This document shows, one piece after another, positions 1-64,000 of a stretch of DNA of 64,000 nucleotides. The stretch is from Thermodesulfovibrionia bacterium (GTDB taxonomy: Bacteria > Nitrospirota > Thermodesulfovibrionia > UBA6902), in the NCBI GenBank assembly GCA_947259645.1, contig CAMYND010000009.1:7241-71240 (forward strand), given 5' to 3'. The notes below the pieces were generated by a model, which searched no databases, was not told where the DNA came from, and saw only the letters and a program-made list of their open reading frames with translations. Positions within the stretch are counted from its first letter, which is position 1. The number at the start of each line of letters is the position of its first letter. The position numbers and the translations under genes were made by a program.

Positions 1-191
1 CTTTTTTAATAACATCTGTATTATTCGGGAGTGAACACCACCTCTGGCTTGCCGGTATAATGGCCGGAGTTTTGTATAACTGCCTGCTCTACTGGAGTAA
101 AAATATCTCTGTCTGTATTTTTGCCCATGGGGTAACAAACCTTTTACTTGGCATATATGTAGTAAAGACAGGGAGCTGGCAGTTCTGGTAG
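1..191 (+). CDS. CPBP-family intramembrane protease (CAAX-protease-like), C-terminal fragment; 5' end lies outside the window
   Basis: Frame ending at TAG 189-191 translates to ...LFGSEHHLWL...YWSKNISVCIFAHGVTNLLLG. This matches CPBP motif 2 (FxxxH) and motif 3 (HxxxN). Confidence 0.55.
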   Translation, partial: FLITSVLFGSEHHLWLAGIMAGVLYNCLLYWSKNISVCIFAHGVTNLLLGIYVVKTGSWQFW

Positions 192-294
192 AAGGCAAGG
201 TATAACCCCACCTATCCATAGTAGCGGCCTCTATTTCCTTCTTGTAAAAGGAGAGATGACGTGGTAATAATTAAAGGAGAAGGAAAGGAGTGAG

Positions 295-789
295 ATGATG
301 ATAATTACAAAAAAATATAGGTGCAAAGCGATTGTGCTTCTGCTGTTAACATTCAGTATGTCCTGTGCTACAGGAAACTTTCTGAAGACTGAGGTTATGA
401 CAGAACCTGACATCAAGGGAAACTACACGGTATTCCTCTATGATGAAGGCTGGCTGAAGAAAGTAGCTGTTCTGGATCTGGAAGGAGATGATTACGAATT
501 TCAGATACTGGGCAGCACACATAACTATAGCGTTACCAATAATGTTCCTGCTGATACAGCATTAAAGGAAAGTCTCATGTTCCTCAATACAATGCAGGTC
601 AAGCTGCGGAAGGTCCTCAGTGAAGAAGGAAGGGTGGTCGGTTATCAATTAACGCCTCAATTTCAGATAACCCGCTTTGGCACTGCGGAGATATTTGAAA
701 ACTATTACCGGGTGGACAACAGGAACGTTTATGTCTCAATCGGCCTGAAGCATTCTGTTGAAAAATCATATAAGAGAAGATTATATTGA
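295..789 (+). CDS. hypothetical secreted/lipoprotein
   Basis: 164-aa ORF with an N-terminal hydrophobic signal-like segment ending ...FSMSC. No recognisable catalytic motif. Confidence 0.4.
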   Translation: MMIITKKYRCKAIVLLLLTFSMSCATGNFLKTEVMTEPDIKGNYTVFLYDEGWLKKVAVLDLEGDDYEFQILGSTHNYSVTNNVPADTALKESLMFLNTMQVKLRKVLSEEGRVVGYQLTPQFQITRFGTAEIFENYYRVDNRNVYVSIGLKHSVEKSYKRRLY

Positions 790-879
790 GGTGCTTAGCC
801 GCATATGAGAGAACAGAAAAAAATTGTGATCCGAAAGCGGTGACCCATTAAGCTGAATGTTTCAGGAGATAGAATGGAC

Positions 880-2154
880 TTATTTCTTTCTGGAACTGGC
901 TGCCCGGGCAAGGTAGTTTTTCAGAATTACAGCATCGTAGGGTGAAATGCGCTGGATGATATGAAAGCCGCTCTCAGTTTCAACAATCACCGGGGGAGAG
1001 AATATTTCTTTTTTTGATAAGGCGCTGACGATTTTCGGGTGGAGCTCTGAAGGGGCAATATTGCCTATGAATCCTCCCTTTAATGCGTTTGGACCGGAAG
1101 ATTCTGCGCCGGCTATAAACTCAAACAGTTCTCCTTCAGACATGCGTCCCAGGATTTCTTTAGCCTTTTTTTCGGAATCGACAAGAATCTGCCTGATATA
1201 TAAACCATCTCCGCTTCCGTCCCATGGTTTCACATCCGGCTCCCGGGATACAGTGGTCAACTTGTTAATGATACTTGTGCCCGAGTGACCAAGGTATCGC
1301 GCCATCTTCGCATAAAACCATGCTCTTTCATAGTCCCCTGTTCTGAAGTATAAATCCCCGAGATAAATATACACCTGTGTTAAACTCGGATTAATTCCCA
1401 GTGCTTCAACAAACTGCTCTTTTGATTTCTGCCATTGTTTTGCGGCCAGATAAAGTATTCCAAGCTCTATCCTGAAAACATCAAGGTCCGGCTTCAGTTT
1501 AACAGCCTTTTTCATCTCTTCGATCGATTCCTCAGGGTACCCTGTTATGTACAGAATTTTTGAGAGCTGCCAGTACAGCTCCGGATTATTCGTTCGCCCA
1601 TATTTGATGGCCTGCCGGTATTCTTCCACCGCAAGAAAATGGCGGTCAACTTCCCAGAACTTGTCTCCCTTAGCCTGATGTCGGCTCGCAGCGGCTTCAT
1701 CAATAACTCTTTCTGCCTTCTTTGGTACAATCTTTTCCTTTACCGGTTCTTTTATTGTTTCTGCCGGAACTATTTCCCTGTCTATTGACTTGGTTCCTGA
1801 GTAGAGCTGTATGATACGTTCATTTTTTATGTAGGCTTTCATGATTGCCGCAGGGGAGATTCTTGATTTAACTGAATTGATAAAATTTTGTGCCTCTGAC
1901 TGAGTATCGAAATTTCCGACTCTAATAGCATAGAACTTCCCTATCTTCTCAATTCTGAGGTAGTCGCGCTCATGTTCTTCCAGCTTCTCCAGCATTGTTT
2001 CATAATATCGGAATGAATCTGACTCTCTGGCATAGCTCTGCAACTGAACAGTATAAATTAATTCAGCAGCTTCTGAAATGAGAGGAAGGGAAAACAGAAC
2101 AAGCAGGCACAAGACTGATATTATGCGATTTAAAAGAGGTTTACAAAAGAGCAT
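880..2154 (-). CDS. SPOR domain - TPR repeat - parvulin-type PPIase fusion protein
   Basis: Signal peptide. SPOR-like segment (YTVQLQSYARES...LRIEKIGKFYAIRVGNFDTQSEAQNF). Central TPR-like repeats. C-terminal GGFIGNIAPSELHPKIV...GFHII resembles the PpiC/parvulin rotamase signature. Confidence 0.6.
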   Translation of the reverse strand: MLFCKPLLNRIISVLCLLVLFSLPLISEAAELIYTVQLQSYARESDSFRYYETMLEKLEEHERDYLRIEKIGKFYAIRVGNFDTQSEAQNFINSVKSRISPAAIMKAYIKNERIIQLYSGTKSIDREIVPAETIKEPVKEKIVPKKAERVIDEAAASRHQAKGDKFWEVDRHFLAVEEYRQAIKYGRTNNPELYWQLSKILYITGYPEESIEEMKKAVKLKPDLDVFRIELGILYLAAKQWQKSKEQFVEALGINPSLTQVYIYLGDLYFRTGDYERAWFYAKMARYLGHSGTSIINKLTTVSREPDVKPWDGSGDGLYIRQILVDSEKKAKEILGRMSEGELFEFIAGAESSGPNALKGGFIGNIAPSELHPKIVSALSKKEIFSPPVIVETESGFHIIQRISPYDAVILKNYLARAASSRKK

Positions 2155-2484
2155 AGCAGTTATTCTATAAATTAAAAGTACTTATTGCAAGGTTACCGGT
2201 AATATGCCTGAAATCAGGCCCTGAGCCGCTTTTCGCAGAGAAGAGCACAGCAAATTTCATGTCTGTGAATCAGTTTCACTGCGCCCATGTATGCAGTATA
2301 CTGTTATCTGCAAAGATCCACTGAATGGCTTAGATATTGAACCTGTATCGTAGGGAGGCTATTTGAGCCTGATATGCTAAAGTTTTTCAGGAAAATGCCG
2401 TTAAGAATAAAAAACGTTATAAAATAATGGGTTTAAAAAATAAAGGGTTGACAATCCATCAGTTCAAAGTTTATTTTTAAAACT

Positions 2485-3504
2485 ATGAATAGACGAGAAT
2501 TTCTAAAGATAGCAGCGATTGGCATGGCAGGATGCAGTATGCCCGGGGACTCTTTTGCTTTTATTACAGAGTATGAAAATTATGATGACTATATCAGAGA
2601 TTTTCTCCTCATAGTCAGTCCCCACGATAAACTTGTAAAGGATGATGTTCTGCGCGTTTCAGACTATACACCGCACATGAAAAAATTGGAGAAGTCCCGG
2701 TTCGATGAGGTGTTTGGTGTATGGGATGATCTCTTCCGGATGAATAAGAGTAAAAAAACTAACCTGCAGGACGTGCTGAATATCTCTGATTATCAGAAAA
2801 AAATGAAAAATTTTAATAAACCTCATAAAGATGATATCGTAGTCAGCAGCGCTGACACGAAGACATTTGACTCGCTCATAAAACGAATAATGCGTGTCCA
2901 GAGGATTGTTGGACACGGCCATTTTCAGCTCTACAGCCTCGATGATGCGATTAAGGCGGGGAAGAACTATTCTCGCATTGGACCTTTTTCCAGGGAAGAG
3001 CTCAAGTTCATGGAAACTATTTTCTATAATGATGCGTCCCGGTACGGCTTTTTCGGCCAGAAAACACTGAATAATATTACCGATAAAACTAAGTCAAGGG
3101 ATGTGTTTAAGGTGCCATATACCGGTAACTATATTTACAGAGGGGTGCCCCTGGATATGTACCGCCAGATAGGAAAACAGGTAGGAAAAAACGCAACGCT
3201 TACCTCAGGAGTCCGGGGAATTATGAAGCAGTTCTACCTGTTCCTGAACAAAGCTGCAAAGAACGGAAAAAATCTTTCACTGGCATCCCGCTCCCTTGCA
3301 CCTCCTGGCTATTCATTCCATGGTAACGGTGATTTTGACGTGGGTCAGGTGGGGTTTGGGCTGTCGAATTTTACAGAACGTTTTACGACAACAAATGTGT
3401 TTAAAAGACTTTATGATCTTGGTTACCTGAAGCTTCGATATCCGGAGAAAAACTATCTCGGTGTTCGCTTTGAGCCCTGGCATATCAAGACAAACCAGGT
3501 ATGA
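2485..3504 (+). CDS. Tat-secreted peptidase M15-like (VanY/D-Ala-D-Ala carboxypeptidase family) protein
   Basis: Twin-arginine signal MNRREFLKIAA. SFHGNGDFD resembles the SxHxxGxAxD zinc-binding motif. The C-terminal EPWH motif is typical of M15 peptidases. Confidence 0.5.
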   Translation: MNRREFLKIAAIGMAGCSMPGDSFAFITEYENYDDYIRDFLLIVSPHDKLVKDDVLRVSDYTPHMKKLEKSRFDEVFGVWDDLFRMNKSKKTNLQDVLNISDYQKKMKNFNKPHKDDIVVSSADTKTFDSLIKRIMRVQRIVGHGHFQLYSLDDAIKAGKNYSRIGPFSREELKFMETIFYNDASRYGFFGQKTLNNITDKTKSRDVFKVPYTGNYIYRGVPLDMYRQIGKQVGKNATLTSGVRGIMKQFYLFLNKAAKNGKNLSLASRSLAPPGYSFHGNGDFDVGQVGFGLSNFTERFTTTNVFKRLYDLGYLKLRYPEKNYLGVRFEPWHIKTNQV

Positions 3505-3537
3505 TGTTTCTGCCTGCAAAGAATTATAAGGAGAAGG

Positions 3538-4650
3538 ATGCCCAATAAGAAAAGAAAAGGTTATATCAGATATATTTTTGTACTTCTTTTAATTGTTTCT
3601 TTTTCGCTGTTATCTGAAGGCGATGCATTTTCTGAAGACGTGGAGAAAAAATCGGAAAAAGAATATTGTAATTCTATCAATGATAAGTTCCGGAGTTATG
3701 GATGGAACAAGATCCGTTGTAATCCAAAGAGGTGGAACGTATATGATTACTCTGCCCAGGGGAACCCCCTCATCTACCAGGAATTTGGTTTTAATGACAA
3801 GAACAAGGATGTTCCGGTTAATTTGGTTCTCTGCGGTGTACACGGCGATGAGCCGACCAGTATATACCTCTGTTTTTATCTGACCCGCCACATTCTGTTT
3901 GATAATCCCCGGACAATGGATAACTTCAAAGTGGTTATAGCGCCTGTGGTAAATCCTGATGGGTTCTTTGCCAACACCAGACAAAATGGCAATGGGGTCG
4001 ACGTCAATAGAAATCTTCCGACCGGTGACTGGGAAGAGATGTCCCAGAAAGTATGGGCCCAGTACTCGAATGATAAGCGAAAAAACCCCGGTGAAAAAAG
4101 CGGGTCTGAAATAGAAAGCCAGTTGCAGGCCTATCTGATTGAGAGATATAAACCGGATAAAATCATGTCTGTGCATGCGCCATTGGGCTTCCTGGATTAT
4201 GATGGGCCCGGAGACCAGAAATATTACGACTTGATCCGTGTTGAGCAGAGAGCAAAATATTTAGGGTTAAACATTGAGGCCAATTCCAGAAGATTTGTTA
4301 AATTCGTGGATTACAAATTCTTTCCGGGCTCCCTGGGGAATTATGCAGGTAATGAGAGAAAAATTCCCACCTACACAGTTGAGCTGCCTACGGTGAACAC
4401 CGCCAAAGCGTACACCTACTGGTCATCGCTGAAGTTTGCACTTGTCAAGGCGTTAAGCTTTCAGATCTATGACGAAAACGAAGTGAACCCTTTTTATAGT
4501 CTGCAGCGTTCGCAGCAGGCCTTCAATAAGGAATACAAACTGGTTGCTATTGATGAAGATGATGAAAAAAACAATATGACCAGTAGCAGAAAAGTAAATA
4601 GAACTCCTGAGGGGGAAAAGGGCTCGTACAGAACTTTTTTCATTGAGTGA
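3538..4650 (+). CDS. zinc carboxypeptidase, M14 family (MpaA / gamma-D-Glu-mDAP amidase-like)
   Basis: N-terminal TM/signal. HGDEP zinc-binding motif. VNPDGF and GVDVNRN motifs are characteristic of M14 / succinylglutamate-desuccinylase-type peptidases. Confidence 0.65.
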   Translation: MPNKKRKGYIRYIFVLLLIVSFSLLSEGDAFSEDVEKKSEKEYCNSINDKFRSYGWNKIRCNPKRWNVYDYSAQGNPLIYQEFGFNDKNKDVPVNLVLCGVHGDEPTSIYLCFYLTRHILFDNPRTMDNFKVVIAPVVNPDGFFANTRQNGNGVDVNRNLPTGDWEEMSQKVWAQYSNDKRKNPGEKSGSEIESQLQAYLIERYKPDKIMSVHAPLGFLDYDGPGDQKYYDLIRVEQRAKYLGLNIEANSRRFVKFVDYKFFPGSLGNYAGNERKIPTYTVELPTVNTAKAYTYWSSLKFALVKALSFQIYDENEVNPFYSLQRSQQAFNKEYKLVAIDEDDEKNNMTSSRKVNRTPEGEKGSYRTFFIE

Positions 4651-4719
4651 TTTCAGATAGGCAAAAGAAGGTGTCTGCCGAAGCCGAGGGGCTGATCCTG
4701 ATTTTGCAGAGGTTTTAAC

Positions 4720-6675
4720 GTGAAAATATCTAAACAATCTGCAGTACAATCGATTTGCTTTCTTTTGCTCTTAATCTTTTTCATGCCCCTTGTTGCTCCT
4801 GCGGCGGAACTGGTTTACACAATACAGGTCGGAAGTTTTGCAAATGAAAATGATGCGCGTGAGTCTTATGGGTCTGTATCAGACCAACTGGATGAGAGTC
4901 AGCTTGATCATCTCAGGATAGAGAAGATAGGGCGGTTCTATGCCGTAAGAATCGGTAATTTTGAAAATCAGGAAACCGCAAAAGAGTTTCTTCAGACAGC
5001 AGGTTCGCTTTTTTCTTCATCAACGGTCATGACAGCCTATATTAAACAGGAAAGGCTGGTAGAAATCTATTCCGTTCATACAGCTGACAGGGTTGATCGT
5101 GACGCTGTCCTGAAAGGGGCTGAGCCCGCAGTTCAGGCTGCAGGTGTTCATGCCGCACCTGAGAAAAAACCAGGAGCAGCGCCTCAGACTGAGACAACCG
5201 GATCGAAGGGTGATTCCGGAGAACCTGTGGCTACTAGAGAGGAAACAAGGGTTATTCAGCAGAGTGTCCCGGATTCAGGCAGCGGCAGCGCTGAATTGGG
5301 TTTAAGAGAACCGGCAGAAGCTGAGTCCGGCGGGAATAACCTGAATGTGATACTCCCCCTGGCAGCACTGTTCTTGTTTGCAGGTATTTTTGTTGTCTCA
5401 CGGTTCCTGCGCAGACGGAGATCAAATTATTCGGTTCAGACAGGTTCTTTTTTAAATGAAGAAGATGCCCGGGAAAATTACACCTATCTCGTCAAGATGT
5501 TAAAAGCAGGAGACCTTGAGTCTCTTAGAATCGAAAAGACCGGAAAGAATTACTCAGTGAGGCTCGGAAAATTCAATGATCAGCAGGAAGCTGCGCATCT
5601 TCTTGAAACTATTAAACCGCGTTTCCCCGCTGCCATGACTGTGAAGACCTGCATTAAAGATAACAGGATTGTAACGATGTATGCTGCGCAGTCAGAATCT
5701 GGACAGGCACAAGGAGAGAGCACGAGAGAAGAAATCAGGCAGGTTCATACTGAAGAAAGAGCGCCAGTATCTGCATTTTCTGGTAACCCTGACAGCAGAG
5801 GAGAGGGTGCAGGGCATAATTCAGGAAATGGCGGGGATCCCGTTAAAAAAGATGACGAGCCATTAACAATTAAGGAATGCAAGGATGTTGTTGTGAGAAA
5901 TCCGAAAATGGCTGAGGCCTATAACGCTCTGGGGATTGCTTACAGCAGGGCCGGAATTTATAAATATGCGATTAATGCCTATAAAGATGCCATTAAGATC
6001 AAACCGGACTATGCCGAGGCGTACTGTAATCTTGGCATTGCCTGTAACAAGCTCGGTATGCTGAAGGATGCTGTCAAATCTCATAAAAAGGCCATTAAAA
6101 TTAAGCCTGACTATGCTGAAGCCCATTATAATATCGGGATAGCCTACATCTGGTCGGAAATGTATGATGAGGCAATAAAATCGAGTAAACTGGCTATTCA
6201 GTTAAAGCCGGACTTTGCTGACGCCTTTAACAGCCTCGGAATTGCCTGCAGTAAATCAGGTATGTATAAAAACGCCATAGAAGCTCATAAGCAGGCAGTT
6301 AATATAAAACCGGATTTTGCAGATGCCTATAATAACCTTGGAATCGCCTGCAGCAATTCAGGTATATATAAAGACGCCATTGAATCATATACGCAGGCGA
6401 TTAAAATAAAACCGGATTATGCTGAAGCGCACAACAACCTCGGGATTGCCTATAGCAAGTCCGGGATGTTTCAAGAGGCTATTGAATCCTATAAACGGGC
6501 TGTGGAAATAAAGCCAAACTATGCCGAAGCCCACAATAATCTCGGGATTGCCTACAGTCAGGAAGATCTGATGGATAACGCGATCGAAGCCTATAAAAGG
6601 GCAATTAAAATAAAGCCCAACTATAATGAGGCACGGCTTCATCTTGAGAATGCCTACAGCAAGTCCGGGATATAA
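4720..6675 (+). CDS. tandem SPOR domain - TM - TPR repeat protein
   Basis: GTG start and signal peptide. Two SPOR-like segments (YTIQVGSFANEN...RIEKIGRFYAVRIGNFENQETAKEF and YSVQTGSFLNEE...RIEKTGKNYSVRLGKFNDQQEAAHL). Internal TM segment. About 11 C-terminal TPR repeats (AEAYNNLGIAY... pattern). Confidence 0.65.
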   Translation: MKISKQSAVQSICFLLLLIFFMPLVAPAAELVYTIQVGSFANENDARESYGSVSDQLDESQLDHLRIEKIGRFYAVRIGNFENQETAKEFLQTAGSLFSSSTVMTAYIKQERLVEIYSVHTADRVDRDAVLKGAEPAVQAAGVHAAPEKKPGAAPQTETTGSKGDSGEPVATREETRVIQQSVPDSGSGSAELGLREPAEAESGGNNLNVILPLAALFLFAGIFVVSRFLRRRRSNYSVQTGSFLNEEDARENYTYLVKMLKAGDLESLRIEKTGKNYSVRLGKFNDQQEAAHLLETIKPRFPAAMTVKTCIKDNRIVTMYAAQSESGQAQGESTREEIRQVHTEERAPVSAFSGNPDSRGEGAGHNSGNGGDPVKKDDEPLTIKECKDVVVRNPKMAEAYNALGIAYSRAGIYKYAINAYKDAIKIKPDYAEAYCNLGIACNKLGMLKDAVKSHKKAIKIKPDYAEAHYNIGIAYIWSEMYDEAIKSSKLAIQLKPDFADAFNSLGIACSKSGMYKNAIEAHKQAVNIKPDFADAYNNLGIACSNSGIYKDAIESYTQAIKIKPDYAEAHNNLGIAYSKSGMFQEAIESYKRAVEIKPNYAEAHNNLGIAYSQEDLMDNAIEAYKRAIKIKPNYNEARLHLENAYSKSGI

Positions 6676-7038
6676 AGACCCTCTCATCTCCTTCCGCTAT
6701 TTTCAGAACTGTACTCTGTTACCTTGATCTTATCAGAAAAGATTCTGGCTTTTATTATGCAGGATTGGAATGAGGAGTTCCGTGTGTACAGAAACAGTGG
6801 AATAAAAAAACGAGGATGCTGACATGTTTAGGGGACATGGCTGAAGTTAAAAGGCAGGCTTTTACATCAGTATCAGCATCCTCGTACAGCATTATAACAG
6901 AATAATCTTTTCAATTGCAATTCAAGAAATTATCTTATATTAAGGATGGTTACAGCTGAAATAGTCCGGGGCATCCCGTAACTGGCGGTGTTACACCAGA
7001 GGAATGGCCGTTCTCTCACGGGCTTTTCAGCGGAACCA

Positions 7039-9516
7039 TCAAAACAGTTTCCCGGGCAGCTTCTTAAGCATATCTTCCAGGGGATTTACCGCCTTTTCAG
7101 TGCTGCCTTCCTTTTCCTGGACCTCACCAGGCGGGACTTCTGTGGTATCTTTTTTGAACATCTTGTCGATGAGTTTGTTAACCTTTTTCTCAATTACCTG
7201 TTTGCCGACCCTTGAGATGTCTGCCTCATAAGCGGGGTTGGTAAACGTTCCCTTAATCAGGACGGGTATAGTTCCCCATTCGCCTTCATCCTTTAAGTAT
7301 TTGCCGACCTTTGAGGTAACAGCCTTGCCGGTAAGATGGGGAGAGAGCTTCAGGTCAAAGGCAAGGTCAAGGGTTTCGTCAAGCCCGATATTACCTTTGG
7401 GATCCATCGCAATATCTTTTGATTTAAAAACACTGTCAAGCCTGGCCATTCCATTTCTTATTTTTACCGCACCTTCAGCTTTCGTAAACTCTATCGTTTC
7501 AAGCTCTTTCAGATTAATAAAAAGTGAGAGCCCCTTTGCTATCTCAGCGTCGGATATCTTGCCATCCCTGATATTGAAATCTCCATCTGCAGACAGGTTT
7601 CTTCTGATAGCTGCCGGCAGTGTCCCCCTGCCATCCAGTTTAAGGTTTGAGGTAATCGTGCCAAATACCTTGCCCGCTGCTGCCGGGACAAAAGAATTCA
7701 CCAGTTCAGCGGTATTCAGGGAGTCGATAGTGGCCGCAAGGTTATAGGCATAGCCGGGGGTTGAGAAGTCTACCAGGCTATTTAAAGCAAATTTTCCTTT
7801 TCCGGCGTTGGCCGTCATTGTTGATATCGTCAGCTTATTATCCTTGAAAAGATAGTTCATATAAAAATCGGTCATGTGCATGTTTTTATATATTGCGGAG
7901 TCGATTTTCACCTCTCCCTTTGCCCTCAGTTTCAGATTTAATGGCTCCGGCTCTTTCGCTTCAGCGGGCTTCTTGGACGCGGATTGAGAAGACGGCTTTT
8001 TTGATGCTTCAGGGATGAACTCATCTAGTATCAGTCTCTTTGAATACGCGTTCAGGTTGATATCCTGATTCTTGAATAAATTATTGACAGTACCGGTGAT
8101 ATTGGCTGAATTATTCCCGGACGAACCGGTCAGGTTTATCTGAGCCTTCTGGCCTGTTATCTCTATTTTTCCGTCAATCAGAGCGTTGATATTGTTATAT
8201 TTAATACCGAGCTTTTCCATTGAAATGTTGCCATTTGCATTTAATTCATCCGGTTTTTTCACCAGGCCTTTTACCTTAAGGTCTGCAGCGAGGTGGCCTG
8301 TCAGGTTTAACCCCTCCACCTTAAGAAACGGGGCAAGGAGGGACTGGAGTTTCGCTGTCTCAGCCTTTGGCAACGACAGCGCGATGTTTAATGCGGGGGA
8401 CGTGCGGACATTGTTGATATCTCCTTTTAATGAAAGAGGAACATTATCAAGAACAAGATTTTCCGTGTCTATCTGCAGGTTACCGGAATTAAGGGCCAGT
8501 TTGAGGTTGCCTTTGAGATGTGAGTCGATCTCCTTGTGTGCAACGCCTACATTATCAAATGACAGCGCGCTGTTGATTATCAGGTCATCAAGATTATTTA
8601 CTTTGCCTTTGAGCTTTACATTTCCATCAAGGGCGCCAGACAGGTTTATCTCTTTCATATCAACAAAGAGGGCAGCGAGTTCCTGAATCTCGGCTGTCTT
8701 AACCTTAGGAATCTTGACAGTAATATCAACTTCCGGAGAGGTCTTAAGTTTGCTGACGGATCCTTGTACGGAGGCAGTTATTGCCTGAACTGTTATGTCC
8801 GCCCTGTCGATAAGAACATCATAGGAATTTGTGTCCAGATGAACAGCATAATTGAGGGTGGAAGACAGGTCTCTGAGATGTTTTTCTGATGGTTTTCTCA
8901 GGACTATTTCGTCCAGTTTAATATTTACACTGCCCTCGGTGAAGAGTGTAAAACTGTCAGAACTTTTCATGCTGATATCTATATCTGCTGAACCCCTGAC
9001 ATCCGGGTTTTCTTTCATTAAGTCGCTCATTGACAGCTGAGCATTACTAATCAATATCCTGCTCACCAGCAATGAGATGGGCATGCTCTGATCCGATTGC
9101 TTTTTGGTTCCTTCAGGTTGTTTCAGGGAAGCATCTTTTTTCAGGATATCATCGAAATTATATTTGCCGTCTTTACCGCGCTCCACCCTTACTGACGGGG
9201 ACACAACGTTCAATTTATCAATGATCACCTTTCTTGAAAGCAAAGGAAGTAACTGAAATTTAAGGACAAAATTTTCACATTTGATAAAGTCGGTCTTCTG
9301 GTCAGGTTCCTTGATTGTGAAGTCCTTCAGCCCGATGCCCTTGAAAATATTGATATCAATTTCCCCGATACTTATCTTTCTGTTTAATGTCTGTTCAGCG
9401 ATCGGGATTACGTATTCCTTAACCTTGTCCGGAGTTACATATACCTTTATGAACACCGTAAGCGCGATTCCTGCAACCAGCACAAGGGACAGGGCAATAA
9501 TAATTAGCTTTTTCAT
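7039..9516 (-). CDS. AsmA-family outer-membrane assembly protein (DUF748/AsmA-like)
   Basis: 825 aa. N-terminal single TM (MKKLIIIALSLVLVAGIAL) followed by a long repetitive beta-rich domain, the typical AsmA/TamB-like architecture. Confidence 0.55.
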   Translation of the reverse strand: MKKLIIIALSLVLVAGIALTVFIKVYVTPDKVKEYVIPIAEQTLNRKISIGEIDINIFKGIGLKDFTIKEPDQKTDFIKCENFVLKFQLLPLLSRKVIIDKLNVVSPSVRVERGKDGKYNFDDILKKDASLKQPEGTKKQSDQSMPISLLVSRILISNAQLSMSDLMKENPDVRGSADIDISMKSSDSFTLFTEGSVNIKLDEIVLRKPSEKHLRDLSSTLNYAVHLDTNSYDVLIDRADITVQAITASVQGSVSKLKTSPEVDITVKIPKVKTAEIQELAALFVDMKEINLSGALDGNVKLKGKVNNLDDLIINSALSFDNVGVAHKEIDSHLKGNLKLALNSGNLQIDTENLVLDNVPLSLKGDINNVRTSPALNIALSLPKAETAKLQSLLAPFLKVEGLNLTGHLAADLKVKGLVKKPDELNANGNISMEKLGIKYNNINALIDGKIEITGQKAQINLTGSSGNNSANITGTVNNLFKNQDINLNAYSKRLILDEFIPEASKKPSSQSASKKPAEAKEPEPLNLKLRAKGEVKIDSAIYKNMHMTDFYMNYLFKDNKLTISTMTANAGKGKFALNSLVDFSTPGYAYNLAATIDSLNTAELVNSFVPAAAGKVFGTITSNLKLDGRGTLPAAIRRNLSADGDFNIRDGKISDAEIAKGLSLFINLKELETIEFTKAEGAVKIRNGMARLDSVFKSKDIAMDPKGNIGLDETLDLAFDLKLSPHLTGKAVTSKVGKYLKDEGEWGTIPVLIKGTFTNPAYEADISRVGKQVIEKKVNKLIDKMFKKDTTEVPPGEVQEKEGSTEKAVNPLEDMLKKLPGKLF

Positions 9517-9654
9517 GTTACCTCCTCTGATACAGATTAAAATGTACCATTAAGTACGGTCAGATGCAAGTAATTTTTCTCTATCGGCCTTACCCCAAAA
9601 AGCGGTTAGCGTATCTAAAGAACAGAGCTCAGGCGGATTTTCATATGGTGGAAA

Positions 9655-9692
9655 ATAAAAAACCCCCGTGCCGCAATCGGCACGGGGGCTTT
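9655..9692 (-). terminator. Rho-independent terminator for the minus-strand cytochrome gene(s)
   Basis: On the minus strand CCCCCGTGCCG-attg-CGGCACGGGGG is followed by TTTTTT. It lies just downstream of the 9703-10017 / 10045-11034 genes. Confidence 0.7.
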
Positions 9693-9702
9693 GAAATGGT
9701 TG

Positions 9703-10017
9703 CTACTTATAGTATTTATCGGAACTTTCGACTTTCAGAGTTTTTGACGAAGTCTTGATAGTCTCCCAGTGGTCTGGTTCGCTTTCGAACAGGAAAGCTG
9801 CCTCAATGGTTACTGTCTCAACATCTTTGCCGAGCAGCACTACATTTACTTTATGATCGGGCTTGTCAGGTTCGAGTCCGAGGTTTACGCTTACTGTAGC
9901 CGTAATGTCCCACAGTTTGAGAGCGACATCCTTGTTTCCATCGAACCACAGATTCCAGTTCTGATACTTTCTTCTTTCAGTGTGAATAACATTACCGTTC
10001 TGATCTTTTGCGGTCAC
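9703..10017 (-). CDS. 104-aa ORF lying in-frame directly downstream of the multiheme cytochrome (possible read-through/Sec extension, or a separate small protein)
   Basis: Same reading frame as 10045-11034. The two are separated only by a single TGA and 8 further codons. No Cys or heme motifs in this ORF. Confidence 0.3.
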   Translation of the reverse strand: MTAKDQNGNVIHTERRKYQNWNLWFDGNKDVALKLWDITATVSVNLGLEPDKPDHKVNVVLLGKDVETVTIEAAFLFESEPDHWETIKTSSKTLKVESSDKYYK

Positions 10018-10044
10018 TTCCAGTGCCGCCTGAGGTATGTATAC

Positions 10045-11034
10045 TCAACCGTTCGGTATGCCGTGGCCTGAGGTGGTCGACAGAACAACATCCAGGCAGA
10101 GTGCCGGTGTCAGCTCGTTCTTATAGTTATTAATGAAATGAGATACTTCCGCATCTATTTTAATGTCCATTGAGTTTGCAAAAAAAGTCTTGTCATGGAC
10201 CCCGGGGAAACGGTGTGATGCCATTTCGATTTCCGGATCTATCGGCATGTGACAGTCCTGACATCTCTTATCGCCGCCCAGATTGGTTTTGTAGTTTTCC
10301 AGATAACTTGTATAGAGAGTGCGGCATTGCCAGAAGGGCACGCTGTCAGGGCATCCGTGATGACACCTGGCGCAGTACTTGGATTTCTTCAGGAACTCTG
10401 ACTTGAGGGTCTGGTTAATGCCCTTTACATTTTCTCTATGGTTACTCTGGTCAACTTCTCCCGACGGTCCATAGATAGCATCTGCATGAGGTTTATTGGC
10501 CCAGTATCCGTCCTGTAATGCGAACATGTTATGGCATCCATAGCAGCCAAGGTTCAGTTTTGAAAGCTCCTTTTTCGCAGCTTCCCTTTTGCCTTTGTCC
10601 GGGTTATCAACGGATTCAATGATCTTATCAGTGATCTCCGCGACAAGCTCATCAGTAGCGTGTTTTATTCGGGGCTCGTGGCACCAGAGACAGTGGCTCT
10701 TGATGGACATCTTGGTCAGCTTCGATCCATCCCAGTCCGGTTTTGTTTCTTTTTCCAGTCCCTGTTTGATAAAGGTCCGCCATGTCTGCAGAACCCTCTC
10801 TGTGCTGAAAGCGTGGGATTTTCCTGATTGCTTCCACTGTTCATAAATTTCTTCATGACATTCACCGCACTGTTCCGAATTATACAGAGCCGCCATTTCG
10901 TCAATAGTAGAAACCAGTGGCACATTGTCAGGCACTGTCGGGCCATGTGCGCGGGTCATTGATCCTGTAGCATGGGCTGACAGTGGCACAAGAACGAGTG
11001 AGATGAACATGCATGTTGTCAACAAAAATCTCAT
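10045..11034 (-). CDS. periplasmic multiheme c-type cytochrome (5 CxxCH)
   Basis: Signal peptide. Heme-binding motifs CGECH, CLWCH, CYGCH, CARCH and CQDCH. Confidence 0.8.
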   Translation of the reverse strand: MRFLLTTCMFISLVLVPLSAHATGSMTRAHGPTVPDNVPLVSTIDEMAALYNSEQCGECHEEIYEQWKQSGKSHAFSTERVLQTWRTFIKQGLEKETKPDWDGSKLTKMSIKSHCLWCHEPRIKHATDELVAEITDKIIESVDNPDKGKREAAKKELSKLNLGCYGCHNMFALQDGYWANKPHADAIYGPSGEVDQSNHRENVKGINQTLKSEFLKKSKYCARCHHGCPDSVPFWQCRTLYTSYLENYKTNLGGDKRCQDCHMPIDPEIEMASHRFPGVHDKTFFANSMDIKIDAEVSHFINNYKNELTPALCLDVVLSTTSGHGIPNG

Positions 11035-11354
11035 ACAATCCTCCTTTTAATTTTTTTATTTGATACCTGCGGAATATATATGTCTCTTGAGGAAACTATG
11101 TTAGCAGGTGGAATTGTTATAGAATTATAAAAGTTACACATTATATCGCAATAAAAGGGGTATCTGCAAGGCAATATTCGTAATACTGAAATTAGTATAG
11201 TTTATCAATGCAGGAGCAGATATCAGATCTTTACCAAACTCTTTTAACACAGGTAACCTGAAAAGCTCATGACAGCAAAGGAAAACATTGCAGCCACATC
11301 AATATATCTGTTACATTTAAGTACTCAAAAAGAAACAGGATATCATAACTCTCT

Positions 11355-13376
11355 TTGAATCAATTGGAATTAATAACATATATATCAATAAATATATTCC
11401 TCTTTTCTTCCTGGTACGTTCTGCTGTTCAACGTGAGAGACAACCTTTCCTTCGTTGACCGGTTGATCGGGACATTTATATGCGGCTTGACTCAGATCAT
11501 AGCAACTCAAATGATGCTCGGGGTAGTATTCAGGTGGCTTTATCCTGCACCGCTCTTCATTCTTAACCTGTTATTATCAGCAGGAGTTATGTTCATTGCT
11601 TTCCGGTTCGGGAACAACAAAGGTATGTTCACGGAAATTCGGAATGCATTTGTCAGAATTTCAGGAATAATCATCAAAGACAAGGCACTGCTCTGTATAT
11701 TTTGCATGTTCGTTCTCTTATTCTGCTGGCTTGTCCTTACGGGTTACCTTTTTCCCTCCTATTCATGGGATGCCCTCTATTATCATCTCCCCATGGTCGG
11801 CCAGATTATGCAAAGCGGTGCTATCCAGGAACATTCCAACCCCTCATTTATTCAGCAGTATATGAATATCTTCTCAAAAAATATTAACCTTTTTTTCCTC
11901 TGGAATATCATATTTCTTAAAAGCGACAGAATAGTGGACCTGAGCCAGCTCTTTTTTGTCATCGCGGGAGTCCTTTCGATCTATAGCATGGCAATTAAGA
12001 TGAAAATACGGGAACAATACGCGCTGTACTGTTGTCTTCTTTTTTTCTTTACCCCTGTTCTTGTTCTGCAGGCAACAACAAATTATGTTGATGCTGCAGT
12101 CTCTATGCTTTTCCTTATCGCGGTTAACTTTCTGATATTTGACGAGCAAGGAAATAATACGGGAAAAAGCAGGGAATCGTTCCTGTTCGATGAGGGGAGA
12201 ATATCAGTTTTGTTGTCCGGGCTGGCAGGGGGGATATTGCTTGGGTCAAAGCCGACAGGGCCGTTTTATATTGTTGTTCTGTTCCTGGCGGTCTTTATCA
12301 GGGAAATGATGCAGCAGCGCGGACAATTTAGCTCTGCCTCCCCCGGTAAGGGCAATCTGATGATAAAGGGACTGCAGACGTATTTCTTTTGCTTTGTTCT
12401 GCCTGTTGTTCTCGGGGGAGGTTACTGGTATTTGAGGAACTGGATAGTTTACGGAAACCCGGTATATTACGTGGATGTGTCTATATTTAATGTTTCGATT
12501 TTTAAGGGCTTAGAAAAAAACTGGGTTGAGGCTGCTCCTCAAGCTATCGAGAACTTGAATTATGCAACAAGGCTTGTTCATGTATGGCTTGAGCGGGTCG
12601 GATATTACATGTATGACTCAAAGTTTAGCGGGTTTGGCCCTTTATGGTTTATTCTTTTTTTGCCAAGCATTCTATTTTCAGTGATCTATGGTGTTGCAAA
12701 AAAGAAAAATAATTTACTGTTTGTAATATTCGTGTTTCTTGTAGCTTTTGCCCTGTATCCACGAAACTGGATAACGAGGTACGTTATTTTTATTGTCGGT
12801 ATGGGGGCTCTCTCGTTCGGAATTGTACTGGAGTACTTTCATGAAAGAGAAAAGGGACTTAAATGTATTGCCCTGCTCCTGGCCGGATATGCCTTTATGA
12901 CAGCCAACTCCCCCTGCGTAATGCCCGGAAAAGTAAAGGAATTTATCTCTCTGCCTGCTGACGAGCGAACGCTGGCGAATCATAAGCCATTTAATATCGA
13001 TATCAAGGTCCGCCGGGAGTACGGGTACTGGATATGGATAAAGAACAATGTACTGAAAGGCGACACACTGGCATACACTTTTGAGACCTTTAAAATAGAG
13101 GCATTAAAGCCGGTCTTTACCGCCCCCCTCTGGAACAGTGAATTTTCAAACAAGGTCGTCTACCTGAAAAATGAAACATACAGTGAATGGGTGAAGGCAC
13201 TGACTATGGCTCAGGCTTCATATATTTTAATCAGAACAGGTTCCGCTGAAGATGTCTGGGTCGAAAAAGAAAGAAAAATTTATTACTCTCTGAGCTGGAT
13301 GGGCGGCCTGGTAGAAAAGTATAAAATTTTATATGCAGATGAACACTACAAAATAGTGCAGTTTAACAAAGGATAG
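11355..13376 (+). CDS. polytopic membrane protein, GT-C-like glycosyltransferase (ArnT/PMT family-like); start codon uncertain (TTG or an internal ATG)
   Basis: About 12 predicted TM segments in the N-terminal two-thirds and a soluble C-terminal domain. This is the GT-C (GT39/GT83) architecture. No catalytic motif confirmed. Confidence 0.35.
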   Translation: MNQLELITYISINIFLFSSWYVLLFNVRDNLSFVDRLIGTFICGLTQIIATQMMLGVVFRWLYPAPLFILNLLLSAGVMFIAFRFGNNKGMFTEIRNAFVRISGIIIKDKALLCIFCMFVLLFCWLVLTGYLFPSYSWDALYYHLPMVGQIMQSGAIQEHSNPSFIQQYMNIFSKNINLFFLWNIIFLKSDRIVDLSQLFFVIAGVLSIYSMAIKMKIREQYALYCCLLFFFTPVLVLQATTNYVDAAVSMLFLIAVNFLIFDEQGNNTGKSRESFLFDEGRISVLLSGLAGGILLGSKPTGPFYIVVLFLAVFIREMMQQRGQFSSASPGKGNLMIKGLQTYFFCFVLPVVLGGGYWYLRNWIVYGNPVYYVDVSIFNVSIFKGLEKNWVEAAPQAIENLNYATRLVHVWLERVGYYMYDSKFSGFGPLWFILFLPSILFSVIYGVAKKKNNLLFVIFVFLVAFALYPRNWITRYVIFIVGMGALSFGIVLEYFHEREKGLKCIALLLAGYAFMTANSPCVMPGKVKEFISLPADERTLANHKPFNIDIKVRREYGYWIWIKNNVLKGDTLAYTFETFKIEALKPVFTAPLWNSEFSNKVVYLKNETYSEWVKALTMAQASYILIRTGSAEDVWVEKERKIYYSLSWMGGLVEKYKILYADEHYKIVQFNKG

Positions 13377-13379
13377 CAG

Positions 13380-13553
13380 ATGACTGATAAAGGCAAAAAA
13401 GAGTTGTTCTTCTCTCTATACATACTCAGTGTGCTGATATTGGCTCTTATCTACTTCACCGTACCTGAGAGGAAGGAGTTTCTGGAGTTTCAGTCCAGGT
13501 GGTGGAAAGAGTTCTGGTCGGTTCTTGTGTCATTATTTGATTAAACAGATGGC
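13380..13553 (+). CDS. small membrane protein (57 aa), hypothetical
   Basis: ATG immediately after the preceding stop. Hydrophobic core LYILSVLILALIYF. Not in the supplied ORF track (under 60 aa). Confidence 0.2.
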
Positions 13554-13683
13554 TGAATTTGTGGCATGCGGTATGACATGCTGTGCAAGTATAGTATTTT
13601 TAAATAAATTGATTAGCTGATTGACTTTAAAAGACCGGTTGTTTGATAATCAGGCTTTATTATTTTGAATTAGGGATGCAGAT

Positions 13684-15108
13684 ATGAAATCTCAAAAAGC
13701 ATTATTCATTGTTCCTCCAACAGGCCTGTTTTACCGGGATGACCGCTGTCAGGTTTCCTTAAAGGGCGTGTCAAACGCTCCCCGGCCTCCTCTGGATCTG
13801 GCCTATATGTCAGCAGTCCTCGAGGAAAAGGGTGTTGAGTGCAGAATGCGGGACTATCCCGTTGAAAACGGAACATGGCAGGATGTTAAAGCGGATATTG
13901 CCGGTTTCGCGCCCTCAATGCTTATCATTTATACAACGATCACATCTGTGAAGGAAGACCTGCGTGCCTGCAAGATTGCCAAAGACATTGATGCCGGAAT
14001 TATCACGATTGCAAAGGGCGGTGACACGACAATCCGTCCGAATGAACGCCTTGAGCTTTGTGAGCAGCTCGATATTGCGATAGTCGGTGAACCAGAGATG
14101 ACACTTCTTGAAATAGCAGAGGGCAGGGACCTGAAAGATATCGATGGTATCTGTTACCGGGATAATGGGGAAATAATGAACACCCCCAAGAGGCAGTTTC
14201 TCGAAGACATTGACAGTTTGCCATTCCCTTCACGGCACCTTCTGGACCAAAGCAAATACCTCAGGCCTGACACCGGTGAAGTACAGACTACAATTCAGTC
14301 AAGCCGGGGCTGCCCGTCCAAGTGCATCTATTGTCTCAGCAGGGTTGTTGCGGGTCCTGATTTGAGGCTCCGTTCTCCCAGAAACGTGGTGGATGAGCTT
14401 GAACACTGCGTGAAAGAGCACAACATTAGAAATTTTTTCTTCAGGGCGGACACATTTACCTGGGACAAGGAGTGGGTCCTGACCGTGTGCGCTGAAATCA
14501 TGAGAAGGAACCTTGATATCCAGTGGGTGGCAAACAGCAGAGCGGACACGATTGATAATGACAGGCTTGTCTGGATGAAGAAAGCGGGATGCTGGCTGGT
14601 ATCTTTTGGCGTAGAAAGCGGTAACCAGGAAATTCTTGACCTGACCAAGAAGGGGATTACCCTTGAACAGTCAAGAGAGGCCCTGAGGCTGGCGAAAAGA
14701 AACGGGTTGAAGACCTTTACGACATATCTTATCGGGATGCCCTGGGACACGAAAGAAACAATTATGCAGACGTTTGATTTTGCCAGGGAAATAGACAGTG
14801 ATTTCTTTGAGGTCATCCTGCCATATCCTTTTCCCGGGACAACATACTATGAAATAGCAAAGCGGGACAACCTGATACTGGACGGTGTGTATGATACAAT
14901 GTATGACCATTTCAGATCTTTTGTCAAAACCTACCATCTTTCAGCAGATGAACTGACTGACCTGAAAAAGAAATCCTTCTGGTACTTATACGCACGGCCC
15001 AAATATGTGAAGAAAATAATTGCTCAATGCGATTCCCCGCGGGCATTTATGAATTATCTCTCCTTCGGCGTAAACAAGATGAAGGCCCATTTCGCCTCTT
15101 CCCAATAG
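13684..15108 (+). CDS. B12-binding domain / radical SAM domain protein
   Basis: N-terminal cobalamin-binding-like Rossmann region. Radical SAM cluster motif CPSKCIYC (CxxxCxxC). Confidence 0.75.
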   Translation: MKSQKALFIVPPTGLFYRDDRCQVSLKGVSNAPRPPLDLAYMSAVLEEKGVECRMRDYPVENGTWQDVKADIAGFAPSMLIIYTTITSVKEDLRACKIAKDIDAGIITIAKGGDTTIRPNERLELCEQLDIAIVGEPEMTLLEIAEGRDLKDIDGICYRDNGEIMNTPKRQFLEDIDSLPFPSRHLLDQSKYLRPDTGEVQTTIQSSRGCPSKCIYCLSRVVAGPDLRLRSPRNVVDELEHCVKEHNIRNFFFRADTFTWDKEWVLTVCAEIMRRNLDIQWVANSRADTIDNDRLVWMKKAGCWLVSFGVESGNQEILDLTKKGITLEQSREALRLAKRNGLKTFTTYLIGMPWDTKETIMQTFDFAREIDSDFFEVILPYPFPGTTYYEIAKRDNLILDGVYDTMYDHFRSFVKTYHLSADELTDLKKKSFWYLYARPKYVKKIIAQCDSPRAFMNYLSFGVNKMKAHFASSQ

Positions 15109-15218
15109 CTGTACTGAACCGCAGGTTTTCCGGGCTGACCTCTCATGATTAAAAACCATATTCCGCGAAACTGTTTGCACGGAGCTTTTTTATTGTATAA
15201 TGAGAAAAGGAGTGAAAT

Positions 15219-15638
15219 ATGAAAACAAAAATTACATTGCTCTGTGGAATGGCCATTGCGTTTATCGTCTCTTCGTGTGCTTCCCAGCGCCCGGTATTAT
15301 ATCCCGATGCGTATTTAATGGATGTCGGGGAGGAAACAGCACAGCAGGATGTTGATGCCTGTATTCGTCTTGCCTATGACCATGGCGCCGCGGAACAGCA
15401 GGGCGGAAAGGTTGCCAGGGACACAGCGGAAAGCGCTGTTGTCGGTGGCGCAACAGGGGCTGTTGTGGGTGCCGTAATCGGCAGTGGAAGCAAAGGTGCG
15501 GCTGCAGGAGCGGCAGGAGGCGGTGTAGCAACTCTCACACGCGGCCTTTTCCGTTCACGAGAGGCAGACCCCCTTTTCAGAAGTTTTGTAGATCGCTGTT
15601 TACGTGAACGAGGATACACACCCATCGGCTGGCGTTAA
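15219..15638 (+). CDS. glycine-zipper outer-membrane lipoprotein (SlyB/Pcp-like)
   Basis: Lipobox VSSC. Gly-rich GGATGAVVGAVIGSGSKGAAAGAAGGG zipper segment. Confidence 0.55.
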   Translation: MKTKITLLCGMAIAFIVSSCASQRPVLYPDAYLMDVGEETAQQDVDACIRLAYDHGAAEQQGGKVARDTAESAVVGGATGAVVGAVIGSGSKGAAAGAAGGGVATLTRGLFRSREADPLFRSFVDRCLRERGYTPIGWR

Positions 15639-15664
15639 ATGGCGGAGTTCAGGGAGATAAACTC

Positions 15665-16003
15665 ATGAGACAGCGCCGCCCATTTCGTGTCGGGAAAAAG
15701 AGTTCCTCGGAAAAGAGTGATGCACGGACTGTTGAAGAGATTGTAAAAGACCTCAAACCGCGGGACCATTTCAATGATTACAGGAAACAGTCTTTAAAGC
15801 TACATGGCCTTGTCTGTGCGAAGTGTGGACGGGAGTTTGATCTTGCTGATCAGCACCTCCTGACTGTTCACCACAGGGACGGCAACCATATGAACAACCC
15901 TCCGGACGGTTCAAACTGGGAAAATCTCTGTGTCTATTGCCATGATGATGAACACAGCAGAGGCCTCCTTGGAGACTATATCAATAAAGGACCGGGTAAA
16001 TAA
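15665..16003 (+). CDS. yajD: HNH nuclease family protein YajD
   Basis: CAKCGREF...LTVHHRDGNHMNNPPDGSNWENLCVYCHDDEHS closely matches E. coli YajD, including the HNH and zinc-finger residues. Confidence 0.75.
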   Translation: MRQRRPFRVGKKSSSEKSDARTVEEIVKDLKPRDHFNDYRKQSLKLHGLVCAKCGREFDLADQHLLTVHHRDGNHMNNPPDGSNWENLCVYCHDDEHSRGLLGDYINKGPGK

Positions 16004-16177
16004 CGTGGTTTTGCTCAATTCAGCGGAATGAACTGAACATATTGATCAATCTGTGCCGCAGTATTGCGGATATGAAGCTGCGTTCTGTTTCTCATCCTTG
16101 AAAATATAACCGAGCGAGGTTAATATAATGAGAATTCACCCGGAAAAAAGAGGGAAGAGGAGATAGCATACTGAAAC

Positions 16178-16759
16178 ATGTACCTTTTTTTTGACACTGA
16201 AACAACCGGTCTGCCGAAAAACTGGAAGGCTCCGCTCACAGATCTCGCTAATTGGCCCCGTTTGGTCCAGATTGCCTGGCTGCAGTATGACAGCACGGGC
16301 ACGAGGATTGTGGAGAGAGACTATATCATTAAACCTCAGGGGTTTACCATTCCCCCTGATGCCTCCCGGATTCACGGAATAACCACTGAGAGGGCCATTG
16401 AAGAAGGTGTTGCATTGAGAGATGTTCTTGAAGAATTTTCAGGGCTTATAGATCAATCAAACGTGCTGGTAGCACATAATATAAGCTTTGATGAAAAAAT
16501 TGTCGGCGCTGAATTTCTCCGGGAAAATATGGAAAACAGACTGCTTCAGGCCGACAAAATCTGTACAATGGATGTGTCGACTGACTATTGCAAGCTGCCG
16601 GGAAAATATGGGTATAAATGGCCGAAGCTGTCTGAACTTCATTTTAAACTCTTTAATGCTGACTTTGAAGAGGCCCATAATGCGAGTGTTGACATTGATG
16701 CCTGCGCAAAGTGTTTCTGGGAATTGAAAGACAGGGGAATTATCCAGACAGGCATGTAG
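16178..16759 (+). CDS. DEDD-family 3'-5' exonuclease (DnaQ/epsilon-like domain protein)
   Basis: Exo I motif FFDTETTGL. The Exo III H-x4-D region (HNASVDIDA) is near the C-terminus. Confidence 0.7.
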   Translation: MYLFFDTETTGLPKNWKAPLTDLANWPRLVQIAWLQYDSTGTRIVERDYIIKPQGFTIPPDASRIHGITTERAIEEGVALRDVLEEFSGLIDQSNVLVAHNISFDEKIVGAEFLRENMENRLLQADKICTMDVSTDYCKLPGKYGYKWPKLSELHFKLFNADFEEAHNASVDIDACAKCFWELKDRGIIQTGM

Positions 16760-16789
16760 GGTGGCGTTCCTTAACAGCGGGCCCTCATT

Positions 16790-17716
16790 ATGAAAAATAA
16801 CTGTGCTTCGAAAAAGAGCGGGGGGTTACGCAAAAAAAGATCCGCCCGTAAAGTCCTGTCCATTTCCGAGTTTCACCGTGTTGTGAAAAAAAAGGGGCTA
16901 TCTCCTGAAACTGCCTCTCATTTCCAGAATATTATTTACCAGTATTACGAGACAAACGCCCGGGACAGTCTCCCCTGGCGCCACACAAAAGACCCCTACC
17001 ATATCCTTATCTCGGAAGTAATGCTCCAGCAAACACAGGTAGAAAGAGTGCTTCAGAAGTACCAGGAGTTTATCGCTGCCTTTCCTGATATCCATTCCCT
17101 TGCTGCAGCGCCGCTGAGAAAAATACTTTCTCTCTGGCAGGGGATGGGATATAACCGGCGGGCAATGGCACTGAAAAGGACAGCTGAAATTGTTGTGAAT
17201 CAATGCAAGGATGGCAGGCTTCCATCGGATGTTGATGCACTTATGGAGTTGCCCGGTGTCGGCAGGGCAACCGCATCAGCTGTTGCGGCCTTTGGATTTC
17301 AATGCCCCGTTGTGTTTATTGAAACAAATATACGGAGAGTCTTTATACATTTCTTTTTTCACGAACGGCAGAATATCAGGGACAGTGAAATTTTGCCCTT
17401 AATCGAAAAAACTTTGGACAGGGATGACCCCCGCTCCTGGTATTATGCTTTAATGGATTATGGGTCCATGCTGAAAAAAACAGAATCCAATCCCAATCGG
17501 AGAAGTGCCCATTATTCCAGGCAGTCGAGCTTTCACGGTTCAAACAGGCAGGTTCGCGGATTGATTTTAAAACTGCTCATCGAACAACCGGATATCTCCG
17601 GAACTTCCATCGTAAGCTGCCTGGATGCTGAACCGCACAAGGTTAAAGCTATGCTTCAGGAGCTGGAAAAAGAGGGGTTTTTAAAAAAAAACCAAAAGGG
17701 CTACAGAATCACCTGA
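16790..17716 (+). CDS. HhH-GPD base-excision DNA glycosylase (MutY/Nth-family N-terminal fold), apparently without the 4Fe-4S cluster loop
   Basis: LPWRHTKDPYHILISEVMLQQTQV...WQGMGYNRRA...LPGVGRATASAV is the HhH-GPD signature. No CX6CX2CX5C motif found. Confidence 0.6.
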   Translation: MKNNCASKKSGGLRKKRSARKVLSISEFHRVVKKKGLSPETASHFQNIIYQYYETNARDSLPWRHTKDPYHILISEVMLQQTQVERVLQKYQEFIAAFPDIHSLAAAPLRKILSLWQGMGYNRRAMALKRTAEIVVNQCKDGRLPSDVDALMELPGVGRATASAVAAFGFQCPVVFIETNIRRVFIHFFFHERQNIRDSEILPLIEKTLDRDDPRSWYYALMDYGSMLKKTESNPNRRSAHYSRQSSFHGSNRQVRGLILKLLIEQPDISGTSIVSCLDAEPHKVKAMLQELEKEGFLKKNQKGYRIT

Positions 17717-17943
17717 GTGATCATCAGAGTTCCCAGACGCCTGGATGCGGGCTGCGCAGGCATCTTTATCAAAAGGGCAACCTGATCAATCTGGCAGGGA
17801 GATTATTGACATGAAGATAAATCTGCTTTATCGTATAACCAGCCCGGTTGTTTGACTAGAGGCCTGTCTGTGGTTTATAAAAACATCGTGAAACAGATAG
17901 TTCCGGGACGGTTATTATTACAGAACAGAGTCAGAGGAGAGAT

Positions 17944-18966
17944 ATGAATATGAAAAAAGCAGTCTGTTTGATCATCGGTATTTTTGTTTTCATCAGCTAC
18001 AGTTTCCCGGCCCATGCTGATGAAATAATTCTGGATAATGGTGACAGGATCAGCGGAACCGTAATCAACGCAAATGAAGTCCGCCTTACAATTGAGACCG
18101 GATATTCGGATCCTGTGAGCATTCAGCGAAGTAAAATAAAAAGGTTAAATACTGTTAACCCGGTTTCTGTGCATCTTTTAAGTGGTGAAATCCTCAAGGG
18201 CAGACTGAGTACGGATGCGGGCGGAAGTATTATTGTACAGTCAAGTGCTGACAGGGCTGATACAGCTGTTGCGTGGGAGAATGTATCGGCACTGAACCCT
18301 CCAGCGATCGAGCCGGTAAAGTGGAAGGGGAGTATTGCAGCGGGAGCCAACCTGCAGTCAGGAAATACTTCGCGTACAGCGGGATCGCTGAGCGCTGATG
18401 GTACACGCAAAACAGATCAGGACAGGTACAATCTGCGTTTCCAGTTTAACTATGCTGAGGAGGATGGTGAAAAGACTGTCAGGAACACATACGGGGCTTT
18501 GAAATATGATTATTTTTTAACGGAAAAACTGTACAGTTATTTGAGTATTGAGCTTCTGTCGGATGAATTCAAAGACCTCAACCTGCGTACAATAGTCGGG
18601 CCGGGCATCGGTTACCAGTACTGGGATGATTCTGTGAAGTTCCTTAATTTTGAGGCAGGGCTGGCCTATTTCTCAGAGGACCTTGATGAGGGAGTTGACG
18701 ACCAGTGGCTGTCATGCAGATTTGCAAGTACCTTTAAATGGAACATTACGGATTCAGTCTCTTTTTCGGATTATTTCGCGATCTACCCGAACTGCGAGGA
18801 CTTTGATAAATACCAGATACGTAATGAAGCAGGTCTGAATGTTGCGCTGGCATCGGACTGGTCCTTGAAACTGACGAATATTATTGAACACGACAGCAAA
18901 CCTCCCGTTACTGTGGAGAAGACTGATGTCTACTGGGTACTGGGCCTGCAGTATTCATTTTATTAA
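17944..18966 (+). CDS. outer-membrane protein, DUF481 (YdiY-like)
   Basis: Signal peptide. N-terminal DxIxLxNGDRISG repeats. C-terminal beta-rich region ending in aromatic residues. Confidence 0.4.
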   Translation: MNMKKAVCLIIGIFVFISYSFPAHADEIILDNGDRISGTVINANEVRLTIETGYSDPVSIQRSKIKRLNTVNPVSVHLLSGEILKGRLSTDAGGSIIVQSSADRADTAVAWENVSALNPPAIEPVKWKGSIAAGANLQSGNTSRTAGSLSADGTRKTDQDRYNLRFQFNYAEEDGEKTVRNTYGALKYDYFLTEKLYSYLSIELLSDEFKDLNLRTIVGPGIGYQYWDDSVKFLNFEAGLAYFSEDLDEGVDDQWLSCRFASTFKWNITDSVSFSDYFAIYPNCEDFDKYQIRNEAGLNVALASDWSLKLTNIIEHDSKPPVTVEKTDVYWVLGLQYSFY

Positions 18967-19063
18967 CAAAGACGAAAGGCGGTATTTCCTGTGTTGGTTA
19001 TAAGGTGTCTGGCCAGCCGGAGCAGCATCAGGAAATCTTAATGCTAAAAAGAAAGTGCAGATT

Positions 19064-19441
19064 ATGAAAGAAAAAGAGTTCCCCTGGGGGAAACTCCTGA
19101 GCCATGCCATTGAAAAGGCCAGGAGAGAAGAAAAGCTTATCTTTGCTTATTTTTACCGAAGGAGCTGAGAAGCCTGCAGGAGAATGGAAACAGGTACGTT
19201 TCCTAACGTTGAACTGCAGGAATATATTGAAAACCACTTTGTGCCCGTGAAATACATATCAGGTCCTGATGCCGATCAATTTTCCCGGTTCGCAGTCTCA
19301 GCAGAGCCCGCATTTATTGTGCTGGACAGCGAAGGAAATGAAGTGTATCGAAAGATAGGTTTCTTTGAAGCTGATCTGCTGATCAGTCAGCTTGAGAAAG
19401 CCCGAAAAAAGGCCGCCCACAGGGCCGGCAGTAATCTATAG
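19064..19441 (+). CDS. candidate thioredoxin-fold selenoprotein (UxxC redox motif); in-frame TGA at 19166-19168 read as Sec
   Basis: The ORF 19064-19165 (MKEKEFPWGKLLSHAIEKARREEKLIFAYFYRRS) and the track ORF 19184-19441 are in the same frame, split by one TGA. The joined sequence ...S-U-EACRRMETGTFPNVELQEYIENHFVPVKY mirrors the thioredoxin-like WCxxCxxME...TF...VPVK region, with Sec replacing the first Cys. A hairpin GGAAAC-AGGUAC-GUUUCC (19186-19203), flanked by a CUGCAG/CUGCAG lower stem, lies about 20 nt 3' of the UGA. Its apical loop contains GGU, as in a bacterial SECIS. Confidence 0.55.
19173..19218 (+). ncRNA. putative bacterial SECIS element (cis-acting mRNA structure)
   Basis: Lower stem CUGCAG (19173-19178) pairs with CUGCAG (19213-19218). 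Upper stem GGAAAC/GUUUCC carries the apical loop AGGUAC. It begins 5 nt after the UGA at 19166, and the apical GGU is about 25 nt downstream. Confidence 0.45.
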
Positions 19442-19516
19442 GTGCTAAATAAACCCTGTGTCGCATTATTTTGGCTAGAATTGCTATTATGTAAAGAAAA
19501 GTGAAGGAGGTGGAGG

Positions 19517-19930
19517 GTGAAATTTGTTAAATCATTATTGATCAGTATTGCATTGCTGTCCATTCTGATTGGATGTACGGCAAAAGAATCCGGTGTTATG
19601 ATGCAAAAGACAGGACTCACCACAATTAATGACTCAGTCCGTATTAAGCCCGGTGGTTCACATGAAGAGTGCCTAGAACTTAAGGTGGGGCAGGCTTTTG
19701 ACTATAGCTTTGATGCATCGAGCTTTGTCAACTTTAATGTCCATTACCACGGCGATGATGAAGTTCACTACCCTGTAAACGATAAAGGGGTTATGATGGG
19801 TAAAGGAATAGTAGATCCGAGAACGCATGACTTCTATGAAAAGGACAACGAGTTCTACTGTTTGATGTGGGACAACCTCAATGATGAGACTATAGAGGTA
19901 TCATTCAGCTGTGTACTTCGAGACAAGTAA
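19517..19930 (+). CDS. hypothetical lipoprotein
   Basis: GTG start. Signal peptide with lipobox LIGC. No recognisable domain. Confidence 0.45.
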   Translation: MKFVKSLLISIALLSILIGCTAKESGVMMQKTGLTTINDSVRIKPGGSHEECLELKVGQAFDYSFDASSFVNFNVHYHGDDEVHYPVNDKGVMMGKGIVDPRTHDFYEKDNEFYCLMWDNLNDETIEVSFSCVLRDK

Positions 19931-20000
19931 GGTGGACAGTCAGACTTCAACTATCAATCATTAATCAGCAAGCCCCGTAGTCCTGAATAATCTGTTCAAG

Positions 20001-20915
20001 ATGAACATTTCTCAATTTCCTCAATTTACTGAAATATCAATGTCGTTGAAAGATGAGATCAACGGTTATCTATCTGTTTCTCCCCTTGAAGCCTCGGAGT
20101 ATACCTTTACAAACATCATTTCCTTTAAAGATAAATACCATTTTCAGGTATCCTTACTTGAAGATACCCTGATAATCCTTACAGGCAGTGAGCCGGTGTC
20201 TGCCTACTGTCCTGTAGGAGAATCAGAAAGCATGAATACCATTATTGGCCGGGTATTTGATTATCTGGAGGCTCAAGGCGAAGCAGCTGTCATGGAAAGG
20301 GTCCCGGAGAGTTTTGTAAATAAATATCTTAAAAACAGCGGGGAATACACTGTCATTGAAGACAGGGATTCATTTGATTATGTCTATAATGTAAAAGAAC
20401 TGGTAGAACTCAGAGGCAGAAAGTTTCATGACAAAAAAAACAAGGTAAACAAGTTCAGAAATGAGCATGCCTATCAATATCATTCTCTCACTCCTGAATT
20501 AATACCTGAGTGCATTGAGTTCGAAGATTACTGGTGTGATCTGAAGGATTGTGAAAAATTTGACGGGTTGCTGAAAGAACGGTCAGCTATCATAACCATG
20601 CTTGGCAATTTCAAGGACCTGAATATCAAAGGAGGAGTTATAAAAATTGATAATAGGATTCAAGCCTTGACTATTGGTGAAAAATATCTTCACGATACCC
20701 TGGTAGTGCATGTTGAGAAAGCGGTCCCCCATGTCCCGGGGCTTTACCAGGTGATCAACCAGGAATTCCTCTCCCATGAAGCCGCGGACTGCCTGTTCGT
20801 GAACCGGGAGCAGGACCTCGGACTTGAAGGTCTGAGGCGGGCCAAGGTCTCTTATCAGCCTGTAACATTTATTAAGAAATACAAAGTGACTCGGCGTTCA
20901 GGGGAGAACCGATGA
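20001..20915 (+). CDS. DUF2156-like protein (lysyl-PG synthase C-terminal-domain/GNAT-like fold), tentative
   Basis: Length and overall pattern only. The stop overlaps the next gene's start (ATGA), which implies an operon with the DUF362 gene. Confidence 0.25.
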   Translation: MNISQFPQFTEISMSLKDEINGYLSVSPLEASEYTFTNIISFKDKYHFQVSLLEDTLIILTGSEPVSAYCPVGESESMNTIIGRVFDYLEAQGEAAVMERVPESFVNKYLKNSGEYTVIEDRDSFDYVYNVKELVELRGRKFHDKKNKVNKFRNEHAYQYHSLTPELIPECIEFEDYWCDLKDCEKFDGLLKERSAIITMLGNFKDLNIKGGVIKIDNRIQALTIGEKYLHDTLVVHVEKAVPHVPGLYQVINQEFLSHEAADCLFVNREQDLGLEGLRRAKVSYQPVTFIKKYKVTRRSGENR

Positions 20916-21973
20916 AATCTGAAGTTTATTTCAGCAAGCTATCACAGGGACAGAGTAGATCATCGTGCTTTGAGAAACTCCTGGAAAACCTGCACAGGCA
21001 TTTTCAGCAGATAGATAAAGGCTCTCTGGTGGGAATCAAGATGACTGTAGGAGATGAACAGAGCACAGGTTATATCAAACCTGAACTTGTCAGGCTGCTG
21101 GTAGAGAAAGTCAGGGAAATGGGAGGCAAGCCCTTTGTCTTTGACACAAATGTCATATACAGCGGGCACCGGCAGAATGCTGTTGACCACCTCAATCTTG
21201 CATATCGCAAAGGGTTTACTCCTGACACTCTTGGCTGCCCCTATATAATTGCTGATGGTATTTTTGGCACGGACTCTCTGAACCTTAAAGTGGACTTTAA
21301 TCACATTAAAGAAATTAAAATACCCTCGATGATCAAGGTGCTGGAGAACCTTATTGTGCTGACTCATATTACGGGTCATATGATGTCCGGCTTTGCAGGT
21401 TCAATTAAGAATGTGGCTATGGGAATGGCTACGCGCGCGGGGAAACAGATTCAGCATTCTTCTCTGAAACCGGTTATTGATGTTGATAAATGTACTGCCT
21501 GCCGCTCCTGTATGGAAATATGTCCTGCCGCGGCTATCTCTGAAGCCAGCGGAACAGCATATGTGAATACAAACCGCTGTGTTGGCTGCTGCGAGTGCAT
21601 ATCTGCCTGCCAGCTCAATGCGGTCAATATTAGCTGGCATGAGGACGCTGTTATATTTATCGAGCGAATGACAGAATATGCAGCAGGTATTCTCGTTCAG
21701 ATAAAAAACAGGATCTATATCAATTTCGCGACTGACATAACCAGGGAATGTGACTGCATTGCAGGCGATGATCACAGGATCGTTGAGGATGCCGGTATCC
21801 TTGCATCAGATGACATTCTTGCTGTTGACCGGGCAAGTTATGATCTGCTCAAGGGCGACAGGGACATTTTCTCGCGAGGCGGAAAAATAACTGTGCATAC
21901 TCATCAGTTTCAATATGCCCAGGATATAAAACTGGGGAAACTGGATTATCAGTTGAAGGATCTGCCTGAATAA
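20912..21973 (+). CDS. DUF362 domain protein with embedded 2x[4Fe-4S] ferredoxin domain
   Basis: Two CxxCxxCxxxCP motifs (CTACRSCMEICP and CVGCCECISAC) inside a DUF362-like scaffold. Confidence 0.5.
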   Translation: MKSEVYFSKLSQGQSRSSCFEKLLENLHRHFQQIDKGSLVGIKMTVGDEQSTGYIKPELVRLLVEKVREMGGKPFVFDTNVIYSGHRQNAVDHLNLAYRKGFTPDTLGCPYIIADGIFGTDSLNLKVDFNHIKEIKIPSMIKVLENLIVLTHITGHMMSGFAGSIKNVAMGMATRAGKQIQHSSLKPVIDVDKCTACRSCMEICPAAAISEASGTAYVNTNRCVGCCECISACQLNAVNISWHEDAVIFIERMTEYAAGILVQIKNRIYINFATDITRECDCIAGDDHRIVEDAGILASDDILAVDRASYDLLKGDRDIFSRGGKITVHTHQFQYAQDIKLGKLDYQLKDLPE

Positions 21974-21982
21974 TGTTCTGAA

Positions 21983-22708
21983 TTAATTCTTCAAAAATAC
22001 AAATTCGACCCGCCTGTTTCTTCCCCGCCCGTCAGGCGTATCATTTGATGTGAGGGGGCGGGTGTCGCCGAATCCGGCAATGTGCATCCTTTTAATATCA
22101 ATTTTTTCATATTTCTGTAAATACAGGAGTGAAGAATACGCACGAGCTGTTGAAAGCTCCCAGTTGCTTGAAAACCTGCTGTTGCTGATCGGAATATTGT
22201 CAGTATGGCCCTCGACCGCCATTTCCCTGGGGAACTTTCTCAGAATAGAAGCTATTTTAACCAGGAGCGGTTGGGCACCTGTCTTCAGCTCTGATGTGCC
22301 GGGATTGAAGAACATCTTGCCGCGGACCCTCAGGATCACTCCCCGTTTTGTCTTTTTGACCTCAACTTCCTCGTCAAGGGCATACTCTTCTACTATGGCC
22401 TCGAGTTCCTCAGATATGAGTTCATCATTTTCATCTTGTGCTCCTCTTTCAGCTGTTGGCGGTGGGCAGGACTGATTTTGAGAGAATGATATCGGTGTTG
22501 AAGAGCCTTCAAAATGGCCGATACTTCCCTTGGTGACCCCCAGTGATGAACTAATTGATCCCATAGCATCCCGGAACTTTATGATGTCCATTTCGGCAAA
22601 TGAAAGGAGCAGCACAAAGAACGTAAGGAGCAGGCTCATGAGGTCCGCAAATGTTGCCATCCATGCCGGGGACCCTCCCTGATCTTCTGCTTCTTCTTGT
22701 TTAGCCAT
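21983..22708 (-). CDS. motB: flagellar motor stator protein MotB (OmpA-like C-terminal domain)
   Basis: AWMATFADLMSLLLTFFVLLLSFAE TM/plug region. C-terminal OmpA-like peptidoglycan-binding region (TDNIPISNSRFSSNWELSTARA...NRRVEFV). Confidence 0.8.
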   Translation of the reverse strand: MAKQEEAEDQGGSPAWMATFADLMSLLLTFFVLLLSFAEMDIIKFRDAMGSISSSLGVTKGSIGHFEGSSTPISFSQNQSCPPPTAERGAQDENDELISEELEAIVEEYALDEEVEVKKTKRGVILRVRGKMFFNPGTSELKTGAQPLLVKIASILRKFPREMAVEGHTDNIPISNSRFSSNWELSTARAYSSLLYLQKYEKIDIKRMHIAGFGDTRPLTSNDTPDGRGRNRRVEFVFLKN

Positions 22709-22710
22709 GG

Positions 22711-23463
22711 CTACTTCTTCTTTCTGGCTGCAGGGGAAAGAAAGGAGACCAGTTTGTCTTCAAGGACCATCTGGCTGGTCCCGCGTGCTATCCCGTCTAT
22801 CCCGTTTATGATGATTTCCAGGAGGATCTCTTCGTCTTTTGTCCTGCTTTCCAGTTTTTCCGCTATCGGGTTAAATATCAGAAATGCAAGAACAGCCCCG
22901 TAAAATGTCGTGAGCAGGGCAATAGCCATGGCAGGGCCGATAGCTGCCGGATCACTGAGTGTCTGGAGCATCTGTACAAGACCGATCAGTGTTCCTATCA
23001 TGCCCATTGCCGGAGCAGTGGCGCCCATAAATTTAAATACCTTATGTCCTGTTTTATGTCTGGTGATGAGTGACTCTATCTCGATCCTCAGTGTATTGAT
23101 TATTTCCTGGGGATCAAAGCCGTCCACGGCCATGCCTACACCACGGGCAAGAAAATCATTATTGATTTTTTCATTTTCCAGAGCCAGGACACCTCGCTTC
23201 TTTGCCTTGTCCGCAAGAGAAGCAATCTGCTGGATAATTTTCTGCGGTGCCTCAGCTCTGTCCTGAAAGGCATTCATCGCTATTTTCACAGATCCGAGCA
23301 CCACAGGGAGTTTTTGCATGATAAGGGTTGCCATAATGGTGCCGCCTATCACAATCAAGAGTCCCGGCATATTAAGAAAGGCAGATATTGGGCTGCCAAG
23401 TAGAATTGAGATCACTATAAGGGTAAATCCGCCAATGATCCCGATTATTGTTGCAATATCCAA
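22711..23463 (-). CDS. motA: flagellar motor stator protein MotA (MotA/TolQ/ExbB family)
   Basis: Four TM segments. Conserved C-terminal MotA/ExbB region (GTLIGLVQMLQTLSDPAAIGPAMAIALLTTFYG). Lies immediately upstream of motB. Confidence 0.75.
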   Translation of the reverse strand: MDIATIIGIIGGFTLIVISILLGSPISAFLNMPGLLIVIGGTIMATLIMQKLPVVLGSVKIAMNAFQDRAEAPQKIIQQIASLADKAKKRGVLALENEKINNDFLARGVGMAVDGFDPQEIINTLRIEIESLITRHKTGHKVFKFMGATAPAMGMIGTLIGLVQMLQTLSDPAAIGPAMAIALLTTFYGAVLAFLIFNPIAEKLESRTKDEEILLEIIINGIDGIARGTSQMVLEDKLVSFLSPAARKKK

Positions 23464-23963
23464 AAGTTATAAACTCCTGTGTATGACTTTATGAGTGTTA
23501 TTGGGAAACCTGAGCCAGTTTCACTCTGTTACCTGAAACTGCATACCTGGGCATTTGTTATGAAGCCTGCTAATAAAAACACTCATATGAATTGTTGTCT
23601 CTTATTACTATCGTAATTTCAGTTGAAAACTTTAGTTATTTATCTTTCTTTTTGCAGTAGGGCCAGTTAGTACTATGTCCTTAAGAAATAAAGAAAAATT
23701 AAATCCCTATATTCTGTTCATTCGGGCAGATGCCCCGGCAGAGACAGGAGAACGTGACGGACTCATGATGCACTTTCTTCGGCAGCAGAGGGATGAAATC
23801 TGGAAACGGGCAGATTTAGTTACAGTTACCCGCAGGGCATGAAAGCCCCTGGATTAAAGAAGGCATATTTTTCTGCCGATATGATTTATATATGCTATAT
23901 TCATTGTCACATGCATGAGTGACATGTCTCACGATGGTGATGTGAGAAAACTATAAAGGGAGA

Positions 23964-24221
23964 ATGCACGATATGGGAAATGATGTTGATAAGGAACTGT
24001 CAAAGAAATACTGCCCCCGTTTTGCCCAGATTGCCGTTAAGATGAAATACGTAACACCTGAACAGGTGCAGCTGGCCCTTGCAGAACAGCTCGATGACAA
24101 CCTTGAAAACAGGTCTCACAGGCTCATCGGCCGCATTCTGTTAGACAAAGGATGGATGAAGCCTGAACATATAGAAATAGTGCTGAATGAACTGTTCAAA
24201 CAGGACAGAGATTGTCAGTAG
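23964..24221 (+). CDS. stand-alone MshEN / T2SS-E N-terminal-like domain protein (possible c-di-GMP receptor)
   Basis: Two tandem motifs resembling the 24-residue MshEN repeats: FAQIAVKMKYVTPEQVQLALAEQ and RLIGRILLDKGWMKPEHIEIVLNEL. Divergent from motAB. Confidence 0.4.
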   Translation: MHDMGNDVDKELSKKYCPRFAQIAVKMKYVTPEQVQLALAEQLDDNLENRSHRLIGRILLDKGWMKPEHIEIVLNELFKQDRDCQ

Positions 24222-24364
24222 TTTCCACGGAACACGCTCTTTTACCATCCAGTCCATAACAATTTCACAGCAGAACCATTTCATTAAAATTCATGGCAGG
24301 CCCTGGCAGCCCTCAGGCGGTACTGTTCATTCAAAAGGCAATAGATATATTTGCGGCCCTTCTC

Positions 24365-24943
24365 TTAATAATTATCTGCCAGGACTTCGAAATATGATTG
24401 CGCGTGTTTGCATGCCGGACATTCATTCGGTGCTTCCGGGCCTTCATGGACATAACCGCAGTTTCTGCAGTGCCATGTTGTCTCTGAGGGCTTCTTGAAT
24501 ACTGAATGTTCTTTAAGGTTGGCTATCAGCTTTCTGTATCTTGATTCATGAAATTTTTCGACTTTGGCGATCTCTCTGAATGACCGGGAAACATCGGAAA
24601 AGCCTTCGTCCTCAGCTATCTTGGCAAAATCAGCATAGAGGGTTGTCCACTCCAGTTTTTCACCATCAGCAGCATGTTCCAGATTTTCCTGAGTGCTGCG
24701 GGTTATCCCTGCAGGATAGGACGCTGTAATCTCAAGATCGCCCCCCTCAAGGTGCTTAAAGAAAACTTTTGCATGTTCCTTTTCATTATCCGCTGTCTCA
24801 ATAAAGAACGCTGCAATCTGTTCGTAACCTTCTTTTTTTGCAACACTGGCAAAATAGGTGTACCGGTTTCTGGCCTGAGACTCTCCCGCAAATGCTTTTA
24901 ACAGATTCTGTTCAGACTGGCTTCCTTTGATAGATTTTGACAC
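24365..24943 (-). CDS. rbr: rubrerythrin (ferritin-like diiron domain + C-terminal rubredoxin-like domain)
   Basis: QARNRYTYFA...ADNEKEHAKVF diiron ligands. C-terminal CRNCGY...CPACKH rubredoxin-type CxxC pairs. Confidence 0.85.
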   Translation of the reverse strand: MSKSIKGSQSEQNLLKAFAGESQARNRYTYFASVAKKEGYEQIAAFFIETADNEKEHAKVFFKHLEGGDLEITASYPAGITRSTQENLEHAADGEKLEWTTLYADFAKIAEDEGFSDVSRSFREIAKVEKFHESRYRKLIANLKEHSVFKKPSETTWHCRNCGYVHEGPEAPNECPACKHAQSYFEVLADNY

Positions 24944-25108
24944 GTGTAACCTCCTTGCTTAACTGGCTGTAGATGAATAATTTATAGTGAATTCAGTGTT
25001 CTATCTTAACGAGTGGCCAGGACTTTTTCAAGATTCCAGGAGAAAATGTTGTTAAAGTTAGGCGTCTGTTGTATTTTAATATTCAAAAACCAAAAAGGAG
25101 CGGCATGT

Positions 25109-25504
25109 ATGGCATCTAAAACAATAGTTTCATCAAAGAAGGCCCCGGACCCCAAAGGACCGTATTCCCAGGCAGTTCTTCACAATGGGCTGCTTTACAT
25201 TTCAGGACAGATCCCGATTGATCCTGCAACCGGATCACTGGTACGGGCAACAATAGAGGAGGAGACAGAGGTTGTACTGAACAACATAAAGTCTATAGTG
25301 GAAGAGGCCGGCGCCTCTCTGGAGGATGTTATTAAAACCACCTGTTACCTGGGGGATATCACTGACATCGCCCGGTTTAATGACGTATATGAGAAGTTTT
25401 TCCCTGAAGATCCCCCTGCGCGAACTACATTTCAGGCTGGCAAACTGCCTCTGGATGTTCAGATTGAAATCGACGCTCTCGTTGCTGTACCGCAAAATGG
25501 GTAA
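25109..25504 (+). CDS. ridA: RidA/YjgF-family reactive intermediate deaminase
   Basis: ATG at 25109 preceded by an AAAAGGAG RBS. KAPDPKGPYSQAV...LYISGQIP...TTCYL is the YjgF/RidA signature. Confidence 0.8.
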   Translation: MASKTIVSSKKAPDPKGPYSQAVLHNGLLYISGQIPIDPATGSLVRATIEEETEVVLNNIKSIVEEAGASLEDVIKTTCYLGDITDIARFNDVYEKFFPEDPPARTTFQAGKLPLDVQIEIDALVAVPQNG

Positions 25505-25536
25505 ACCTGGAAGCGATTTTCCTGAGACGAGATCCT

Positions 25537-26517
25537 ATGAATAAACCGAGAATAGCAATTACCATGGGAGAGCCCGGCGGTATCGGCCCTGAAATTATTG
25601 TTAAGGCGCTCTGTTCTCCTGACCTGAGAAAGCTCTGCGCCCCTCTGGTTGTGGGCAACGCTGAGATTATGCGCAATGCGGTTAAACTGGTTGGACTGCC
25701 GCTCTCTGTGAAGCCTGTATCAGGAGTTGAGGAGTCTGTGGATGATCCCAACGTGGTGGAGGTCCTCGATGTTAGATCGCGGATACCGAAGCTTACAGGA
25801 AAACCAGGGAAAAGCGCCGGAGTTGCGGTGGTTAAATATATTAAAAAAGCTGTTGACCTTGCCCTGGGGAAAAAAGTCTCAGCTGTTGTAACAGCCCCGA
25901 TATCAAAAGAATCTCTCAGCCTGGCCGGCTATTCATGGCCCGGACACACTGAACTTCTGGCGGAACTGACCCATAGCAGAAACTTTGCGATGATGTTTAC
26001 CAGCGAAAGGCTGAACATTATTCTCTGCACTATCCATACTGCGCTCAAAAAAGTCCCCTCAAAAATTACCAAAGGAGTGGTCTACAGAACAATCTGCCAT
26101 GCAGGGACAGCAATGGCGATGCTCGGTAATGATAACCCGAGAATTGCCGTTGCCGGGCTGAACCCCCATGGAGGAGAGTCCGGTATTATGGGAACGGAAG
26201 AAATGAACGCGATAATTCCGGCCGTGGAGCAGGCAAGGAAAGAGGGGAGAGATGTGTCAGGTCCATATCCCCCTGACGTTGTGTTTCACAGGGCACTAAA
26301 TAACGAGTTTAACATTGTTGTATGCATGTATCATGACCAGGGTCTGATCCCGTTCAAGATGATAGCCTTTGAGACCGGAGTGAATGTGACAGTAGGCCTG
26401 CCGATCATACGAACATCTCCTGATCATGGAACAGCCTTTGATATCGCATGGAAGAATATGGCAAACCCCTCCAGCATGAAGGAGGCCATTAAATGTGCCG
26501 TTCGCATGAAATTATAA
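25537..26517 (+). CDS. pdxA: 4-hydroxythreonine-4-phosphate dehydrogenase PdxA
   Basis: PRIAITMGEPGGIGPEI N-terminus. HTELLAE, GLNPHGGE and HDQGLIPFK motifs typical of PdxA. Confidence 0.85.
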   Translation: MNKPRIAITMGEPGGIGPEIIVKALCSPDLRKLCAPLVVGNAEIMRNAVKLVGLPLSVKPVSGVEESVDDPNVVEVLDVRSRIPKLTGKPGKSAGVAVVKYIKKAVDLALGKKVSAVVTAPISKESLSLAGYSWPGHTELLAELTHSRNFAMMFTSERLNIILCTIHTALKKVPSKITKGVVYRTICHAGTAMAMLGNDNPRIAVAGLNPHGGESGIMGTEEMNAIIPAVEQARKEGRDVSGPYPPDVVFHRALNNEFNIVVCMYHDQGLIPFKMIAFETGVNVTVGLPIIRTSPDHGTAFDIAWKNMANPSSMKEAIKCAVRMKL

Positions 26518-26553
26518 ACATAATCTGGGTTGACTGATAAAACAGGAGGATAA

Positions 26554-27177
26554 ATGGAGATTGTTCTTGCATCACGGAACAGAAAAAAGATTGAAGAGCT
26601 GGTGACTATCATAGAAGCAACAGGGTTAACAGGCAGTGATGAAGAAGTGAAGATTTTAACGCCTGACATGTTTGCAGAGTGCGCTGAGGTCGAGGAGGAT
26701 GGAGACACCTTTGAAGCCAATGCCATAAAGAAAGCCAGATATGTTTCGGAATGTACCGGATTAAACGCGATTGCCGATGATTCAGGAATTGAAGTAGACG
26801 CTCTCGATGGCAGGCCAGGTGTTTATTCTGCCCGGTATGCGGGCAATGATGCCAATGACAGGAATAATCTGGAAAAACTGCTTGCAGAAATGAGCAATGT
26901 CCCTCCTGGCAGGAGGAATGCGCGGTTTGTGTGCTGTATAGCGCTTTCAACAAAAAAAGGCATCAGGACATTCTCAGGATTTGTTGAAGGAACAATAGCA
27001 ATGGATCCGGCCGGTGATAACGGGTTTGGTTATGACCCAGTATTCATTCCAGAAGGGCATGAGAGGACATTTGCCCAGATGAGTGACAGGGGAAAAAACT
27101 CAATGAGTCACCGGGGAAGGGCCCTGCAGAAACTTCAGGACTGCCTGGCGGAAAATAAAGAGCTCTTAAAAGACTGA
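26554..27177 (+). CDS. rdgB: non-canonical purine NTP pyrophosphatase (RdgB/HAM1 family)
   Basis: IVLASRNRKKIEE, SGIEVDAL, GFGYDPVF and SHRGRA motifs. Confidence 0.85.
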   Translation: MEIVLASRNRKKIEELVTIIEATGLTGSDEEVKILTPDMFAECAEVEEDGDTFEANAIKKARYVSECTGLNAIADDSGIEVDALDGRPGVYSARYAGNDANDRNNLEKLLAEMSNVPPGRRNARFVCCIALSTKKGIRTFSGFVEGTIAMDPAGDNGFGYDPVFIPEGHERTFAQMSDRGKNSMSHRGRALQKLQDCLAENKELLKD

Positions 27178-27278
27178 TATGTTGTTGTCTCTGGGTATGG
27201 TAAAGACAGACTTGCCCCTCCTCGACTGTTGCTCAGCAGAAGTCAAATGCTTCTCTAATCTGTTAAGATATATAGTTT

Positions 27279-27644
27279 GTGCACGAAATAGAACAGGGAG
27301 GAACGGTTATGGAGATTGATGTAATCATTAACAGTAAGTCATTGAGTATTAATATTGACGACCCCTATAAATTTGATTTGCCGGAGGTGACGGAAAAGGT
27401 GCTGGGTTTTGGAAATCAACTTGGGCTGGACCTGAAACCTCTGGAAATGGACAAGCTTATTACTCGAATGATCAGAGGTGTTGCCGGATGCGAGGGCGGG
27501 TGCCCTTCAGACGCTCAACAGCTGGTAAGACAGGGCTTTGGACGTTTCGCGCTCTCTTATATAGAGGGGGGCATTCTTACGGCAACGCATACATTAGAAA
27601 ACGGAACACCTCTTGAAGTGAAGATATTTCCGGATTTTGACTAA
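27279..27644 (+). CDS. hypothetical protein
   Basis: ORF with a GCEGGCPSD Cys pair. No confident family. The start is probably the internal ATG at 27309. Confidence 0.3.
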   Translation: MHEIEQGGTVMEIDVIINSKSLSINIDDPYKFDLPEVTEKVLGFGNQLGLDLKPLEMDKLITRMIRGVAGCEGGCPSDAQQLVRQGFGRFALSYIEGGILTATHTLENGTPLEVKIFPDFD

Positions 27645-27740
27645 ACCTGTTCTCCTGATTGTCCGGCCACGGATTAAAATGGTGCCTTATAGCGCAGTGC
27701 TAAATTAATGTTATAATATAACCCTTTAACAGGAAGTTAT

Positions 27741-28811
27741 ATGATAATAGGTGTCCCCAGAGAAATTAAAGAGCATGAATATCGGGTCGGGATGGTTCCT
27801 GCAGGTGTCAGGCAGCTTACCGGAGCAGGTCATACTGTACTGGTGGAAAATTCCGCAGGTATGGGAAGCGGATTTTCTGACGGGCAATACCGGGAAGCAG
27901 GGGCAGAGCTACGGCCGAAAAAGGAGTTGTTCAAGGCATCGGAACTTATCGTAAAAGTCAAAGAGCCTGTTCCAGCAGAGTATGAATTATTTCAGCGGGG
28001 ACAGGCCTTGTTTACCTTTCTTCACCTCGCGTCAGCTCCGGAACTGGTCACCATGCTTCTGGAGAAAAAAATAACAGCTTTTGCCTATGAGACCCTTGAA
28101 CTCAATAACGAGCTTCCATTGCTTAAACCGATGAGTGAGGTTGCCGGGAAGATGGCGCCTGTAGTTGCCGCATATTACCTGCAGAAGACAAACGGCGGGC
28201 AGGGGCTTTTGATGACCGGTGCTGAAGGGGTCCCGCCGGCAAAGGTCCTTATCCTGGGTGCCGGAACAGTTGGTGCAAGCGCATTACAGGTCGCCTTTGG
28301 GATAGGCGCTGATGTCACGGTAATAAGCCGGGGCAGCCAGAAACTGGAACGCATAGATAAGCTCTACAACGGCAACGTCAGGGTCTTTACCCTTTCGCAG
28401 GAACGGTTAGAGCAGGAAGTGATTAATACTGATGTTTTAATCGGCGCGGTTCTTGTAACCGGCGCAAAGGCCCCGAAACTCGTTTCCCGGGAGCTGGTTT
28501 CCCGGATGATCAAAGGATCGGTCATCGTGGATGTCTCAGTTGATCAGGGAGGGTGCGTGGAGACAACAAGACCTGCAACACATAATGATCCGGTTTATTC
28601 TGTAGATGGAGTAGTACATTACACGGTGGCGAACATGCCAGGGGCATATCCCAAAACATCTACCATGGCTCTTACTTCACAAACACTCAAGTATATACAG
28701 CTACTAGCCGAAAAAGGTATTAATGGCGCTTCAAAAACAGCGCCGCTTAAAAGTGCCATGAATACGAGTAATGGTGAAATAAAACACAGGGCTGTATCAG
28801 CATCACTGTGA
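27741..28811 (+). CDS. ald: alanine dehydrogenase
   Basis: IIGVPREIKEHEYRVGMVPAGV N-terminus. NAD-binding LILGAGTVG motif. Confidence 0.85.
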   Translation: MIIGVPREIKEHEYRVGMVPAGVRQLTGAGHTVLVENSAGMGSGFSDGQYREAGAELRPKKELFKASELIVKVKEPVPAEYELFQRGQALFTFLHLASAPELVTMLLEKKITAFAYETLELNNELPLLKPMSEVAGKMAPVVAAYYLQKTNGGQGLLMTGAEGVPPAKVLILGAGTVGASALQVAFGIGADVTVISRGSQKLERIDKLYNGNVRVFTLSQERLEQEVINTDVLIGAVLVTGAKAPKLVSRELVSRMIKGSVIVDVSVDQGGCVETTRPATHNDPVYSVDGVVHYTVANMPGAYPKTSTMALTSQTLKYIQLLAEKGINGASKTAPLKSAMNTSNGEIKHRAVSASL

Positions 28812-28876
28812 AGCCGGTCTCAGTATCAAGAATATGCCCGGCTGATCAAGACGTGAAACGGCAAGGAGGATTTAGT

Positions 28877-29716
28877 TTGAAAACCAAAAATGTCATACGA
28901 ACGAATGGATCGGTTCTTTTTCTCTGTTTGTTATTAATAACCGGGTCTGTTCATGCCGGTAATTTGATTCTTGACGGCCATGGCGGCTATGGCGTTATTA
29001 ATTACAAGGAAGATACCTCTTCCGGCGTTAAAACAGAGGCGACATCAACGCTGAAAACAGTCTATTTCGGCGGGTCAGGGGAGTACTCCTTTAACAAGCC
29101 TGAAAACTATTATGCGGGTATTGCAGCTGACTGGGCAATTGGCGTGGAAGATGGTGAGACCTGGACTAAAGACGGAACACAGGTTCAGACCAATGATATA
29201 AAAATATTCGGTCAGTTTTATGATCTCAGATTCGGGTATAAAGACAGCATGGAAAAGTTCTCATACGGGATTTATCTATCAGGAGGCTGGGACGGGATGT
29301 ATTTTGACAGAGACAATTTTGTTGAAAGTGGTATTCCCAGCTCAGGGGCCATTACTGAGGAATTTAGTCTCTGGAGAGCAGGGGGCGGCATAAAGGCTGG
29401 ATATGAATTCGGCCAATGGACAGCCGAGGGTTTGATCTCATTTGCCTATTACACCGATGCGAAGGTTGAGAACAGCAAGTACCCCGGCTTTAAATTTGAC
29501 ACTGAAGGAGTGCGCCTGGACCTGGAACTTGGTGCAAAACGTTCCTTGTTTGATAATTTAAGTCTCTACCTCGGGGGGTTGTACAGATCTATACAGCTTG
29601 ACGAAAGTCCTGTTTTCCGGGTAAGAGATCTGAACGGGATATTGGATAATGTGAAGTTCCCGCACAGCAAGACGCAGATCATCGCCGCCAAAGTGGTTGT
29701 GGCCTATGCCTTTTAA
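28877..29716 (+). CDS. putative outer-membrane beta-barrel protein
   Basis: TTG start with an AAGGAGGA RBS. Signal peptide. Alternating amphipathic strands, C-terminal ...VVVAYAF. Confidence 0.4.
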   Translation: MKTKNVIRTNGSVLFLCLLLITGSVHAGNLILDGHGGYGVINYKEDTSSGVKTEATSTLKTVYFGGSGEYSFNKPENYYAGIAADWAIGVEDGETWTKDGTQVQTNDIKIFGQFYDLRFGYKDSMEKFSYGIYLSGGWDGMYFDRDNFVESGIPSSGAITEEFSLWRAGGGIKAGYEFGQWTAEGLISFAYYTDAKVENSKYPGFKFDTEGVRLDLELGAKRSLFDNLSLYLGGLYRSIQLDESPVFRVRDLNGILDNVKFPHSKTQIIAAKVVVAYAF

Positions 29717-29755
29717 TGTCTTGAAAACTGAAGGTGGGCTGTAATGGGTGGCAGT

Positions 29756-30598
29756 TCAGAGGCCCATTCTTTTGACATACGTATCAAATAACCTCAGCCC
29801 TTTCATATGGTTCTCGGTGAGGTCATATGAAATTGTCTTCCAGTACGAAACAAGGTCATCTTCTCTGATCCATTTTTTGTGGGGGGCCTCTCTGGCGATA
29901 AGGGCAAAATTATCCGCGGCGAACCTGCCTGCAGCAGCTAAATCTTCAGAAAGCTGTGTTAGCAGTATTTTTTTCTGTGACAGAACCTGTTTTCTCACGA
30001 CCCAGAGGGCATAAACAAAGGGCAGACCTGTCTGTTTGTTCCATTCATCGCCAAGATCATAAATATGCAGATGCTTTCCCTGCCGGGTCGGGTCATCAGA
30101 ACTCGTTGTTTTTCGGTACTCAGTCATGGCAGTATCTCCTATATGAAGTACCGCGGAATAGGTAGAGAGAATGTTTTCAACATCTTTATGGTTTACCGGC
30201 CTGAAAGTACAGGTTATTGAATAAAACTCAGCCAGAATTATTTTTAACAAAGCAGTTGAAGTTTCTGACTCGGAAGATACAGCGACTGTTTTGCCGTCAA
30301 GATCTTTTAATGGTGACCTGGAAAAAAGGTAGATGCTGTTTATCGGCCCCGCAGAACTGATAGAAAACCACGGTAAGATCTGATACAGATCCTTGTTTTT
30401 CAGGTACTCTATTGATGAAGAGGGACTGACATCAAGCATACCCTCCCTGAGCATTTGATTCAGTTTTGCCGGCACGTTCTTTATGAATCTGTATCCGGAG
30501 GTATCGCATTTATTTTCAAGGTAATAGAAAATCGGATAGAGGTTCGCGTAAGGTATTTTTCCTATCTGCAACCTGTTATTTTCTGGCGTGCTTTTCAT
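29756..30598 (-). CDS. menaquinone (futalosine-pathway) biosynthesis protein, MqnA/MqnD family (chorismate dehydratase-like)
   Basis: N-terminal LQIGKIPYANLYPIFYYL...LNQMLREGMLDVSPSSSIEY matches the MqnA family signature. Confidence 0.5.
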   Translation of the reverse strand: MKSTPENNRLQIGKIPYANLYPIFYYLENKCDTSGYRFIKNVPAKLNQMLREGMLDVSPSSSIEYLKNKDLYQILPWFSISSAGPINSIYLFSRSPLKDLDGKTVAVSSESETSTALLKIILAEFYSITCTFRPVNHKDVENILSTYSAVLHIGDTAMTEYRKTTSSDDPTRQGKHLHIYDLGDEWNKQTGLPFVYALWVVRKQVLSQKKILLTQLSEDLAAAGRFAADNFALIAREAPHKKWIREDDLVSYWKTISYDLTENHMKGLRLFDTYVKRMGL

Positions 30599-30722
30599 TT
30601 AACAATTAGTTAATACTGCTGAGGTGTAACGAGTCGAGAGGCCGCGAAAAGGAGAAGGCCCGGCCTTGAACAGCCGCATGTATTACGCTGACTTTTCACG
30701 GTATTGCCCGCAGTGTATAGTG

Positions 30723-32168
30723 CTAACCCTTGATTACTCCCAGAGGCCTGAGTCTTGCCACTTTCCTTGATAAGCCCGCCTTATGCACAACATTTACAAC
30801 AGCGGAAACATCTTTATACGCTTCGGGCATTTCTTCCGCAAGGGTGTTTCTTCCCGTTGCCCTTACAATTATACCTTTATCTTCCATTTCACGCCAGATC
30901 GCCCTTCCTTTCGCATTTTTGATTGCCTGGTGTCTTGACATGACCCGTCCTGCACCGTGGCATGTAGAGCCGAAAGAATCTTCCATCGCCTTTTCAGTCC
31001 CGACCAGGACATATGAGGCCCGTCCCATGTCTCCGGGTATGATTACCGGCTGGCCAATGGCTTTGTATCTGTCCGGAAGGTCAGGGTGATTCGGACAGAA
31101 AGCCCGTGTTGCGCCTTTCCGGTGAACCACCAGTTTTTTCTTCTGACCCTCAATAACATGCTCTTCAATTTTTGCGATATTGTGGGCAACGTCATAGATG
31201 AGCGTCATCCCGATTGATCCGGGACCGGTCTTAAAAACCCGCATGAAGGACTCCTCCACACGGTTCATGATCAACTGTCTGTTTGCCCAGGCATAATTTG
31301 CTGCGGATTTCATGGCAGAAAGATAAGCAGCAGCCTCAGGGCTTTTTATTGGAGCGCAGGCGAGCTCCCGGTCAGGCAGTTCTATCCCATATTTGTTGGC
31401 AGCCTGCTGCATGACCTTAAGGTAATCAGTGCAGACCTGATGGCCGAACCCCCGTGAACCGGTATGAATCATGGCTGTAACCTGACCTTCAAAGAGTCCG
31501 AGAGTGCGGGCAACTGACTCATCATATATTTCATCGACCCATTGTATCTCTGTAAAGTGATTGCCCGAGCCGAGTGTTCCCAGTTGCGCGCGTCCCCGTT
31601 CGTAGGCTTTTTTGCTTATGCTCTCAGGATCCGCACCATCAAGGCATCCCCCTGACTCTGTGTTCTCAAGGTCTTCACTGTCACCGAAACCCCGCTCCAC
31701 AACCCAGCGGGCCCCTCCTGTTAACACGTTCCTTTGCTCTCTTGTATCAAGGGGAAGCGCACCCTTTGAACCAACACCAGTAGGAATCTCCCGGTAAAGC
31801 TCTTCAATGAGATCCTTTATTCTCGGGATGGTCTCTCGCCGGTCAAGATTAGTTCTCATGAGCCTGACGCCGCAGTTAATGTCATAACCCACCCCCCCCG
31901 GTGACACGATTCCATCATCCCCGTCAAAGGCGGCAACCCCGCCTATGGTGAAACCATACCCGGTATGAATGTCCGGCATTGCAAGAGCATTCCCCACGAT
32001 CCCGGGCAGTGACGCCACATTTGCCACCTGATTAACCGCTTTCTGTTCAAGCATCTCTTCAAGGGCTTTGTCTGCGTATATAATGCCCTTTGTCCTCATG
32101 CCGGTTCCGTATCCCCTTGGCACTTCAATCCTGTTGCTGTCTATTCTCTTAAGGCCCTTCATAGTCAT
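30723..32168 (-). CDS. rtcB: RNA 3'-phosphate/5'-OH ligase RtcB
   Basis: LPGIVGNALAMPDIHTGYGFTIGGVAAFD, GAGRVMSR and GSGNHF are RtcB metal/GMP-site motifs. Confidence 0.9.
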   Translation of the reverse strand: MTMKGLKRIDSNRIEVPRGYGTGMRTKGIIYADKALEEMLEQKAVNQVANVASLPGIVGNALAMPDIHTGYGFTIGGVAAFDGDDGIVSPGGVGYDINCGVRLMRTNLDRRETIPRIKDLIEELYREIPTGVGSKGALPLDTREQRNVLTGGARWVVERGFGDSEDLENTESGGCLDGADPESISKKAYERGRAQLGTLGSGNHFTEIQWVDEIYDESVARTLGLFEGQVTAMIHTGSRGFGHQVCTDYLKVMQQAANKYGIELPDRELACAPIKSPEAAAYLSAMKSAANYAWANRQLIMNRVEESFMRVFKTGPGSIGMTLIYDVAHNIAKIEEHVIEGQKKKLVVHRKGATRAFCPNHPDLPDRYKAIGQPVIIPGDMGRASYVLVGTEKAMEDSFGSTCHGAGRVMSRHQAIKNAKGRAIWREMEDKGIIVRATGRNTLAEEMPEAYKDVSAVVNVVHKAGLSRKVARLRPLGVIKG

Positions 32169-32378
32169 GAGATCGCTCCTTCCTGAAGGCTGTTTGGGGT
32201 TACCTCGATATTCCTTTGATCTTGTATATACATTATATATCCAATATAACCGTTGCCTGAATTATCGGTTACTATTATTATATGAGTACAGCAAGGAAAA
32301 ACATATTCATAACAGGAGCGCCGTCATCGGGGAAGACTACTGTGAAAAAAAAGTTATTGCTCAGATCAGGGAATTGCT

Positions 32379-32879
32379 TTGAAAAGTAATATCACCCTCA
32401 TCGGTATGCCCGGTTCCGGCAAAAGTACGACCGGCATCATTCTGGCAAAAAACCTGTCACTTGGGTTTATAGACACAGACATATTAATACAGATTAACCG
32501 CCAGAAATCGCTTCAGGAAATAATGGACGAGACGAATTACCTGAACCTGAGAACAGTTGAGGAAGAAGAGATCCTGAAAATTAATGTTGCAAATCATGTG
32601 ATAGCCACAGGAGGAAGCGCGGTGTACAGTGAAAGGGCCATGCGTCATTTGCAGGACATATCAGCCATAGTGTACCTTGAGGCATCGCTCAGTGAAATAG
32701 AAAAAAGGATCACAAACTTCGGGACAAGGGGAGTTGCCAAAGCCGAGGACCAGAGCTTCAGGGAGCTCTTTGAAGAGCGGCAGGCACTGTATGGAAAATA
32801 TGCTGAGGTGACTGTAGCCTGTAACAGCATAGTTCAGGATGAAGTTGCCCGCAGGATAGCGCTGAAATTAAAAAACTGA
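32379..32879 (+). CDS. aroK: shikimate kinase-like P-loop kinase
   Basis: Walker A GMPGSGKST. DTD motif FIDTD. Length about 166 aa. Confidence 0.55.
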   Translation: MKSNITLIGMPGSGKSTTGIILAKNLSLGFIDTDILIQINRQKSLQEIMDETNYLNLRTVEEEEILKINVANHVIATGGSAVYSERAMRHLQDISAIVYLEASLSEIEKRITNFGTRGVAKAEDQSFRELFEERQALYGKYAEVTVACNSIVQDEVARRIALKLKN

Positions 32880-33024
32880 AGAAACAGGACGTATAGATGT
32901 TATAATGAAGCGGCTCGTGTCCGGCATGATATATTGACAAAGCTGAGTCGTAAACAGTGTGAGGTCCAATTATTAGAGGTTCTCCTTCATATGATGCCAG
33001 ACAGAAATTTAAAGCAAAACAATT

Positions 33025-33912
33025 TTGGCAAACAGTAAAAAAATCTCTGAAGTTATCATGACCGCGATAAGAAATATATCTACAATATTCATAACAGCTT
33101 TTCTTTTGCTTTTCGCTTCAGGGTATAGCGAAGAGACAGCCCAGGACAGTGATGATAAAAGTCTGCACTATGCCTCAGAGGGTAAATTTGAAGAGGCAAA
33201 AAAGGAAGTCCTTAAGGAACTGGAATCGAACCCTTTCAACAGGCGCGCCCAGGAGTCTCTTTTGGTGATTGAAGATGTTATAAATGAAAAAATAAAAAAG
33301 GATACAGCTCTCAGACTCTTCGAGGGGGAGATGTCGTACAGTAAGGGCTCCTTTGACAACGCGATAAACGCGTATGATGCCGCCATAACCGCTGAACCGG
33401 ATTATTATATTTCATACGTGAAACGAGGAGTGGCGCATACAAGGAATCGAAAGTATCAGAGCGCCCTGTCAGACTTTGACCGGGCCATAGAGCTGCGGCC
33501 TGAATATTCTGTATCATACACGAATCATGGAATAGTCTACGCCAAGCAGAAGCAGTTTAATGAGGCTATCTCAGACTATAACTTGGCCCTCGAAATAGAA
33601 CCGGGTGACCCTGATGCCTATTATAACAGGGGGGTTGCTCATGGTAAGCTGGGCAAGTATGTTCTCGCCATCCTTGATTACGACAGGGTCACAGAGATAA
33701 TCCCGAAATATACAAATGCCTATACAAACCGCGGTTTTATCTACCTCATGAATCTTGAGAACAAAAAAATGGCCTGCGCGGACTGGGACAGGGCATGTGA
33801 ATTAGGGGAGTGCGGCAATTATACCCTTGCGAAGGAAAATGGTTTTTGCGACGGAGGCGATGACCACCCTTCTCAAGAAGGAGCTCATAACGATAGCGGT
33901 CACAGGCATTAA
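33025..33912 (+). CDS. TPR-repeat lipoprotein
   Basis: Signal peptide. Six or more TPR repeats (AINAYDAAI..PDYYISYVKRGVAH..). Cys-rich C-terminus. Confidence 0.55.
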   Translation: MANSKKISEVIMTAIRNISTIFITAFLLLFASGYSEETAQDSDDKSLHYASEGKFEEAKKEVLKELESNPFNRRAQESLLVIEDVINEKIKKDTALRLFEGEMSYSKGSFDNAINAYDAAITAEPDYYISYVKRGVAHTRNRKYQSALSDFDRAIELRPEYSVSYTNHGIVYAKQKQFNEAISDYNLALEIEPGDPDAYYNRGVAHGKLGKYVLAILDYDRVTEIIPKYTNAYTNRGFIYLMNLENKKMACADWDRACELGECGNYTLAKENGFCDGGDDHPSQEGAHNDSGHRH

Positions 33913-34105
33913 GTAAAGATATATCAGGTTTACAAAATATATTTAATGACAAAAACGCAAAGGATGCTCGAAAATTATGCCCTCGGTCATTTGCTCTGGG
34001 ATTTATATAGGGTTTAGGCTGAATGAAGCAAAGGAATTGAGGGACATCAGACCGTTAAATCTGAAGCAGACGGCGGTTTAATAAAAACAGTGCTTGAAAA
34101 CATGA

Positions 34106-34474
34106 ATGAATCCAAATGAAATGAAAAAACAGAGTGGATTTATTGAGTTTCTTGGTGAGACGTTTGAAGAGTTTGGGTTAATTGATGCTCGCAGGATGTT
34201 TGGCGGTTATGGGATATATCATGATGGTATTATGTTTGGCCTGGTTGAAAATGATACCCTCTATTTAAAAGCGGACGAAAAAACAGAGAAGCTCTTTGAA
34301 TCCAAAGGACTTACTCAATTCCAATATTCCAGGGCAGGCAAAATAGTGAAAATGTCATACTACAGGGCACCGGAAGAAATTTATGATGATCGAGAGAAAG
34401 CAGCCACCTGGGCAAGACGAGCTTATGAGGCTGCACAAAACAGGGGAATAAAAAAAGAGAAGCAGAAAAAATAA
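34106..34474 (+). CDS. TfoX/Sxy N-terminal domain protein
   Basis: MFGGYGIYHDGIMFGLVENDTLYLKAD...FQY..GK matches the TfoX_N signature. Confidence 0.55.
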   Translation: MNPNEMKKQSGFIEFLGETFEEFGLIDARRMFGGYGIYHDGIMFGLVENDTLYLKADEKTEKLFESKGLTQFQYSRAGKIVKMSYYRAPEEIYDDREKAATWARRAYEAAQNRGIKKEKQKK

Positions 34475-34572
34475 ATGAAATTAAAGCGAAAAAATATAAA
34501 TTCAAAAAGCTGTGTTAAGATTACTATAGAAAGAGAAGCAAAAAAAGCATAAAAAACAATAGGAGGAATGCT

Positions 34573-34908
34573 ATGAAATACTTAGTTACGGCATCAGATG
34601 GTCCTGGATTTGCTTCGCAAGAAGAAGCATTGGAAGTGTTGCAAGATGTTATTCTTCCGAGTTTCAGCAAATTAATCGAACTCGAGAAAAAGAAAAAGAT
34701 AATTGCGGGTGGTCTTCCGGTTGGCGACAGAGCATTTGTATTCATGGTGGAGGCTAAGTCTAACGATGAACTGGACCAAATGCTGAGACAACTTCCGATG
34801 TGGGGAGAGTTTGATTGGGAAGTAACTGCATTGCAGACATTTAACGGAAGAGCCAAGCAAGAGCGACAGGCTGTACGAGAGCTTAAAAAGGCTATAAGAG
34901 CAAAATAG
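34573..34908 (+). CDS. muconolactone delta-isomerase-like (dimeric alpha+beta barrel) protein, tentative
   Basis: About 110 aa. DELDQMLRQLPMWGEFDWEV resembles the MIase family core. Confidence 0.3.
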   Translation: MKYLVTASDGPGFASQEEALEVLQDVILPSFSKLIELEKKKKIIAGGLPVGDRAFVFMVEAKSNDELDQMLRQLPMWGEFDWEVTALQTFNGRAKQERQAVRELKKAIRAK

Positions 34909-35098
34909 AGTAAATAAGCTACATCCTATTCACGCACCTGCCTGCCGACATGAAAAGGAGACCTGTGATAAATTCATAAAGGGTGATGAAGGTCTCACCG
35001 ATACTCGGCATTAAAATATCTGAGAGTTAAATATAAAAACAATTTAAAATCAGTAGGATAAAGTCCTGCTGTTAAAAACAGAAAAGTAAGGAGTATAT

Positions 35099-36061
35099 AT
35101 GAGTTCGTTTGGTTCAAATACGCGGCGTGGGAAATCACGACCGCAGCAGCGTTCGCATGCGTCAGCACGCAGAGTTGTTTCTTCTGATGAGAAAAAGTTT
35201 CTTGCCGGTACAGCCGTAAATCCGCATCCGCGCATTATTCTTGAGAAAGGCAGTGATGATTTGTCCATCCGCGCGCTTGATCTTATTTGTCCGATAGGGA
35301 TGGGTCAGCGCGCTCTGGTAGTATCATCGCCAGGACTGGGTAAAACGACATTTTTAAAGAATATCAGCAATGCGGTAACAAACGGATATCCTGACATGAA
35401 GGTATATTGCGTCCTTGTTGATGAGCGCCCCGAGGAGGTGACTGATTTTACGCGTAGTGTGAGTGCCACAGTGTATTCCTCATCTATGGATCATGGACAT
35501 GAAAACCATATTAAGATTGTCGATAAGGTTATCGCAGAGGCATTTACGGAAGCGGCTGCAGGGCATAATGTGGTGATATTGCTTGATTCACTTACGCGTC
35601 TGGCGCGGGTGCATAACGCACAGCACCGGGGCGGAGGGCGTACGATGTCCGGGGGAGTGGGTGCTGGTGCACTTGAAGTCCCACGTCGTATTTTCGGTAC
35701 TGCCCGCAATGTAGAGGGTCTCGGCTCTATAACTATCATTGCGACGATTCTGGTAGATACAGGCAGTGCTATGGACAATGTTATATTTGAGGAGTTTAAA
35801 GGCACAGGTAATATGGAGCTGGTGCTCTCGAAAGAACTGGCGCAAAAAAGGGTGTTCCCGGCAATCGATGTGACAAAGAGTGCTACCCGGAAAGCTGAGC
35901 TTTTGTTTGAGCCTGATGAGTACAGGCATCTTGAAATATTGTACCGGGGCATGGCATCAGTGGATAATGTTACCGCTATGGAAAAGCTGATTGAAATGCT
36001 TCAGAAATATCCTGATAATAACGCTCTTTTAGAATCATTGAAGAATCTTAAGGTTAGTTAG
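35099..36061 (+). CDS. Rho-like RecA-type ATPase lacking the N-terminal primary RNA-binding (OB/CSD) domain
   Basis: Aligns by eye with Rho from the linker onward. Shared segments include RALDLICPIGMGQRALVVSSPGLGKT (Walker A), VLVDERPEEVTDF, ILLDSLTRLARVHN, TGSAMDNVIFEEFKGTGNMELVLSKELAQKRVFPAIDV and the R-loop. The ORF starts at an AAGGAG-preceded ATG with no upstream ORF encoding an OB fold. Confidence 0.65.
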   Translation: MSSFGSNTRRGKSRPQQRSHASARRVVSSDEKKFLAGTAVNPHPRIILEKGSDDLSIRALDLICPIGMGQRALVVSSPGLGKTTFLKNISNAVTNGYPDMKVYCVLVDERPEEVTDFTRSVSATVYSSSMDHGHENHIKIVDKVIAEAFTEAAAGHNVVILLDSLTRLARVHNAQHRGGGRTMSGGVGAGALEVPRRIFGTARNVEGLGSITIIATILVDTGSAMDNVIFEEFKGTGNMELVLSKELAQKRVFPAIDVTKSATRKAELLFEPDEYRHLEILYRGMASVDNVTAMEKLIEMLQKYPDNNALLESLKNLKVS

Positions 36062-36198
36062 GGATGGTGTTTCAAGGTTAAAGAAGATTCCAGGGAGTCA
36101 GGGATATACTAGTATCAAGTTATTGAATCGAATGGTAAAAAGCTTGTGTAAGACGTATTATTGAACTTGTATGACTCGCACTGGCTTAAAGAAAAAAG

Positions 36199-37002
36199 AT
36201 GTCTAACTCAATTCCCCCTATGTCCAACTATCGAATGACTATTTCTTATGATGGGCGGGCTTTCCTTGGCTGGCAGCGACATGGAAATCAGCCGACTGTT
36301 CAGTACGCCCTTGAGCAGGCGGTGGAGCAGGTGTTTAATGTCCGGGTGCCGGTACGGGGTTCCGGTCGCACTGATCGCGGAGCCCATGCGCTCGGTCAGG
36401 TGGTGAGCCTTCAGCTTCCGAATGGGTCAGAGCCCGAAGAAATCAAGAATAAGCTGAATGATGTTCTGCCTGTGGATGTGCGAATAGCGGATGTGCGTAA
36501 TGCATTGCCAGACTTTCATGCCTGTGATTCCGCCATTGCCAAGCGCTATCGTTATATCATCTGGAATGACAGTAAATTGCCGGCAGAACTTGATGGGCGG
36601 GTATGGCACATCAAGGAGCCTCTTGATCTGAAAGCGATGAATGACGCCTGTTCGATATTCGTAGGAGAGCATGATTTTGCTTCCTTTGCAACGCGACCAA
36701 ACTTCAAACAAAAATCAACCCGCCGCACTGTTATCGAGGCTGTTATCACGCATGAATTACCAACGATAACGTTCAAAATCTCGGCAGACGGATTTCTCTA
36801 CAAGATGGTGCGCAATATTGTACGTGCAATTGTTAAGGCAGGAGAAGGACGGTACACGCGTGACGACCTTTGTCGCATTCTTGATGCGAAAGACCGCAAG
36901 GCATCCCCCGGAACCGCTCCTGCATCAGGACTCTACCTTGAACGTGTGTTTTATCCAGAAGATCAAATTTCAGAGACAGCCAGGGGAGGAACCTCTCAAT
37001 GA
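36199..37002 (+). CDS. truA: tRNA pseudouridine(38-40) synthase TruA
   Basis: ISYDGRAFLGWQRH...VRGSGRTDRGAHALGQV carries the catalytic Asp motif. Start may be the internal ATG at 36220. Confidence 0.85.
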   Translation: MSNSIPPMSNYRMTISYDGRAFLGWQRHGNQPTVQYALEQAVEQVFNVRVPVRGSGRTDRGAHALGQVVSLQLPNGSEPEEIKNKLNDVLPVDVRIADVRNALPDFHACDSAIAKRYRYIIWNDSKLPAELDGRVWHIKEPLDLKAMNDACSIFVGEHDFASFATRPNFKQKSTRRTVIEAVITHELPTITFKISADGFLYKMVRNIVRAIVKAGEGRYTRDDLCRILDAKDRKASPGTAPASGLYLERVFYPEDQISETARGGTSQ

Positions 37003-37499
37003 ACCAATTTGTGCACCAGCGCCATAAAACCGAATCCAGGCTGAAGCGATCTCGCGAGCTTGTTGTTGCCTGCGCCCCCATGCGCAGCAATGTGAATGTC
37101 TCAAGCATTGCCCGGACAGCAAGTGCCTGTGCGGTGGAAAGACTTATTTTAATCGGCAATGCAAGCCTTATTTCAAAAATTGCCCGGGACAGTGTTTCTG
37201 AACTGGAGGTATCAATTCACCGAACATTGAAACCGGTGCTGCAAAAGCTCCGTGATGACGGCTATCGTCTGGTCGGCCTTGAACAGACAACCAACTCAAC
37301 GAGCATACATAACTACGGTTTTACAAGACGTACTGCGCTGGTAGTGGGAAACGAACGTACCGGATTAAAAGCCGATATCCTTGATATATTAGACGATGTG
37401 GTTGAGATCCCGGTATACGGACTTCCCCATAGCTTCAATGCCGCAATCGCGGCCAGTATGACATTATACGAATATTGCCGGCAGTTTCCCAACGGGTAA
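36999..37499 (+). CDS. SpoU-family (TrmH/TrmL-like) RNA 2'-O-methyltransferase
   Basis: SpoU motifs LVGLEQTTNSTSIH, ALVVGNERTGL and IPVYGLPHSFNAAIAASMTLYE. Overlaps the truA stop (ATGA). Confidence 0.75.
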   Translation: MNQFVHQRHKTESRLKRSRELVVACAPMRSNVNVSSIARTASACAVERLILIGNASLISKIARDSVSELEVSIHRTLKPVLQKLRDDGYRLVGLEQTTNSTSIHNYGFTRRTALVVGNERTGLKADILDILDDVVEIPVYGLPHSFNAAIAASMTLYEYCRQFPNG

Positions 37500-37751
37500 T
37501 CTGCACTGAACACTAGCAACTATCAGATATGGTGCAAACTCCCTGCATGACTTCTTCAGCTTATTTGTCATCCTCCGACGCGATCGGGGGATCCAGTAAG
37601 TTATAGTGAAAAATAGATTCCCCGATTAATTCGGGGAATGACACCACGTTTAATATTCATAAACGAGTCAAAGCGCTGCCTTCAGAAATTGTGCCATCAG
37701 TCGTTAACGTGTAAAATAGGAGCAAACGAATCAGGAAAGAATATAAATACA

Positions 37752-39362
37752 ATGAAATCTCATGACAAGATGAATTTGGAGAATGCACTAAATTTTGACA
37801 ACAAATATACCCGGGAGCTTCCGGCAGACCCCGAAACCTCTCATGAGACACGGCAGGTTACGAACTCATGTTATTCCAGAGTCCAGCCAGTAAAGGCAGG
37901 AGCCCCTGAGTTAGTGGCTTTCTCCAGAGAGATGGCCGAAGAAGTAGGCCTTTCCTCTGAGCTCTGTGAGTCTGAGGAATTTGTGGAGGTTTTTTCAGGC
38001 AATAAGGTTTTATCCGGTATGGATCCCTATGCCACCTGTTATGGTGGGCACCAGTTTGGCAGCTGGGCCGGCCAGCTCGGGGATGGTCGTGTTATTAACC
38101 TGGGAGAGATAGTAAATAAAGAGGGAAGAAGGTGGGTGCTTCAGCTTAAGGGTGCCGGCCCTACTCCCTACTCAAGAAGGGGAGATGGTTTTGCGGTATT
38201 ACGATCATCGATTCGTGAGTTTCTCTGTAGCGAGGCCATGTATCACCTCGGGATCCCTACGACGAGAGCATTAAGTCTTGTAACCACCGGAGATCAGGTG
38301 ATCAGGGATATGTTTTATGATGGTAACCCTCAGCCAGAGCCTGGAGCGATTGTCTGTCGAACAGCGCCATCATTTACACGATTCGGTAATTTCGAGATTC
38401 TTACCTGGAGAGGAGAACTGGATCTGCTGCGCCGCTTCGCCGATTACACGATACGTACTGACTTCCCGCACCTGGGTGAGCCATCAAAGGAAGTATATTG
38501 TGCATGGTTTGATGAGATCTGTACATCAACAGCAGAGATGATCGTGCACTGGCAGCGTACAGGTTTTGTGCATGGAGTAATGAATACAGATAACATGTCT
38601 ATTCTGGGACTCACTATCGACTTTGGTCCCTATGGATGGCTCGAGGATTATGATCCGGGCTGGACACCCAATACTACGGATGCACAGGGCCGCAGATACC
38701 GATTTGGCAACCAGGCCGAGATTGCACAGTGGAATCTTATCCAGCTTGCAAACGCAATTCATCCCTTAATTGGTGAGGTTCAGCCTCTGGAGGACTCGAT
38801 ACAGACCTATGTAAATCATCATCGTGATACCTGGCAAAGAATGATGGCAGATAAATTAGGGCTTGCCGGTTTCAATAAAGAGAGTGACAATAAACTGATC
38901 ACGGATATGCAGGATCTGCTTCAGTATGTTGAAACAGACATGACTATATTCTTTCGCAGACTGGCAGCGCTTGATGTACAGAGCACTGTTGCGCGTAGTT
39001 CATCTGTCCATAACCTTATAGAGCATTTCTCTGATGCCTATTATCTGTCAGAGCAGTTAAATGATGAATATATAGTCATGCTTGATACATGGATAACGCA
39101 CTACAAGGCACGGCTGAATCATGACAAGACCCCGGATGATCTGCGCAGGGTAAAGATGAATAAAGTAAATCCTGAATATATCTTCAGGAACTATATCGCG
39201 CAGCTCGCAATCGACAAAGCGGAAAAAGGGGATTACTCTATGGTGAATGAATTGCTTGAGGTACTGAGGAAACCCTATGATGAACAGACTGGCAAAGAAG
39301 AGCTTTCAAAAAGACGTCCTGAATGGGCGCGCCATCGCGCAGGTTGCGCTATGCTATCCTGA
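37752..39362 (+). CDS. selO: protein adenylyltransferase SelO (YdiU/UPF0061 family)
   Basis: FDNKYTRELP N-terminus. YATCYGGHQFGSWAGQLGDGR, LKGAGPTPYSRRGDG, FNYGV (MNTDNMSILGLTIDFGPYGW) and C-terminal motifs are typical of SelO. Confidence 0.85.
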   Translation: MKSHDKMNLENALNFDNKYTRELPADPETSHETRQVTNSCYSRVQPVKAGAPELVAFSREMAEEVGLSSELCESEEFVEVFSGNKVLSGMDPYATCYGGHQFGSWAGQLGDGRVINLGEIVNKEGRRWVLQLKGAGPTPYSRRGDGFAVLRSSIREFLCSEAMYHLGIPTTRALSLVTTGDQVIRDMFYDGNPQPEPGAIVCRTAPSFTRFGNFEILTWRGELDLLRRFADYTIRTDFPHLGEPSKEVYCAWFDEICTSTAEMIVHWQRTGFVHGVMNTDNMSILGLTIDFGPYGWLEDYDPGWTPNTTDAQGRRYRFGNQAEIAQWNLIQLANAIHPLIGEVQPLEDSIQTYVNHHRDTWQRMMADKLGLAGFNKESDNKLITDMQDLLQYVETDMTIFFRRLAALDVQSTVARSSSVHNLIEHFSDAYYLSEQLNDEYIVMLDTWITHYKARLNHDKTPDDLRRVKMNKVNPEYIFRNYIAQLAIDKAEKGDYSMVNELLEVLRKPYDEQTGKEELSKRRPEWARHRAGCAMLS

Positions 39363-39628
39363 AGCTCATAAATCTCTTATGGATTAAGAGAAAAATTAGC
39401 TTGGTTGTATCTTCATCTCTGAAAATTCCGGAGATTACTTTGCATTGTATCGTGTTCATGGCTATGATCATCATTATAATTTTGTATGGTATTTCGGCTA
39501 CCTGCACAGTAAACCATTACCAGTAGTGACGAAATTGACTGCGATTAGTTTTGTCTATACAATTCATCTTTCGGCATGTTATCGTCATACAGGCACTCGT
39601 TATGCAATTCTGTGTTATGATTTAATCT

Positions 39629-39979
39629 ATGAAAATAACGTTCATATATAATGCGAACAGCGGCAAGATTAATACCTGGTTAGATATTGGCCATAAGTTA
39701 ATAAGTCCAGATACATATTCATGTAATCTCTGTTCCTTAACTCATGGTGTATTCTCTGAGAGAGAAGAATGGAAAAAATATAGAGAAGAAAGTTCTCTTG
39801 AATTAGAGTTTCTGCATAAGGATGAATTTGAAAAAATATATAAAGGAACTGAACAATATACATTTCCCATAATACTTAAATCAGAAGAAGATGGTAAATA
39901 TGAAGTGCTTGTATCTACAGATCAGGTGAATAAGCTTAAAGATATAGGGGATTTGATTAAAATCCTGCCAAGATCATAG
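39629..39979 (+). CDS. hypothetical protein with a CxxC motif, in a low-GC patch
   Basis: 116-aa ORF with CNLC. No confident family. Confidence 0.3.
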   Translation: MKITFIYNANSGKINTWLDIGHKLISPDTYSCNLCSLTHGVFSEREEWKKYREESSLELEFLHKDEFEKIYKGTEQYTFPIILKSEEDGKYEVLVSTDQVNKLKDIGDLIKILPRS

Positions 39980-40086
39980 CTATGCGTTGCTGAGCTCATT
40001 CGTTATAAAAAAAATAATATATATGAAGGAGCAACATTCAGGGTTGCATCGTACAATGTGATATTATCTAAGCGAGAATCGTATCG

Positions 40087-40488
40087 ATGGAAGCATTAGT
40101 AAGGCCCATTGGCTCTATAGAAACACCCTACAAAAAGCTCAATGAATGCCCAAGAAACATTGAGCCCAATGGCCCGGTTTGTAAATTGGTTATCAGTAAA
40201 GATTTAATTGATGGTCTATATGGACTTAGTGTGGGGCAAGACATATTAATACTTTACTGGTTTGATAATGTTGATCGGAATATACTTCAAAAACATTCAA
40301 AAAAGACAGGGGAGTTTTCCGGAGTCTTTGCACTAAGATCGCAAAACCGCCCTAATCCTATAGGGGCAGCCATAGTGAAAATCGAGAGCATTGAAAATGA
40401 ATCTATTTATGTGAAAGGGCTTGACTGCCTCAGTGGAACACCTTTGTTAGACATAAAGCCGGCAAAGTTCTCTGAAATTAATAGATGA
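40087..40488 (+). CDS. TsaA/YaeB-family SAM-dependent methyltransferase (TrmO-like)
   Basis: IGSIETPYKKLNECPRN, GLSVGQDILILYWF and RPNPIG match the UPF0066/TrmO N-terminal domain. Confidence 0.6.
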   Translation: MEALVRPIGSIETPYKKLNECPRNIEPNGPVCKLVISKDLIDGLYGLSVGQDILILYWFDNVDRNILQKHSKKTGEFSGVFALRSQNRPNPIGAAIVKIESIENESIYVKGLDCLSGTPLLDIKPAKFSEINR

Positions 40489-40603
40489 GAAGCTGCTCGC
40501 AAATTGCCGATCTATTAGATGGCTGATTGTTATGCTACGATGTAATCAGACATGATTTTATTGTTATGCAACAGAGTAAGCCCGAAGAAAAAGGAGTGAA
40601 GAC

Positions 40604-41341
40604 ATGAAAATTATTTCCACATTATTATTTATCTTGATGATTTCATCGAATGCCTGTGCAGCGGGCAAGGCAATCTCATATGAGGTTGAGGGAAAACCCT
40701 TTGAGGGATACTACGTCAGCCCCTCTCCCGAAGCTCCTCTGATTCTGCTGATTCATGATTGGGACGGGCTGACAGATTACGAAGTAAAACGTGCAAACAT
40801 GTTATCTGCTTTAGGATATGCGGTTTTTGCAGCTGATCTGTTTGGCGCCGGGATAAGGCCAACTGAGGTAACAGATAAACGCCAGCATACGGGGGAGCTC
40901 TATAAAGACCGTGAAAAAATGCGCTCTCTCATACGCGGCGCGCTTGTAACTGCAAAAGCGAAAGGCGCCAATGTACAAAATGCTGTAGTAATGGGGTACT
41001 GTTTCGGCGGTGCAGCTGTTCTCGAGTTCGCCAGATCAGGAGCGGATATGAAAGGTTTTGTCACATTCCATGGTGGATTAAGCACCCCTGAAGGACAGGA
41101 CTACTCCAGCACGAAGGGAAAACTGCTGATTCTCCATGGTACAGCTGATGCTAACATAACCATGGATCAATTCGCTCAACTTGCCAGTGAGCTGGAGGAA
41201 AAGAGTATCTCTCACGAAATGATCACCTATAGCGGAGCGCCACATGCATTTACCGTATTTGATTCTAACCGATACCGGGAAGACGCGGATAAAAAATCAT
41301 GGAAACGTTTTACAGAGTTTCTTGGCGAGGTTCTTAAATAG
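40604..41341 (+). CDS. dienelactone hydrolase-family alpha/beta hydrolase (secreted)
   Basis: Signal peptide. DLFG motif, GYCFGG nucleophile elbow and a C-terminal His region. Confidence 0.6.
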   Translation: MKIISTLLFILMISSNACAAGKAISYEVEGKPFEGYYVSPSPEAPLILLIHDWDGLTDYEVKRANMLSALGYAVFAADLFGAGIRPTEVTDKRQHTGELYKDREKMRSLIRGALVTAKAKGANVQNAVVMGYCFGGAAVLEFARSGADMKGFVTFHGGLSTPEGQDYSSTKGKLLILHGTADANITMDQFAQLASELEEKSISHEMITYSGAPHAFTVFDSNRYREDADKKSWKRFTEFLGEVLK

Positions 41342-41609
41342 TAAAATTATATTAGATGATCCTGCGCATTACATGCAGTAGCCAAAAAAGCGATTACATA
41401 TTCTGTAAACAGATTTCCTGACTCAGTATAGCTCAATGTCACATATCAAAGCTCAAATGCCAAATGAATGTCAAAATCTTAAGTTTTGATCAGACAAAGA
41501 CTAATAATAACGTGTAACATATGTGCCTGGATCGTACCGGGATGTGACATCTCTAATTCGTGAACAAGCTGGGGGCCACACAACAAATTATGTTGAAGGA
41601 GATAACATT

Positions 41610-43010
41610 ATGAAAAAGTTACTAATACTAACACTGTTGATCATTATAGTAATTGTAAGTCCGGTAATGGCACAGGAAGTTAAACAAATATTGAATGTTT
41701 CGGAGTTTGCAAACATAATTGACCAAACAGTGCCAGTGTTTGTTGACAGTGTTCCAACAAGGGAAGATGACTGGTACCACGGACGTCCCAAATATTCTCG
41801 CTTTTTACGCTTTAAAACGTTGAAAATGGCGTTTGGTGACGGCAATCCTGACAAAAAACATTTTAGGACAATGATGAGTGATTTGGGAATCACCAATGAC
41901 GACCACGTAGTATTATATGGTGCCAGGGGTGAAATTCCATATCATTTTGGAGCGTTTTACTTAATGAAATATTTCGGACACGAAAAGGTGAGCGTTTTAG
42001 ACGGTGGATTGTCCGAGTGGAGAGAGACGCAGCCAATTACAACTGAAGAAGTTACTGTTCAAAAAACTGAATACAAAGTTAAAGTGATGAATAGGAAAAT
42101 CCTCGCAGATGCTATCGATGTGTGGAGCAAGAGGTGGGATCCACATACTGCAATCATTGACGCAAGACTGCCGGAAGAAGTCAGTGGTTCCCTTGTTTTT
42201 GATGAGAATAAAAGGTCCGGTAGAATAGAATTATCTGTTAATGTTAACTGGTATGACCTGTTTAAGCCGAACGGGACCTTTAAAGAAGAATCAGAATTGC
42301 TGCAAAAGTTTGAAGATAAGGGCATCGGCAAGGACGATAACAGCATCGTCTACAGTCAGGCTGGGTACCGGGCGAGTGGTACGTATTTTGTGCTCACCCT
42401 GCTTGGTTTTCAGAATGTTAGAAACTATAGCGCAAGTTTTGTGGACTGGGCAAACCAGGAAAACAAAAAGAAGTATGCAGTCGTAGGGCCAGCATATTAT
42501 GTAGGTGGTAAAACGTGCAAGAAGTGTCACCGAAAACAGTACTTGTCATGGGCAAAGACCAAGATGGCGGTGAACTTCAATAACCTTAAACCAGGAGTTA
42601 AGGCAGACGCAAAAAAGAAGGTCGGCCTTGAACCGGAAAAGGATTACACCAATGATGAGAACTGTTTACCATGCCACACAACCGGGTACGGAAAACCAGG
42701 CGGTTTTGTAAGCCTAAAAGAAACGCCTGGATTAATAAACGTCCAGTGTGAGGGGTGTCATGGTCCTGGAAGCACATATGTGAAGCTAATGAAGGAAGGA
42801 AAGACAAAATGGGAAGAAGCAGGGTACACTGATGAACAGCTCAAGACAACTGGTTTAATAATTCCTGAAGAAAACGAACAGGGATGCATGGCATGCCACG
42901 GAGGTGATAGTCCATTTAACGAAAAAGTGGACTCAAAATACAATTGGAACTGGCCGGAAAGAGTACAAAAAACTCACAAACACTTCCCGCTCAAGTACAA
43001 AATAAAGTAA
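41610..43010 (+). CDS. periplasmic tandem rhodanese-like domains fused to a C-terminal tetraheme c-type cytochrome
   Basis: Signal peptide with an AAGGAG-type RBS. Two rhodanese-like modules (...VSVLDGGLSEW... and ...IVYSQAGYRASGTY...FVDW). The second active-site loop has Ser where the catalytic Cys is expected. Four CxxCH motifs follow (CKKCH, CLPCH, CEGCH, CMACH). Confidence 0.6.
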   Translation: MKKLLILTLLIIIVIVSPVMAQEVKQILNVSEFANIIDQTVPVFVDSVPTREDDWYHGRPKYSRFLRFKTLKMAFGDGNPDKKHFRTMMSDLGITNDDHVVLYGARGEIPYHFGAFYLMKYFGHEKVSVLDGGLSEWRETQPITTEEVTVQKTEYKVKVMNRKILADAIDVWSKRWDPHTAIIDARLPEEVSGSLVFDENKRSGRIELSVNVNWYDLFKPNGTFKEESELLQKFEDKGIGKDDNSIVYSQAGYRASGTYFVLTLLGFQNVRNYSASFVDWANQENKKKYAVVGPAYYVGGKTCKKCHRKQYLSWAKTKMAVNFNNLKPGVKADAKKKVGLEPEKDYTNDENCLPCHTTGYGKPGGFVSLKETPGLINVQCEGCHGPGSTYVKLMKEGKTKWEEAGYTDEQLKTTGLIIPEENEQGCMACHGGDSPFNEKVDSKYNWNWPERVQKTHKHFPLKYKIK

Positions 43011-43681
43011 ACCCAAGCCGGTGGTGCGATCAGTTGGTGTTGTGCTTGAACCAATAAGTACGATGCTTTTTATTGCGGGGAGCACTCTCATCATAGGAAA
43101 AGCTATATGAGAAAAATTCAAATTATTAAATTCAATAACTTCTCGAATCATTAATAAACAGGTGAAGTCGTCAATCTGAAACCATCATCAATCTTACAGA
43201 TTACATGATATTTCCAACTTGGTTTATTCTATATATTTTCTGAGAACTATTGTAATAAGTCAACAATCTTCCCTTTGCCAGGTTTTTATTCAGAATCCCC
43301 TCATATCAATGAGCTGTCATTAAAGGAAGCATTGAACATTACAATCGTTAATATATGACAATTGGCATTTTATTCTTGAAGTTTACCTATTAATGCACTA
43401 ATATCAAGAGCAAAGTATTTTTTCAATCTAGCATTCACGTGTAGATAATTAATCTCCCTTAACTAAAATAGCGTTACCAAACTACACAAAAAAAGGTCGT
43501 GCTATACCGATGCACTTATTATTATGATAGACTGCATAGTAATTATTACTTAATTAAGGATTTTTAAAATTAGTATTATTTGTCGTTCAGTCTAATCAAC
43601 TGTTATATGAAAAATAAAAAGACGATAGTATTATTAATATTGGAAGCTTTATTAGTATCGTTCTGCTTTACAGTTATTATC

Positions 43682-43719
43682 GGTATAATTAATGCCAGGT
43701 GGTATAATTAATGCCAGGT
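43682..43719 (+). repeat. 19-bp perfect tandem direct repeat (ggtataattaatgccaggt x2) upstream of the CaCA gene
   Basis: Copies at 43682-43700 and 43701-43719. Each carries a TATAAT box. Confidence 0.7.
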
Positions 43720-43741
43720 TATTTTTAAAACCAAAAGTCAT

Positions 43742-44776
43742 ATGATATCGAATATTCTTCTCCTGGTTATAGGCCTCGTGATGCTGGTCAAGGGCTCTGA
43801 TTTTTTCATTAATGCAGCTTCCCGGATTGCAAAGCGGCTTGGAATATCAGAGTTCGTGATAGGCCTCACACTTGTCGCAGTTGGCACCTCACTGCCTGAA
43901 CTGGTCTCTGCCATTTTCGCATCGTTTCAGCATGAAAGCGGGCTGATAATGGGGAATATAGTGGGTGCTGATATAGCCAATCTCTCCCTCATTATAGGTA
44001 TTGCCGCCATGATAGCGGCAATAAGGACAGACACGGAGATGCTGGAACGTGATGGATATTTTATCCTTGCAGTGGCGGTCCTTCTCATTGTATTCATGTT
44101 CAACGGGACTATTTCACGTATAGAAGGTGGCTTCTTCATCGCTGTATTTATCGCATATACTATCTTTCTGTTCGAGACAAAGCCAGAGTTCAAAGGCCGG
44201 TTTGGATTTGTAAAGTTCACAAAATATTTCATTCAGTTTGGGTATTTCGGTACACTAAGAGGGATAATCAAAGGGGCCCCGCAATTAAAGGAAGAGGCCG
44301 TTCCTGTTCAGGTTTCTGGAAGCACTGCGAAGGACCTTGGGATAATCATTGCAAGCGGCACCCTGGTAATATTCGGCGCGAAATTCCTTGTTGATAATGC
44401 CATATACTTCGCTAAACTGTTTGAGGTCCCGGCAGCTGTCCTGGGTATACTGATAGCGATAGGGACTACCCTGCCTGAGATGAGCGTGGGCATAAGCGCT
44501 GCAAGAAAGGGGCTGGGGAATATAGTCATTGGGAATGCCGTAGGTTCGTGCATAACCAATACACTGCTGATATTGGGGGTATCTTCTCTCATCTATCCTC
44601 TTAAGGTTGACGCCATTTCCCTGAAGATTACCGCTCCGACTTTTATATTTCTAGTACTTATCACTCTTGTCTTTATCAAGAGTGATTGGGAATTAAGAAA
44701 AAGAGAAGGAATAGTGCTATTGATATTCTATCTATGCTTCATAATTATAATGCTTACCTTCGGGGCATCACTATAG
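43742..44776 (+). CDS. Na+/Ca2+ exchanger family (CaCA, YrbG-like) membrane protein
   Basis: Two alpha-repeat signatures: GSDFFINAASRIAKRLGISEFVIGLTLVAVGTSLPE and GNAVGSCITNTLLILG. Confidence 0.75.
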   Translation: MISNILLLVIGLVMLVKGSDFFINAASRIAKRLGISEFVIGLTLVAVGTSLPELVSAIFASFQHESGLIMGNIVGADIANLSLIIGIAAMIAAIRTDTEMLERDGYFILAVAVLLIVFMFNGTISRIEGGFFIAVFIAYTIFLFETKPEFKGRFGFVKFTKYFIQFGYFGTLRGIIKGAPQLKEEAVPVQVSGSTAKDLGIIIASGTLVIFGAKFLVDNAIYFAKLFEVPAAVLGILIAIGTTLPEMSVGISAARKGLGNIVIGNAVGSCITNTLLILGVSSLIYPLKVDAISLKITAPTFIFLVLITLVFIKSDWELRKREGIVLLIFYLCFIIIMLTFGASL

Positions 44777-44989
44777 AGCGTTCATTATTCCTGAAGAAAA
44801 TTGATAAGGGGTAGGGACTTGAAAACGACAAATGACAAAGAAAGCATATAACAGCATGGAGATGAATGCAGACCAGCGGTGACTTTTTGGCGTTGCATTA
44901 TTTTATACTTTGCGAATTGACTTCATGCACGTTATAGAGCTTCATGGCCTGCATCACTCATGCAGGCTATGTGCCACCAATTATAAGCT

Positions 44990-45469
44990 ATGACTGCATT
45001 GTGCAAGAGTGACTTAATTATGGAGAATAACAATATGCCTAATTCAGATCAAACGTCCAATTCAAACTGGACTATTCTTTTTATATGTTGGCTGATAGCC
45101 AGTATCTCTGCGCTGGGGAGCCTTTTTTTTAGCGAAATAATGAATTTTGCTCCTTGTGTTTTGTGCTGGTATCAGAGAATTTGTTTATTCCCACTGGTTT
45201 TAATTTTATCAATGGGGCTCTTTCACTTTGATAAAAGCGTTGTCAGGTTTGCCCTTCCCTTAGCTTTAATAGGATGGTTTATCGCGTTTTACCACAACCT
45301 TCTTTATTCCGGGATTATTCCAGAAAGCATACAACCCTGCAGTCAGGGTGTTTCATGCACAGAGGACTACATCAACTTGTTTGGCATTTTCACAATTCCT
45401 ATGTTAGCCTTAATATCATTTTCAGCAATAGCAATTTTATTATTTATGTTAAAGAGGAGACTTTCCTAA
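44990..45469 (+). CDS. dsbB: disulfide bond formation protein B (DsbB/BdbC family)
   Basis: Four TM segments. CVLCWYQRI CxxC in the first periplasmic loop and a second Cys pair (CSQGVSC). True start is probably an internal ATG (about 45020-45035). Confidence 0.65.
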   Translation: MTALCKSDLIMENNNMPNSDQTSNSNWTILFICWLIASISALGSLFFSEIMNFAPCVLCWYQRICLFPLVLILSMGLFHFDKSVVRFALPLALIGWFIAFYHNLLYSGIIPESIQPCSQGVSCTEDYINLFGIFTIPMLALISFSAIAILLFMLKRRLS

Positions 45470-46173
45470 TGAAAAAGAAAAAAACAAAGACAAAGCAAAA
45501 ATCAATAGAAAAGCAGAAGCCAGTAAACAAACGAAATATAGTTATCATTTCAGCGATCTGCCTGGCACTTATTTTTGTGCTTGGTAGCTATATCTACAAA
45601 TCCCAGCAAGCCACAAATCTAAGCTTTATGGCTAGAGAAAACGCTTCAACGTTTGTTAGAGAATATTCACAGACGCTCGGCAGTGATGACGCAAAAGTTT
45701 ATATCGTAGAATTTTTCGACCCGGCATGTGAAACCTGTAGAGACTTTTATCCTTTTGTTAAAAAACTCATGGCTGCCAACCCGGGGAAGATTAAACTCGT
45801 TATGAGATATGCCCCTTTTCATGATGGCTCAGATTATGTTGTAAAGATGCTTGAAGCTGCAAGAAAACAGGGAAGGTATTGGGAAACTTTGGAGGTTATG
45901 TATAAGTATCAACCTCACTGGGCAAGTCATCATAAGCCACAGCCTCAAGTATTATGGCAAGTTCTTCCAGAGGCAGGTCTGAATTTAGAACAAATTAAAA
46001 GTGATATGAATAGTCAAGAAATAGCTCAACTGATTAAACAAGACCTTACAGATACTAAAACTCTCAATGTCAGGAAAACGCCTGAGTTTTTCGTAAACGG
46101 GAAACCGCTTCCAAGCTTTGGTTACAACCAATTAAAAGAATTAGTAGAAGCTGAAATTCGGGCAAATTATTAA
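45469..46173 (+). CDS. DsbA-family thiol:disulfide oxidoreductase (BdbD-like), membrane-anchored
   Basis: ATG overlaps the dsbB stop (TAATG). Lys-rich N-terminus plus a TM anchor. Thioredoxin-fold CETC active site (FFDPACETCRDF). Confidence 0.7.
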   Translation: MKKKKTKTKQKSIEKQKPVNKRNIVIISAICLALIFVLGSYIYKSQQATNLSFMARENASTFVREYSQTLGSDDAKVYIVEFFDPACETCRDFYPFVKKLMAANPGKIKLVMRYAPFHDGSDYVVKMLEAARKQGRYWETLEVMYKYQPHWASHHKPQPQVLWQVLPEAGLNLEQIKSDMNSQEIAQLIKQDLTDTKTLNVRKTPEFFVNGKPLPSFGYNQLKELVEAEIRANY

Positions 46174-46361
46174 ATTTAAATTATCAGTAGCAAAAACACA
46201 TAACCAGGCAGTGCTGTGAAATCGAACCAGCGGTATCTTTTTGAGATGTGATTGTTTTATATATTCAAACTGTTTTTTAGCATGTTAATATTCACAAGGG
46301 TTCGATTCACAGACTTCATCGTTCGATCTTAATGAAGACAAAATCAACAAAGGAGACCACC

Positions 46362-46901
46362 ATGAAATTGAAAACAGATGAAGGAGGATGGAACCCGTAT
46401 TTCGCCGGAGCCCTCTTAGGTTTACTGGCGATTATTTCAGTGTTTGCCACAACCAAACTCATGGGCAAAACCAACTACCTAGGTGCATCTACTACCTTCG
46501 TTCGCGCCGCTGGTATTTTAGAGAAAACGGTGGCTGCTGCTCACGTGGGATCAAATGAGTATTTCACTAAAACGAAGGTCGTTGTTGATTGGCAGTTCAT
46601 GCTGGTTATCGGAATTGTTCTCGGCTCCTTTATATCATCTATTTTGGACAAGAGCTTCCAATTGGAGAGTGTCCCTCCTACATGGAAAAGACGATTTGGC
46701 CCCTCGATTAATAAACGAGCAGTGGGCGCCATTGCGGGAGGGATTATCGCTATGATCGGCGCTCGATTGGCTGATGGTTGTCCAAGTGGGCATGGCCTAA
46801 GCGGAATGATGCAATTGTCGGCAAGTTCTTTTGTTGCTTTGGTTATGTTTTTTGCCGTAGGTGCTCTGGTCGCTCGTATAGTTTATGGGAGGATATCATG
46901 A
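46362..46901 (+). CDS. YeeE/YedE family (sulfur/selenium transport, DUF395) half-transporter, part 1
   Basis: RBS AAAGGAGA before ATG 46362. TM segments. Conserved GCPSG motif (ADGCPSGHGLSG). Confidence 0.6.
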   Translation: MKLKTDEGGWNPYFAGALLGLLAIISVFATTKLMGKTNYLGASTTFVRAAGILEKTVAAAHVGSNEYFTKTKVVVDWQFMLVIGIVLGSFISSILDKSFQLESVPPTWKRRFGPSINKRAVGAIAGGIIAMIGARLADGCPSGHGLSGMMQLSASSFVALVMFFAVGALVARIVYGRIS

Positions 46902-47428
46902 ATACAGATCAATGGCTGGGACTTGTAACAGGCGTATTGTTTGGGTTTTTATTACAAAAAGGTCGTGTCCTCCGTTTTGAAAAACAAATCGGGGCACTGT
47001 TGCTAAAGGACATGACGATAGTCAAATTCATGCTGTCAACAATTTTGGTAGGTATGGTCGGAATACTCCTGCTTTCGAGTTTTGAGATTATTACCTTGAG
47101 TCACAAGCCAATGAATCTTGGCGCTGTATTAATAGGAGGAGCTTTCTTCGGTGCAGGATGGGCAATCATGGGTTTTTGCCCAGGCACATCTCTAGGCGCT
47201 TTGGGCGAAGGACGGTGGCATGCCTTGTTTGCCATAATTGGCATGGTGGCAGGGGCAGCACTTTATGCGGAATTGTATCCCTTTTTTAAAACGACAGTAC
47301 TTGCCTGGAAAGACTTCGGTAAGATCGGATTACAGGAAGCTCTGGGTGTCCCATTGTGGGTCATTGTTCCTTGCTTCTGGGCAGGAACAATTTCCTTGTT
47401 TTTATGGATAGAGAGAAAAGGACTCTAA
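46898..47428 (+). CDS. YeeE/YedE family half-transporter, part 2
   Basis: ATGA overlap with part 1. Conserved GFCPGTS motif. Confidence 0.6.
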   Translation: MNTDQWLGLVTGVLFGFLLQKGRVLRFEKQIGALLLKDMTIVKFMLSTILVGMVGILLLSSFEIITLSHKPMNLGAVLIGGAFFGAGWAIMGFCPGTSLGALGEGRWHALFAIIGMVAGAALYAELYPFFKTTVLAWKDFGKIGLQEALGVPLWVIVPCFWAGTISLFLWIERKGL

Positions 47429-47698
47429 TTTTGGAAATATGATCGAACAAGGGCATGCACCGGACGGCTTTTAGCCGCCGGTGATGCCACCCGTTATTTC
47501 AAATGATAATTATCAATTCATCATTCACAACAGTTTATTGACAAGTAAGATAACTGTTTAAATATTATTTTCAAAAAACTGATGATTCACAAATGATATC
47601 CTGACCTTTCGTCCATCCTGTTTAGACTTCTCCGTATTCAAATTCTGCGATAAGATATTTATGCATACCCCTAAGACTGACATATGAGGAGGAGTATC

Positions 47699-48538
47699 AT
47701 GAATATTAAGGAAGCAATAAGCACAATCAGTGACCATCAAAGTGCAAATCTAAAACACCGATCAATATACAGCTACAACTATATATTGAATCGCTTCGAG
47801 TCTCAATTCGGAAATCGTTCAGTAGAATCCATTGGCTCAGATGAGATAGGTCAGTTTTTGGAGAACCTAACAAGTGGTCTCTCCAAGGCTACACGCAGGT
47901 TGAGATTCTCACAGCTGAAGACATTCTTTAACTTTACCATTGATCATTTTGACCTCAACATTAAAAATCCATGTTCTTCATCAAAGATCTCAAGGTCATT
48001 CAAAGCCCCGGTACAGGTGTCGAGAAAGATTCTTGAGAAGGAAACCGTAGATGAGATGATATATAACACAGGCAATGTCCGAGACCGATTGCTCTTGGAA
48101 TTACAAGCACGACGTGGTTTAAGAATTGGTGAATTGTTAAAACTGAGGGTTTCCGATGTGTCAGAAAGGAAACTCACTATTATTGAGCCGAAGTCTCGCA
48201 AGGATTCAGAAGTTGCTTTTATGCCTGAACAGATCGCAAACAGGTTGCACGACTACATTAAAGAGAAACAGCTTTCTCCTGATGAATCGATATTCCCCAT
48301 TTGTTATTCAACAGCCAGGTCAATAATAATTCATCTTGCAAAAAGACTAAATATCAAAATGACCCCTCATGATCTTAGGAGACACTCTGCGACATATGCC
48401 AGTCGAAATGGTGTTCCTTTGGAAATTGTGTCTAAAGTCATTCTCAGGCACCGGGACCTTAAAACAACACAAATCTATCTGGGGAGGGTAAGCGACCCGG
48501 AAGCAATACGCTGGATGGATATATTGCATGGCAAATAG
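47699..48538 (+). mobile_element. tyrosine-type site-specific recombinase/integrase (phage-integrase family) CDS
   Basis: RBS GAGGAGG before ATG 47699. C-terminal HDLRRHSATYASRNGVPLEIVSKVILRHRDLKTTQIYL carries the R...HxxR...Y catalytic residues. Confidence 0.8.
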
Positions 48539-48843
48539 AATAAAGTTAACTTATTGATTTACAACAATAACCAACAGTCTTTCGGGTATGCTTTTTCTCT
48601 TAAATAAGGAACACTTTCCCCTCTTATAAATGAGCTCGATCATTTCAGAAAGGGCTTGATTTCTTTCGGAAAGAGAGATTTTTTCTATTTTTTCAAATTT
48701 TATGACTACGGCATGAAAGTGAGCTTTTGAAAACACTATTTTTTCGGGAATTATAACTTTAAATAACGGAATCGTGCTATTAGCTTCATCTGATATTTAA
48801 TGAGTTGATTTATTAAGTCATATTAAAATAATATAAATCTATA

Positions 48844-49038
48844 ATGATGCTCAGGATTAAAAAGAGTTATGTGACTGTCCTTATTTTCTTCATCGTCGTT
48901 GTACTGCATTCCCCGGTCTATCATCAGCATATTGATGATTATCATCCCGAGACAACAAAGCATAATGATAATGTTGCACCCCATGCTCCCAATGATTATT
49001 CTGTTAATTCTCATGATTCAATAATAGAGCTATGCTAA
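48844..49038 (+). CDS. small His-rich membrane protein, hypothetical (possible metal-binding)
   Basis: 64-aa ORF: one TM segment, then HSPVYHQHIDDYHPETTKHNDNVAPHAP. Sits upstream of the HupE/UreJ gene. Confidence 0.25.
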   Translation: MMLRIKKSYVTVLIFFIVVVLHSPVYHQHIDDYHPETTKHNDNVAPHAPNDYSVNSHDSIIELC

Positions 49039-49233
49039 AACTTTTTCAGGACTTTCTCCCCCCATTTATTCAACGTAGGAAAAATTAACACGAGCTGTTT
49101 ATACCTGATACCGGCATGTTCCACAACTGAGAACATTGCCTGGCATTGAATCATGCGGCATAAGGGTGATATGTTCATCGGGTTTATCAGCTTGGGACAG
49201 AATAAAATAATCAATAATATAGGAGTCAATTAC

Positions 49234-50409
49234 ATGATGTTAACAAAACAAAAGTTTATTTCCATGATGGCAGGTATATTTATACTTACGCTGTTATCGC
49301 AGTTAGCTTATGGGCATGGAATGTCTGAAGCAGAGAGACAGGCGATTATAGGAGGCGGCAATCTGAGATATCTGTGGATTGGGGCGACCCATATGCTGAC
49401 TGGCTACGATCACTTGATGTTTGTTTTCGGCATTATCTTTTTTCTGACGAACTTCCGTGATATTGTGAAGTATGTGACTGCCTTTACCCTGGGTCACAGT
49501 GTCACGCTGATTTATGCCACTTATAACGGCATACAGTTAAACTATTTTCTGATTGATGCGGTTATTGCCTTGAGTGTGTGCTACATAGCCTTTGCCAATC
49601 TTGACGGCTTCCGCAAATATCTTTCAATCAAACCACCGAACATGATGCTGATGATCATTGGTCTCGGCCTGATTCATGGCTTTGGTTTATCCACCCGGTT
49701 ACAGGCATTGCCATTAAGTGAAGATAGTCTGTTGCTGAATATTATTTCATTTAATGCAGGCATTGAACTAGGGCAGATTTCGGCACTTGCAGCCATGTTG
49801 GTGCTTGTTGCTGTGTGGCGAAAATCTCAGTCATTCGGTACTCACAGCAGGATTGCAAACTATTCGTTGATTATGTTTGGCCTGCTGTTGTTTTTGGTTC
49901 AGACACACGGCTATTCACACAGCAGCCCGTCTGAAGAACTTACTGCCAGTGCTGAACCGTCTCCGGGAATCATTGCTGCTGACGTGGTTGCTTCGACCGG
50001 AATTCCTGAAGAATCTCAACCATCTCAGTGGAAAGATACGATCACCATAACGATTCCTGCCAGAAGTGGCAAGGAGTATAAATTCCATCTCGTGCAGGGT
50101 GCAGTGCTTGATTACTCGTGGAAGACAGACAGCGAAAAGCTGTATTATGATTTTCACGGTGAACCAAAAGGTGATAAAACAGGTTATTTCGAGAGCTTTA
50201 AGACGAATACCGACAACCAGGCAAAAGGTTCTTTAACCGCTACCTTTGAAGGAACTCATGGGTGGTACTGGGAAAACAAGAGTCCATTGCCTGTTAATGT
50301 CGTATTGCAAACCAGAGGCACCTATCAAATGGTAGCTGCAAAGAAGGAGTTAAAAGATGACTCATTAATTGAAACCCCTAATGCTAAAACTCGCGATAGC
50401 ATTTATTAA
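49234..50409 (+). CDS. HupE/UreJ-family Ni/Co transporter-like membrane domain fused to a ~190-aa C-terminal soluble domain of unknown function
   Basis: AGGAG RBS before ATGATG 49234. HGMSEAE...HMLTGYDHLMFVFGIIFF and later GFGLS...ELGQ segments resemble HupE/UreJ. The beta-rich C-terminal half has no recognised motif. Confidence 0.5.
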   Translation: MMLTKQKFISMMAGIFILTLLSQLAYGHGMSEAERQAIIGGGNLRYLWIGATHMLTGYDHLMFVFGIIFFLTNFRDIVKYVTAFTLGHSVTLIYATYNGIQLNYFLIDAVIALSVCYIAFANLDGFRKYLSIKPPNMMLMIIGLGLIHGFGLSTRLQALPLSEDSLLLNIISFNAGIELGQISALAAMLVLVAVWRKSQSFGTHSRIANYSLIMFGLLLFLVQTHGYSHSSPSEELTASAEPSPGIIAADVVASTGIPEESQPSQWKDTITITIPARSGKEYKFHLVQGAVLDYSWKTDSEKLYYDFHGEPKGDKTGYFESFKTNTDNQAKGSLTATFEGTHGWYWENKSPLPVNVVLQTRGTYQMVAAKKELKDDSLIETPNAKTRDSIY

Positions 50410-50426
50410 CTTATGAGGAGGAAAAT

Positions 50427-50768
50427 ATGCGTAGAATCATTACTTGTTTAGTAGTGTTGCTAACCTTTTCTGTAACCGGAGCTTATGCTGGTGCAGGACA
50501 CTCTCATGCCCCAAAGACTAAAATTACTGAGACTCAGGTTCTTTCAAAGGCAACGAGCATCGTTACCGACATTGTACAAAAAGGCAAGTTGGATGCTTCC
50601 TGGGCTGAGATTAAACCAGCTCTAGCTGAAAAGAGAACCTTTAAGAACAGGCCCGAGTGGGTGATTACTTTTAACAATCCCAAGGAAGAGGACAAAGAGA
50701 AGCAGACACTGTATGTATTTCTCAGTTTGTACGGGGATTATCTTGCGGCTAATCATACCGGGAAATAA
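50427..50768 (+). CDS. small periplasmic protein, hypothetical (N-terminal GAGHSHAP His motif)
   Basis: Signal peptide. 113 aa. No recognised family. Confidence 0.35.
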   Translation: MRRIITCLVVLLTFSVTGAYAGAGHSHAPKTKITETQVLSKATSIVTDIVQKGKLDASWAEIKPALAEKRTFKNRPEWVITFNNPKEEDKEKQTLYVFLSLYGDYLAANHTGK

Positions 50769-50782
50769 TACATTTAACCTTC

Positions 50783-50808
50783 AGGCGGGGTCAGTATTGG
50801 CCCTGCCT
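50783..50808 (+). repeat. palindromic stem-loop element, copy A (terminator-like)
   Basis: AGGCGGGG-tcagtattgg-CCCTGCCT followed by a T-rich tract. About 25/29 identical to copy B at 51576-51604. Confidence 0.5.
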
Positions 50809-51006
50809 ATTCTATTCTCATTTTATCTGGTTATCATTAGTATTATAACCACAAAAAATTATTGACTCTTTAGATAAACAAACAACATCATTTTTTTCGA
50901 AAACTGATGATATTTATTCAGTAGGTAGAATATTATTTTTTCTATGATATAATTTTAATCAATTAATCAAAGCAATAATATAACTATTTAACAAGGGAGA
51001 CTATCC

Positions 51007-51165
51007 ATGAAATTATTTAAGAAATTAACCATGATTGCAGTTGTTGTATTATTTGTTGCGGGAATGTACGGATGTCAAAAAGAAGGTCCAGCAGAACGTG
51101 CTGGCAAGAATATAGACAAGGCATTGGAAGGAGCAAAGGATGCAGTTAAAGATGCTACGAAATAA
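51007..51165 (+). CDS. small secreted/lipoprotein-like protein (52 aa), hypothetical
   Basis: AAGGGAGA RBS 6 nt upstream. Signal-like MKLFKKLTMIAVVVLFVAGMYGC. Lys/Ala-rich tail. Below the 60-aa track cut-off. Confidence 0.3.
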   Translation: MKLFKKLTMIAVVVLFVAGMYGCQKEGPAERAGKNIDKALEGAKDAVKDATK

Positions 51166-51214
51166 TATTCTACGGAATATTAATAACTTTTAAATCTACA
51201 ATAAGGAGGGGAAT

Positions 51215-51553
51215 ATGGCGTTAGGCTGGTTTGAAGTTGAAAAGGCACCAAATGGACAATATTATTTTAATTTAAAAGCAGGAAATGCAGAAACGATATT
51301 ATTCAGTGAGCAATATACAACGATGGATGGGTGCAATAATGGGATAGCATCTGTTCAATCTAATAGTGGTGAAGAAGCGAATTACGAACGGAAAGAATCT
51401 AACAAAGGCAAGCCTCATTTTGTTCTAAAGGCTAAGAATCACCAGGTAATCGGCCATAGTGAAAAGTATGAGAGTGCAAGTGGTATGGAAAATGGGATTA
51501 AGTCAGTAATGACTAATGGGTCTACTTCAACCATTAAAGATAAAACTACATAA
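51215..51553 (+). CDS. YegP-like (DUF1508) tandem-repeat protein
   Basis: Two repeats: GWFEVEKAPNGQYYFNLKAGNAETILFSEQYTTMDGCNNGIASV and HFVLKAKNHQVIGHSEKYESASGMENGIKSV. Confidence 0.65.
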   Translation: MALGWFEVEKAPNGQYYFNLKAGNAETILFSEQYTTMDGCNNGIASVQSNSGEEANYERKESNKGKPHFVLKAKNHQVIGHSEKYESASGMENGIKSVMTNGSTSTIKDKTT

Positions 51554-51575
51554 AAGCATCACATGTTTATTCTTC

Positions 51576-51608
51576 GGGCAGGGTCAGGAGTGGCTCTGCC
51601 TTTTTTAT
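51576..51608 (+). terminator. Rho-independent terminator after the yegP-like gene (palindromic element copy B)
   Basis: GGCAGGG-tcaggagtgg-CTCTGCC (7-bp stem with a G.U pair) followed by TTTTTTAT. Confidence 0.6.
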
Positions 51609-51835
51609 AGACTTAAACTGGCAATTTGCAACTTCAGTGTCACTGCTGAGTATACACAATTAGATGGAGCCGTTATTTTTAGATTGAAGCAGGATTATTG
51701 ACTTGAAGATTAAATCAATAATTATATAACAGAATTAAATTGTTGGTATTTTATGCTCTAAAAGTCGTACAATTTTGTGTTATCTTGGGCTTCTAATTTA
51801 ATCAAGAAGGATGGACATCATACCTGGAGGATACA

Positions 51836-52369
51836 ATGGCTACTTTTAAGGATCGTATTATTCGAGCTGCTAAACTGGATGTTCACCTGTACGAGGAAGT
51901 TGAGGCTGACAAGGAGGCAATGAGTCAAGCCATGGGGGTTGTTATTCTCTCCAGTTTAGCAGCCGGGATAGGAAGTATTGCAATAGGAGGCATTGGCGGG
52001 CTTTTAATAGGAACCATCTCAGCTCTTATAGGGTGGTATGTCTGGGCATATCTCACTTACTTTATTGGTACAAAAGTCCTTCCAGAGCCACAGACCAGAG
52101 CAGACCATGCTGAGTTATTACGCACTATCGGGTTTGCAAGCTCTCCTGGCTTGATTCGAGTATTGGGCATCATTCCTGGGCTGGCAGGAGTGGTTTTTAT
52201 AGGTGCCTCTATTTGGATGCTGGTGGCAATGGTGATTGCGGTCAGACAAGCTCTTGATTATAAGAGCACCGTACGCGCTGTAGGAGTTTGTGCGATTGGC
52301 TGGATTATTCAAGCAGTAATCCTCGCGTTAGTGTTTGCTATTTTTGGTGGTCCCGCAAAACCTGTCTAA
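51836..52369 (+). CDS. Yip1-domain membrane protein
   Basis: Soluble N-terminal segment, then five TM helices with Gly-rich packing. Length and topology fit the Yip1/DUF1282 family. Confidence 0.4.
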   Translation: MATFKDRIIRAAKLDVHLYEEVEADKEAMSQAMGVVILSSLAAGIGSIAIGGIGGLLIGTISALIGWYVWAYLTYFIGTKVLPEPQTRADHAELLRTIGFASSPGLIRVLGIIPGLAGVVFIGASIWMLVAMVIAVRQALDYKSTVRAVGVCAIGWIIQAVILALVFAIFGGPAKPV

Positions 52370-52475
52370 TTACAGAATAGGAAAGTTCAAGAGCGGAGAA
52401 AATTGAGGCATGGTCATTGTGAAAGCAATAAGTTCATCGTTGATTCAAAACGTTAAGAAACAGGTGCAAGCATCA

Positions 52476-54932
52476 TTAAGTCCCCTCTACCTTCACCGTA
52501 TTAATAGGATGCTCTCCATTTGAAGACAGGCGTGTGAGCATGTTTATTCTGGCATGGGGAAAGTGAGTTGGTACGAAGACCGTTCCTTCTGGCACATCGT
52601 CGGAGAGGGCAGCCTTGAGAAATACTGAGCCCTGTCGCGATGAGACCTTAACGTGGCTGTTGTCCGCGATGTCATATTTTTTCGCGTCTTCTTCATTGAT
52701 CTCCAAAAGAGCTTCCGACACAACAAGGTCAAGTGATTTTGAACTGGTAGACATGCTCCCGGAGTGCTGGAGAATATCTCTGATCACGAGTTTAAAGGGG
52801 TATTCTTTGTCTGCTTCTTCTCCCGGCCTGAATTCGACAGGATGAAAAGTTCTCTGAACAGAGACAGGATCCGCAGGACTGCCTGCATCCCCGATTTCTT
52901 CCTTAACAGCAGCGAGATCTCTTATCCCGACATCTTTGCCCATGGAGAGGGCAAGATTTTTCAGGATCATCCAGTCAGGCATGGACTGGCCGGTCGCGTC
53001 AGCAAGTTTATATACTGTCTGGTGAGTGCCTTCAGCGTTAATGAAGGTGCCGTCCTTTTCTGCCCAGCTTGAAGCCGGAAGCACAACATTAGCAAGTTTT
53101 GCTGTCTCGGTCATGAAAATATCCTGTACAACGAGAAAATCCAGGGATTTTAATTTAGCCATCACTTTGGAGCTGTCCGGAAAAGTCGTCACAGGATCCT
53201 CCCCCATAATATAGAGGGCTTTTACGGAGTTGTCCTCATAGAGCATCTTTACAATATCTTTGTCAGATGGTTGCATGGGTCTGACGCCCATATTATAAAG
53301 ACCATAGGTATTTGAGTATTCAGCAGGGACCTGGAGTGAATCAGGCTCGTCGCCGAGAAGATTAATGAGGTTTGCAGCAGCAAGTACTGTATCCAGTCCT
53401 TTTGTGTTTTCTGAAGTACTGACTGAAAGGGATATCATTCTGCTCTTTGCATTGCCAATGGACTCTGCTGCGGCTATAATTTCCTCTTCACTGATCCCTG
53501 TTATTTTTGAGACGTTTTCAGGTGTGTAGTTCTTCAGAGTTGACTGAAGTGACGAGAACTCAGGAATGGCTGATGCAGCGCTCTTATCGTATAAGCCTTT
53601 ATCCAGTATTACCTTTGTTAATCCATTAACAAGCGCAAGGCTTGTTCCGTCCTTGATTTCAAGCCAATCAGTGCTGTGCCGGGTGAGTTTTGTTTCCCGG
53701 GAATCAGCTACTATAAGCTTGCTGCCTGCTCTCATTGCCTCGAGGATGTTAATTCCATATACCGGGTGGGTTACGCTTATATCTGATTCAAGAATCAGAA
53801 TGACCTCTTTCCCTGCGGGAGCGTTAAGGCTTATGGGGTGATTCTTCTGGCCGAATGCTTTTTCCCATACTTTTTGCACTCCGCCATATCCAAAGGCCGC
53901 GGATGAGTCAAGGTTGTTTGTGCCGACCACGTTCTTCATGAATTTCTGAAGCACATAATTGTCTTCATTCGTGCAGCGGGGAGAACCGATCGCGCCTATT
54001 GACGAGGCACTGGAATTTTTTGAGATCTTCTCAAGGTTTTTTGCAACGTAGGAGAGGGCATCTTCCCATGATACGCTTTTAAACTCATCGCCTTCCTTAA
54101 TGAGCGGTGTCTTGAGGCGCTTTTCACTATAGATATAATCAATGCCGAATCTGCCGCGTCCGCAGAGGTTTCCGTCATTTACTCCTGTTCCCTGTTTTCC
54201 TCTGGACCTGAGAATTTTTCCCTCCCTCATGCCGAGATGGAGCGTGCAGCCAACGCCGCAGAAGGGACAGATGGTGCTTTTCTCCTCAAGAAACCATGAG
54301 CGTGAGGTAAATTTGTAGGGTTTGCTCAAGATCGCTCCGGTTGGACAAATATCAAGGCATTGCCCGCAGTAGTCACACTCGAGTATTTCGCCAAAAGCAG
54401 GCTGAACAACCGTTGGGAACCCCCTGCCGATCAGTCCCAGGGCACCTCTTCCCTGATGGTCTCTGCAGATTCGTACGCACTTTCCGCAAAGGATGCAGCG
54501 CCGTGACGTAAGTTCAATTAACGGGCCCCGGATGTCTGATTTCGTCTCTTTTCTGGACCGGATAAACCGTGTGTCAGGTTTGCCGTATTCATAGGCGAGG
54601 TCCTGGAGGTCACATTCCCCAGCCTTGTCACATTCAGGACAGTCAAGGGGATGATGGACCAGGAGGAGTTCTATTACTGTCTGGCGCTGTTTCCTTAATT
54701 TTGGTGTGTCTGTCTGAATGACCATTCCGTCAGCAGCAGGGGAAGAGCATGCTGCAAGAAGACGGGCCTGACCCTCTACTTCAACAATGCAGAGCCTGCA
54801 TCCCCCGTAAGGCCTGAGCCTCTTGTCGTAGCACAAATTCGGGATATAAATATCATTTTGCAAAGCAGCTTCCAGAATGGTGCAACCCTGTTCTGCCTGG
54901 ATTTTCTTGTTGTTTATCGTGAGATTCATCAT
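52476..54932 (-). CDS. molybdopterin-oxidoreductase-fold subunit, FdhA/NuoG-like (N-terminal 2Fe-2S, His-ligated 4Fe-4S, 2x 4Fe-4S and MopB cluster); catalytic Sec/Cys apparently absent
   Basis: CYDKRLRPYGGCRLC (2Fe-2S). HHPLDCPECDKAGECD. CILCGKCVRIC and CDYCGQCLDICP. CPFCGVGC (MopB FS0). C-terminal molybdopterin-dinucleotide-binding-like domain. Where FdhF has GTNNVDCCARV-U-HGPS, this protein has GTNNLDSSAAFGYGGV. Confidence 0.6.
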   Translation of the reverse strand: MMNLTINNKKIQAEQGCTILEAALQNDIYIPNLCYDKRLRPYGGCRLCIVEVEGQARLLAACSSPAADGMVIQTDTPKLRKQRQTVIELLLVHHPLDCPECDKAGECDLQDLAYEYGKPDTRFIRSRKETKSDIRGPLIELTSRRCILCGKCVRICRDHQGRGALGLIGRGFPTVVQPAFGEILECDYCGQCLDICPTGAILSKPYKFTSRSWFLEEKSTICPFCGVGCTLHLGMREGKILRSRGKQGTGVNDGNLCGRGRFGIDYIYSEKRLKTPLIKEGDEFKSVSWEDALSYVAKNLEKISKNSSASSIGAIGSPRCTNEDNYVLQKFMKNVVGTNNLDSSAAFGYGGVQKVWEKAFGQKNHPISLNAPAGKEVILILESDISVTHPVYGINILEAMRAGSKLIVADSRETKLTRHSTDWLEIKDGTSLALVNGLTKVILDKGLYDKSAASAIPEFSSLQSTLKNYTPENVSKITGISEEEIIAAAESIGNAKSRMISLSVSTSENTKGLDTVLAAANLINLLGDEPDSLQVPAEYSNTYGLYNMGVRPMQPSDKDIVKMLYEDNSVKALYIMGEDPVTTFPDSSKVMAKLKSLDFLVVQDIFMTETAKLANVVLPASSWAEKDGTFINAEGTHQTVYKLADATGQSMPDWMILKNLALSMGKDVGIRDLAAVKEEIGDAGSPADPVSVQRTFHPVEFRPGEEADKEYPFKLVIRDILQHSGSMSTSSKSLDLVVSEALLEINEEDAKKYDIADNSHVKVSSRQGSVFLKAALSDDVPEGTVFVPTHFPHARINMLTRLSSNGEHPINTVKVEGT

Positions 54933-56782
54933 TATTTGTCACCTCCCTCTTTAACTGCCGAGACAGGTTTTTCTTTCCGGATGGCCGGCTTTACCTCAAT
55001 TGAGGCGAATTTGCAGGTGTCATAGCATGACCTGCACTGTATGCACAGTTCCTGAATGATCCTGTGGGCCTTTTTCTTTTCTCCGACGATGGCTTCCTGC
55101 GGACATGCCCGCAGGCAGGCACCGCATCCCTTGCACAGTTCTTCGGAAATATGAAATGAGCAGAGGTCGCTGCATATTCCTGCTTCACACCAATGATCTT
55201 TAATGTGTGCTTCATATTCATGTTTGAAATATCGTATCGTGGAAAGGACGGGATTCGGGGCTGTCTGGCCGAGTCCGCAAAGAGATGTACTGATAATGTC
55301 CCTGCTCAGGTCTTCAAGCTTTTCAATATCGCCTTCCTGTCCTCTGCCCTCTGTTATGTCGGTGAGCATATCGAGCATTACTCTTGTTCCGACGCGGCAG
55401 GGGGTGCATTTCCCGCATGATTCATCGGCGGTAAACTCAAGAAAAAACTTTGCCGTGCTCACCATGCAAGTGTCTTCGTCCATTACTACCATTCCTCCTG
55501 AACCCATGATAGCACCGGTCTTGACAATGTCTTCGTAGGTTACGGGGATGTCGATATGGTCCTCGGGGATACAGCCTCCTGAGGGGCCGCCCATTTGCAC
55601 GGACTTGAACTTTTTCTTTTTGTTTGTCATCCCGCCACCGATATCATAGATAATCGTTTTCAGAGGGGTTCCCATGGGGACTTCGACGAGCCCGACGTTT
55701 TTTATATCCCCTGTAAGGGCAAATACCTTTGTGCCGGTACTCTTTTCAGTCCCCAGTGACTTGTACCATTCAGCCCCGTTCAGGATGGTTGGGGCTATCT
55801 GTGCCAGGGTCTCAACGTTGTTCAGGACTGATGGCTTGTCCCACAGGCCCTTATGGGCAGGGAAGGGAGGACGTGGTCTTGGCATACCGCGCTTTCCTTC
55901 AATGGAACGCATCAGCGCTGTTTCTTCACCGCATACAAATGCCCCTGCACCCAGGTATATTTCAAGGTCAAAGTTAAATCCGCTTCCCAAAATGTTTTCA
56001 CCAAGAAGACCATTCTCACGACAAAGCTTAATCGCTGTTTCAAGCCTCGCTACTGCCAGCGGATACTCGGCTCTGACGTAGATTACGCCTTTGCTCGCGC
56101 CTATCGCCTTTGCGCCGATTAACATGCCTTCGATTACTGAGTGGGGATCAGATTCCATAACAGACCTGTCCATGAATGCCCCGGGGTCACCTTCGTCACC
56201 GTTGCACAGCATGAACTTCTGGTCAGCTACTGACTTTGAGGCGAACTCCCACTTTAACCCTGTCGGGAAACCTGCTCCTCCCCGTCCCCTGATTCCTGCG
56301 TCTTTAATAGTCTGTATTATATCTTCCGGGGTCATTTCCGTTAAGGCCTTACCAGCAGCCATATACCCGTCTCGTGCGATGTACTCATCCAGGCTGTCAG
56401 GATCAATGAGCCCCTTATTCCTCAGGACCCTCAATACCTGGTGCTTGAAGAACGGGATATCATTCATTAATGGAATGGCTGCCCTCTTCTCAGGGTCCTT
56501 GAACATCAGTTTTTCATAGGGCCGGCCTTTCAGGAAGTGCTCTTCAACAAGTTTCGGGACTTCCGCGACAGTCAATTTCTGATAAAAGATCTCTTCAGGG
56601 TACACCAGCATTACAGGCCCTTCAGCACAGAATCCGTTGCATCCGGTCAGCACGATCTTTACCTCGTCGGCAAGGCCCTGCTTTTCCAGCTCTTCCTGAA
56701 GGGCATCTTTAACCTTGGGGGTCCCGCTTGCAACGCATCCGGTCCCGGCACACATGAGTAAATTGGCACGATATTTTTCCAT
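54932..56782 (-). CDS. NuoF/HndC-like NAD(P)H-binding flavoprotein subunit with N-terminal thioredoxin-like 2Fe-2S domain and C-terminal 2x[4Fe-4S] ferredoxin domain
   Basis: GRGGAGFPTGLKWEF (FMN/NADH site). ESCGKCTPCRVGT (N3 cluster). CKGCGACLRACP and CIQCRSCYDTC ferredoxin motifs. N-terminal CAGTGC...C. Confidence 0.8.
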   Translation of the reverse strand: MEKYRANLLMCAGTGCVASGTPKVKDALQEELEKQGLADEVKIVLTGCNGFCAEGPVMLVYPEEIFYQKLTVAEVPKLVEEHFLKGRPYEKLMFKDPEKRAAIPLMNDIPFFKHQVLRVLRNKGLIDPDSLDEYIARDGYMAAGKALTEMTPEDIIQTIKDAGIRGRGGAGFPTGLKWEFASKSVADQKFMLCNGDEGDPGAFMDRSVMESDPHSVIEGMLIGAKAIGASKGVIYVRAEYPLAVARLETAIKLCRENGLLGENILGSGFNFDLEIYLGAGAFVCGEETALMRSIEGKRGMPRPRPPFPAHKGLWDKPSVLNNVETLAQIAPTILNGAEWYKSLGTEKSTGTKVFALTGDIKNVGLVEVPMGTPLKTIIYDIGGGMTNKKKKFKSVQMGGPSGGCIPEDHIDIPVTYEDIVKTGAIMGSGGMVVMDEDTCMVSTAKFFLEFTADESCGKCTPCRVGTRVMLDMLTDITEGRGQEGDIEKLEDLSRDIISTSLCGLGQTAPNPVLSTIRYFKHEYEAHIKDHWCEAGICSDLCSFHISEELCKGCGACLRACPQEAIVGEKKKAHRIIQELCIQCRSCYDTCKFASIEVKPAIRKEKPVSAVKEGGDK

Positions 56783-56913
56783 ATCTTTTCCCTCTATCTA
56801 TAAAGTAGTATTCTGATCCTCTGTTTTCTGAAAAATATCAATCTCCTGAATGTAATCAGGATAATAAACGTTGTGTATTGTTTTTGTCTTTACGCTGACA
56901 GCTGAAAGCTGAA

Positions 56914-57297
56914 TTAATACGTTGTCTCACTCCCCATCACGAGGGCATATTTCTCTACAGGTGTGCCGCCGAGGACATGATCCTTAAAGATCTCCTTCAG
57001 TTTATCAACGGTAACATCGCCATATTTTACCGGTGTGTTATCAGCTATTTCCACGGTCATCATCGGTTCACGGGCACAGAGTCCGGCGCAGCCTGAGGTG
57101 GTGGTAATAACATCATTAACTTTAGATTCTGTGATTTCATCTATCAGGGCTGTCATGATATCCCGCGCTCCCGCTGCTATTCCGCAGGTTCCCATATGAA
57201 CGGTAACTTTTGCCCTGTATCCGCCTTCTCTCAGGTTGAATGTTGCCTGCTGTTTTTCTTTTATTTTCTTTAAATCAGCGATCGTTAACTTTGCCAT
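56914..57297 (-). CDS. HndB-like small thioredoxin-fold [2Fe-2S] ferredoxin
   Basis: 127 aa. HMGTCGIAAGA...SGCAGLCAREP Cys pattern matches the NuoE/HndB-type 2Fe-2S fold. Confidence 0.55.
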   Translation of the reverse strand: MAKLTIADLKKIKEKQQATFNLREGGYRAKVTVHMGTCGIAAGARDIMTALIDEITESKVNDVITTTSGCAGLCAREPMMTVEIADNTPVKYGDVTVDKLKEIFKDHVLGGTPVEKYALVMGSETTY

Positions 57298-57381
57298 TTG
57301 AGTCCTCCTGTTATTGCTGTGCCCGTTGTTTCAGTTACTAAAACGTGCATGAATCAGTAACACAGATTGCCGAACCTTTTA

Positions 57382-58254
57382 TCATGCGTATTCTTCCAGA
57401 ACACCCTGAACCTTTTTTGGTGTCATTGCACCGTATGTTTCTTCATCCACGACAATAACAGGCGCAAGACCGCATGCCCCGAGGCACCGTACTGTTTCGA
57501 TAGAGAATTTTTTGTCTTCCGTAACCTCTCCAACATCTATTTTGAGCGTTGATTTGAATTTTTCCAGTACTTCCTCTACTCTCTTTACGTAGCACGCTGT
57601 GCCGAGACATACCCTGACATTATGGTCCCCTCTGGGTTTCATGGTGAAATAGGAATAAAATGTCACGATACTGTGAATTTCTGCCGGAGACATATTGAGC
57701 CCCTTCGCGACCCGTTTCTGCACAACAGGGGGCAAATATCCGACGATTGCCTGACAGCGCTGGAGAACAGGGATTGAACTTCCCGGCTTGTTCCTGTACT
57801 CCTTTATGACCCGGTCAATCTCCTGTCTCATGGACGGGGGAAATTCTTCCTCTTTTTTCTCTTCTTCAACAGCAGCCTTGCCCTTTATCCACTGCACTGA
57901 CCGTTCTGTTACGTCCAGAAGCACTGCCGGGGTAAAGGGTTTCGGCACATAATCGATTATTCCGGCTTCAAGGGCATCTTTAATCGTATCCTGTGACGGG
58001 TACCCCGTGATGACAACGATACCGGTGTCAGGCCTGTTCTGCCTGATCCACTTAATAAGGGTGATACCATCTACTTCAGGCATCTTAAGGTCAGTGAATA
58101 CGAGGTCATAGGGGGTCTGCTCCATCTTCAGTATCGCCTCTTTGCCTCCCAGAACTCCTTCGATATTGTACCCTTCGGACCTGAGTACCGATTCGCAGCT
58201 TCTGATAATGACGGGCTCATCGTCAACAACCAGAATTTTAATATCATCTGCCAT
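57382..58254 (-). CDS. response-regulator receiver domain fused to NuoE/HndA-like [2Fe-2S] subunit
   Basis: N-terminal CheY-like domain (ILVVDDEPVII...DLVFTDLKMPEVDG...KPF). C-terminal NuoE signature (IPVLQRCQAIVGYLPP...VCLGTACYVKRVEEV...VRCLGACGLAPV). Confidence 0.75.
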   Translation of the reverse strand: MADDIKILVVDDEPVIIRSCESVLRSEGYNIEGVLGGKEAILKMEQTPYDLVFTDLKMPEVDGITLIKWIRQNRPDTGIVVITGYPSQDTIKDALEAGIIDYVPKPFTPAVLLDVTERSVQWIKGKAAVEEEKKEEEFPPSMRQEIDRVIKEYRNKPGSSIPVLQRCQAIVGYLPPVVQKRVAKGLNMSPAEIHSIVTFYSYFTMKPRGDHNVRVCLGTACYVKRVEEVLEKFKSTLKIDVGEVTEDKKFSIETVRCLGACGLAPVIVVDEETYGAMTPKKVQGVLEEYA

Positions 58255-58426
58255 AAGAAGCCTCCATTGCGCTGTTTATAGGTGGACGTTTAAATGAAAA
58301 GGCAGGCTTTACACGTATTGAGAAACACCCGGGACAATTATGTGCATGGACCTGTTTATTCATATTTGCTGTTCAGTGTACCTGTTACCAATTTCTGTCT
58401 TATCCTTCGATCTGAGAGACAAAACC

Positions 58427-59191
58427 CTATTTTGCTAAGGGGAATACTTTTGCCAGCCAAAGAAGCCATCCTTCTGATAGATGGTCCTTAAGAAGTGCTG
58501 CCATGACGTCATTCGCCTTCGTATTGATCTCTCTGAGCTCTCCATTCATGGGAGAAAGCAGGCTTTGTGATTTGCCGCTGCTTGTATAAATATTCGCAAA
58601 AACCTGACCCGCATCAAGGGTATCCAGATCTTTAACAAACTCTACATACATTAAATCTCCTGCAAGCATCCAGTATCTCAGGTCACAGCCGACTTCCCAC
58701 AGTCCGTCGCCGGAGGGTCGTGCCCAGGTGCCTTCTTTATAAAAAATAACAGGGTTTTCCTGGTCCCGCAGGGGTGATACAAAGTCCCTGAAATCGTCAA
58801 TAAAGGCCTGCCGCAATATCCAGCCCCGGGTGTCAAAAACCTTCTGGGCGACATTAAGCATAAAGTCAGGGGTAAAGGGTTTTTCAATGTATTCCGCTGC
58901 TCCCAGTTTTGACGATTCCTTGGCATCTTCCAGAGTCGGGTAACCCGTAATTATCACTACGTCTGTTTTCGGCTTGATGACACGGGCTTCCTTAAGCACT
59001 TCTAGCCCGCTCATTCCCGGCATTTTCACATCGGATATCAGGAGGTCAAAATCTTCTTTTGAGAGTTTATTGAGGGCATCTTCTCCGTTATCTACCGTGG
59101 AAATGCTGTAACCTTCAGCTCCGAGAATTCTCTTGCAGCTTAAGGTTACAATTGGATCATCATCGACTACTAGTATTCTCCCTTTTTCCAT
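58427..59191 (-). CDS. response-regulator receiver domain fused to a GcvH-like (lipoyl/biotinyl-type hybrid barrel) domain
   Basis: N-terminal CheY-like domain (ILVVDDDPIV...DLLISDVKMPGMSG...KPF). The C-terminal about 120 aa aligns by eye with glycine-cleavage H protein (FYKEGTW...GLWEVGCD...AGDLMYVEF...YTSSGKSQSLLSPMNGELREIN...EGWLLWLA), including a Lys at the lipoyl-Lys position. Confidence 0.5.
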   Translation of the reverse strand: MEKGRILVVDDDPIVTLSCKRILGAEGYSISTVDNGEDALNKLSKEDFDLLISDVKMPGMSGLEVLKEARVIKPKTDVVIITGYPTLEDAKESSKLGAAEYIEKPFTPDFMLNVAQKVFDTRGWILRQAFIDDFRDFVSPLRDQENPVIFYKEGTWARPSGDGLWEVGCDLRYWMLAGDLMYVEFVKDLDTLDAGQVFANIYTSSGKSQSLLSPMNGELREINTKANDVMAALLKDHLSEGWLLWLAKVFPLAK

Positions 59192-59295
59192 TACGCCCCC
59201 TCCTGGCTGTTATGACTCTCCGATTACATCAGACTGGTGCACCCATAACCGGACAGCCTTTAATTGGGTCTATAGTATCATATTATTTCTATAAT

Positions 59296-59820
59296 TTAGC
59301 CAGCACTTATAGCGTCTTTAATAATTTTTATTACGTCCGGCGTATTAATCGGGATATTGCCCAGCTCTTTTTTTATTTCAGATGTATCTAAAACGTATGT
59401 TTTATCATCTCTTTTGTGTTCGAAGAAAAAATCAATTTCAGGATTAGATACTATCAGAACGATCAGTGTTTTTCCAACATCTCCCATGGGTTTCCTGTCT
59501 ATGTGGTCATGCTGAAAAGATACGGATATGGAGGTGCCCCCGCCTTTTTGAGAGGTCACCTGTATGTCCCCCCTGCACTCCCGTGCAGCCTGGGCGAGCA
59601 TCGGGATGCCAAGCCCCACTTTTCTCGTCGTCCTTGTAGTGTAAAAGGGATCGCAGGCATGTTCCAGCAGTTCCGCGTCCATCCCCTGTCCGTTGTCTTT
59701 AATGTCTATAGTCAGGATATTGTCTTTGACACTTTCCCTCAGCCTGATCTCAATTCTGGACGCCCCCGCTGTTATCGAGTTTTCAACAATATCAAGGATA
59801 TGTAATGATAGATCTTCCAT
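59296..59820 (-). CDS. GHKL-type ATPase domain protein (histidine-kinase-like / anti-sigma-factor-like Ser kinase), no HisKA or sensor domain
   Basis: N-box region ILDIVENSITAG. G1 DNGQGM. G2 GLGIPM. C-terminal about 70 aa of unknown function. Confidence 0.6.
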   Translation of the reverse strand: MEDLSLHILDIVENSITAGASRIEIRLRESVKDNILTIDIKDNGQGMDAELLEHACDPFYTTRTTRKVGLGIPMLAQAARECRGDIQVTSQKGGGTSISVSFQHDHIDRKPMGDVGKTLIVLIVSNPEIDFFFEHKRDDKTYVLDTSEIKKELGNIPINTPDVIKIIKDAISAG

Positions 59821-59934
59821 AATTGTGATTTATCTTGCCACAGACTTGCACAGACTTAAAGACATGATACTATCTCTATTACTGTTTAGTGCTTAACCTG
59901 CTTTTGTCTGTGTTAGTCAGTGGCTGAATAATCT

Positions 59935-60675
59935 TCACTCCCATTCCACCTTTCTTCCATCTTTGTTTTTCATTGCCATTCTTATCTCTGTAATTGACGG
60001 GGCCTGCAGGGAGAAATTTGAAATTTTTTTTGCAATGTCTGCCGGATAGTGGGCGTCAGAGGACGCTATCCAGGTATATGAGCTGTAGTCTTTGAACAGG
60101 CTCTCAGCCTTTTCCCTTGTCATATTCGGGGACATTTCAAGGGCGTCAAAGTTCATCTGATCCGGGATAAATCCCAGCTGCGACAGTATACTGAAGGCCC
60201 CCCTGTCAATATGTGAGGCTATGGCCAGACCGCCCAGATCGTGGATGGTCTCTATTATTGTTTGAGCAGGCAGATCAGTGGCGGCTATGAGCATCCGATT
60301 GTTCATGCCTAACACTTCATCCTGTTCATTGACAATTACCTGCTCCCCGAATCTGCTTACATCATTGGTCCCGGGAAGAAGGTTTTTATATACAATTTCC
60401 TGTAGATCTAAAATACGATCGTCATCAAAGATCCCCAGGATATGTGCTTCTTCTGAAGATGCTACCTCCATACCGGCAAGAACAGTAAGGTTGAACTGCG
60501 CTGCGGATTTTCTTGCTGCCTGCACATTTTCAGCAGAATTGTGGTCAGTAATAGCGATGATATCCAGACCCTTTTGTGAAGCGGTCTCAATAATTGAAGC
60601 AGGGGTCATATCCAGTTCAGCGCAGGGGGAAAGGCAGGTATGTATATGCAGGTCAGCTTTATATTGTTTCAACAT
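59935..60675 (-). CDS. PHP-domain metal-dependent phosphoesterase
   Basis: DLHIHTCLSPCA and IIAITDHNS His motifs of the PHP superfamily. Confidence 0.7.
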   Translation of the reverse strand: MLKQYKADLHIHTCLSPCAELDMTPASIIETASQKGLDIIAITDHNSAENVQAARKSAAQFNLTVLAGMEVASSEEAHILGIFDDDRILDLQEIVYKNLLPGTNDVSRFGEQVIVNEQDEVLGMNNRMLIAATDLPAQTIIETIHDLGGLAIASHIDRGAFSILSQLGFIPDQMNFDALEMSPNMTREKAESLFKDYSSYTWIASSDAHYPADIAKKISNFSLQAPSITEIRMAMKNKDGRKVEWE

Positions 60676-60708
60676 AAGAGGTTTTCAGGATTCTGTTCAG
60701 CAGCTCTT

Positions 60709-61044
60709 TTACCTGTCAAGCAGTTGATAAAGCTTTCCTGCTGCTTCAAATGCCGGCAGGGGTGTTGTCATGACAGTTACTTTTTCGGCCCGGGCCTTCT
60801 CTATGACGTCTTCCGCCGGTTTTCTGTTTCCCACAATAATTATTCCGGCCAGGCCTTTCATATCAGCTACAGCGATAATATTCAGGTGAGTCTGAAGCGT
60901 AATCCATATATTCCCTACATTGCTGTTGGCCATAACATCAGACAGGAGATCACTGACATATGCTCCCGTGACTTCATTATTCATGCTTTCTTCACAGGTT
61001 ACTATTTCCAGCGACAAGTCTTTGATCAGATCCTGAAGATTCAT
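60709..61044 (-). CDS. DRTGG-domain protein
   Basis: About 110 aa with a core resembling the DRTGG domain (IAVADMKGLAGIIIVGN...). Confidence 0.5.
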   Translation of the reverse strand: MNLQDLIKDLSLEIVTCEESMNNEVTGAYVSDLLSDVMANSNVGNIWITLQTHLNIIAVADMKGLAGIIIVGNRKPAEDVIEKARAEKVTVMTTPLPAFEAAGKLYQLLDR

Positions 61045-61085
61045 AACATGACCCCTTTTGTAGTATTTCTCAGTATGAAATATGT

Positions 61086-61523
61086 CTACGGGATATTTAA
61101 AACCATCTCCACTGTCGTGCCTTCGCCCACAACAGACTCAATATTAAATTCATCTGAGTTCTTTTTCATGTTCGGGAGCCCCATTCCTGCTCCCCAGCCC
61201 ATTTCCCGCACCCACTCGGGAGCGGTCGAGTACCCCTCCTGCATTGCCTGCTCGATATTTTCAATGCCGGGCCCCATGTCTTCAATCCTGATCCGGATGG
61301 AAGACGGGCCAATAAAGTACAGCAGTCGTGCTGCTGCCGCGTATATAATTACATTGATTTCCGCTTCAAAGGTGGCGATAGCGGCACGCCGTATGATTTC
61401 TTCAGCAACACCGAGATCAGTGAGCGTCCGTTTCAGCTCGCCAGAGGCCTCACCGGCAGTGGCAAAGTTTCCGCCTACGAGCTGAAAGCTGCCTTCTATT
61501 GTTTTGTCACTATTCAGTGGCAT
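61086..61523 (-). CDS. GHKL-type ATPase, anti-sigma-factor/RsbW-like Ser kinase
   Basis: EAEINVIIYA N-box-like. DMGPGI (G1). GAGMGL (G2). About 145 aa, like SpoIIAB/RsbW. Confidence 0.6.
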   Translation of the reverse strand: MPLNSDKTIEGSFQLVGGNFATAGEASGELKRTLTDLGVAEEIIRRAAIATFEAEINVIIYAAAARLLYFIGPSSIRIRIEDMGPGIENIEQAMQEGYSTAPEWVREMGWGAGMGLPNMKKNSDEFNIESVVGEGTTVEMVLNIP

Positions 61524-61527
61524 CTGC

Positions 61528-61878
61528 TTACTTGTCCAGACATCCCGGTAACCCCTCTTTAAACAGCCTTCCTGAGGCGGTGTACATGCAGAAGGATGTG
61601 CTTAACAGGGGGATTTTTTTCTTTTGAGCCAGGTCGATAGTTTCTTTGTCCGGCTTCTTATCCAGGACAAAAACAATGGATTTGATCCCCGCTATTTCAG
61701 CGGTACGGATAACATGAGGCTGGGTGAGGCTGGTGATAAGCAGTGAGTTGGGTGTGTGGTAATACAGGACAGCGCTCATCATATCAGCACTGCAGGCGCT
61801 GTGAATATCTATCTCTGAATTCTCAGGATTTGCGATGATAGATGCTTCAAGAATTTTAGCTATCTCTTTTAAAATCAT
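61528..61878 (-). CDS. DRTGG-domain protein (second copy)
   Basis: About 116 aa paralogous to 60709-61044 (LITSLTQPHVIRTAEIAGIKSIVFV). Its stop overlaps the downstream GHKL gene. Confidence 0.5.
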   Translation of the reverse strand: MILKEIAKILEASIIANPENSEIDIHSACSADMMSAVLYYHTPNSLLITSLTQPHVIRTAEIAGIKSIVFVLDKKPDKETIDLAQKKKIPLLSTSFCMYTASGRLFKEGLPGCLDK

Positions 61879-61901
61879 ATGATTAGCATCTCAGATGCGC
61901 T

Positions 61902-62267
61902 TTAGTCCGATGGTCCGAATACTTCCTGAACCGCTTTAAGCAGCGTGTCGGGTGTAAAAGGCTTTTCTATAAAGTTATATGCACCGACTCTCAGCGCCTG
62001 AACAGCCGTATCAACTGTGCTGTAGCCTGTTACCATAACAACTTTCGTCTCCGGCCAGTTCTCCTTTATTTTGCTGAGCACCTCCATGCCGTCCATGTCC
62101 GGCATTTTCAGGTCAAGCAGAACCAGTGCGAAGGTTTCCTTTTCAAGGCACGCTATCCCTTCTTTGCCGCTGGCCGTGAGCGTCACATCATATCCTTCCG
62201 GGGTCAGGGTCCTGTCGCAGCTTGTCCTGACTATGGCTTCATCATCTACTACGAGAATTTTTTTCAT
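61902..62267 (-). CDS. single-domain response regulator (CheY-like receiver)
   Basis: ILVVDDEAIV...LVLLDLKMPDMDG...KPF. Start overlaps the upstream kinase stop (ATGA). Confidence 0.8.
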   Translation of the reverse strand: MKKILVVDDEAIVRTSCDRTLTPEGYDVTLTASGKEGIACLEKETFALVLLDLKMPDMDGMEVLSKIKENWPETKVVMVTGYSTVDTAVQALRVGAYNFIEKPFTPDTLLKAVQEVFGPSD

Positions 62268-63850
62268 GATTCTAAGGGTAGTCTAACAAAAAAGCTGGTG
62301 CCTTTACCAATGGTGCTCTTGACCTTTATATGGCCGCCCAGGTGCTTCACAATTCCATGACTTACAGAGAGACCGAGCCCTGTTCCTTTCCCGACCGGCT
62401 TGGTTGTGAAAAAGGGTTCAAAGAGCTTTGGCATGTCCTCTTCCTTTATTCCGCACCCTTCGTCTGTAAACTCTATTTCAACATAGGGCTTTTCATTTTC
62501 CAATGCCCCCCTCGTTCTAATGGTGATATTCCCCCGGCCATTCATGGCGTCAGCAGCATTAATGAACATGTTCAGAAAAATCTGCTGGAACTGAGAACCA
62601 TCGCCTACAACGACAAACTGCTTGTCCGCGAAATCCGGGTTGAATTTTATATGGTGAAACTTTGCCTGGTTCTGCACCATGAATATTGTCCTGTTCAGCA
62701 CCTCATTAATGCTTACCTTGCCTTTCTCAGAAGGTGTCGCACGGGCGAAGGTGAGAAGGTTTTTGATGATTTTTGCGCATCGTTCAGACTGTTCAATAAT
62801 AATATCGAGGTCCTGTGATTCGGTGCTTTCCGGGGGAAACCTCTTCTTTAACAGGTGAGCAAATGTGACGACTCCGGTTAAAGGGTTGTTAATTTCATGG
62901 GCCACCCCCGCGGCCATTCTTCCCAGAGATGCCAGCTTTTCAGTCTGCATGAGGTTGGCATGGGTCTTCTGGATTTCATCTGTTTTCTTTTCAATTTCTA
63001 CTTCAAGGGTCTGGGTCCATCGTTCCCGCTGGTCTCTGGCCCCTTTCAGGTCACGGATCATCGAGTTGAATGTTCGCGCCAATTTGCCGATTTCATCATC
63101 TGATCTCACCTGAACAGTGTTCTCGAGGTTCCCGCCGGAAACCTTCTCCATTCCCTGGACAAGCTCATTGACCGGTTTGGAAACAATTTTATAGAGGATG
63201 ATTCCAAGAAAGATCGATACGGCAAGAACAAACATGATAACGTACGCGGTCAGGGCGAGCCCCTGCTTTAAGAGGGCCTCATCCAGAACAGCAAGGGAGA
63301 GGTCTGCCTTCACAAAGCCGAGTATTTCCGGGCTTTCCGGATGGGCGTGACAGGCTGCCGTGGAACATTCGGGGGCGTTTAAAATCGATTCTACCATGTG
63401 CAGCGAGGTTTTACCTTTTTCGTCTCTGTGGACGAACAGTTTTCTGGTTTCTGTCAGCAATTCCCCTGATTCACTGTTGGAATGACATCCGGTGCAGGCT
63501 ATAGATGTTCTGTCAACAGAGTTCCCTGCTTTTTCTGATTTTGATGAAAATACAATGTTGCCGCGATGGTCGTAGATCTGAACGCCCTGAACACCTTCCG
63601 GCGTGCTGAGGGTGTCCAGTACGCGCTGGGTTTCTTCCCTGTCAAATATAAGCATGCTGCGGCGTGTGCTGGCTTTCGTGAAGTTTACAAAAGACCTGCC
63701 GTACTTGGTCGCAATCGACAGAACATCTTTTTCCTGCTTTTGAAGAATGGCATACCAGAAGATGAGGCTCAGTATAATCATCAGGAGGCCGATGGCGATA
63801 ATAAGCTTTGCAGCTATGGATTTATCGGGATTGCGGAGAATATTTTTCAT
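62264..63850 (-). CDS. sensor histidine kinase with a periplasmic di-heme c-type cytochrome sensor domain
   Basis: TM1. Periplasmic domain with two CxxCH motifs (CTGCH, CSTAACH). TM2, HAMP-like linker and HisKA H-box (AAGVAHEINNPL). HATPase_c G-boxes (DEGCGI, GTGLGLS). Confidence 0.75.
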   Translation of the reverse strand: MKNILRNPDKSIAAKLIIAIGLLMIILSLIFWYAILQKQEKDVLSIATKYGRSFVNFTKASTRRSMLIFDREETQRVLDTLSTPEGVQGVQIYDHRGNIVFSSKSEKAGNSVDRTSIACTGCHSNSESGELLTETRKLFVHRDEKGKTSLHMVESILNAPECSTAACHAHPESPEILGFVKADLSLAVLDEALLKQGLALTAYVIMFVLAVSIFLGIILYKIVSKPVNELVQGMEKVSGGNLENTVQVRSDDEIGKLARTFNSMIRDLKGARDQRERWTQTLEVEIEKKTDEIQKTHANLMQTEKLASLGRMAAGVAHEINNPLTGVVTFAHLLKKRFPPESTESQDLDIIIEQSERCAKIIKNLLTFARATPSEKGKVSINEVLNRTIFMVQNQAKFHHIKFNPDFADKQFVVVGDGSQFQQIFLNMFINAADAMNGRGNITIRTRGALENEKPYVEIEFTDEGCGIKEEDMPKLFEPFFTTKPVGKGTGLGLSVSHGIVKHLGGHIKVKSTIGKGTSFFVRLPLES

Positions 63851-64000
63851 ATCCGTGTATTATAGGTGCGTTTTTGTTTTTTTAAAAGAATTAAATAATA
63901 AAATTTCAGTTATTTATAAATGTTCATTTTGCAATGTAGCATTCTCAAAATTGCCGGTAAGCATAATTCCGGGGTATTGCTGATAAATAAGTTAAAACTA

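Follow-up and report, generated by a model that had tools for sequence, protein, structure and literature searches.

A gene on the minus strand at positions 52476..54932 of the window, the whole 64,000-nucleotide stretch of DNA analyzed here, encodes a protein that resembles both the alpha subunit of NAD-dependent formate dehydrogenase (FDH) and the NuoG subunit of complex I. The question raised by this locus is what such a protein does if it is no longer an FDH and has no obvious catalytic partner beside it. Databases variously label members of its family "formate dehydrogenase alpha subunit", "NADH-quinone oxidoreductase chain G", or "molybdopterin-dependent oxidoreductase". The protein is here called BfuA. 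Our preferred reading, to which we give a probability of about one half, is that BfuA belongs to a detached, separately regulated, ferredoxin-linked Bfu-type N-module of complex I.

Loss of the formate dehydrogenase active site in BfuA

The BfuA gene is a real open reading frame of 818 codons with no internal stops. The 818-amino-acid product is composed of an N-terminal [2Fe-2S] domain, a His-ligated [4Fe-4S] cluster, a ferredoxin domain with two [4Fe-4S] clusters, a MopB-type [4Fe-4S] cluster, and a four-domain MopB fold, and it matches the Pfam families Fer2_4, NADH-G_4Fe-4S_3, Fer4_Nqo3, Molybdop_Fe4S4, Molybdopterin (186 bits, full length), and Molydop_binding. Across 45 homologues, each of the 21 cluster ligands is conserved without exception: C34, C45, C48, and C62; H93/H94, C98, C101, and C107; C146, C149, C152, and C156; C186, C189, C192, and C196; and C222, C225, C229, and C257 of the MopB [4Fe-4S]. 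The MopB part of the AF2 model has a pLDDT of 80-95 and a Foldseek TM-score of 0.78 to FdhH; only this part was used, the N-terminal Fe-S region (pLDDT 25-60) being unreliable, as expected of a model without clusters. Pfam, Foldseek, and the invariant Cys residues agree that the four-domain fold and proximal [4Fe-4S] of FdhF and FdsA are present. The NuoG-type N1b, N5 (His-ligated), and N4 cluster motifs are all found as well, together with a C-terminal MopB-like domain without Mo ligands. The FdsA/NuoG-type Fe-S prelude and MopB fold noticed in the sequence-only reading are thus borne out.

That reading had also placed Gly and Tyr where FdhF has its catalytic Sec140 and His141, and this assignment held. 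The residues in question are Gly348 and Tyr349, in the former Mo-ligand loop (residues 337-353, GTNNLDSSAAFGYGGVQ; 53874..53924, minus strand), and three independent alignments give one register. HMMER alignment to the solved FdsA chains 9wxb_B and 6tg9_A sets BfuA GTNNLDSSAAFGYGGV opposite GTNNTDTCARVCHSPT, MAFFT sets GTNNVDCCARVUHGPS of Escherichia coli FdhF opposite the Gly348/Tyr349 stretch, and in a 153-sequence MAFFT alignment the columns of U140 and H141 hold G348 and Y349. A Cys or a TGA-encoded Sec was looked for at the catalytic position, but the codons are GGA and TAT.

The catalytic Arg and Lys are replaced too. FdhF Arg333 (PVRGQNNVQG) corresponds to Ala537 (VPAEYSNTYG) in residues 533-545 of BfuA (LQVPAEYSNTYGL; 53298..53336, minus strand), where Gln335 and Gln339 have become Tyr539 and Tyr543. 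FdhF Lys44 (LCLKG), which sits between the pterin and the proximal [4Fe-4S], corresponds to Arg259 in residues 256-263 (LCGRGRFG; 54144..54167, minus strand). This stretch also holds the fourth Cys of the MopB [4Fe-4S], ahead of the Arg, and the Arg matches E. coli NuoG (LCDRGRFG). More than 120 homologues, all of them Nitrospirota (Thermodesulfovibrionia), share the substituted motifs (DSSAAFGY, IPAEYSNTYG, and LCGRGRFG). The pattern D-S-S-x-x-[FL]-G-[YH] occurs in 120 of the 120 best database homologues (63-84% identity). LCGRGRFG occurs in all 86 BfuA family copies from 80 genome loci, nearly all of which also carry xPAEY[SA]NTxG, and the family consensus at the Arg333 site is LQIPAEY(S/A)NT(Y/F)G. 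With no Mo ligand, His, Arg, or Lys, the FDH-like domain is, on sequence grounds, catalytically dead. Dead domains of this kind are already known from NuoG, StnC, and NfnA, and this part of the finding is ordinary.

Profile scores are consistent with the NuoG-like, non-FDH identity that had been suggested. BfuA scores 467.4 bits against TIGR01591 (Fdh-alpha), below the NCBI cut-off of 666.25, and 456.3 bits against TIGR01973 (NuoG), just under the cut-off of 470.05; the genuine NuoG of one related genome (locus L041) scores 494.7 bits on TIGR01973. The best sequence and fold match is FdsA of FdsABG(D) (Rhodobacter capsulatus, 6TGA; Methylorubrum FDH1), at 387 bits and a Foldseek E of 1e-54. 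FdsA shares its five Fe-S clusters with BfuA, but it is a Mo-bisMGD-binding protein with Cys386, His387, Arg587, and the Lys in place. BfuA resembles NuoG/Nqo3/NDUFS1 (the 75-kDa subunit) in domain order, including the MopB [4Fe-4S] (N7) and a MopB fold that lacks Mo ligands, and shares with it the Arg in place of FdhF Lys44 (LC.RGRFG). Its identity to the NuoG proper of related genomes nevertheless reaches only 34-36%, and it keeps a second ferredoxin-domain cluster that E. coli NuoG lacks. The BfuA loop at the His-ligated cluster reads HPLDCPxC, with Pro as in complex I NuoG, whereas in NAD-dependent FDHs this position, at the dimer interface, is a conserved Leu (Radon et al. 2020, PMC7171172).

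The MopB domain is likely cofactor-less, as had been proposed, although this part of the claim stands less firmly. No residue-level list of FdhF-MGD contacts was found in the literature, and FDH-conserved alignment columns were used instead, defined as those at least 90% conserved across 21 bona fide FDHs (n=99 columns). BfuA keeps 56 of the 99 and E. coli NuoG 34. The columns lost in BfuA cluster at the metal/pterin center (C136, R138, U140, H141, N176, H302, R333-Q339, R460, R581, and K679). In its nucleotide-binding domains, BfuA keeps the motifs GEDP, VVQDIF, and LPASSWAEKDG; which FdhF motif binds which MGD is our presumed assignment and serves as a lead. The loss of the cofactor is uncertain because these motifs survive though the Mo/pterin-center residues are gone. 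In Mycobacterium smegmatis NuoG, a GTP-like ligand is bound at the corresponding site (PMC10068793).

A working Mo/W-bisPGD enzyme whose metal, like that of arsenite oxidase, has no ligand from the protein, and which acts on formate or another substrate, could account for the surviving nucleotide-binding motifs, for the full four-domain fold modeled with high confidence (TM-score to FdhH as above), for the invariant site-adjacent [4Fe-4S] and bridging cluster, and for the strong conservation of the replaced motifs themselves. We consider it very improbable. Each of four catalytic or electron-transfer residues has been replaced, the FDH-conserved R581, K679, H302, Q335, and N176 around the pterins are lost, the surrounding clade (at least 43 clusters) shares these losses throughout, relatives that occupy the nuoG position in nuo operons have a like site, and the solved homologous domains of StnC and NfnA hold no pterin.

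The BfuA family has about 300 genome hits in Nitrospirota. In a neighbor-joining tree of 152 representatives, it lies inside that clade of at least 43 clusters, all without the FDH triad, and the first true FDH among the search matches is only 36% identical. One homologue of 1405 amino acids (P0121) was considered as a fusion that might reveal a partner and was rejected; it is merely a tandem BfuA-BfuA fusion. A lost FDH active site is expected of NuoG-type proteins, and its main use here is as a guard against mis-annotation.

A Bfu-type core in a 12-gene operon

BfuA is the product of the last gene of a 12-gene operon on the minus strand. The stop codon of the preceding gene, bfuB (54932..56782, minus strand), overlaps the BfuA start by one base. 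BfuB is a long, bifurcating-type NuoF of 616 amino acids, in which Pfam identifies an N-terminal thioredoxin-like [2Fe-2S] domain, an FMN/NADH site, an N3-type [4Fe-4S], and a C-terminal 2x[4Fe-4S] domain. In phmmer searches, it matches HydB of the A. mobile NiFe-HydABCSL enzyme (7t2r_B) with 824 bits, residues 3-595 on 3-594 at about 65% identity, and other solved bifurcating HydB/NfnB/StnB chains with 690-803 bits. Canonical NuoF chains score 310-395 bits and cover residues about 127-530 only. BfuB aligns over its full length with six solved bifurcating B subunits, and every Cys motif aligns to 7t2r_B. It thus has the traits of Bfu-family B subunits: the N-terminal [2Fe-2S], FMN, the B1 cluster, and C-terminal ferredoxin-type clusters. 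Non-bifurcating NuoF and FdsB are without C-terminal ferredoxin-type clusters, and this separates the window module from FdsABG(D), as do the absence of FdsD from the operon and the dimer-interface Leu-to-Pro change in BfuA.

Two further redox proteins are encoded upstream. The first is an HndB-like small thioredoxin-like [2Fe-2S] protein of 127 amino acids (56914..57297, minus strand), recognized by a weak Pfam 2Fe-2S_thioredx match and conserved in 47 loci. The second is BfuC (57382..58254, minus strand; 290 amino acids), which joins a receiver (REC) domain and a NuoE-type [2Fe-2S] domain in one chain (Response_reg, 102 bits; 2Fe-2S_thioredx, 166 bits, full length). Its REC signature residues are readable as D11/D12, D55, T83, and K105, and REC-NuoE fusions of 287-332 amino acids occur in most family loci. 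The NuoE-type [2Fe-2S] of BfuC and the invariant N-terminal cluster chain of BfuA agree with the traits of Bfu-family C and A subunits. The same BfuB/BfuC core is found in the HydABC/NiFe-HydABCSL and Hnd (HndABCD) enzymes, whose HndB-like fourth subunit is also present here. The window module differs from these bifurcating hydrogenases in having neither an H-cluster domain nor NiFe subunits; the dead MopB domain takes the place of the hydrogenase module. BfuA also departs from NuoG in its partners, which are an HndB protein, a NuoE fused to REC, and a NuoF of the long Bfu type.

The rest of the operon is rich in signaling domains, with three REC domains, two HATPase proteins, a PHP protein, and two DRTGG proteins (all minus strand). 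Its first two genes (61902..63850) encode a sensor histidine kinase (62264-63850), whose counterparts in two close relatives have HAMP, HisKA, and HATPase_c domains, and a stand-alone receiver protein (61902-62267), both identified from the sequence. The kinase has two heme-c motifs in a predicted outer loop, and CxxCH plus Cx4CH are present in 28 of 28 orthologues. A promoter-like site at 63886-63859 was recognized by consensus match only. A five-gene accessory block kept in family loci follows (59296..61878), in which Pfam identifies DRTGG (61528-61878), HATPase_c_2 (61086-61523), a second DRTGG (60709-61044), PHP (59935-60675), and HATPase_c (59296-59820). The hydABC operons of Firmicutes likewise come with accessory genes of kinase-like type. 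Between this block and bfuC lies a gene for REC fused to a GcvH-like domain (58427..59191, minus strand; 254 amino acids; Pfam), which is conserved just upstream of BfuC and has 45 orthologues. A role for its product as a lipoyl-type electron acceptor was considered and rejected; the lipoyl-lysine position is not conserved in these orthologues.

No third redox partner is encoded in cis. No hydrogenase, FDH, Hdr, or Nfn-like gene was found by Pfam among the 40 window ORFs surveyed, and no hydrogenase or FDH catalytic gene adjoins BfuA in the window or in 80 related loci, in agreement with the sequence-only reading. The GltD/NfnB-like NADPH-binding domain is absent from BfuA and from the rest of the operon (Pfam). 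The genes downstream of BfuA in five loci of class I, the type of operon seen in the window, are unrelated and variable (glycosyltransferase, LysR, AAA ATPase, tRNA synthetase, and others), and a terminator scan gave no convincing minus-strand terminator downstream of BfuA.

Association with complex I genes

In close relatives, the bfu operon in its entirety stands beside, and divergent from, a full nuoA-N operon for complex I. Locus L094 (complete genome CP070632.1) and locus L095, whose BfuA is 79% identical to that of the window, have an identical 12-gene operon facing nuoA-B-C-D-E-F-G-H-I-J-K-L. The kinase gene and the sequence upstream of it are both visible in 25 family loci, and in 19 of these nuoA/nuoB is divergent from the kinase gene; in L041, bfuCBA immediately precedes nuoA in the same orientation. 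A NuoA (P0354), apparently on the window's own contig, is the sole direct hint of nuo genes beyond position 64000. By comparison with these relatives, a nuo operon probably begins just past the window end, divergent from the sensor kinase gene. The earlier suggestion that the operon lacks a catalytic partner is correct in cis, but relatives and outgroups indicate that the partner is probably complex I. A second complete genome (CP070788.1) has nuoE-hndB-bfuB-bfuA only, with neither regulators nor nuo genes nearby, which speaks against the link to complex I.

The nearest outgroup proteins lie within nuo operons. Multi-gene context was readable for four outgroup BfuA representatives, and all four are in nuo operons with a Bfu-type NuoF; three others (P0126, P0127, and P0128) are orphan NuoG-like genes, and the contig of P0122 is too short to give context. 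The outgroup BfuB proteins are 62-66% identical to family BfuB versus 43-48% to canonical NuoF. L084 has nuoE, a long nuoF, and a nuoG-like gene, then nuoA-N, with no second EFG. L093 and L090 have a BfuB-type gene, a nuoG-like gene, and nuoH. In L091 and L092, the order is nuoABCD, DRTGG, HATPase, DRTGG, PHP, HATPase, nuoE, hndB, nuoF::gltD, nuoG-like, and nuoH-N. The L091 nuo operon thus holds the five accessory genes in unchanged order between nuoD and nuoE, and a nine-gene DRTGG/HATPase/PHP/NuoE/HndB/NuoF/NuoG block is shared with the window operon. The 128-amino-acid product of the gene between nuoE and nuoF in L091 is 57% identical to the HndB-like protein, and the NuoF is fused to a GltD-like domain.

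The outgroups are precisely of the Nuo-Bfu type (BfuB clades 38 and 39, with Nitrospirae in clade 39), in which Bfu-type E/F/G genes likewise accompany nuo membrane genes; such complexes have been predicted, Nitrospirae included (Schut et al. 2022, PMC9304861). In the published arrangement (PMC9304861), BfuABC replaces nuoEFG in one operon. The window type differs in that the module has its own regulated operon beside a nuo operon with canonical nuoEFG, and BfuA does not lie between nuoF and nuoH, while the outgroup proteins do hold the nuoG position. In relatives, the neighboring nuo operon encodes its own NuoE (154 amino acids), NuoF (about 420 amino acids, passing TIGR01959), and NuoG (about 855 amino acids, passing TIGR01973). 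Complex I does not need the BfuA module because canonical NuoEFG is encoded next door, and this counts against our proposal.

The adjacency of nuo and bfu may also reflect shared regulation only, which would count against the proposal as well. The module would then pass electrons between NADH, ferredoxin, and a different acceptor, either a small redox protein or another membrane complex, such as an 11-subunit Nuo-like complex, or it would be a redox sensor for the signaling proteins attached to it. The lack of a partner in cis (0 of 80 loci) and the wealth of signaling domains fit this explanation, and both unassigned Bfu enzymes (17 clades without an assignable function; Schut et al., PMC9304861) and 11-subunit complexes without NuoEFG in Thermodesulfovibrio genomes (PMC5165239) are on record. 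We nonetheless think it unlikely, as the signaling block itself is found inside the L091 nuo operon and the BfuB core is highly conserved, as for a working enzyme.

A soluble Bfu-type enzyme is the other alternative, possible though doubtful for the window. Its third-substrate module would be encoded elsewhere, most plausibly as an NfnAB/GltD-like NADPH pair, giving a split Stn/NfnABC NADH-ferredoxin-NADP transhydrogenase in which the dead domain serves oligomerization only. In 16 of the 80 family loci, all paralogous and not adjoining nuo, the operon contains an NfnA-like gene (PRK06222, 413 bits) and a GltD/NfnB-like gene (TIGR01316, 566 bits, above the cut-off) directly upstream of REC-nuoE, an indication that this branch, at least, makes a soluble enzyme linked to NADPH. 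Even the L091 nuo operon has its NuoF-GltD-like fusion. StnC (Sporomusa ovata StnABC, 8OH5) and NfnA (Caldicellulosiruptor NfnABC, 9BOV) are, like BfuA, Bfu A subunits; 9bov_A matches BfuA residues 95-651 (E = 3e-91). Their solved structures have an inactive FdhF/NuoG-like domain with dead-end clusters and no pterin (PMC10482914, PMC11829005), and this domain makes tetramer contacts. They differ in that a GltD-like NADPH domain is fused to the BfuA-like part as a real third-substrate site; BfuA has none, and only the paralogous loci carry separate Nfn-like genes. Such genes never occur in class I operons or among the window ORFs surveyed, and five genomes have a class I operon plus a separate Nfn-containing paralogue, which suggests different roles. 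The position of the nearest outgroups in nuo operons also argues against this alternative.

Proposed role as a second input to complex I

In the N-module that we favor, four flavin/iron-sulfur proteins (the REC-fused BfuC, HndB, BfuB, and the NuoG-type BfuA) would act together around the BfuB/BfuC core that bifurcating HydABC, NfnABC, and Stn enzymes also have. NAD(H) would react at the FMN and ferredoxin at the C-terminal clusters of BfuB, with BfuA as the electron wire. The dead FDH-like domain would most likely be a scaffold and docking surface, as in NuoG, StnC, and NfnA. The third redox partner would be encoded outside the operon, and the likeliest candidate is the part of complex I that reduces quinone and pumps protons (NuoABCDHIJKLMN). 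If BfuA docks there, the module would be a second, ferredoxin-plus-NADH input of the Nuo-Bfu type beside canonical NuoEFG. The heme-c sensor kinase would control production of the module, and phosphorylation of the receiver domain fused to BfuC would perhaps control its activity.

A comparable arrangement is FpoF of the archaeal F420H2 dehydrogenase (Fpo), a detachable, separately encoded input for a complex I-like membrane enzyme that also works with another donor. FpoF differs in belonging to an unrelated protein family, in using F420, and in having no two-component control.

A more speculative extension, which we hold to be quite unlikely as it stands, is that one complex I membrane arm has two interchangeable inputs chosen post-translationally: NuoEFG for NADH only, and BfuCBA-HndB for NADH plus ferredoxin (confurcating or reversed). 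The periplasmic heme-c kinase would phosphorylate the REC domain of BfuC as the gating subunit, with the help of the DRTGG, HATPase, and PHP proteins. If true, this would be a two-component system that acts directly on a respiratory enzyme and not on transcription.

To our knowledge, no Nuo-Bfu complex has been purified or experimentally characterized. The loci described here provide a concrete and widespread case in which a single complex I locus has both a canonical NADH module and, next to it, a Bfu-type module linked to ferredoxin. The fusion of a receiver domain to a core redox subunit gives a handle on the regulation of such enzymes, and the Nuo-Bfu hypothesis of a ferredoxin-dependent complex I becomes directly approachable in sulfate-reducing Nitrospirota.

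Active site and family of BfuA

BfuA, the NuoG-like protein under study, is encoded at 52476-54932 on the minus strand in 818 codons with no internal stops. It is composed of Fer2_4, NADH-G_4Fe-4S_3, Fer4_Nqo3, Molybdop_Fe4S4, Molybdopterin (full-length, 186 bits) and Molydop_binding domains (Pfam). BfuA has every ligand needed for one [2Fe-2S] cluster and four [4Fe-4S] clusters, and these ligands are invariant among 45 homologues. Its ferredoxin-like domain keeps a second cluster that is absent from E. coli NuoG; in FdsA, this cluster connects the chain to the cluster adjacent to the active site.

The sequence-only reading had placed Gly and Tyr, by eye, where Sec140 and His141 of E. coli FdhF are expected, and its register was correct in three alignments. 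The peptide GTNNLDSSAAFGYGGVQ (residues 337-353) is paired with GTNNTDTCARVCHSPT of FdsA by HMMER against solved NAD-dependent formate dehydrogenases (FDHs) and with GTNNVDCCARVUHGPS of FdhF (sequence from the K-12 genome) by MAFFT, and G348 and Y349 occupy the U140/H141 columns of a 153-sequence alignment. They are encoded by GGA and TAT, which rules out selenocysteine recoding. The catalytic Arg and Lys, which that reading had left to be checked, are both replaced: FdhF Arg333 (PVRGQNNVQG) by Ala537 (VPAEYSNTYG), and Lys44 (LCLKG) by Arg259 (LCGRGRFG), the residue that E. coli NuoG also has at this position. BfuA lacks all four signature residues of Fdh-alpha and, judged by these residues, is not a formate dehydrogenase.

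There are 99 columns that are each at least 90% conserved among 21 FDH representatives with Cys/Sec-His, Arg and Lys; BfuA keeps 56 of them and E. coli NuoG 34. The losses in BfuA cluster around the metal and pterins (C136, R138, U140, H141, N176, H302, R333-Q339, R460, R581 and K679). The motifs GEDP, VVQDIF and LPASSWAEKDG of the two nucleotide-binding domains are retained. Catalytic death is thus shown at the sequence level, and the MopB domain is incapable of formate oxidation by the known mechanism; the cofactor is likely absent. That BfuA functions as an unconventional molybdoenzyme, with its nucleotide-binding motifs in place and its catalytic residues gone, is very improbable. M. smegmatis NuoG keeps a GTP-like ligand at the corresponding site (PMC10068793). 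Dead Fdh/NuoG-like domains are already in the literature: the FdhF/NuoG-like domains in the structures of StnC and NfnA are inactive and pterin-free (PMC10482914, PMC11829005).

The AlphaFold2 model of BfuA has high confidence over the MopB part (pLDDT 80-95) and low confidence over the cluster-binding N-terminus. The top Foldseek matches are NAD-dependent FDHs and FdhH (TM-score 0.78 to FdhH), with complex I NuoG chains lower. By the NCBI curated models, BfuA sits between the two families, scoring 467 bits with Fdh-alpha (cut-off 666) and 456 bits with NuoG, narrowly below the cut-off of 470; its gene does not lie at a nuoG position in the window. In both BfuA and NuoG, the loop at the His-ligated cluster reads HPLDCPxC, unlike in NAD-dependent FDHs, which have a conserved Leu at the dimer-interface position of this loop. 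This loop is a small detail in favor of a NuoG-like role. BfuA is, functionally and structurally, a NuoG-type subunit, which upholds the earlier NuoG-like, non-FDH assignment.

The loss is shared by the family. The best 120 matches from 5.8 billion proteins share 63-84% identity with BfuA, and all 120 carry D-S-S-x-x-[FL]-G-[YH]; the named organisms among them are Nitrospirota/Thermodesulfovibrionia. Depending on the source, these matches are annotated as 'formate dehydrogenase alpha', 'NuoG' or 'molybdopterin-dependent oxidoreductase'. Scanning one genome per species gave 299 BfuA-family loci, the best 80 of which (59-79% identity) are nearly all from Nitrospirota or Thermodesulfovibrionia, with two from Deferribacteres. 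In a search of 1.8 billion cluster representatives, scores drop from 934 bits (50% identity) to ~650 bits (41%), the FDH triad (Cys/Sec-His and Arg) is missing in most of the best 150, and the first true FDH is 36% identical to BfuA. A rough neighbor-joining tree, which carries no support values, nests the family in a clade comprising at least 43 representatives, none of them with Cys/Sec-His or Arg. The loss of the triad is thus an old and common property and is not specific to this gene.

The operon and its bifurcating core

BfuA is encoded by the last of 12 tightly spaced minus-strand genes. The operon opens with genes for a histidine kinase and a stand-alone REC protein, followed by a block of DRTGG, HATPase_c_2, DRTGG, PHP and HATPase_c genes, and then by REC-GcvH-like, REC-NuoE (BfuC), HndB-like, long NuoF (BfuB) and BfuA genes. 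The BfuB stop codon and the BfuA start overlap by 1 base. The 616-aa BfuB matches solved structures of bifurcating B subunits over its whole length (824 bits to HydB of A. mobile NiFe-HydABCSL; 690-803 bits to HydB, NfnB and StnB chains), and canonical NuoF aligns with its middle portion only. This architecture is the one by which Schut et al. define the Bfu family (PMC9304861), and the module carries the sequence features of that family; by sequence, its B/C core belongs to the bifurcating type. Among the 40 ORFs of the window scanned against Pfam, no other gene resembling a catalytic partner was found, in agreement with the earlier remark that no hydrogenase or FDH catalytic gene is adjacent.

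The kinase at the operon head (62264-63850, minus) has the c-type haem motifs CTGCH (near residue 119) and CSTAACH (near residue 162) between two hydrophobic segments. CxxCH and Cx4CH are found in the predicted outer loop of all 28 orthologues, and the kinase resembles a redox sensor that carries haem c in the periplasm. A DNA-binding response regulator is missing from the operon type found in the window. Two neighboring genes encode unusual receiver-domain fusions, BfuC (57382-58254, minus), which joins REC to a NuoE-type [2Fe-2S] subunit, and the REC-GcvH-like protein (58427-59191, minus), in which the lipoyl-lysine position is not conserved. The signature residues of the BfuC receiver domain are intact, and direct control of the enzyme through this domain might be speculated.

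Immediately downstream of the operon, the plus strand encodes a HupE/UreJ-family membrane protein whose C-terminal extension is long, followed by DUF6488 and DUF1508 proteins (49153-50768 and 51215-51553), with no evident link to BfuA. The plus-strand region 45274-48538 encodes a DsbA-like thioredoxin-fold protein, a YeeE/YedE-type sulphur-transport gene apparently split into overlapping ORFs (46332-46901 and 46778-47428), and a phage-type integrase (47684-48538); it may be a mobile-element edge or a frameshift. A 495-aa protein with rhodanese and multihaem cytochrome c554/c7-type domains is encoded at 41523-43010 (plus).

Relatives within and beside nuo operons

The nearest relatives of the module are parts of nuo operons. 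All four outgroup BfuA representatives with readable multi-gene context lie at the nuoG position of a nuo operon whose NuoF is of the long Bfu type; the others are three orphan genes and one on a contig too short for context. Locus L084 (41% identity) has nuoE, nuoF (639 aa) and the nuoG-like gene, then nuoA-B-CD-H-I-J-K-L-M-N, and no other EFG. In L091/L092 (40% identity), nuoA-B-C-D is followed by DRTGG, HATPase_c_2, DRTGG, PHP and HATPase_c, then by nuoE, a 128-aa HndB homologue, a nuoF::GltD-like fusion, the nuoG-like gene and nuoH-N (the metagenomic L091 operon spans 764-20294 of its locus, with the block between nuoD and nuoE). L093 and L090 have a BfuB-type gene, the nuoG-like gene and nuoH. 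The outgroup B subunits are 62-66% identical to family BfuB and 43-48% to canonical NuoF, and the L091 HndB homologue is 57% identical to its family counterpart. On gene order and identities, the nine-gene block at 52476-61878 is homologous, gene for gene, to a complex I input-module block that sits in the complex I operon of another lineage. The NuoE genes of L084 and L091 lack the REC domain of BfuC. The 1016-aa L091 NuoF is fused to a GltD-like pyridine-nucleotide domain, which suggests that the L091/L092 complex I might handle NADPH too.

Within the family, ORFs were called and clustered at 80 loci and cluster representatives annotated. The conserved core is REC-NuoE/HndB/BfuB/BfuA, and a hydrogenase or FDH catalytic gene is absent from all 80. 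In 16 loci, which are paralogous copies, NfnA-like (sulfide/dihydroorotate dehydrogenase-like) and GltD/NfnB-like genes lie immediately upstream of REC-nuoE (L024, L027, L030, L031, L033, L039, L060-L062, L065, L067, L070, L071, L073, L076 and L079), often with a LuxR-type two-component pair. Five loci (L027, L031, L033, L045 and L061) have tandem BfuB-BfuA-BfuB-BfuA with a single REC-NuoE/HndB pair and NfnAB-like genes ahead. One homologue (P0121, 1405 aa) is two BfuA-like units fused head-to-tail. The Nfn-containing paralogues favor soluble NADPH-linked enzymes in at least one branch, and they occur together with the window's type in five genomes. The window's type, which has no Nfn-like genes of its own, could use such a partner in trans, though we consider this unlikely.

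The operon is linked to a complete nuo operon through conserved synteny. In 19 of the 25 loci that show the kinase gene and its upstream DNA, nuoA/nuoB and the kinase gene are transcribed divergently. In L041, nuoA-B-C-D-E-F-G-H comes after bfuC-B-A in the same orientation. Among loci centered on nuoA, L094 (complete genome CP070632.1) and L095 (the contig of a BfuA 79% identical to the query) have the same 12-gene operon as the window, facing nuoA-B-C-D-E-F-G-H-I-J-K-L. Upstream of the kinase gene, 150 bp of the window remain. A NuoA (P0354) is on an NCBI contig whose length, 139,827 nt, equals that of the contig holding the window's BfuA (P0001), so the window probably ends just before nuoA, and the divergent nuoA-N operon probably begins a few hundred bases past position 64000.

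A proposed second input module for complex I

We put at about one half the probability that BfuCBA-HndB is a second complex I input module. Electrons would pass between the BfuB/BfuC core and NAD(H) at FMN, and between that core and ferredoxin at the C-terminal clusters. BfuA would link the core, via the junction His-ligated cluster, to the NuoI/NuoB/NuoCD chain, with its dead FDH-like domain as a scaffold and docking surface, like that of NuoG. The module would thereby provide an additional input under sensor-kinase regulation. To our knowledge, no Nuo-Bfu enzyme (a complex I with a Bfu-type E/F/G module) has been purified.

One genome carries only the four core genes, which argues against a complex I input. 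The nuo operon of L094/L095 encodes its own canonical NuoE (154 aa), NuoF (about 420 aa) and NuoG (about 855 aa; 34% identity between L094 NuoG and BfuA). Because the neighboring complex I is already equipped with NuoEFG, adjacency may reflect shared regulation only; another partner for the module has a low probability, comparable to that of an Nfn-type partner in trans.

Nuo-Bfu operons are in the literature as a prediction only, with Nitrospirae also named. Searches of the literature on NuoEFG in Thermodesulfovibrio/Nitrospirae and on Bfu/Nfn in Thermodesulfovibrionia found no description of the detached arrangement. The 'missing' active site is ordinary, and the surrounding system is moderately interesting: a detached Bfu-type module that combines a REC-fused BfuC with a haem-c kinase, next to a canonical 14-gene nuo operon, appears to be new, and this arrangement is widespread in Thermodesulfovibrionia.

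Follow-up and report, generated by a model that had tools for sequence, protein, structure and literature searches.

Twelve minus-strand genes at positions 52476 to 63850 of the window, the 64-kb stretch of DNA analysed here from one Thermodesulfovibrionia (Nitrospirota) genome, probably form one functional unit: a cytoplasmic, NADH- and ferredoxin-linked flavin/iron-sulfur enzyme of the Bfu family with unusually dense post-translational control. We place the probability of this reading at about 0.65. The core of the array (REC-NuoE, HndB-like, HydB-type, and NuoG/FdhA-like proteins) is assigned by sequence to the Bfu/HydABC family (Schut 2022, PMC9304861), and the enzyme appears to be a relative of the electron-bifurcating HydABC and Hnd enzymes that lacks the hydrogenase domain. 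A sequence-only reading of this DNA had noted the hndA-hndB-hndC order in the electron-transfer half, where a NuoG/FdhA-like gene takes the place of the hydrogenase gene, and this is borne out. Its remark that it knew of no characterised equivalent needs refining, as the core has characterised family relatives and pterin-free Fdh-like A subunits are familiar from Stn/NfnABC.

All 12 co-directional open reading frames are intact, no competing long reading frames with domain matches were found in the region, and Pfam reproduces every domain assigned earlier. From the kinase gene onward the products are 528, 121, 116, 145, 111, 246, 174, 254, 290, 127, 616, and 818 aa long, and the intergenic distances are -4, 23, 4, 41, 33, 114, 104, 172, 84, 131, and -1 nt (gene coordinates below are all on the minus strand). 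The earlier count of "several" ATGA overlaps was an overstatement, as there is a single ATGA overlap (kinase/REC) and one TAATG overlap of 1 nt (NuoF/NuoG). We compared 80 related loci, all from Thermodesulfovibrionia. The window's exact gene order recurs in seven complete species-level loci, the DRTGG-GHKL-DRTGG-PHP-GHKL cassette is shifted downstream in about 13, and dozens of further loci have the 12 families in rearranged order. Identical order of 12 families in seven complete loci, together with the partial ones, is far beyond chance. The 12 genes are co-conserved in the relatives.

The array could instead be two or three unrelated transcription units lying side by side (a two-component system, a kinase/phosphatase cassette, and an oxidoreductase). 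Four junctions in the window have gaps of 104 to 172 nt, in which there could be room for hidden internal promoters, and the cassette may lie on either side of the enzyme genes. There are also core-only loci in two closed genomes (L001 and L016) that carry just the four core genes, without the REC fusion, the regulators, or nearby nuo genes, showing that the regulators are dispensable for the enzyme. We consider separate units very unlikely, however, since BfuC itself carries a fused REC domain, the families remain linked through rearrangements and across phyla, the gaps in relatives narrow to 4 to 50 nt with ribosome-binding sites as the only conserved element, and no convincing internal terminator rises above background in the array. 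An AT-rich region upstream of the kinase gene (63851 to 64000, no strand assigned) has a promoter-like site at 63886 to 63859 on the minus strand (10/12 match) and probably holds the array promoter; in relatives, the region upstream of the kinase gene is a divergent promoter region common to nuoA.

The REC-NuoE fusion, BfuC (57382 to 58254), joins a receiver (Response_reg, 2.9e-29) to a NuoE/HydC/BfuC-type [2Fe-2S] domain (2Fe-2S_thioredx, 6.3e-49), and both domains are present in all of the best 120 homologues listed. It carries the C1 [2Fe-2S] site, and C216, C221, C257, C261, and the receiver residue D55 are 100% conserved; the AF2 model (pTM 0.45) has two folded domains joined by a flexible charged linker (residues 128 to 136, pLDDT <50). 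The adjacent HndB/HydD-like protein (56914 to 57297) is a small thioredoxin-fold protein, matching 2Fe-2S_thioredx at 7.2e-5, under the Pfam cutoff, with only three conserved cysteines (C38, C70, and C74, each 100%). Some relatives have it as an N-terminal fusion to the NuoF-like BfuB subunit (L039) or as a tandem duplicate (L021). BfuB itself (54932 to 56782; Complex1_51K and NADH_4Fe-4S) is a HydB-type flavoprotein with an N-terminal [2Fe-2S] site, an FMN/NADH site, an N3-type [4Fe-4S] site, a Cys/His segment, and two C-terminal [4Fe-4S] sites, and its cluster cysteines are all conserved among 73 orthologues. Full-length, gap-poor alignments to the bifurcating NiFe-HydB (7t2r_B, 824 bits) and A. 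woodii HydB (7q4v_B, 803 bits) contrast with scores of at most 404 bits for the non-bifurcating FdsB/Nqo1. BfuB carries every cofactor site of electron-bifurcating HydB proteins, and bifurcation itself is predicted.

The A subunit, BfuA (52476 to 54932, 818 aa), combines Fer2_4, NADH-G_4Fe-4S_3, Fer4_Nqo3, Molybdop_Fe4S4, Molybdopterin (1.2e-54), and Molydop_binding domains, and has sites for one [2Fe-2S] and four [4Fe-4S] clusters, all 20 ligand cysteines being 99 to 100% conserved. Its top-scoring PDB and NCBIfam matches are formate dehydrogenase (FDH) alpha subunits, the pterin-contact motifs RCTNE, GEDP, QDIFxTETA, and PASSWAEKDGT remain, and about 25% of Mo-like domain positions are at least 95% conserved, as might be expected of a genuine Mo/W FDH (FdsABG-like or Fdh-Bfu) whose active site is unconventional. 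We regard this as highly improbable. The Cys/Sec ligand is replaced by Gly, the His by Tyr, and the catalytic Arg by Ala (C386 and H387 in FdsA), substitutions that are invariant in the family; the GMG motif is lost; and the Fdh-alpha score of 467 bits falls well under the cutoff of 666. The signature DSSAAFGY/PAEYSNTYG is conserved, whereas the canonical CAR[VL]CH/PLRGQNNVQG is found only in true FDH representatives. The degenerate pattern and a 2-residue deletion are also common to the canonical complex I NuoG of one related locus (L078). With the catalytic residues absent and the degenerate signature common to this lineage's complex I NuoG, BfuA is very likely non-catalytic, as was suspected earlier for the Mo-subunit-like protein. 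Its closest solved pterin-free relatives are StnC/NfnA-Bfu (8oh5_C, 4e-75; 9bov_A, 2.7e-91), and the Fdh-like A subunits or domains of Stn/NfnABC are free of pterin and cofactor (PMC10482914, PMC11829005).

The five-gene cassette encodes a DRTGG-domain protein (61528 to 61878; DRTGG, 2.1e-8), a small SpoIIAB-like GHKL ATPase (61086 to 61523; HATPase_c_2, 3.3e-7), a second DRTGG-domain protein (60709 to 61044; 3e-6), a PHP-family metal-dependent phosphoesterase (59935 to 60675; PHP, 7.1e-10), and a second small GHKL ATPase (59296 to 59820; HATPase_c, 2.9e-17). The first ATPase has conserved N- and G-boxes and scores 55 bits, under the cutoff, against the anti-sigma F factor model TIGR01925, and the PHP metal-ligand motifs HxH, DH, and DxH are conserved in 40 orthologues. 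Gene for gene, the cassette is orthologous to one in Bacillota and Bacteroidota that flanks HydABC and a putatively sensory HydS-like protein with an [FeFe]-hydrogenase domain; the window locus differs in having no HydS-type H2 sensor. The first DRTGG protein has one-to-one orthologues in hydrogenase-associated cassettes of Parabacteroides and Subdoligranulum, the first ATPase matches its orthologues in both outgroup loci at 133 bits, and the second DRTGG protein has a 97-bit orthologue in L082. The PHP protein is 38.5% identical to that of Parabacteroides, the gene for which adjoins a DRTGG gene and an [FeFe]-hydrogenase-like gene, and the Subdoligranulum orthologue of the second ATPase is encoded between hydC (NuoE) and the HndB-like gene, within a hydC-hydD-hydB-hydA (HydABC) operon. 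These orthologies indicate that the DRTGG, GHKL, and PHP genes have long accompanied HydABC/HydS loci as a cassette and are not peculiar to the locus in the window.

Such an association could mean that the array supplies an FDH or a hydrogenase (NiFe-HydABCSL-like or Hnd-like) with its diaphorase or bifurcating module, the catalytic subunits being encoded elsewhere. Among PDB entries BfuB scores highest against the B subunit of NiFe-HydABCSL (7t2r_B, above), the BfuA N-terminus matches the H-cluster-less HydA of the same enzyme (7t2r_A, 5e-71), and 2 kb downstream there is a HupE/UreJ nickel-transporter-type gene. This explanation is nonetheless improbable. The hydrogenase H-cluster domain is absent from the window and all 80 related loci, no hydrogenase or FDH catalytic gene occurs in the window or within 10 kb in any of those loci, and the genes conserved alongside are instead nuo and nfnAB. 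Neither the array nor the rest of the 64-kb window encodes a module for a third substrate, and complex I and NfnAB are leads for the third redox partner.

The sequence-only reading allowed for an FDH or hydrogenase gene just outside the window; in relatives neither is there, and a complex I operon is found instead. Of 21 informative loci, 18 have a divergent nuoA-led operon, nuoABCD(EF), beside the kinase gene, in both gene-order clades, with nuoA starting 300 to 450 bp upstream on the opposite strand in L004, L005, L006, L019, and L060; the window ends short of this position. In L078, nuoD and nuoE are separated by the complete array, inserted on their strand. It is possible, although we do not favor it, that the enzyme serves respiratory complex I as an alternative, switchable input module for NADH and ferredoxin ("Nuo-Bfu" in trans): BfuABC would replace canonical NuoEFG as the unit docked on the NuoBCDI quinone module, joint oxidation of ferredoxin and NADH would drive menaquinone reduction, and the kinase/receiver system would select the input module. 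A Nuo-Bfu class is predicted in Nitrospirae (PMC9304861), BfuA comes close to the NuoG equivalog cutoff (456 versus 470 bits), and BfuA and the L078 NuoG are alike in Pfam architecture as well as in their degenerate active sites. However, at 36% identity BfuA is about as distant from that NuoG as from true FDHs (33 to 35%), and the neighbouring nuo operons keep their own canonical nuoE and nuoF (and nuoG in L078); complex I has no need of the array's module. The two core-only loci are not beside nuo, the nuo linkage tracks the enzyme genes no more closely than it does the kinase gene, and the adjacency could mean common regulation only.

The other lead comes from 16 related loci in which nfnA-nfnB lies directly upstream of the REC-nuoE gene, five of them (L021, L027, L054, L057, and L066) with nfnAB inside otherwise identical regulated arrays. 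BfuABC might then be part of a split Stn/NfnABC-type (Bfu) transhydrogenase, working with an NfnAB-type pair encoded elsewhere in the genome to couple NADH, ferredoxin, and NADP(H). The kinship of BfuA with StnC/NfnA-Bfu, proteins that carry a GltD/NfnB-like module as an insertion following the N-terminal [2Fe-2S] domain (PMC10482914), is consistent with this. We hold it to be a tentative and rather unlikely explanation for the window, as nfnAB is absent from the array and the 64-kb window, and most loci linked to nfnAB belong to different BfuA clades (III/IV). A second, nfnAB-linked paralogue is also usual in genomes that have a window-type array, and this argues for separate roles.

Control of the enzyme is predicted to begin with a membrane sensor histidine kinase (62264 to 63850; HAMP, 5.6e-13; HisKA, 8.4e-17; HATPase_c, 3.6e-26), laid out as TM1 (about residues 13 to 35), a periplasmic loop (about 36 to 197), TM2, HAMP, HisKA, and HATPase_c. 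The loop contains CTGCH (119 to 123) and CSTAACHAH (162 to 170), and the CxxCH, Cx4CH(xH), and H-box motifs are at least 95% conserved in 26 orthologues, in keeping with the heme-type sensor proposed earlier; we infer heme binding from these motifs. The stand-alone CheY-like receiver REC1 (61902 to 62267; Response_reg, 2.6e-33), whose start overlaps the kinase stop, has a conserved DD/D52/T/K phospho-acceptor set. A second receiver is fused to a GcvH-fold domain (58427 to 59191; Response_reg, 1.7e-28; GCV_H, 2.9e-7), modelled by AF2 at pLDDT 84.8 over residues 120 to 254, for which the best 22 PDB matches are all H-proteins (TM 0.49 to 0.65). No conserved lipoyl-lysine was found in this domain, and the Lys near the lipoylation site varies among homologues. 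As claimed earlier, there are three receivers, one free and two fused (to GcvH-fold and NuoE domains); they are 38 to 45% identical to one another, and all keep the acceptor Asp/Thr/Lys.

We propose that this Bfu-family enzyme itself lacks a catalytic third site. NADH and ferredoxin would be coupled at BfuBC, and mid-potential electrons would be exchanged, through BfuA acting as a NuoG-type wire of one [2Fe-2S] and four [4Fe-4S] clusters, with a docking partner encoded separately. In the window clade, context best suggests the quinone-reducing part of respiratory complex I as partner, or at least a control circuit in common with it, and for sister clades we consider NfnAB, whose gene pair lies within the operon, the probable partner, in which case NADP(H) would be the third substrate. 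The kinase may sense periplasmic or electron-chain redox state through one or more predicted c-type hemes and phosphorylate the three paralogous receivers, the free one, the one fused to a GcvH-fold adaptor, and the one flexibly tethered to BfuC, so that enzyme activity or assembly would be switched directly, beyond transcription alone. The cassette would add a second, ancient ATP-dependent control module of kinase/phosphatase type, inherited from HydABC loci. The labels "gated" and "electron-input" given earlier to the locus are likewise inferred. What is new here is a heavily regulated form of the known Bfu family.

The array at 52476-63850 on the minus strand consists of exactly twelve intact open reading frames, coding in gene order for proteins of 528, 121, 116, 145, 111, 246, 174, 254, 290, 127, 616, and 818 aa. 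These are a HAMP-HisKA-HATPase kinase, a free receiver (REC), a five-gene cassette (DRTGG1, GHKL1, DRTGG2, PHP, and GHKL2), REC fused to GCV_H (REC-GcvH), REC fused to a NuoE-type [2Fe-2S] domain (REC-NuoE, here BfuC), an HndB-like protein, a NuoF-like flavoprotein with added N- and C-terminal Fe-S domains (BfuB), and a NuoG/FdhA-like A subunit (BfuA); Pfam and NCBIfam recover every domain call made in the sequence-only reading. The intergenic gaps are −4, 23, 4, 41, 33, 114, 104, 172, 84, 131, and −1 nt, and genes overlap at two junctions only, ATGA at kinase/REC and TAATG at NuoF/NuoG, so that the "several ATGA overlaps" noted earlier slightly overstate what is a single ATGA plus one TAATG. 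A promoter/terminator scan shows no internal terminators above background, a search of the array for sigma-54 promoters gives nothing beyond chance level, and Rfam and tRNA scans of window positions 40 to 64 kb are empty. In related loci the gaps are as short as 4 to 50 nt, and no conserved riboregulator was found in these intergenic regions, where ribosome-binding sites are the sole conserved element. The earlier suggestion that the twelve genes be followed through other genomes is borne out, in that the twelve families stay together in related loci, and this co-conservation counts against unrelated transcription units.

The kinase gene starts 150 nt from the upstream end of the window, and at its downstream edge the array meets convergent, unrelated genes in a stretch of lower GC content. 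This stretch (47684-52369; 37 to 39% GC versus 46 to 50% in the array) encodes a tyrosine recombinase/integrase (47684-48538), a HupE/UreJ-type protein of unusual length (418 aa; 49153-50409), and DUF6488, DUF1508, and Yip1 proteins; it has no tRNA nearby and may be an integrated element. Further along, a 495-aa ORF (41523-43010) joins rhodanese with cytochrome c554/c7-type multiheme domains and is adjoined by DsbB/DsbA-like genes and two YeeE/YedE-type sulfur-transport genes (44990-47428), a neighborhood that looks like one for sulfur handling.

BfuB is no plain NuoF and, from end to end, aligns with B subunits of structurally characterized electron-bifurcating enzymes. It scores 824 bits with A. 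mobile NiFe-HydB and 803 bits with A. woodii HydB (7q4v_B), and also aligns over its full length with T. kivui and T. maritima HydB and the Stn/NfnABC B subunits, whereas the nonbifurcating FdsB and Nqo1/NuoF match only its central part at no more than 404 bits; its score against the NuoF equivalog (496 bits) is below the cutoff of 559. Residues C11/16/48/52, C456/459/462/502, H526/C532/C537, and eight C-terminal Cys are conserved among 73 orthologues, representing an N-terminal [2Fe-2S], the N3-type cluster, the His/Cys segment that follows it, and two C-terminal [4Fe-4S] motifs. The defining BfuB sites of the Bfu family are FMN/NADH with the N3-type cluster (B1) and the extra sites B5 (N-terminal thioredoxin-like [2Fe-2S]), B2 (a Cys/His site), and B3/B4 (C-terminal 2×[4Fe-4S]) (Schut et al. 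2022, PMC9304861), and it is the extra Fe-S sites that set bifurcating Bfu enzymes apart from nonbifurcating homologues (Schut et al. 2022, PMC9304861; PMC11829005). B1 and all of B2 to B5 are predicted in the window protein, and in BfuC the C1 [2Fe-2S] site is likewise predicted (2Fe-2S_thioredx, 6.3e-49), with C216/221/257/261 100% conserved. The 127-aa protein, in which just three Cys are conserved, belongs to the HndB/HydD type seen in A. woodii HydABCD (PMC6288185). Its fusion to the B-subunit N terminus or tandem duplication in some relatives argues that it is physically part of the complex. We note that in one related locus (L039, 8050-9999) the HndB-like domain replaces the usual thioredoxin-like domain at the BfuB N terminus (649 aa), and that in another (L021, 7339-8019) a single ORF (226 aa) contains two tandem copies of it.

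BfuA has a [2Fe-2S], a His-ligated [4Fe-4S], two ferredoxin-type [4Fe-4S], and a Molybdop_Fe4S4 cluster, all invariant in 83 sequences. Its best overall sequence match is FdsA of the NAD-dependent formate dehydrogenase (FDH) FdsABG of R. capsulatus (6tg9; 2.4e-112), and it shares the Fe-S domain order with the Fds enzymes of R. capsulatus and C. necator. A cryptic FDH is nonetheless rejected, as the catalytic Cys386-His387 of FdsA is replaced by Gly-Tyr and the active-site Arg by Ala; the replacement motifs DSSAAFGY and PAEYSNTYG are invariant across the family. FdsB also differs from BfuB in lacking the bifurcation-type extra clusters. Among the best 150 representatives (at 50% identity, from 1.8 billion proteins), the CAR[VL]CH/PLRGQNNVQG signature is present only in a minority, which look like true FDHs, and most relatives are degenerate in one way or another. 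BfuA is below the cutoffs for both Fdh-alpha (TIGR01591; 467 bits, cutoff 666) and NuoG (456 bits, cutoff 470). The canonical complex I NuoG encoded at L078, a related locus, has the same Pfam architecture and is similarly degenerate, including a common two-residue deletion in domain IV, and shares only 36% overall identity with BfuA, about that between BfuA and true FDHs. StnC and NfnA(Bfu), in which pterin-free Fdh-like domains have been directly observed by cryo-EM (PMC10482914, PMC11829005), rank among the best PDB matches.

Two other sets of proteins surfaced in the homologue search. The top representative, P0241 (1405 aa), was considered as a Rosetta-stone fusion to a partner and is just a head-to-tail BfuA-BfuA tandem. 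P0336, P0338, P0345, and P0356 (∼1370 to 1390 aa) all have intact CAR[LV]CH and RGQNNVQG catalytic motifs, and in P0336 Pfam places a GltD/NfnB-like module within an FdhA-like protein, as in StnC; these four could be NADPH-linked formate dehydrogenases of the Bfu type.

A close organizational parallel to the core is with the electron-bifurcating [FeFe]-hydrogenases HydABC(D)/HndABCD of T. maritima, A. woodii, T. kivui, and D. fructosovorans, which share the order of NuoE-like, HndB/HydD-like, and NuoF-like (with extra Fe-S) genes and A subunit, the A-subunit N-terminal Fe-S domain, and the DRTGG/GHKL/PHP companion genes. However, the window A subunit has a NuoG/Fdh-like, pterin-free domain in place of an H-cluster domain, BfuC has an N-terminal receiver, and a heme-motif kinase, free REC, and REC-GcvH are added. 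Pfam identifies no Fe-hydrogenase domain in any of the twelve ORFs, and tblastn with HydA/HydS H domains detects no H-cluster domain in the window or in 80 related loci. The array likewise departs from the complex I N-module NuoEFG (Nqo2/1/3); the subunits are homologous and BfuA has NuoG-type architecture and a degenerate Mo-site pattern, but BfuB has an N-terminal [2Fe-2S] and C-terminal 2×[4Fe-4S] that are absent from NuoF, the HndB-like subunit is extra, and the genes are below equivalog-level similarity and form an operon separate from nuo. Judged by sequence, the core combines a BC module of the Bfu type with a predicted noncatalytic A subunit of the NuoG type, and it fits the defining features of the Bfu family rather than those of an FDH, an Hnd/Hyd hydrogenase, or a canonical N-module. 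No third-substrate domain or subunit was identified in BfuA or the window, and the 64-kb window has no nuo, nfnAB, hydrogenase, or FDH catalytic genes.

The three receivers are 38 to 45% identical to each other without gaps, and each retains the acidic pocket and the acceptor Asp, Thr, and Lys (D10/11, D54-55, T82-83, and K103-104) across 30 to 56 orthologues, which fits with service by one cognate kinase. The kinase has a conserved H-box, predicted ATP-binding boxes, and two predicted membrane helices around a loop of ∼160 residues, which has no Pfam domain and in which the motifs CTGCH and CSTAACHAH are at least 95% conserved. CxxCH and Cx4CH are both heme-c attachment motifs in Desulfovibrio-type cytochromes c3, and because of this match it is a reasonable inference that the kinase is a heme-based periplasmic redox sensor. 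An AF2 model of REC-NuoE has two well-folded domains whose orientation to each other is not fixed (pTM 0.45); the Lys/Glu-rich linker between them is modeled at low confidence. The C-terminal domain of REC-GcvH is modeled with a pLDDT of 84.8, and glycine-cleavage H proteins account for all 22 of its top fold matches in the PDB. The Lys near the lipoylation hairpin is unconserved among 45 orthologues, and a lipoyl-carrier role is thus rejected, with the domain more readily seen as an adaptor.

The five-gene cassette is not lineage specific. A tblastn search of annotated records with the PHP protein matched Parabacteroides distasonis, with the order DRTGG1, GHKL1, a "[Fe-Fe] hydrogenase large subunit C-terminal domain" protein, DRTGG2, PHP, and GHKL2, and Subdoligranulum variabile, with DRTGG1-GHKL1-(HydS-like)-DRTGG2-PHP divergent beside NuoE-GHKL2-HndB-HydB-HydA. 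Each window cassette protein and its own positional counterpart in these two outgroup loci (L082 and L083, respectively) are reciprocal best matches. The comparable neighborhood is that of HydS, a putative sensory [FeFe]-hydrogenase of group D, which lies upstream of HydABC (Land et al. 2020, PMC8163306); it has orthologous genes in the same order beside a Bfu-type core, but where Bacillota and Bacteroidota have a HydS gene between GHKL1 and DRTGG2, the window has a 41-nt gap, and a classical two-component system is present instead of HydS. The array can be read as an ancestral "HydABC plus companion cassette" supercluster that has gained a heme-motif two-component system including receiver fusions, that lacks HydS (at the position of the 41-nt gap), and in which a NuoG-type A subunit stands in place of the hydrogenase A subunit. 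The PHP and GHKL catalytic motifs are conserved, and the cassette is thus probably enzymatically active, perhaps in a kinase/substrate/phosphatase arrangement; the DRTGG and PHP proteins have only generic or insignificant matches to PDB sequences. We note that the P. distasonis record (NZ_OY725779.1, "plasmid 34," 375 kb) carries gyrA, clpB-type, and other housekeeping genes and is probably a chromosome fragment despite its label.

Close homologues of REC-NuoE and BfuA, among the matches listed, are all from Nitrospirota/Thermodesulfovibrionia metagenome-assembled genomes (MAGs), and a single scan of species-representative genomes gave 80 loci, all in Thermodesulfovibrionia, in which ORFs were called and matched to the twelve window proteins. 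The window gene order is found in seven complete loci (L004, L005, L006, L018, L019, L060, and L074) and several truncated ones, with BfuA identities of 68 to 79% in loci of this order. In about 13 other complete loci (BfuA identity, 62 to 69%), the order is kinase-REC-(NtrC-type sigma-54 regulator)-REC-GcvH-REC-NuoE-HndB-BfuB-BfuA followed by DRTGG-GHKL-DRTGG-PHP-GHKL; the cassette has relocated as one block, still attached to the enzyme genes. Two closed genomes (L001 and L016) have the four core genes only, without the REC fusion. Inserts of 1 to 3.5 kb are present in L010, L047, L068, and L074 at one shared junction, PHP/GHKL2, which may be a mobile element hotspot; the L010 insert includes a minus-strand ORF (398 aa) that reappears elsewhere in L010.

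Clustering of the remaining ORFs in these loci reveals two recurrent neighbors. The first is complex I: a nuoA-nuoB-nuoC-nuoD(-nuoE-nuoF) operon is divergent from the kinase gene in 18 of the 21 loci with sufficient upstream sequence, in both gene-order clades, and at L078 nuoD and nuoE-nuoF-nuoG-nuoH-nuoI-nuoJ-nuoK flank the whole regulated array, all on one strand. The window ends ∼300 nt before the position at which nuoA starts in its nearest relatives, and we infer a nuo neighbor for the window array from these relatives only. This recalls Nuo-Bfu, a predicted 14-subunit complex I with a BfuABC input module (clades 38/39, including Nitrospirae; Schut et al. 2022, PMC9304861), in that homologues of NuoEFG of the Bfu type are linked to nuo genes in the genome and, at L078, lie amid the nuo cluster. 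We give a fairly low probability to complex I as the partner of BfuA, whether the array supplies an alternative N-module in the physical sense of that prediction or is only coregulated. Against a physical module, the nuo operons retain nuoEFG, with a canonical NuoE (∼155 aa, no REC) and a canonical NuoF without the Bfu-type N-terminal domain, and the core-only loci L001 and L016 are not beside nuo. A further difference from the predicted Nuo-Bfu is that in most genomes the Bfu operon is a regulated unit of its own, divergent from nuo. We note that L078 (1-21265, from the Thermodesulfovibrionales MAG C1_metabat.bin.51) also codes for an extra REC protein with an unassigned C-terminal domain at 4322-5173.

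The second neighbor is an nfnA/nfnB pair (NfnA, PRK06222, 423 bits; NfnB, TIGR01316, 574 bits; both above cutoff), which is directly upstream of REC-nuoE in 16 loci, either inside otherwise complete regulated arrays or heading paralogous clusters, some with tandem BfuB-BfuA; genomes with a window-type array often also hold a second, nfnAB-linked cluster. Stn/NfnABC, a Bfu-type NADH-dependent ferredoxin:NADP transhydrogenase (PDB 8oh5, 9bov, and 9n5u; PMC10482914, PMC11829005), shares the BfuBC core and an A subunit in which NuoG-like clusters accompany an Fdh-like domain that is pterin free and catalytically dead. In contrast to StnC and NfnA, which hold an inserted GltD/NfnB-like FAD-NADPH module, BfuA has no such insert and some relatives of the array encode the separate nfnAB pair in the operon instead; receiver fusions are not reported for Stn/Nfn. 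To a split Stn/NfnABC-like transhydrogenase, with NfnAB as the partner, we give the same fairly low probability as to complex I. Clusters of the form nfnA-nfnB-REC-nuoE-hndB-bfuB-bfuA-bfuB-bfuA are present at L024, L028, L030, L053, and L077 (also L038 and L079), with no second NuoE-like gene and with the two BfuA copies in different clades. In nfnAB-linked paralogues at L059 (6712-7455) and similarly at L061, L062, and L069, the REC-NuoE-like protein is shorter (247 to 272 aa), with an apparently degenerate or truncated cluster-binding part at the C terminus.

In the mechanism that we propose, BfuBC would couple NADH and ferredoxin, and BfuA would exchange mid-potential electrons with a separately encoded partner. 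The kinase would report the redox state of the periplasm or respiratory chain and switch the enzyme directly through REC-BfuC; the switch could be oligomerization, or restraint of the BfuC domain, which is mobile in Bfu enzymes (PMC11829005). REC-GcvH and the free REC would be further kinase outputs, and the cassette would add an ATP-dependent layer of control. In a further reading, to which we assign a probability of roughly 0.15, the array would be a phosphorylation-switched, ferredoxin/NADH-accepting alternative input to complex I, with the periplasmic heme-sensor kinase choosing between NuoEFG and a confurcating BfuABC by way of the enzyme-fused receivers. In the literature searched, we found no description of receiver-BfuC or other receiver-NuoE fusions, REC-GcvH, the heme-motif kinase, DRTGG/PHP/GHKL genes with hydrogenases, the HydS-less cassette, or the recurrent tie of a Bfu array to complex I and NfnAB.

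In anaerobes, the balance between NADH and ferredoxin is set by enzymes of the Bfu/HydABC type, and we know of nothing reported on how their activity is controlled. Rather than a new enzyme class, the locus represents a case that is widely conserved and amenable to experiment, found across many Thermodesulfovibrionia, which are abundant subsurface sulfur-cycling bacteria, and by its sequence it appears to specify an electron-bifurcating-type enzyme that is directly controlled by phosphorelay and connected to respiration. With a receiver fused to the mobile BfuC, direct phosphocontrol of electron bifurcation becomes testable, and the HydS-less version of a widespread, uncharacterized DRTGG/GHKL/PHP cassette separates the role of the cassette from H2 sensing. 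The repeated genomic association with complex I and with NfnAB is a pointer to how a "catalyst-less" Bfu core joins respiration or NADPH supply. A switched complex I input, if true, would be both the first direct two-component control of an electron-bifurcating enzyme and the first modular, exchangeable complex I N-module, and the complex I link, if physical, would bear on the proposed evolution from ferredoxin-dependent to NADH-dependent complex I.

Follow-up and report, generated by a model that had tools for sequence, protein, structure and literature searches.

Why should a response-regulator receiver be joined to the small iron-sulfur subunit of an NADH-linked enzyme? The question is raised by one gene in a 64-kb stretch of Thermodesulfovibrionia DNA, the whole of which we call the window. 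At a probability of about 0.55, we favor the reading that this gene encodes the BfuC subunit of a cytoplasmic Bfu/HydABC-family NADH/ferredoxin oxidoreductase and carries a tethered, functional receiver whose phosphorylation alters the activity of the enzyme post-translationally. In anaerobes, enzymes of the Bfu/HydABC type set how NADH, low-potential ferredoxin, and a third redox couple are balanced against one another, and in the searchable literature their regulation is discussed only in terms of neighboring “regulatory” genes of unknown role. A receiver inside the subunit proposed to be the gate provides a concrete, testable handle on post-translational control of bifurcation, and the same receiver bears on the contested role of HydC-domain movement. 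It would also link a candidate haem-type sensor kinase of the periplasm to electron partitioning in the cytoplasm of the Thermodesulfovibrionia, which are widespread subsurface sulfur-cycling bacteria. An earlier note on this DNA took the function of such fusions to be uncharacterised; we likewise found no published characterisation, nor any published description of a receiver joined to NuoE/HydC, in a search that covered few subscription-journal papers.

One Gene with Two Complete Domains

The gene and its parts are arranged as follows.

57382..58254 (stop codon included), minus strand: REC-BfuC (REC-NuoE/HydC) fusion gene, 290 aa
57913..58236, minus strand: CheY-like receiver domain, aa 7-114 (Pfam PF00072)
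57820..57912, minus strand: extended helix alpha5 and Glu/Lys-rich flexible linker, aa 115-145
57388..57819, minus strand: NuoE/HydC/BfuC domain, aa 146-289 (Pfam PF01257)

The earlier note had read the gene as a receiver fused to a NuoE-type [2Fe-2S] subunit, and this reading holds, with the gene on the minus strand. A single, uninterrupted open reading frame of 290 aa contains both domains in full and has zero internal stops, so the unnoticed stop that might have divided it into two genes is absent; the plus-strand reading of 57382-58254 is full of stops. The start codon is ATG, with the ribosome-binding site GGAGG 6 nt upstream. No other NuoE-type subunit is encoded in the operon or in the 64-kb window, and the NCBIfam HoxE, NuoE, and FDH-gamma models cover aa 138-289 of the product.

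In two loci (L085/L086), the homologous REC and NuoE are separate neighboring genes, which might suggest that a sequencing or assembly error, or a missed stop, has joined two adjacent genes here. That reading is refuted, however, by the continuity of the frame in the window and by the recurrence of the fused length, 286-300 aa, in more than 238 homologues drawn from independent NCBI, JGI, ENA, and Logan assemblies. The fusion-bearing sequences include one 3.17-Mb contig and about 19 species-representative genomes. The genome-contig scan worked with peptide patterns from a single query and, for that reason, reached close relatives only.

Profile HMMs confirm both halves. Response_reg (PF00072) matches aa 7-114 with an E-value of 2.9e-29, reaching 101.9 bits where the cut-off is 30.2 and covering positions 1-108 of the 111 in the profile, and 2Fe-2S_thioredx (PF01257, IPR002023) matches aa 146-289 with an E-value of 6.3e-49 and 166 bits against a cut-off of 24.8 (positions 1-144 of 145). 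The receiver contains D11, D12, D55, T83, Y102, and K105, carried in the motifs VVDDEP (D11, D12), DLVFTDLKMP (D55), VVITG (T83), and YVPKPF (K105); the codon of D55 is 58090-58092. Matches of this strength, together with these motifs and the four cluster cysteines, go far past what chance would produce. The acidic pair and the phospho-acceptor that the earlier note had singled out as signs of a complete CheY-like receiver are all there, and the loss of the acceptor Asp, which the note had named as fatal to the idea, is not the case: the six residues are essentially invariant across 238 homologues, which form two clades with mean identities to the query of about 79% and about 54%. The AF2 model of this half has the (beta-alpha)5 fold, with strands at residues 6-10, 30-34, 51-54, 78-83, and 101-104 and helices at 14-26, 37-46, 63-73, 88-96, and 109-127, and Foldseek matches it to Spo0F with a TMt of 0.92. 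Reading this half as a flavodoxin-like redox domain was considered and rejected, since the profile match and all of the phospho-chemistry residues are those of PF00072. The receiver is complete and apparently phosphorylatable. Of 13 more distant clusters formed at 50% identity, 11 retain D55, and the other two have Tyr (P0127) or Glu (P0128) at its position; phosphorylation therefore does not extend to every member of the wider family.

The C-terminal half consists of an N-terminal helical bundle followed by a thioredoxin-like [2Fe-2S] domain. Its four cluster cysteines, C216, C221, C257, and C261, are essentially invariant in the 238 homologues and invariant in the more distant 50%-identity clusters. 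The best sequence matches in the PDB are 7t2r_C, 8a6t_C, and 7q4v_C, and Foldseek gives TMt values of 0.82-0.89 against these three and 8oh5_A over the whole HydC chains; all 152 residues of 7t2r_C are covered, with a TMt of 0.89. The NuoE half is a complete HydC. Each half is intact and, judged from the alignments, has been kept so by strong purifying selection.

Between them, the linker ranges from 25 to 44 residues among homologues, and residues 127-136 have an AF2 pLDDT below 50, predicting a disordered stretch of about 10 residues. The single-chain model (pTM 0.44) consists of two folded domains joined by a disordered tether and contains no fixed or defined contact between the receiver and NuoE.

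The Enzyme Encoded Downstream

Three partner subunits follow the fusion on the same strand.

56914..57297, minus strand: HndB/HydD-like small thioredoxin-like [2Fe-2S] protein, 127 aa (weak PF01257 and fdxn_Clost matches)
54932..56782, minus strand: BfuB/HydB-type NuoF-like flavoprotein, 616 aa (Pfam; 824 bits to 7t2r_B)
52476..54932, minus strand: BfuA, FdhA/NuoG-like subunit, 818 aa (Pfam, NCBIfam)

Across loci, the HndB/HydD-like gene keeps its position. In every related locus, as in the window, the second gene after the fusion encodes the NuoF-like protein. HydD is absent from the purified NiFe-HydABCSL holoenzyme (PMC9304861, PMC8880783). In the Bfu family, BfuB combines FMN-binding (IPR011538), SLBB (IPR019554), NuoF 4Fe-4S (IPR019575), and ferredoxin-type 4Fe-4S (IPR017896) domains, BfuC has IPR002023, and BfuA has at least 2Fe-2S and 4Fe-4S ferredoxin-type domains (PMC9304861). 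The BfuB of the window runs from an N-terminal [2Fe-2S] domain through the FMN/NADH site and an N3-type 4Fe-4S region to a C-terminal 2x[4Fe-4S] domain; it matches PF01512 with 162.7 bits, PF10589 with 117.9 bits, and Fer4 families at aa 544-600, while SLBB, at 23.9 bits, falls slightly under the Pfam cut-off of 27. The domains of BfuC (PF01257) and BfuA (Fer2_4, NADH-G_4Fe-4S_3, Fer4_Nqo3) are also those of the family.

The family is further marked by the ligands of the extra B2 [2Fe-2S] cluster. In A. mobile, these are C438, C476/Thr, H525, C531, and C536, and the His is missing from non-bifurcating homologues (PMC9304861). Aligned to A. mobile HydB (7t2r_B), the BfuB of the window keeps C438, H525, C531, and C536, with Thr at position 476 as in FeFe-type BfuB. 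On these sequence features, the operon belongs with the Bfu (HydABC-like) electron-bifurcating family, and its BfuB has the hallmarks of bifurcating enzymes. The NADH-dehydrogenase-like module of the earlier note is thus recognisable in the NuoE/F/G homologues, but it is not a generic one: the subunits are a BfuABC of Bfu/HydABC type, with HydD, HisK, PHP, and DRTGG accessories.

BfuA is the unusual member. Beyond the three domains named above, it has Molybdop_Fe4S4, Molybdopterin, and Molydop_binding domains, with Gly-Tyr in place of the catalytic Cys/Sec-His, so that “ARVCHSP” of FdsA aligns to “AAFGYGG”. The “AAFGY” motif is kept among orthologues with minor substitutions, and the same kind of replacement is found in 20 orthologous loci. 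A formate dehydrogenase was rejected as the identity of BfuA because the Mo/W-coordinating Cys/Sec and the His are replaced and because TIGR01591 scores 467 bits, below its cut-off of 666. No hydrogenase or other catalytic gene was found among the ORFs and Pfam domains of the operon; a partner for the third substrate could be encoded elsewhere. This is a conserved Bfu enzyme whose BfuA has no recognisable catalytic site.

The Signalling Genes Upstream

The other side of the fusion is occupied by signalling and accessory genes.

58427..59191, minus strand: REC + GcvH-like protein, 254 aa (Pfam PF00072 + PF01597)
59296..59820, minus strand: stand-alone HATPase_c protein (HisK-like GHKL ATPase without HisKA), 174 aa (Pfam, synteny)
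59935..60675, minus strand: PHP-domain phosphoesterase, 246 aa (Pfam, synteny)
60709..61878, minus strand: accessory block DRTGG / HATPase_c_2 / DRTGG (Pfam), made up of the next three genes
60709-61044, minus strand: DRTGG gene (Pfam)
61086-61523, minus strand: HATPase_c_2 anti-sigma-kinase-like gene (Pfam)
61528-61878, minus strand: DRTGG gene (Pfam)
61902..62267, minus strand: single-domain response regulator REC1, 121 aa
62264..63850, minus strand: sensor histidine kinase, 528 aa (Pfam)

Counting the one in the fusion, the operon thus has three receivers, alongside one kinase, two ATPases of the GHKL type, one PHP protein, and a pair of DRTGG proteins. The earlier note had placed two receivers and a kinase immediately upstream of the fusion. 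All are present, but only the REC-GcvH-like gene is directly upstream, as it always is in close Nitrospirota loci, whereas REC1 and the kinase, encoded on that strand too, lie 3.6-5.6 kb away; five accessory genes come before REC1, and seven genes in all separate the fusion from the kinase. REC1 shares 42-46% identity with the other receivers, and the three are mutually 35-46% identical. A lipoate on the REC-GcvH-like protein was considered and rejected because most orthologues have Gln or Gly where the canonical Lys would be. In A. mobile, the operon encodes a HisK that the holoenzyme does not contain (PMC8880783, PMC9304861). The PHP protein is possibly the counterpart of “HydP” in that operon, an equivalence that we draw and the paper does not state. 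In related loci, the DRTGG/HATPase_c_2 block is found either upstream or downstream of the core genes.

The kinase is composed, in order, of a transmembrane segment, an extracytoplasmic loop with CTGCH and CSTAACH, a second transmembrane segment, HAMP, HisKA, and HATPase_c. The CxxCH and CxxxxCH haem-c motifs of the loop are kept in 10 of 10 orthologues, and the kinase therefore probably reports the redox state of the periplasm. Clade 2 and the Dehalococcoidia type have nearby kinases of other kinds.

A promoter and terminator scan of 52000-64000 returned 24 and 18 sites, not clearly more than in shuffled sequences (16.3 ± 4.5 and 13.3 ± 4.0), and none of the minus-strand terminator sites that fall within the cluster is convincing. 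The sole notable site in the promoter scan is a 10/12 promoter-like match just before the kinase start. An Rfam scan of 51500-64000 at E ≤ 0.1 gave zero matches, which leaves the intergenic gaps with neither a riboswitch nor a leader of a known family.

Distribution of the Fusion

As to the phylogenetic distribution of the fusion, a point raised in the earlier note, it occurs across the Thermodesulfovibrionia, and a separate fusion is found in Dehalococcoidia-like contigs. Throughout the Thermodesulfovibrionia, it is conserved with its neighborhood (REC-GcvH-like, HydD/PHP/HisK/DRTGG, and haem-c-motif kinase genes), and the order REC-GcvH / REC-NuoE / HndB / NuoF / NuoG holds in 18 close loci and in clade 2. 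Among the Dehalococcoidia-like contigs, L083 encodes the fused form and L085 encodes REC and NuoE as two neighboring genes, with 68% identity in each half; the BfuA there is also receiver-bearing, and its receiver is 82% identical to the one borne by NuoE. For the distant fusion groups, taxonomy was inferred for the L083 type only, through its NuoF neighbor. In a crude tree, fused proteins fall into at least four groups among unfused NuoE domains. The independent recurrence in Dehalococcoidia-like genomes argues that the fusion is adaptive rather than accidental.

Related genomes also have a second, unfused NuoE/F/G paralogue set nearby that is only about 30% identical. Among other NuoE relatives, the representative sequence of P0259 joins NuoE to an OmpR-type DNA-binding domain, and P0121, P0122, and P0130 are variants with REC and the NuoE N-terminus that lack the cluster Cys. 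A “Deltaproteobacteria” sequence (L077) that matches residues 8-172 was rejected as a fusion in another phylum; it is an ordinary NtrC-type sigma54 activator.

How the Receiver May Act

Because the receiver is fused to the small iron-sulfur subunit itself, the arrangement suggests that a sensor kinase may tune the bifurcating-type enzyme directly and not through gene expression. We infer the following sequence of events. A histidine kinase, for which the upstream kinase is the candidate in this locus, would phosphorylate D55, and the phosphorylation state of the receiver would alter the activity of the assembled enzyme with transcription unchanged. The REC-GcvH-like protein and the single-domain REC may draw on the same phosphoryl source, as branch outputs or as phosphate sinks. 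The remaining signalling genes, namely the two GHKL ATPases, the PHP phosphoesterase, and the two DRTGG proteins, could nevertheless dominate regulation.

What would the receiver do to the enzyme? The C1 cluster in BfuC is the proposed gate of bifurcation (PMC9304861), a HydC-in/HydC-out motion has been described (PMC10021017), and the two HydC subunits touch in the solved complex (PMC8880783). Published models of bifurcation assign BfuC the part of the mobile gate, so gating or clamping controlled by phosphorylation would be the likeliest mechanism. The most likely route would be a change in receiver dimerisation or docking that frees or restrains BfuC, whose thioredoxin-like domain would swing “in” and “out”, passing low-potential electrons toward ferredoxin. 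As two BfuC copies adjoin in the solved homologous complex, receivers tethered by flexible linkers of at least about 10 residues could pair across the dimer. This idea is made more plausible by the mobility of BfuC/HydC, by the contact between HydC copies, and by the independent REC-NuoE and REC-BfuA fusions of the Dehalococcoidia-like contigs; the geometry of such a clamp or gate is a conjecture.

A bolder proposal, which we regard as doubtful, is that a phosphorelay acts directly on the bifurcation machinery and has evolved independently in Nitrospirota and Chloroflexota. D55-type phosphorylation on the BfuC gate would then switch the enzyme among coupled, uncoupled, and idle states, and through the haem-c kinase, the extracellular redox state would reset the cytoplasmic NADH/ferredoxin balance within seconds, without transcription. 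In the strongest version, the whole catalytically “headless” NuoEFG-like complex would be a redox-sensing signalling device.

Signals might also flow the other way. The NuoE [2Fe-2S] half, alone or in a BfuBC core, could be a sensor that alters phosphorylation or dephosphorylation of the fused receiver; the redox or conformational state of this half would report the NADH/NAD+ and ferredoxin pools, the protein would act as a redox-dependent phosphate sink or connector for REC1 and REC-GcvH, and the NuoEFG-like complex could be mainly a cytoplasmic redox-sensing device. The lack of a catalytic Cys-His in BfuA of every orthologue points in this direction, as do the unusual richness of the operon in signalling genes, with three related receivers in one cluster, and P0259, P0121, P0122, and P0130, which speak for the use of NuoE modules in regulatory proteins. 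We consider it unlikely, however: REC followed by NuoE is the order usual for a receiver and its output, BfuB retains all the cofactor sites that an active bifurcating enzyme has, along with its 824-bit match to HydB, and the partner for the third substrate may lie elsewhere. Moreover, HydD/HisK/PHP genes also accompany catalytically proven HydABC-type enzymes (PMC8880783), so finding such genes here is no sign that the complex only senses.

Two further readings assign the receiver a role in building the complex. It is improbable, in our estimate, that it is purely structural, a pseudo-receiver in function whose fold provides constitutive dimerisation or docking, or attracts the REC-GcvH-like, DRTGG, or GHKL proteins. 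Many receivers do work through protein–protein contacts, AF2 predicts no fixed intramolecular interface, and the acceptor Asp is lost in P0127 and P0128; but the near invariance of the five phosphorylation-chemistry residues and the switch residue Y102 in both clades is hard to explain without phosphorylation, and the fusion is co-conserved with a genuine HisKA kinase and a further two canonical receivers. More improbable still is a control of enzyme amount, in which phosphorylation would set the incorporation or stability of the subunit, for instance through its release from or binding to BfuB or through RssB-type, adaptor-mediated proteolysis. This takes up the “assembly” option of the earlier note, and the unfused NuoE/F/G set of related genomes makes subunit exchange possible in principle; against it, that set has only about 30% identity, and the cluster contains no protease or adaptor gene by Pfam. 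The NuoE–NuoF interface, moreover, is extensive and constitutive in all solved homologues, although the N-terminal helical bundle of NuoE, to which the receiver is attached, does lie near the HydB/HydA interface (PMC10021017). We thus prefer the tethered receiver that modulates the assembled enzyme.

Comparison with Known Systems

The closest relatives are the HydC/BfuC subunits of A. mobile NiFe-HydABCSL (7T2R C), T. kivui (8A6T C), A. woodii (7Q4V C), and T. maritima (7P5H C), which share the fold and the four Cys of the C-terminal 150 residues of the fusion, with 39-45% identity and TMt values of 0.82-0.89. As in HydABC-type enzymes, the subunit is encoded beside a HydB-type NuoF with the bifurcation-specific B2 ligands, and HydD-like, HisK-like, and PHP genes are common to this operon and that of A. 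mobile (PMC8880783). No solved or described HydC, however, has the N-terminal receiver and linker of about 137 residues (best TMq 0.49), and the BfuA of the window, instead of being a hydrogenase, is an FdhA/NuoG-like protein that lacks the catalytic Cys-His. In this last subunit, the operon approaches the Type 1 Fdh-Bfu enzymes and the NAD-dependent formate dehydrogenase FdsABG of R. capsulatus (6TG9/6TGA): BfuA has the same order of 2Fe-2S, NuoG-type 4Fe-4S, and Mo/W-bisPGD domains, FdsA-type chains are its best PDB matches, and the NuoE half resembles FdsG. It differs in that FdsA has Cys386-His387 where BfuA has Gly-Tyr, and FdsB lacks the extra N- and C-terminal FeS domains of the window BfuB.

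The N-module of complex I (NuoE/NuoF/NuoG) has homologous subunits and cofactors, and the NCBIfam NuoE, NuoF, and NuoG models fall just under their cut-offs. The operon was nevertheless rejected as a respiratory N-module on account of these sub-threshold equivalog scores and the lack of adjacent membrane-arm genes, none of which was found among the window ORFs examined. In its additional FeS domains and its His ligand, the NuoF-like subunit is typical of the Bfu family, and the NuoE bears a receiver.

Signalling proteins are likewise encoded with bifurcating enzyme genes in HydS and group C sensory [FeFe]-hydrogenase systems, and the Dehalococcoidia-like relatives have a hydrogenase-like histidine kinase beside their REC-bearing Bfu genes. 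Group C3 hydrogenases occur with kinase domains (PMC11406978). The surveys consulted treat such neighboring signalling proteins as separate regulatory components and mention no fusion of a receiver to an enzyme subunit (PMC11406978). In the window, by contrast, the receiver sits inside the enzyme subunit, and the kinase has haem-c motifs, not an H-cluster domain.

In its domain order, finally, the fusion resembles CheB, PleD, RssB, and the NtrC1-type regulators, with which it has in common a canonical N-terminal receiver, a long alpha5, a flexible linker, and a C-terminal output; the best receiver-containing sequence matches in the PDB are Aquifex NtrC-family proteins, aligned through the linker. 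The receiver dimer of NtrC1/DctD keeps the output in check as long as it is unphosphorylated. The difference is in the output itself, which in the fusion is not a DNA-binding, nucleotide-cyclase, or methylesterase domain but a redox-cofactor subunit of a multi-subunit oxidoreductase.

The REC-NuoE protein

The open reading frame at 57382..58254 runs on the minus strand, begins with an ATG that has GGAGG 6 nt on its 5′ side, and encodes 290 aa with zero internal stops. Since the plus-strand translation of the interval contains stops throughout, the earlier note, which claimed here a receiver fused to a NuoE-type [2Fe-2S] subunit, must rest on the reverse complement. The claim itself is borne out: Pfam matches Response_reg (PF00072) at aa 7-114 (E 2.9e-29) and, over nearly the whole profile, 2Fe-2S_thioredx (PF01257) at aa 146-289 (E 6.3e-49), while the HoxE, NuoE, and FDH-gamma models of NCBIfam match aa 138-289. 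The protein belongs to both Pfam families, and a hidden stop dividing it into two genes was looked for in the continuous translation and is not there. The acidic DD pocket and the phospho-acceptor Asp that had been read in DLVFTDLKMP are found as D11, D12, and D55; T83 and K105 complete the receiver, and all four cluster cysteines (C216, C221, C257, and C261) are present.

An AlphaFold2 model of the single chain, with a 60-sequence alignment as input, has a mean pLDDT of 83.8 and a pTM of just 0.44. From the N-terminus, it contains a receiver of (beta-alpha)5 fold whose alpha5 is long (residues 109-127), then a disordered stretch (127-136, pLDDT < 50), a helical bundle (140-199), and a thioredoxin-like domain (211-289). 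In Foldseek comparisons with the PDB, the N-terminal half resembles Spo0F (TMt 0.92), and the C-terminal half superposes on complete HydC/BfuC/NuoE chains, namely 7t2r_C (152/152 residues, TMt 0.89) and 8a6t_C, 7q4v_C, and 8oh5_A (TMt 0.82-0.89). As no PDB chain spans both halves (Foldseek, TMq ≤ 0.49; a sequence search is concordant), residues 1-137 amount to a plain extension, flexibly tethered to the N-terminus of a BfuC that is complete without them; BfuC is the NuoE/HydC-like subunit of the HydABC-like electron-bifurcating (Bfu) family.

The operon and its enzyme

Features of the operon (window coordinates, strand, description)
62264-63850, minus, histidine kinase (TM, loop, TM, HAMP, HisKA, HATPase_c)
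61902-62267, minus, REC1, a single-domain receiver
61528-61878, minus, DRTGG
61086-61523, minus, HATPase_c_2
60709-61044, minus, DRTGG
59935-60675, minus, PHP phosphoesterase
59296-59820, minus, stand-alone HATPase_c
58427-59191, minus, REC + GcvH-like
57382-58254, minus, REC-NuoE fusion
56914-57297, minus, HndB/HydD-like small [2Fe-2S] protein
54932-56782, minus, NuoF-like, 616 aa
52476-54932, minus, FdhA/NuoG-like, 818 aa

Beyond the FdhA/NuoG-like gene, the strand switches and the following genes lie on the opposite strand. Two further receivers and a sensor kinase had been placed immediately upstream of the fusion; all three are found, but only REC-GcvH directly adjoins it. No second NuoE occurs anywhere in the window, so the fusion must be the NuoE-type subunit of the complex.

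The Bfu family is defined by the domain set of BfuB (NuoF/HydB-like) and BfuC (Schut et al., PMC9304861). BfuB has an extra His/Cys-ligated [2Fe-2S] cluster, B2 (C438, C476, H525, C531, and C536 in Acetomicrobium mobile), whose His ligand is missing from non-bifurcating homologues (PMC9304861). The window NuoF-like protein carries N-terminal [2Fe-2S] and C-terminal 2x[4Fe-4S] domains (Pfam), and its alignment with 7t2r_B retains C438, H525, C531, and C536, position 476 being Thr, as in FeFe-type Bfu members. Since both the domain set and the B2 ligands are present, the operon falls, by sequence, within the definition of the Bfu family. The NADH-dehydrogenase-like module of the earlier note stands as regards its NuoE/F/G-like subunits, but these form a Bfu-type set and not complex I; a complex I N-module was rejected because the ORFs examined in the window include no membrane-arm nuo genes.

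The large subunit, BfuA (NuoG/FdhA-like), has the domain order of FdsA and Type 1 Fdh-Bfu. In alignment, however, the catalytic Cys386-His387 of Rhodobacter capsulatus FdsA ('ARVCHSP') becomes Gly-Tyr ('AAFGYGG'), with replacements of like kind in the BfuA of 20 orthologous loci, and a canonical formate dehydrogenase was therefore rejected. The 'AAFGY' motif (52476-54932, minus, aa 345-351) occupies the site of the Mo-ligand Cys/Sec and catalytic His of formate dehydrogenases. It is kept with minor substitutions across the orthologues examined, the paralogue sets having 'ARTGF', and its retention is a hint that the pterin-like domain does something else.

The REC + GcvH-like gene (58427-59191, minus) always lies directly upstream of REC-NuoE in close loci, and it is found at L001-L017 and L081/L082. 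In most orthologues, Gln or Gly stands where the canonical lipoyl-lysine would be, so the GcvH-like domain is probably not lipoylated. Weaker relatives are found at L024-L080, and REC + GcvH-like proteins with 30-35% identity occur in Ignavibacteria/Melioribacter, KSB1, and other genomes.

Elsewhere in the window, ~2 kb past the operon end, lies a gene (49153-50409, plus) for a membrane protein of HupE/UreJ type (Ni/Co transporter-like) that is extended by ~190 aa at its C-terminus. No Pfam family matches a 673-aa ORF (11355-13376, plus) at E ≤ 1e-5, and a 495-aa ORF (41523-43010, plus) joins two rhodanese-like stretches to cytochrome c554/c7-type multihaem domains, an unusual sulfur-transferase/cytochrome fusion.

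Distribution and recurrence

Both domains are present in all of the best 120 homologues (73-100% identity); those with a name belong to MAGs of Nitrospirota, Nitrospiraceae, or Thermodesulfovibrionales. When species-representative genomes were scanned, about 19 contained the fusion at full length, all of them Nitrospirota/Thermodesulfovibrionia or 'Ca. Sulfobium' except one MAG labelled Deferribacteres. A profile of distant members revealed a second large set of ~286-aa fusions, clade 2, ~54% identical to the window protein and named Thermodesulfovibrionales or Nitrospirae. Across 238 sequences of both clades, there is hardly any variation at D11, D12, D55, T83, Y102, K105, or the four Cys. 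An exhaustive HMMER search over 1.84 billion 50%-identity representatives matched 313 proteins at E ≤ 1e-30; among the best 150 of these, 14 clusters place REC before NuoE, at identities down to ~30%, besides tandem and truncated variants, and D55 is retained in 11/13 aligned distant clusters. Three representatives (P0121, P0122, and P0130) lack the cluster Cys: their receiver is joined to no more of NuoE than its helical N-terminal region, sometimes in duplicate within a single chain, and they could be decoy or regulatory derivatives. Another, P0259 (301 aa), has a full NuoE domain in the receiver's usual place and, behind it, a DNA-binding winged helix of OmpR type (Trans_reg_C); it is either a candidate redox-sensing transcription factor or an artefact of gene calling.

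The core REC-GcvH, REC-NuoE, HndB, NuoF, and NuoG-like genes keep five-gene synteny in 18 close loci, with a kinase and one or two single-domain receivers upstream; the clade 2 neighbourhood is the same. The DRTGG/HATPase_c_2/DRTGG/PHP/HATPase_c block (59296-61878) lies upstream of the core in the window, L003, and L017, but follows the NuoG-like gene in most other loci (comparison with L004-L016). An unfused NuoE operon of a deltaproteobacterial MAG (L019) has this block as well, and, judged by its positions, the block behaves as a mobile cassette tied to Bfu-type operons. Many related Nitrospirota genomes have a second, unfused NuoE/NuoF/NuoG-like set (~30%, 45%, and 35% identity) near the fusion operon; in L004, L005, L009-L012, and L015, it is divergent, on the opposite strand ~3-8 kb upstream of the fusion, a position equivalent to one beyond the window end.

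A distant fusion, P0378 (~33% identical), sits in a different operon, in which REC-NuoE and a NuoF-like gene precede a 340-aa protein combining a receiver with a minimal BfuA (Fer2 + Fer4_Nqo3). The NuoF-like protein encoded beside it shares 80-82% identity with proteins labelled Dehalococcoidia, Dehalococcoidales, or Chloroflexi. In contigs with one such protein (L085/L086), the receiver and NuoE are separate adjacent genes, each 68% identical to the matching half of P0378, and the first gene of the operon is a histidine kinase with an [FeFe]-hydrogenase large-subunit domain. This 646-aa kinase (921-2861), which also has Fer4 domains and is followed by a sigma54-dependent regulator, is sensory-hydrogenase-like in its predicted domains. 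Receiver-minimal BfuA proteins of 333-340 aa are encoded at L083 8007-9029 and L085/L086 7941-8942. In L083, the NuoE-borne and BfuA-borne receivers are 82% identical, each being 29-38% identical to the window receiver. In a crude NJ tree of NuoE domains, without support values, the fused proteins fall into four or more groups interspersed with unfused proteins. Bfu subunits thus seem to have gained receivers on more than one occasion, and this recurrence speaks for a selected function.

Signal input and possible mechanism

The extracytoplasmic loop of the operon's kinase (62264-63850, minus) has no Pfam match. It contains CxxCH (CTGCH, aa 119-123) and CxxxxCH (CSTAACH, aa 162-168) motifs, conserved in 10/10 orthologues (46-65% identity), which suggests a periplasmic redox sensor domain with covalently bound di-haem c. 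This kinase is probably cognate to the fused receiver; the pairing is not fixed, as other kinases lie nearby in clade 2 and the Dehalococcoidia type.

In characterised enzymes, the HydC domain shifts between 'HydC-in' and 'HydC-out', a motion proposed to gate electrons toward the ferredoxin branch (PMC10021017, PMC9304861), and in the A. mobile dimer-of-pentamers two HydC subunits are in contact inside a 'clamshell' (PMC8880783). Since HydC is mobile and its copies touch, a receiver flexibly linked to its N-terminus would be well placed to act. We propose that the receiver, depending on its phosphorylation, would either dimerise with the receiver of the other copy or dock onto BfuB/BfuA, and that either event would change the freedom of the gate subunit. 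We consider this the most likely working model, and everything in it beyond the intact, conserved receiver is what we infer. That a functional receiver tunes the assembled enzyme post-translationally has a probability of roughly 0.55; the specific clamp or gating geometry is our guess and a doubtful one.

Signalling might instead run in reverse, or the complex might be largely sensory, a reading favoured by how many signalling genes the operon holds, by its 'headless' BfuA, by the joining of NuoE to a DNA-binding domain in P0259, and by the Cys-less variants in which REC precedes the N-terminal part of NuoE. The BfuB cofactor sites are intact, however, and proven enzymes have the same accessory genes, so we consider this unlikely. 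A purely structural pseudo-receiver is improbable given the invariance of the phosphorylation residues, and a receiver governing subunit incorporation or stability is about equally improbable. The chance of an assembly artefact is negligible, since the fusion recurs in independent assemblies.

Comparison with known bifurcating enzymes

As judged from its genes, the window system is an enzyme of Bfu type in which a response regulator serves as the gate subunit. Homologues carry automatic names such as 'response regulator' or 'NAD(P)H-dependent oxidoreductase subunit E', and our literature search found no paper mentioning the REC-NuoE architecture, in agreement with the claim that such fusions are uncharacterised. 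In text searches of genomic surveys of Bfu/HydABC-type enzymes, 'receiver' is absent from PMC9304861 and PMC11406978, and 'response regulator' from the latter. The fusion offers a direct way to study by experiment both what HydC mobility does and how electron bifurcation might be controlled post-translationally. Among known systems, the NuoF-like protein resembles the HydB of A. woodii (803 bits) and that of the structurally characterised bifurcating NiFe-HydABCSL of A. mobile (7t2r_B, 824 bits). The HndB-like, HATPase_c, and PHP genes are probably the counterparts of HydD, HisK, and HydP in the A. mobile operon, the equivalence of PHP and HydP being our own reading.
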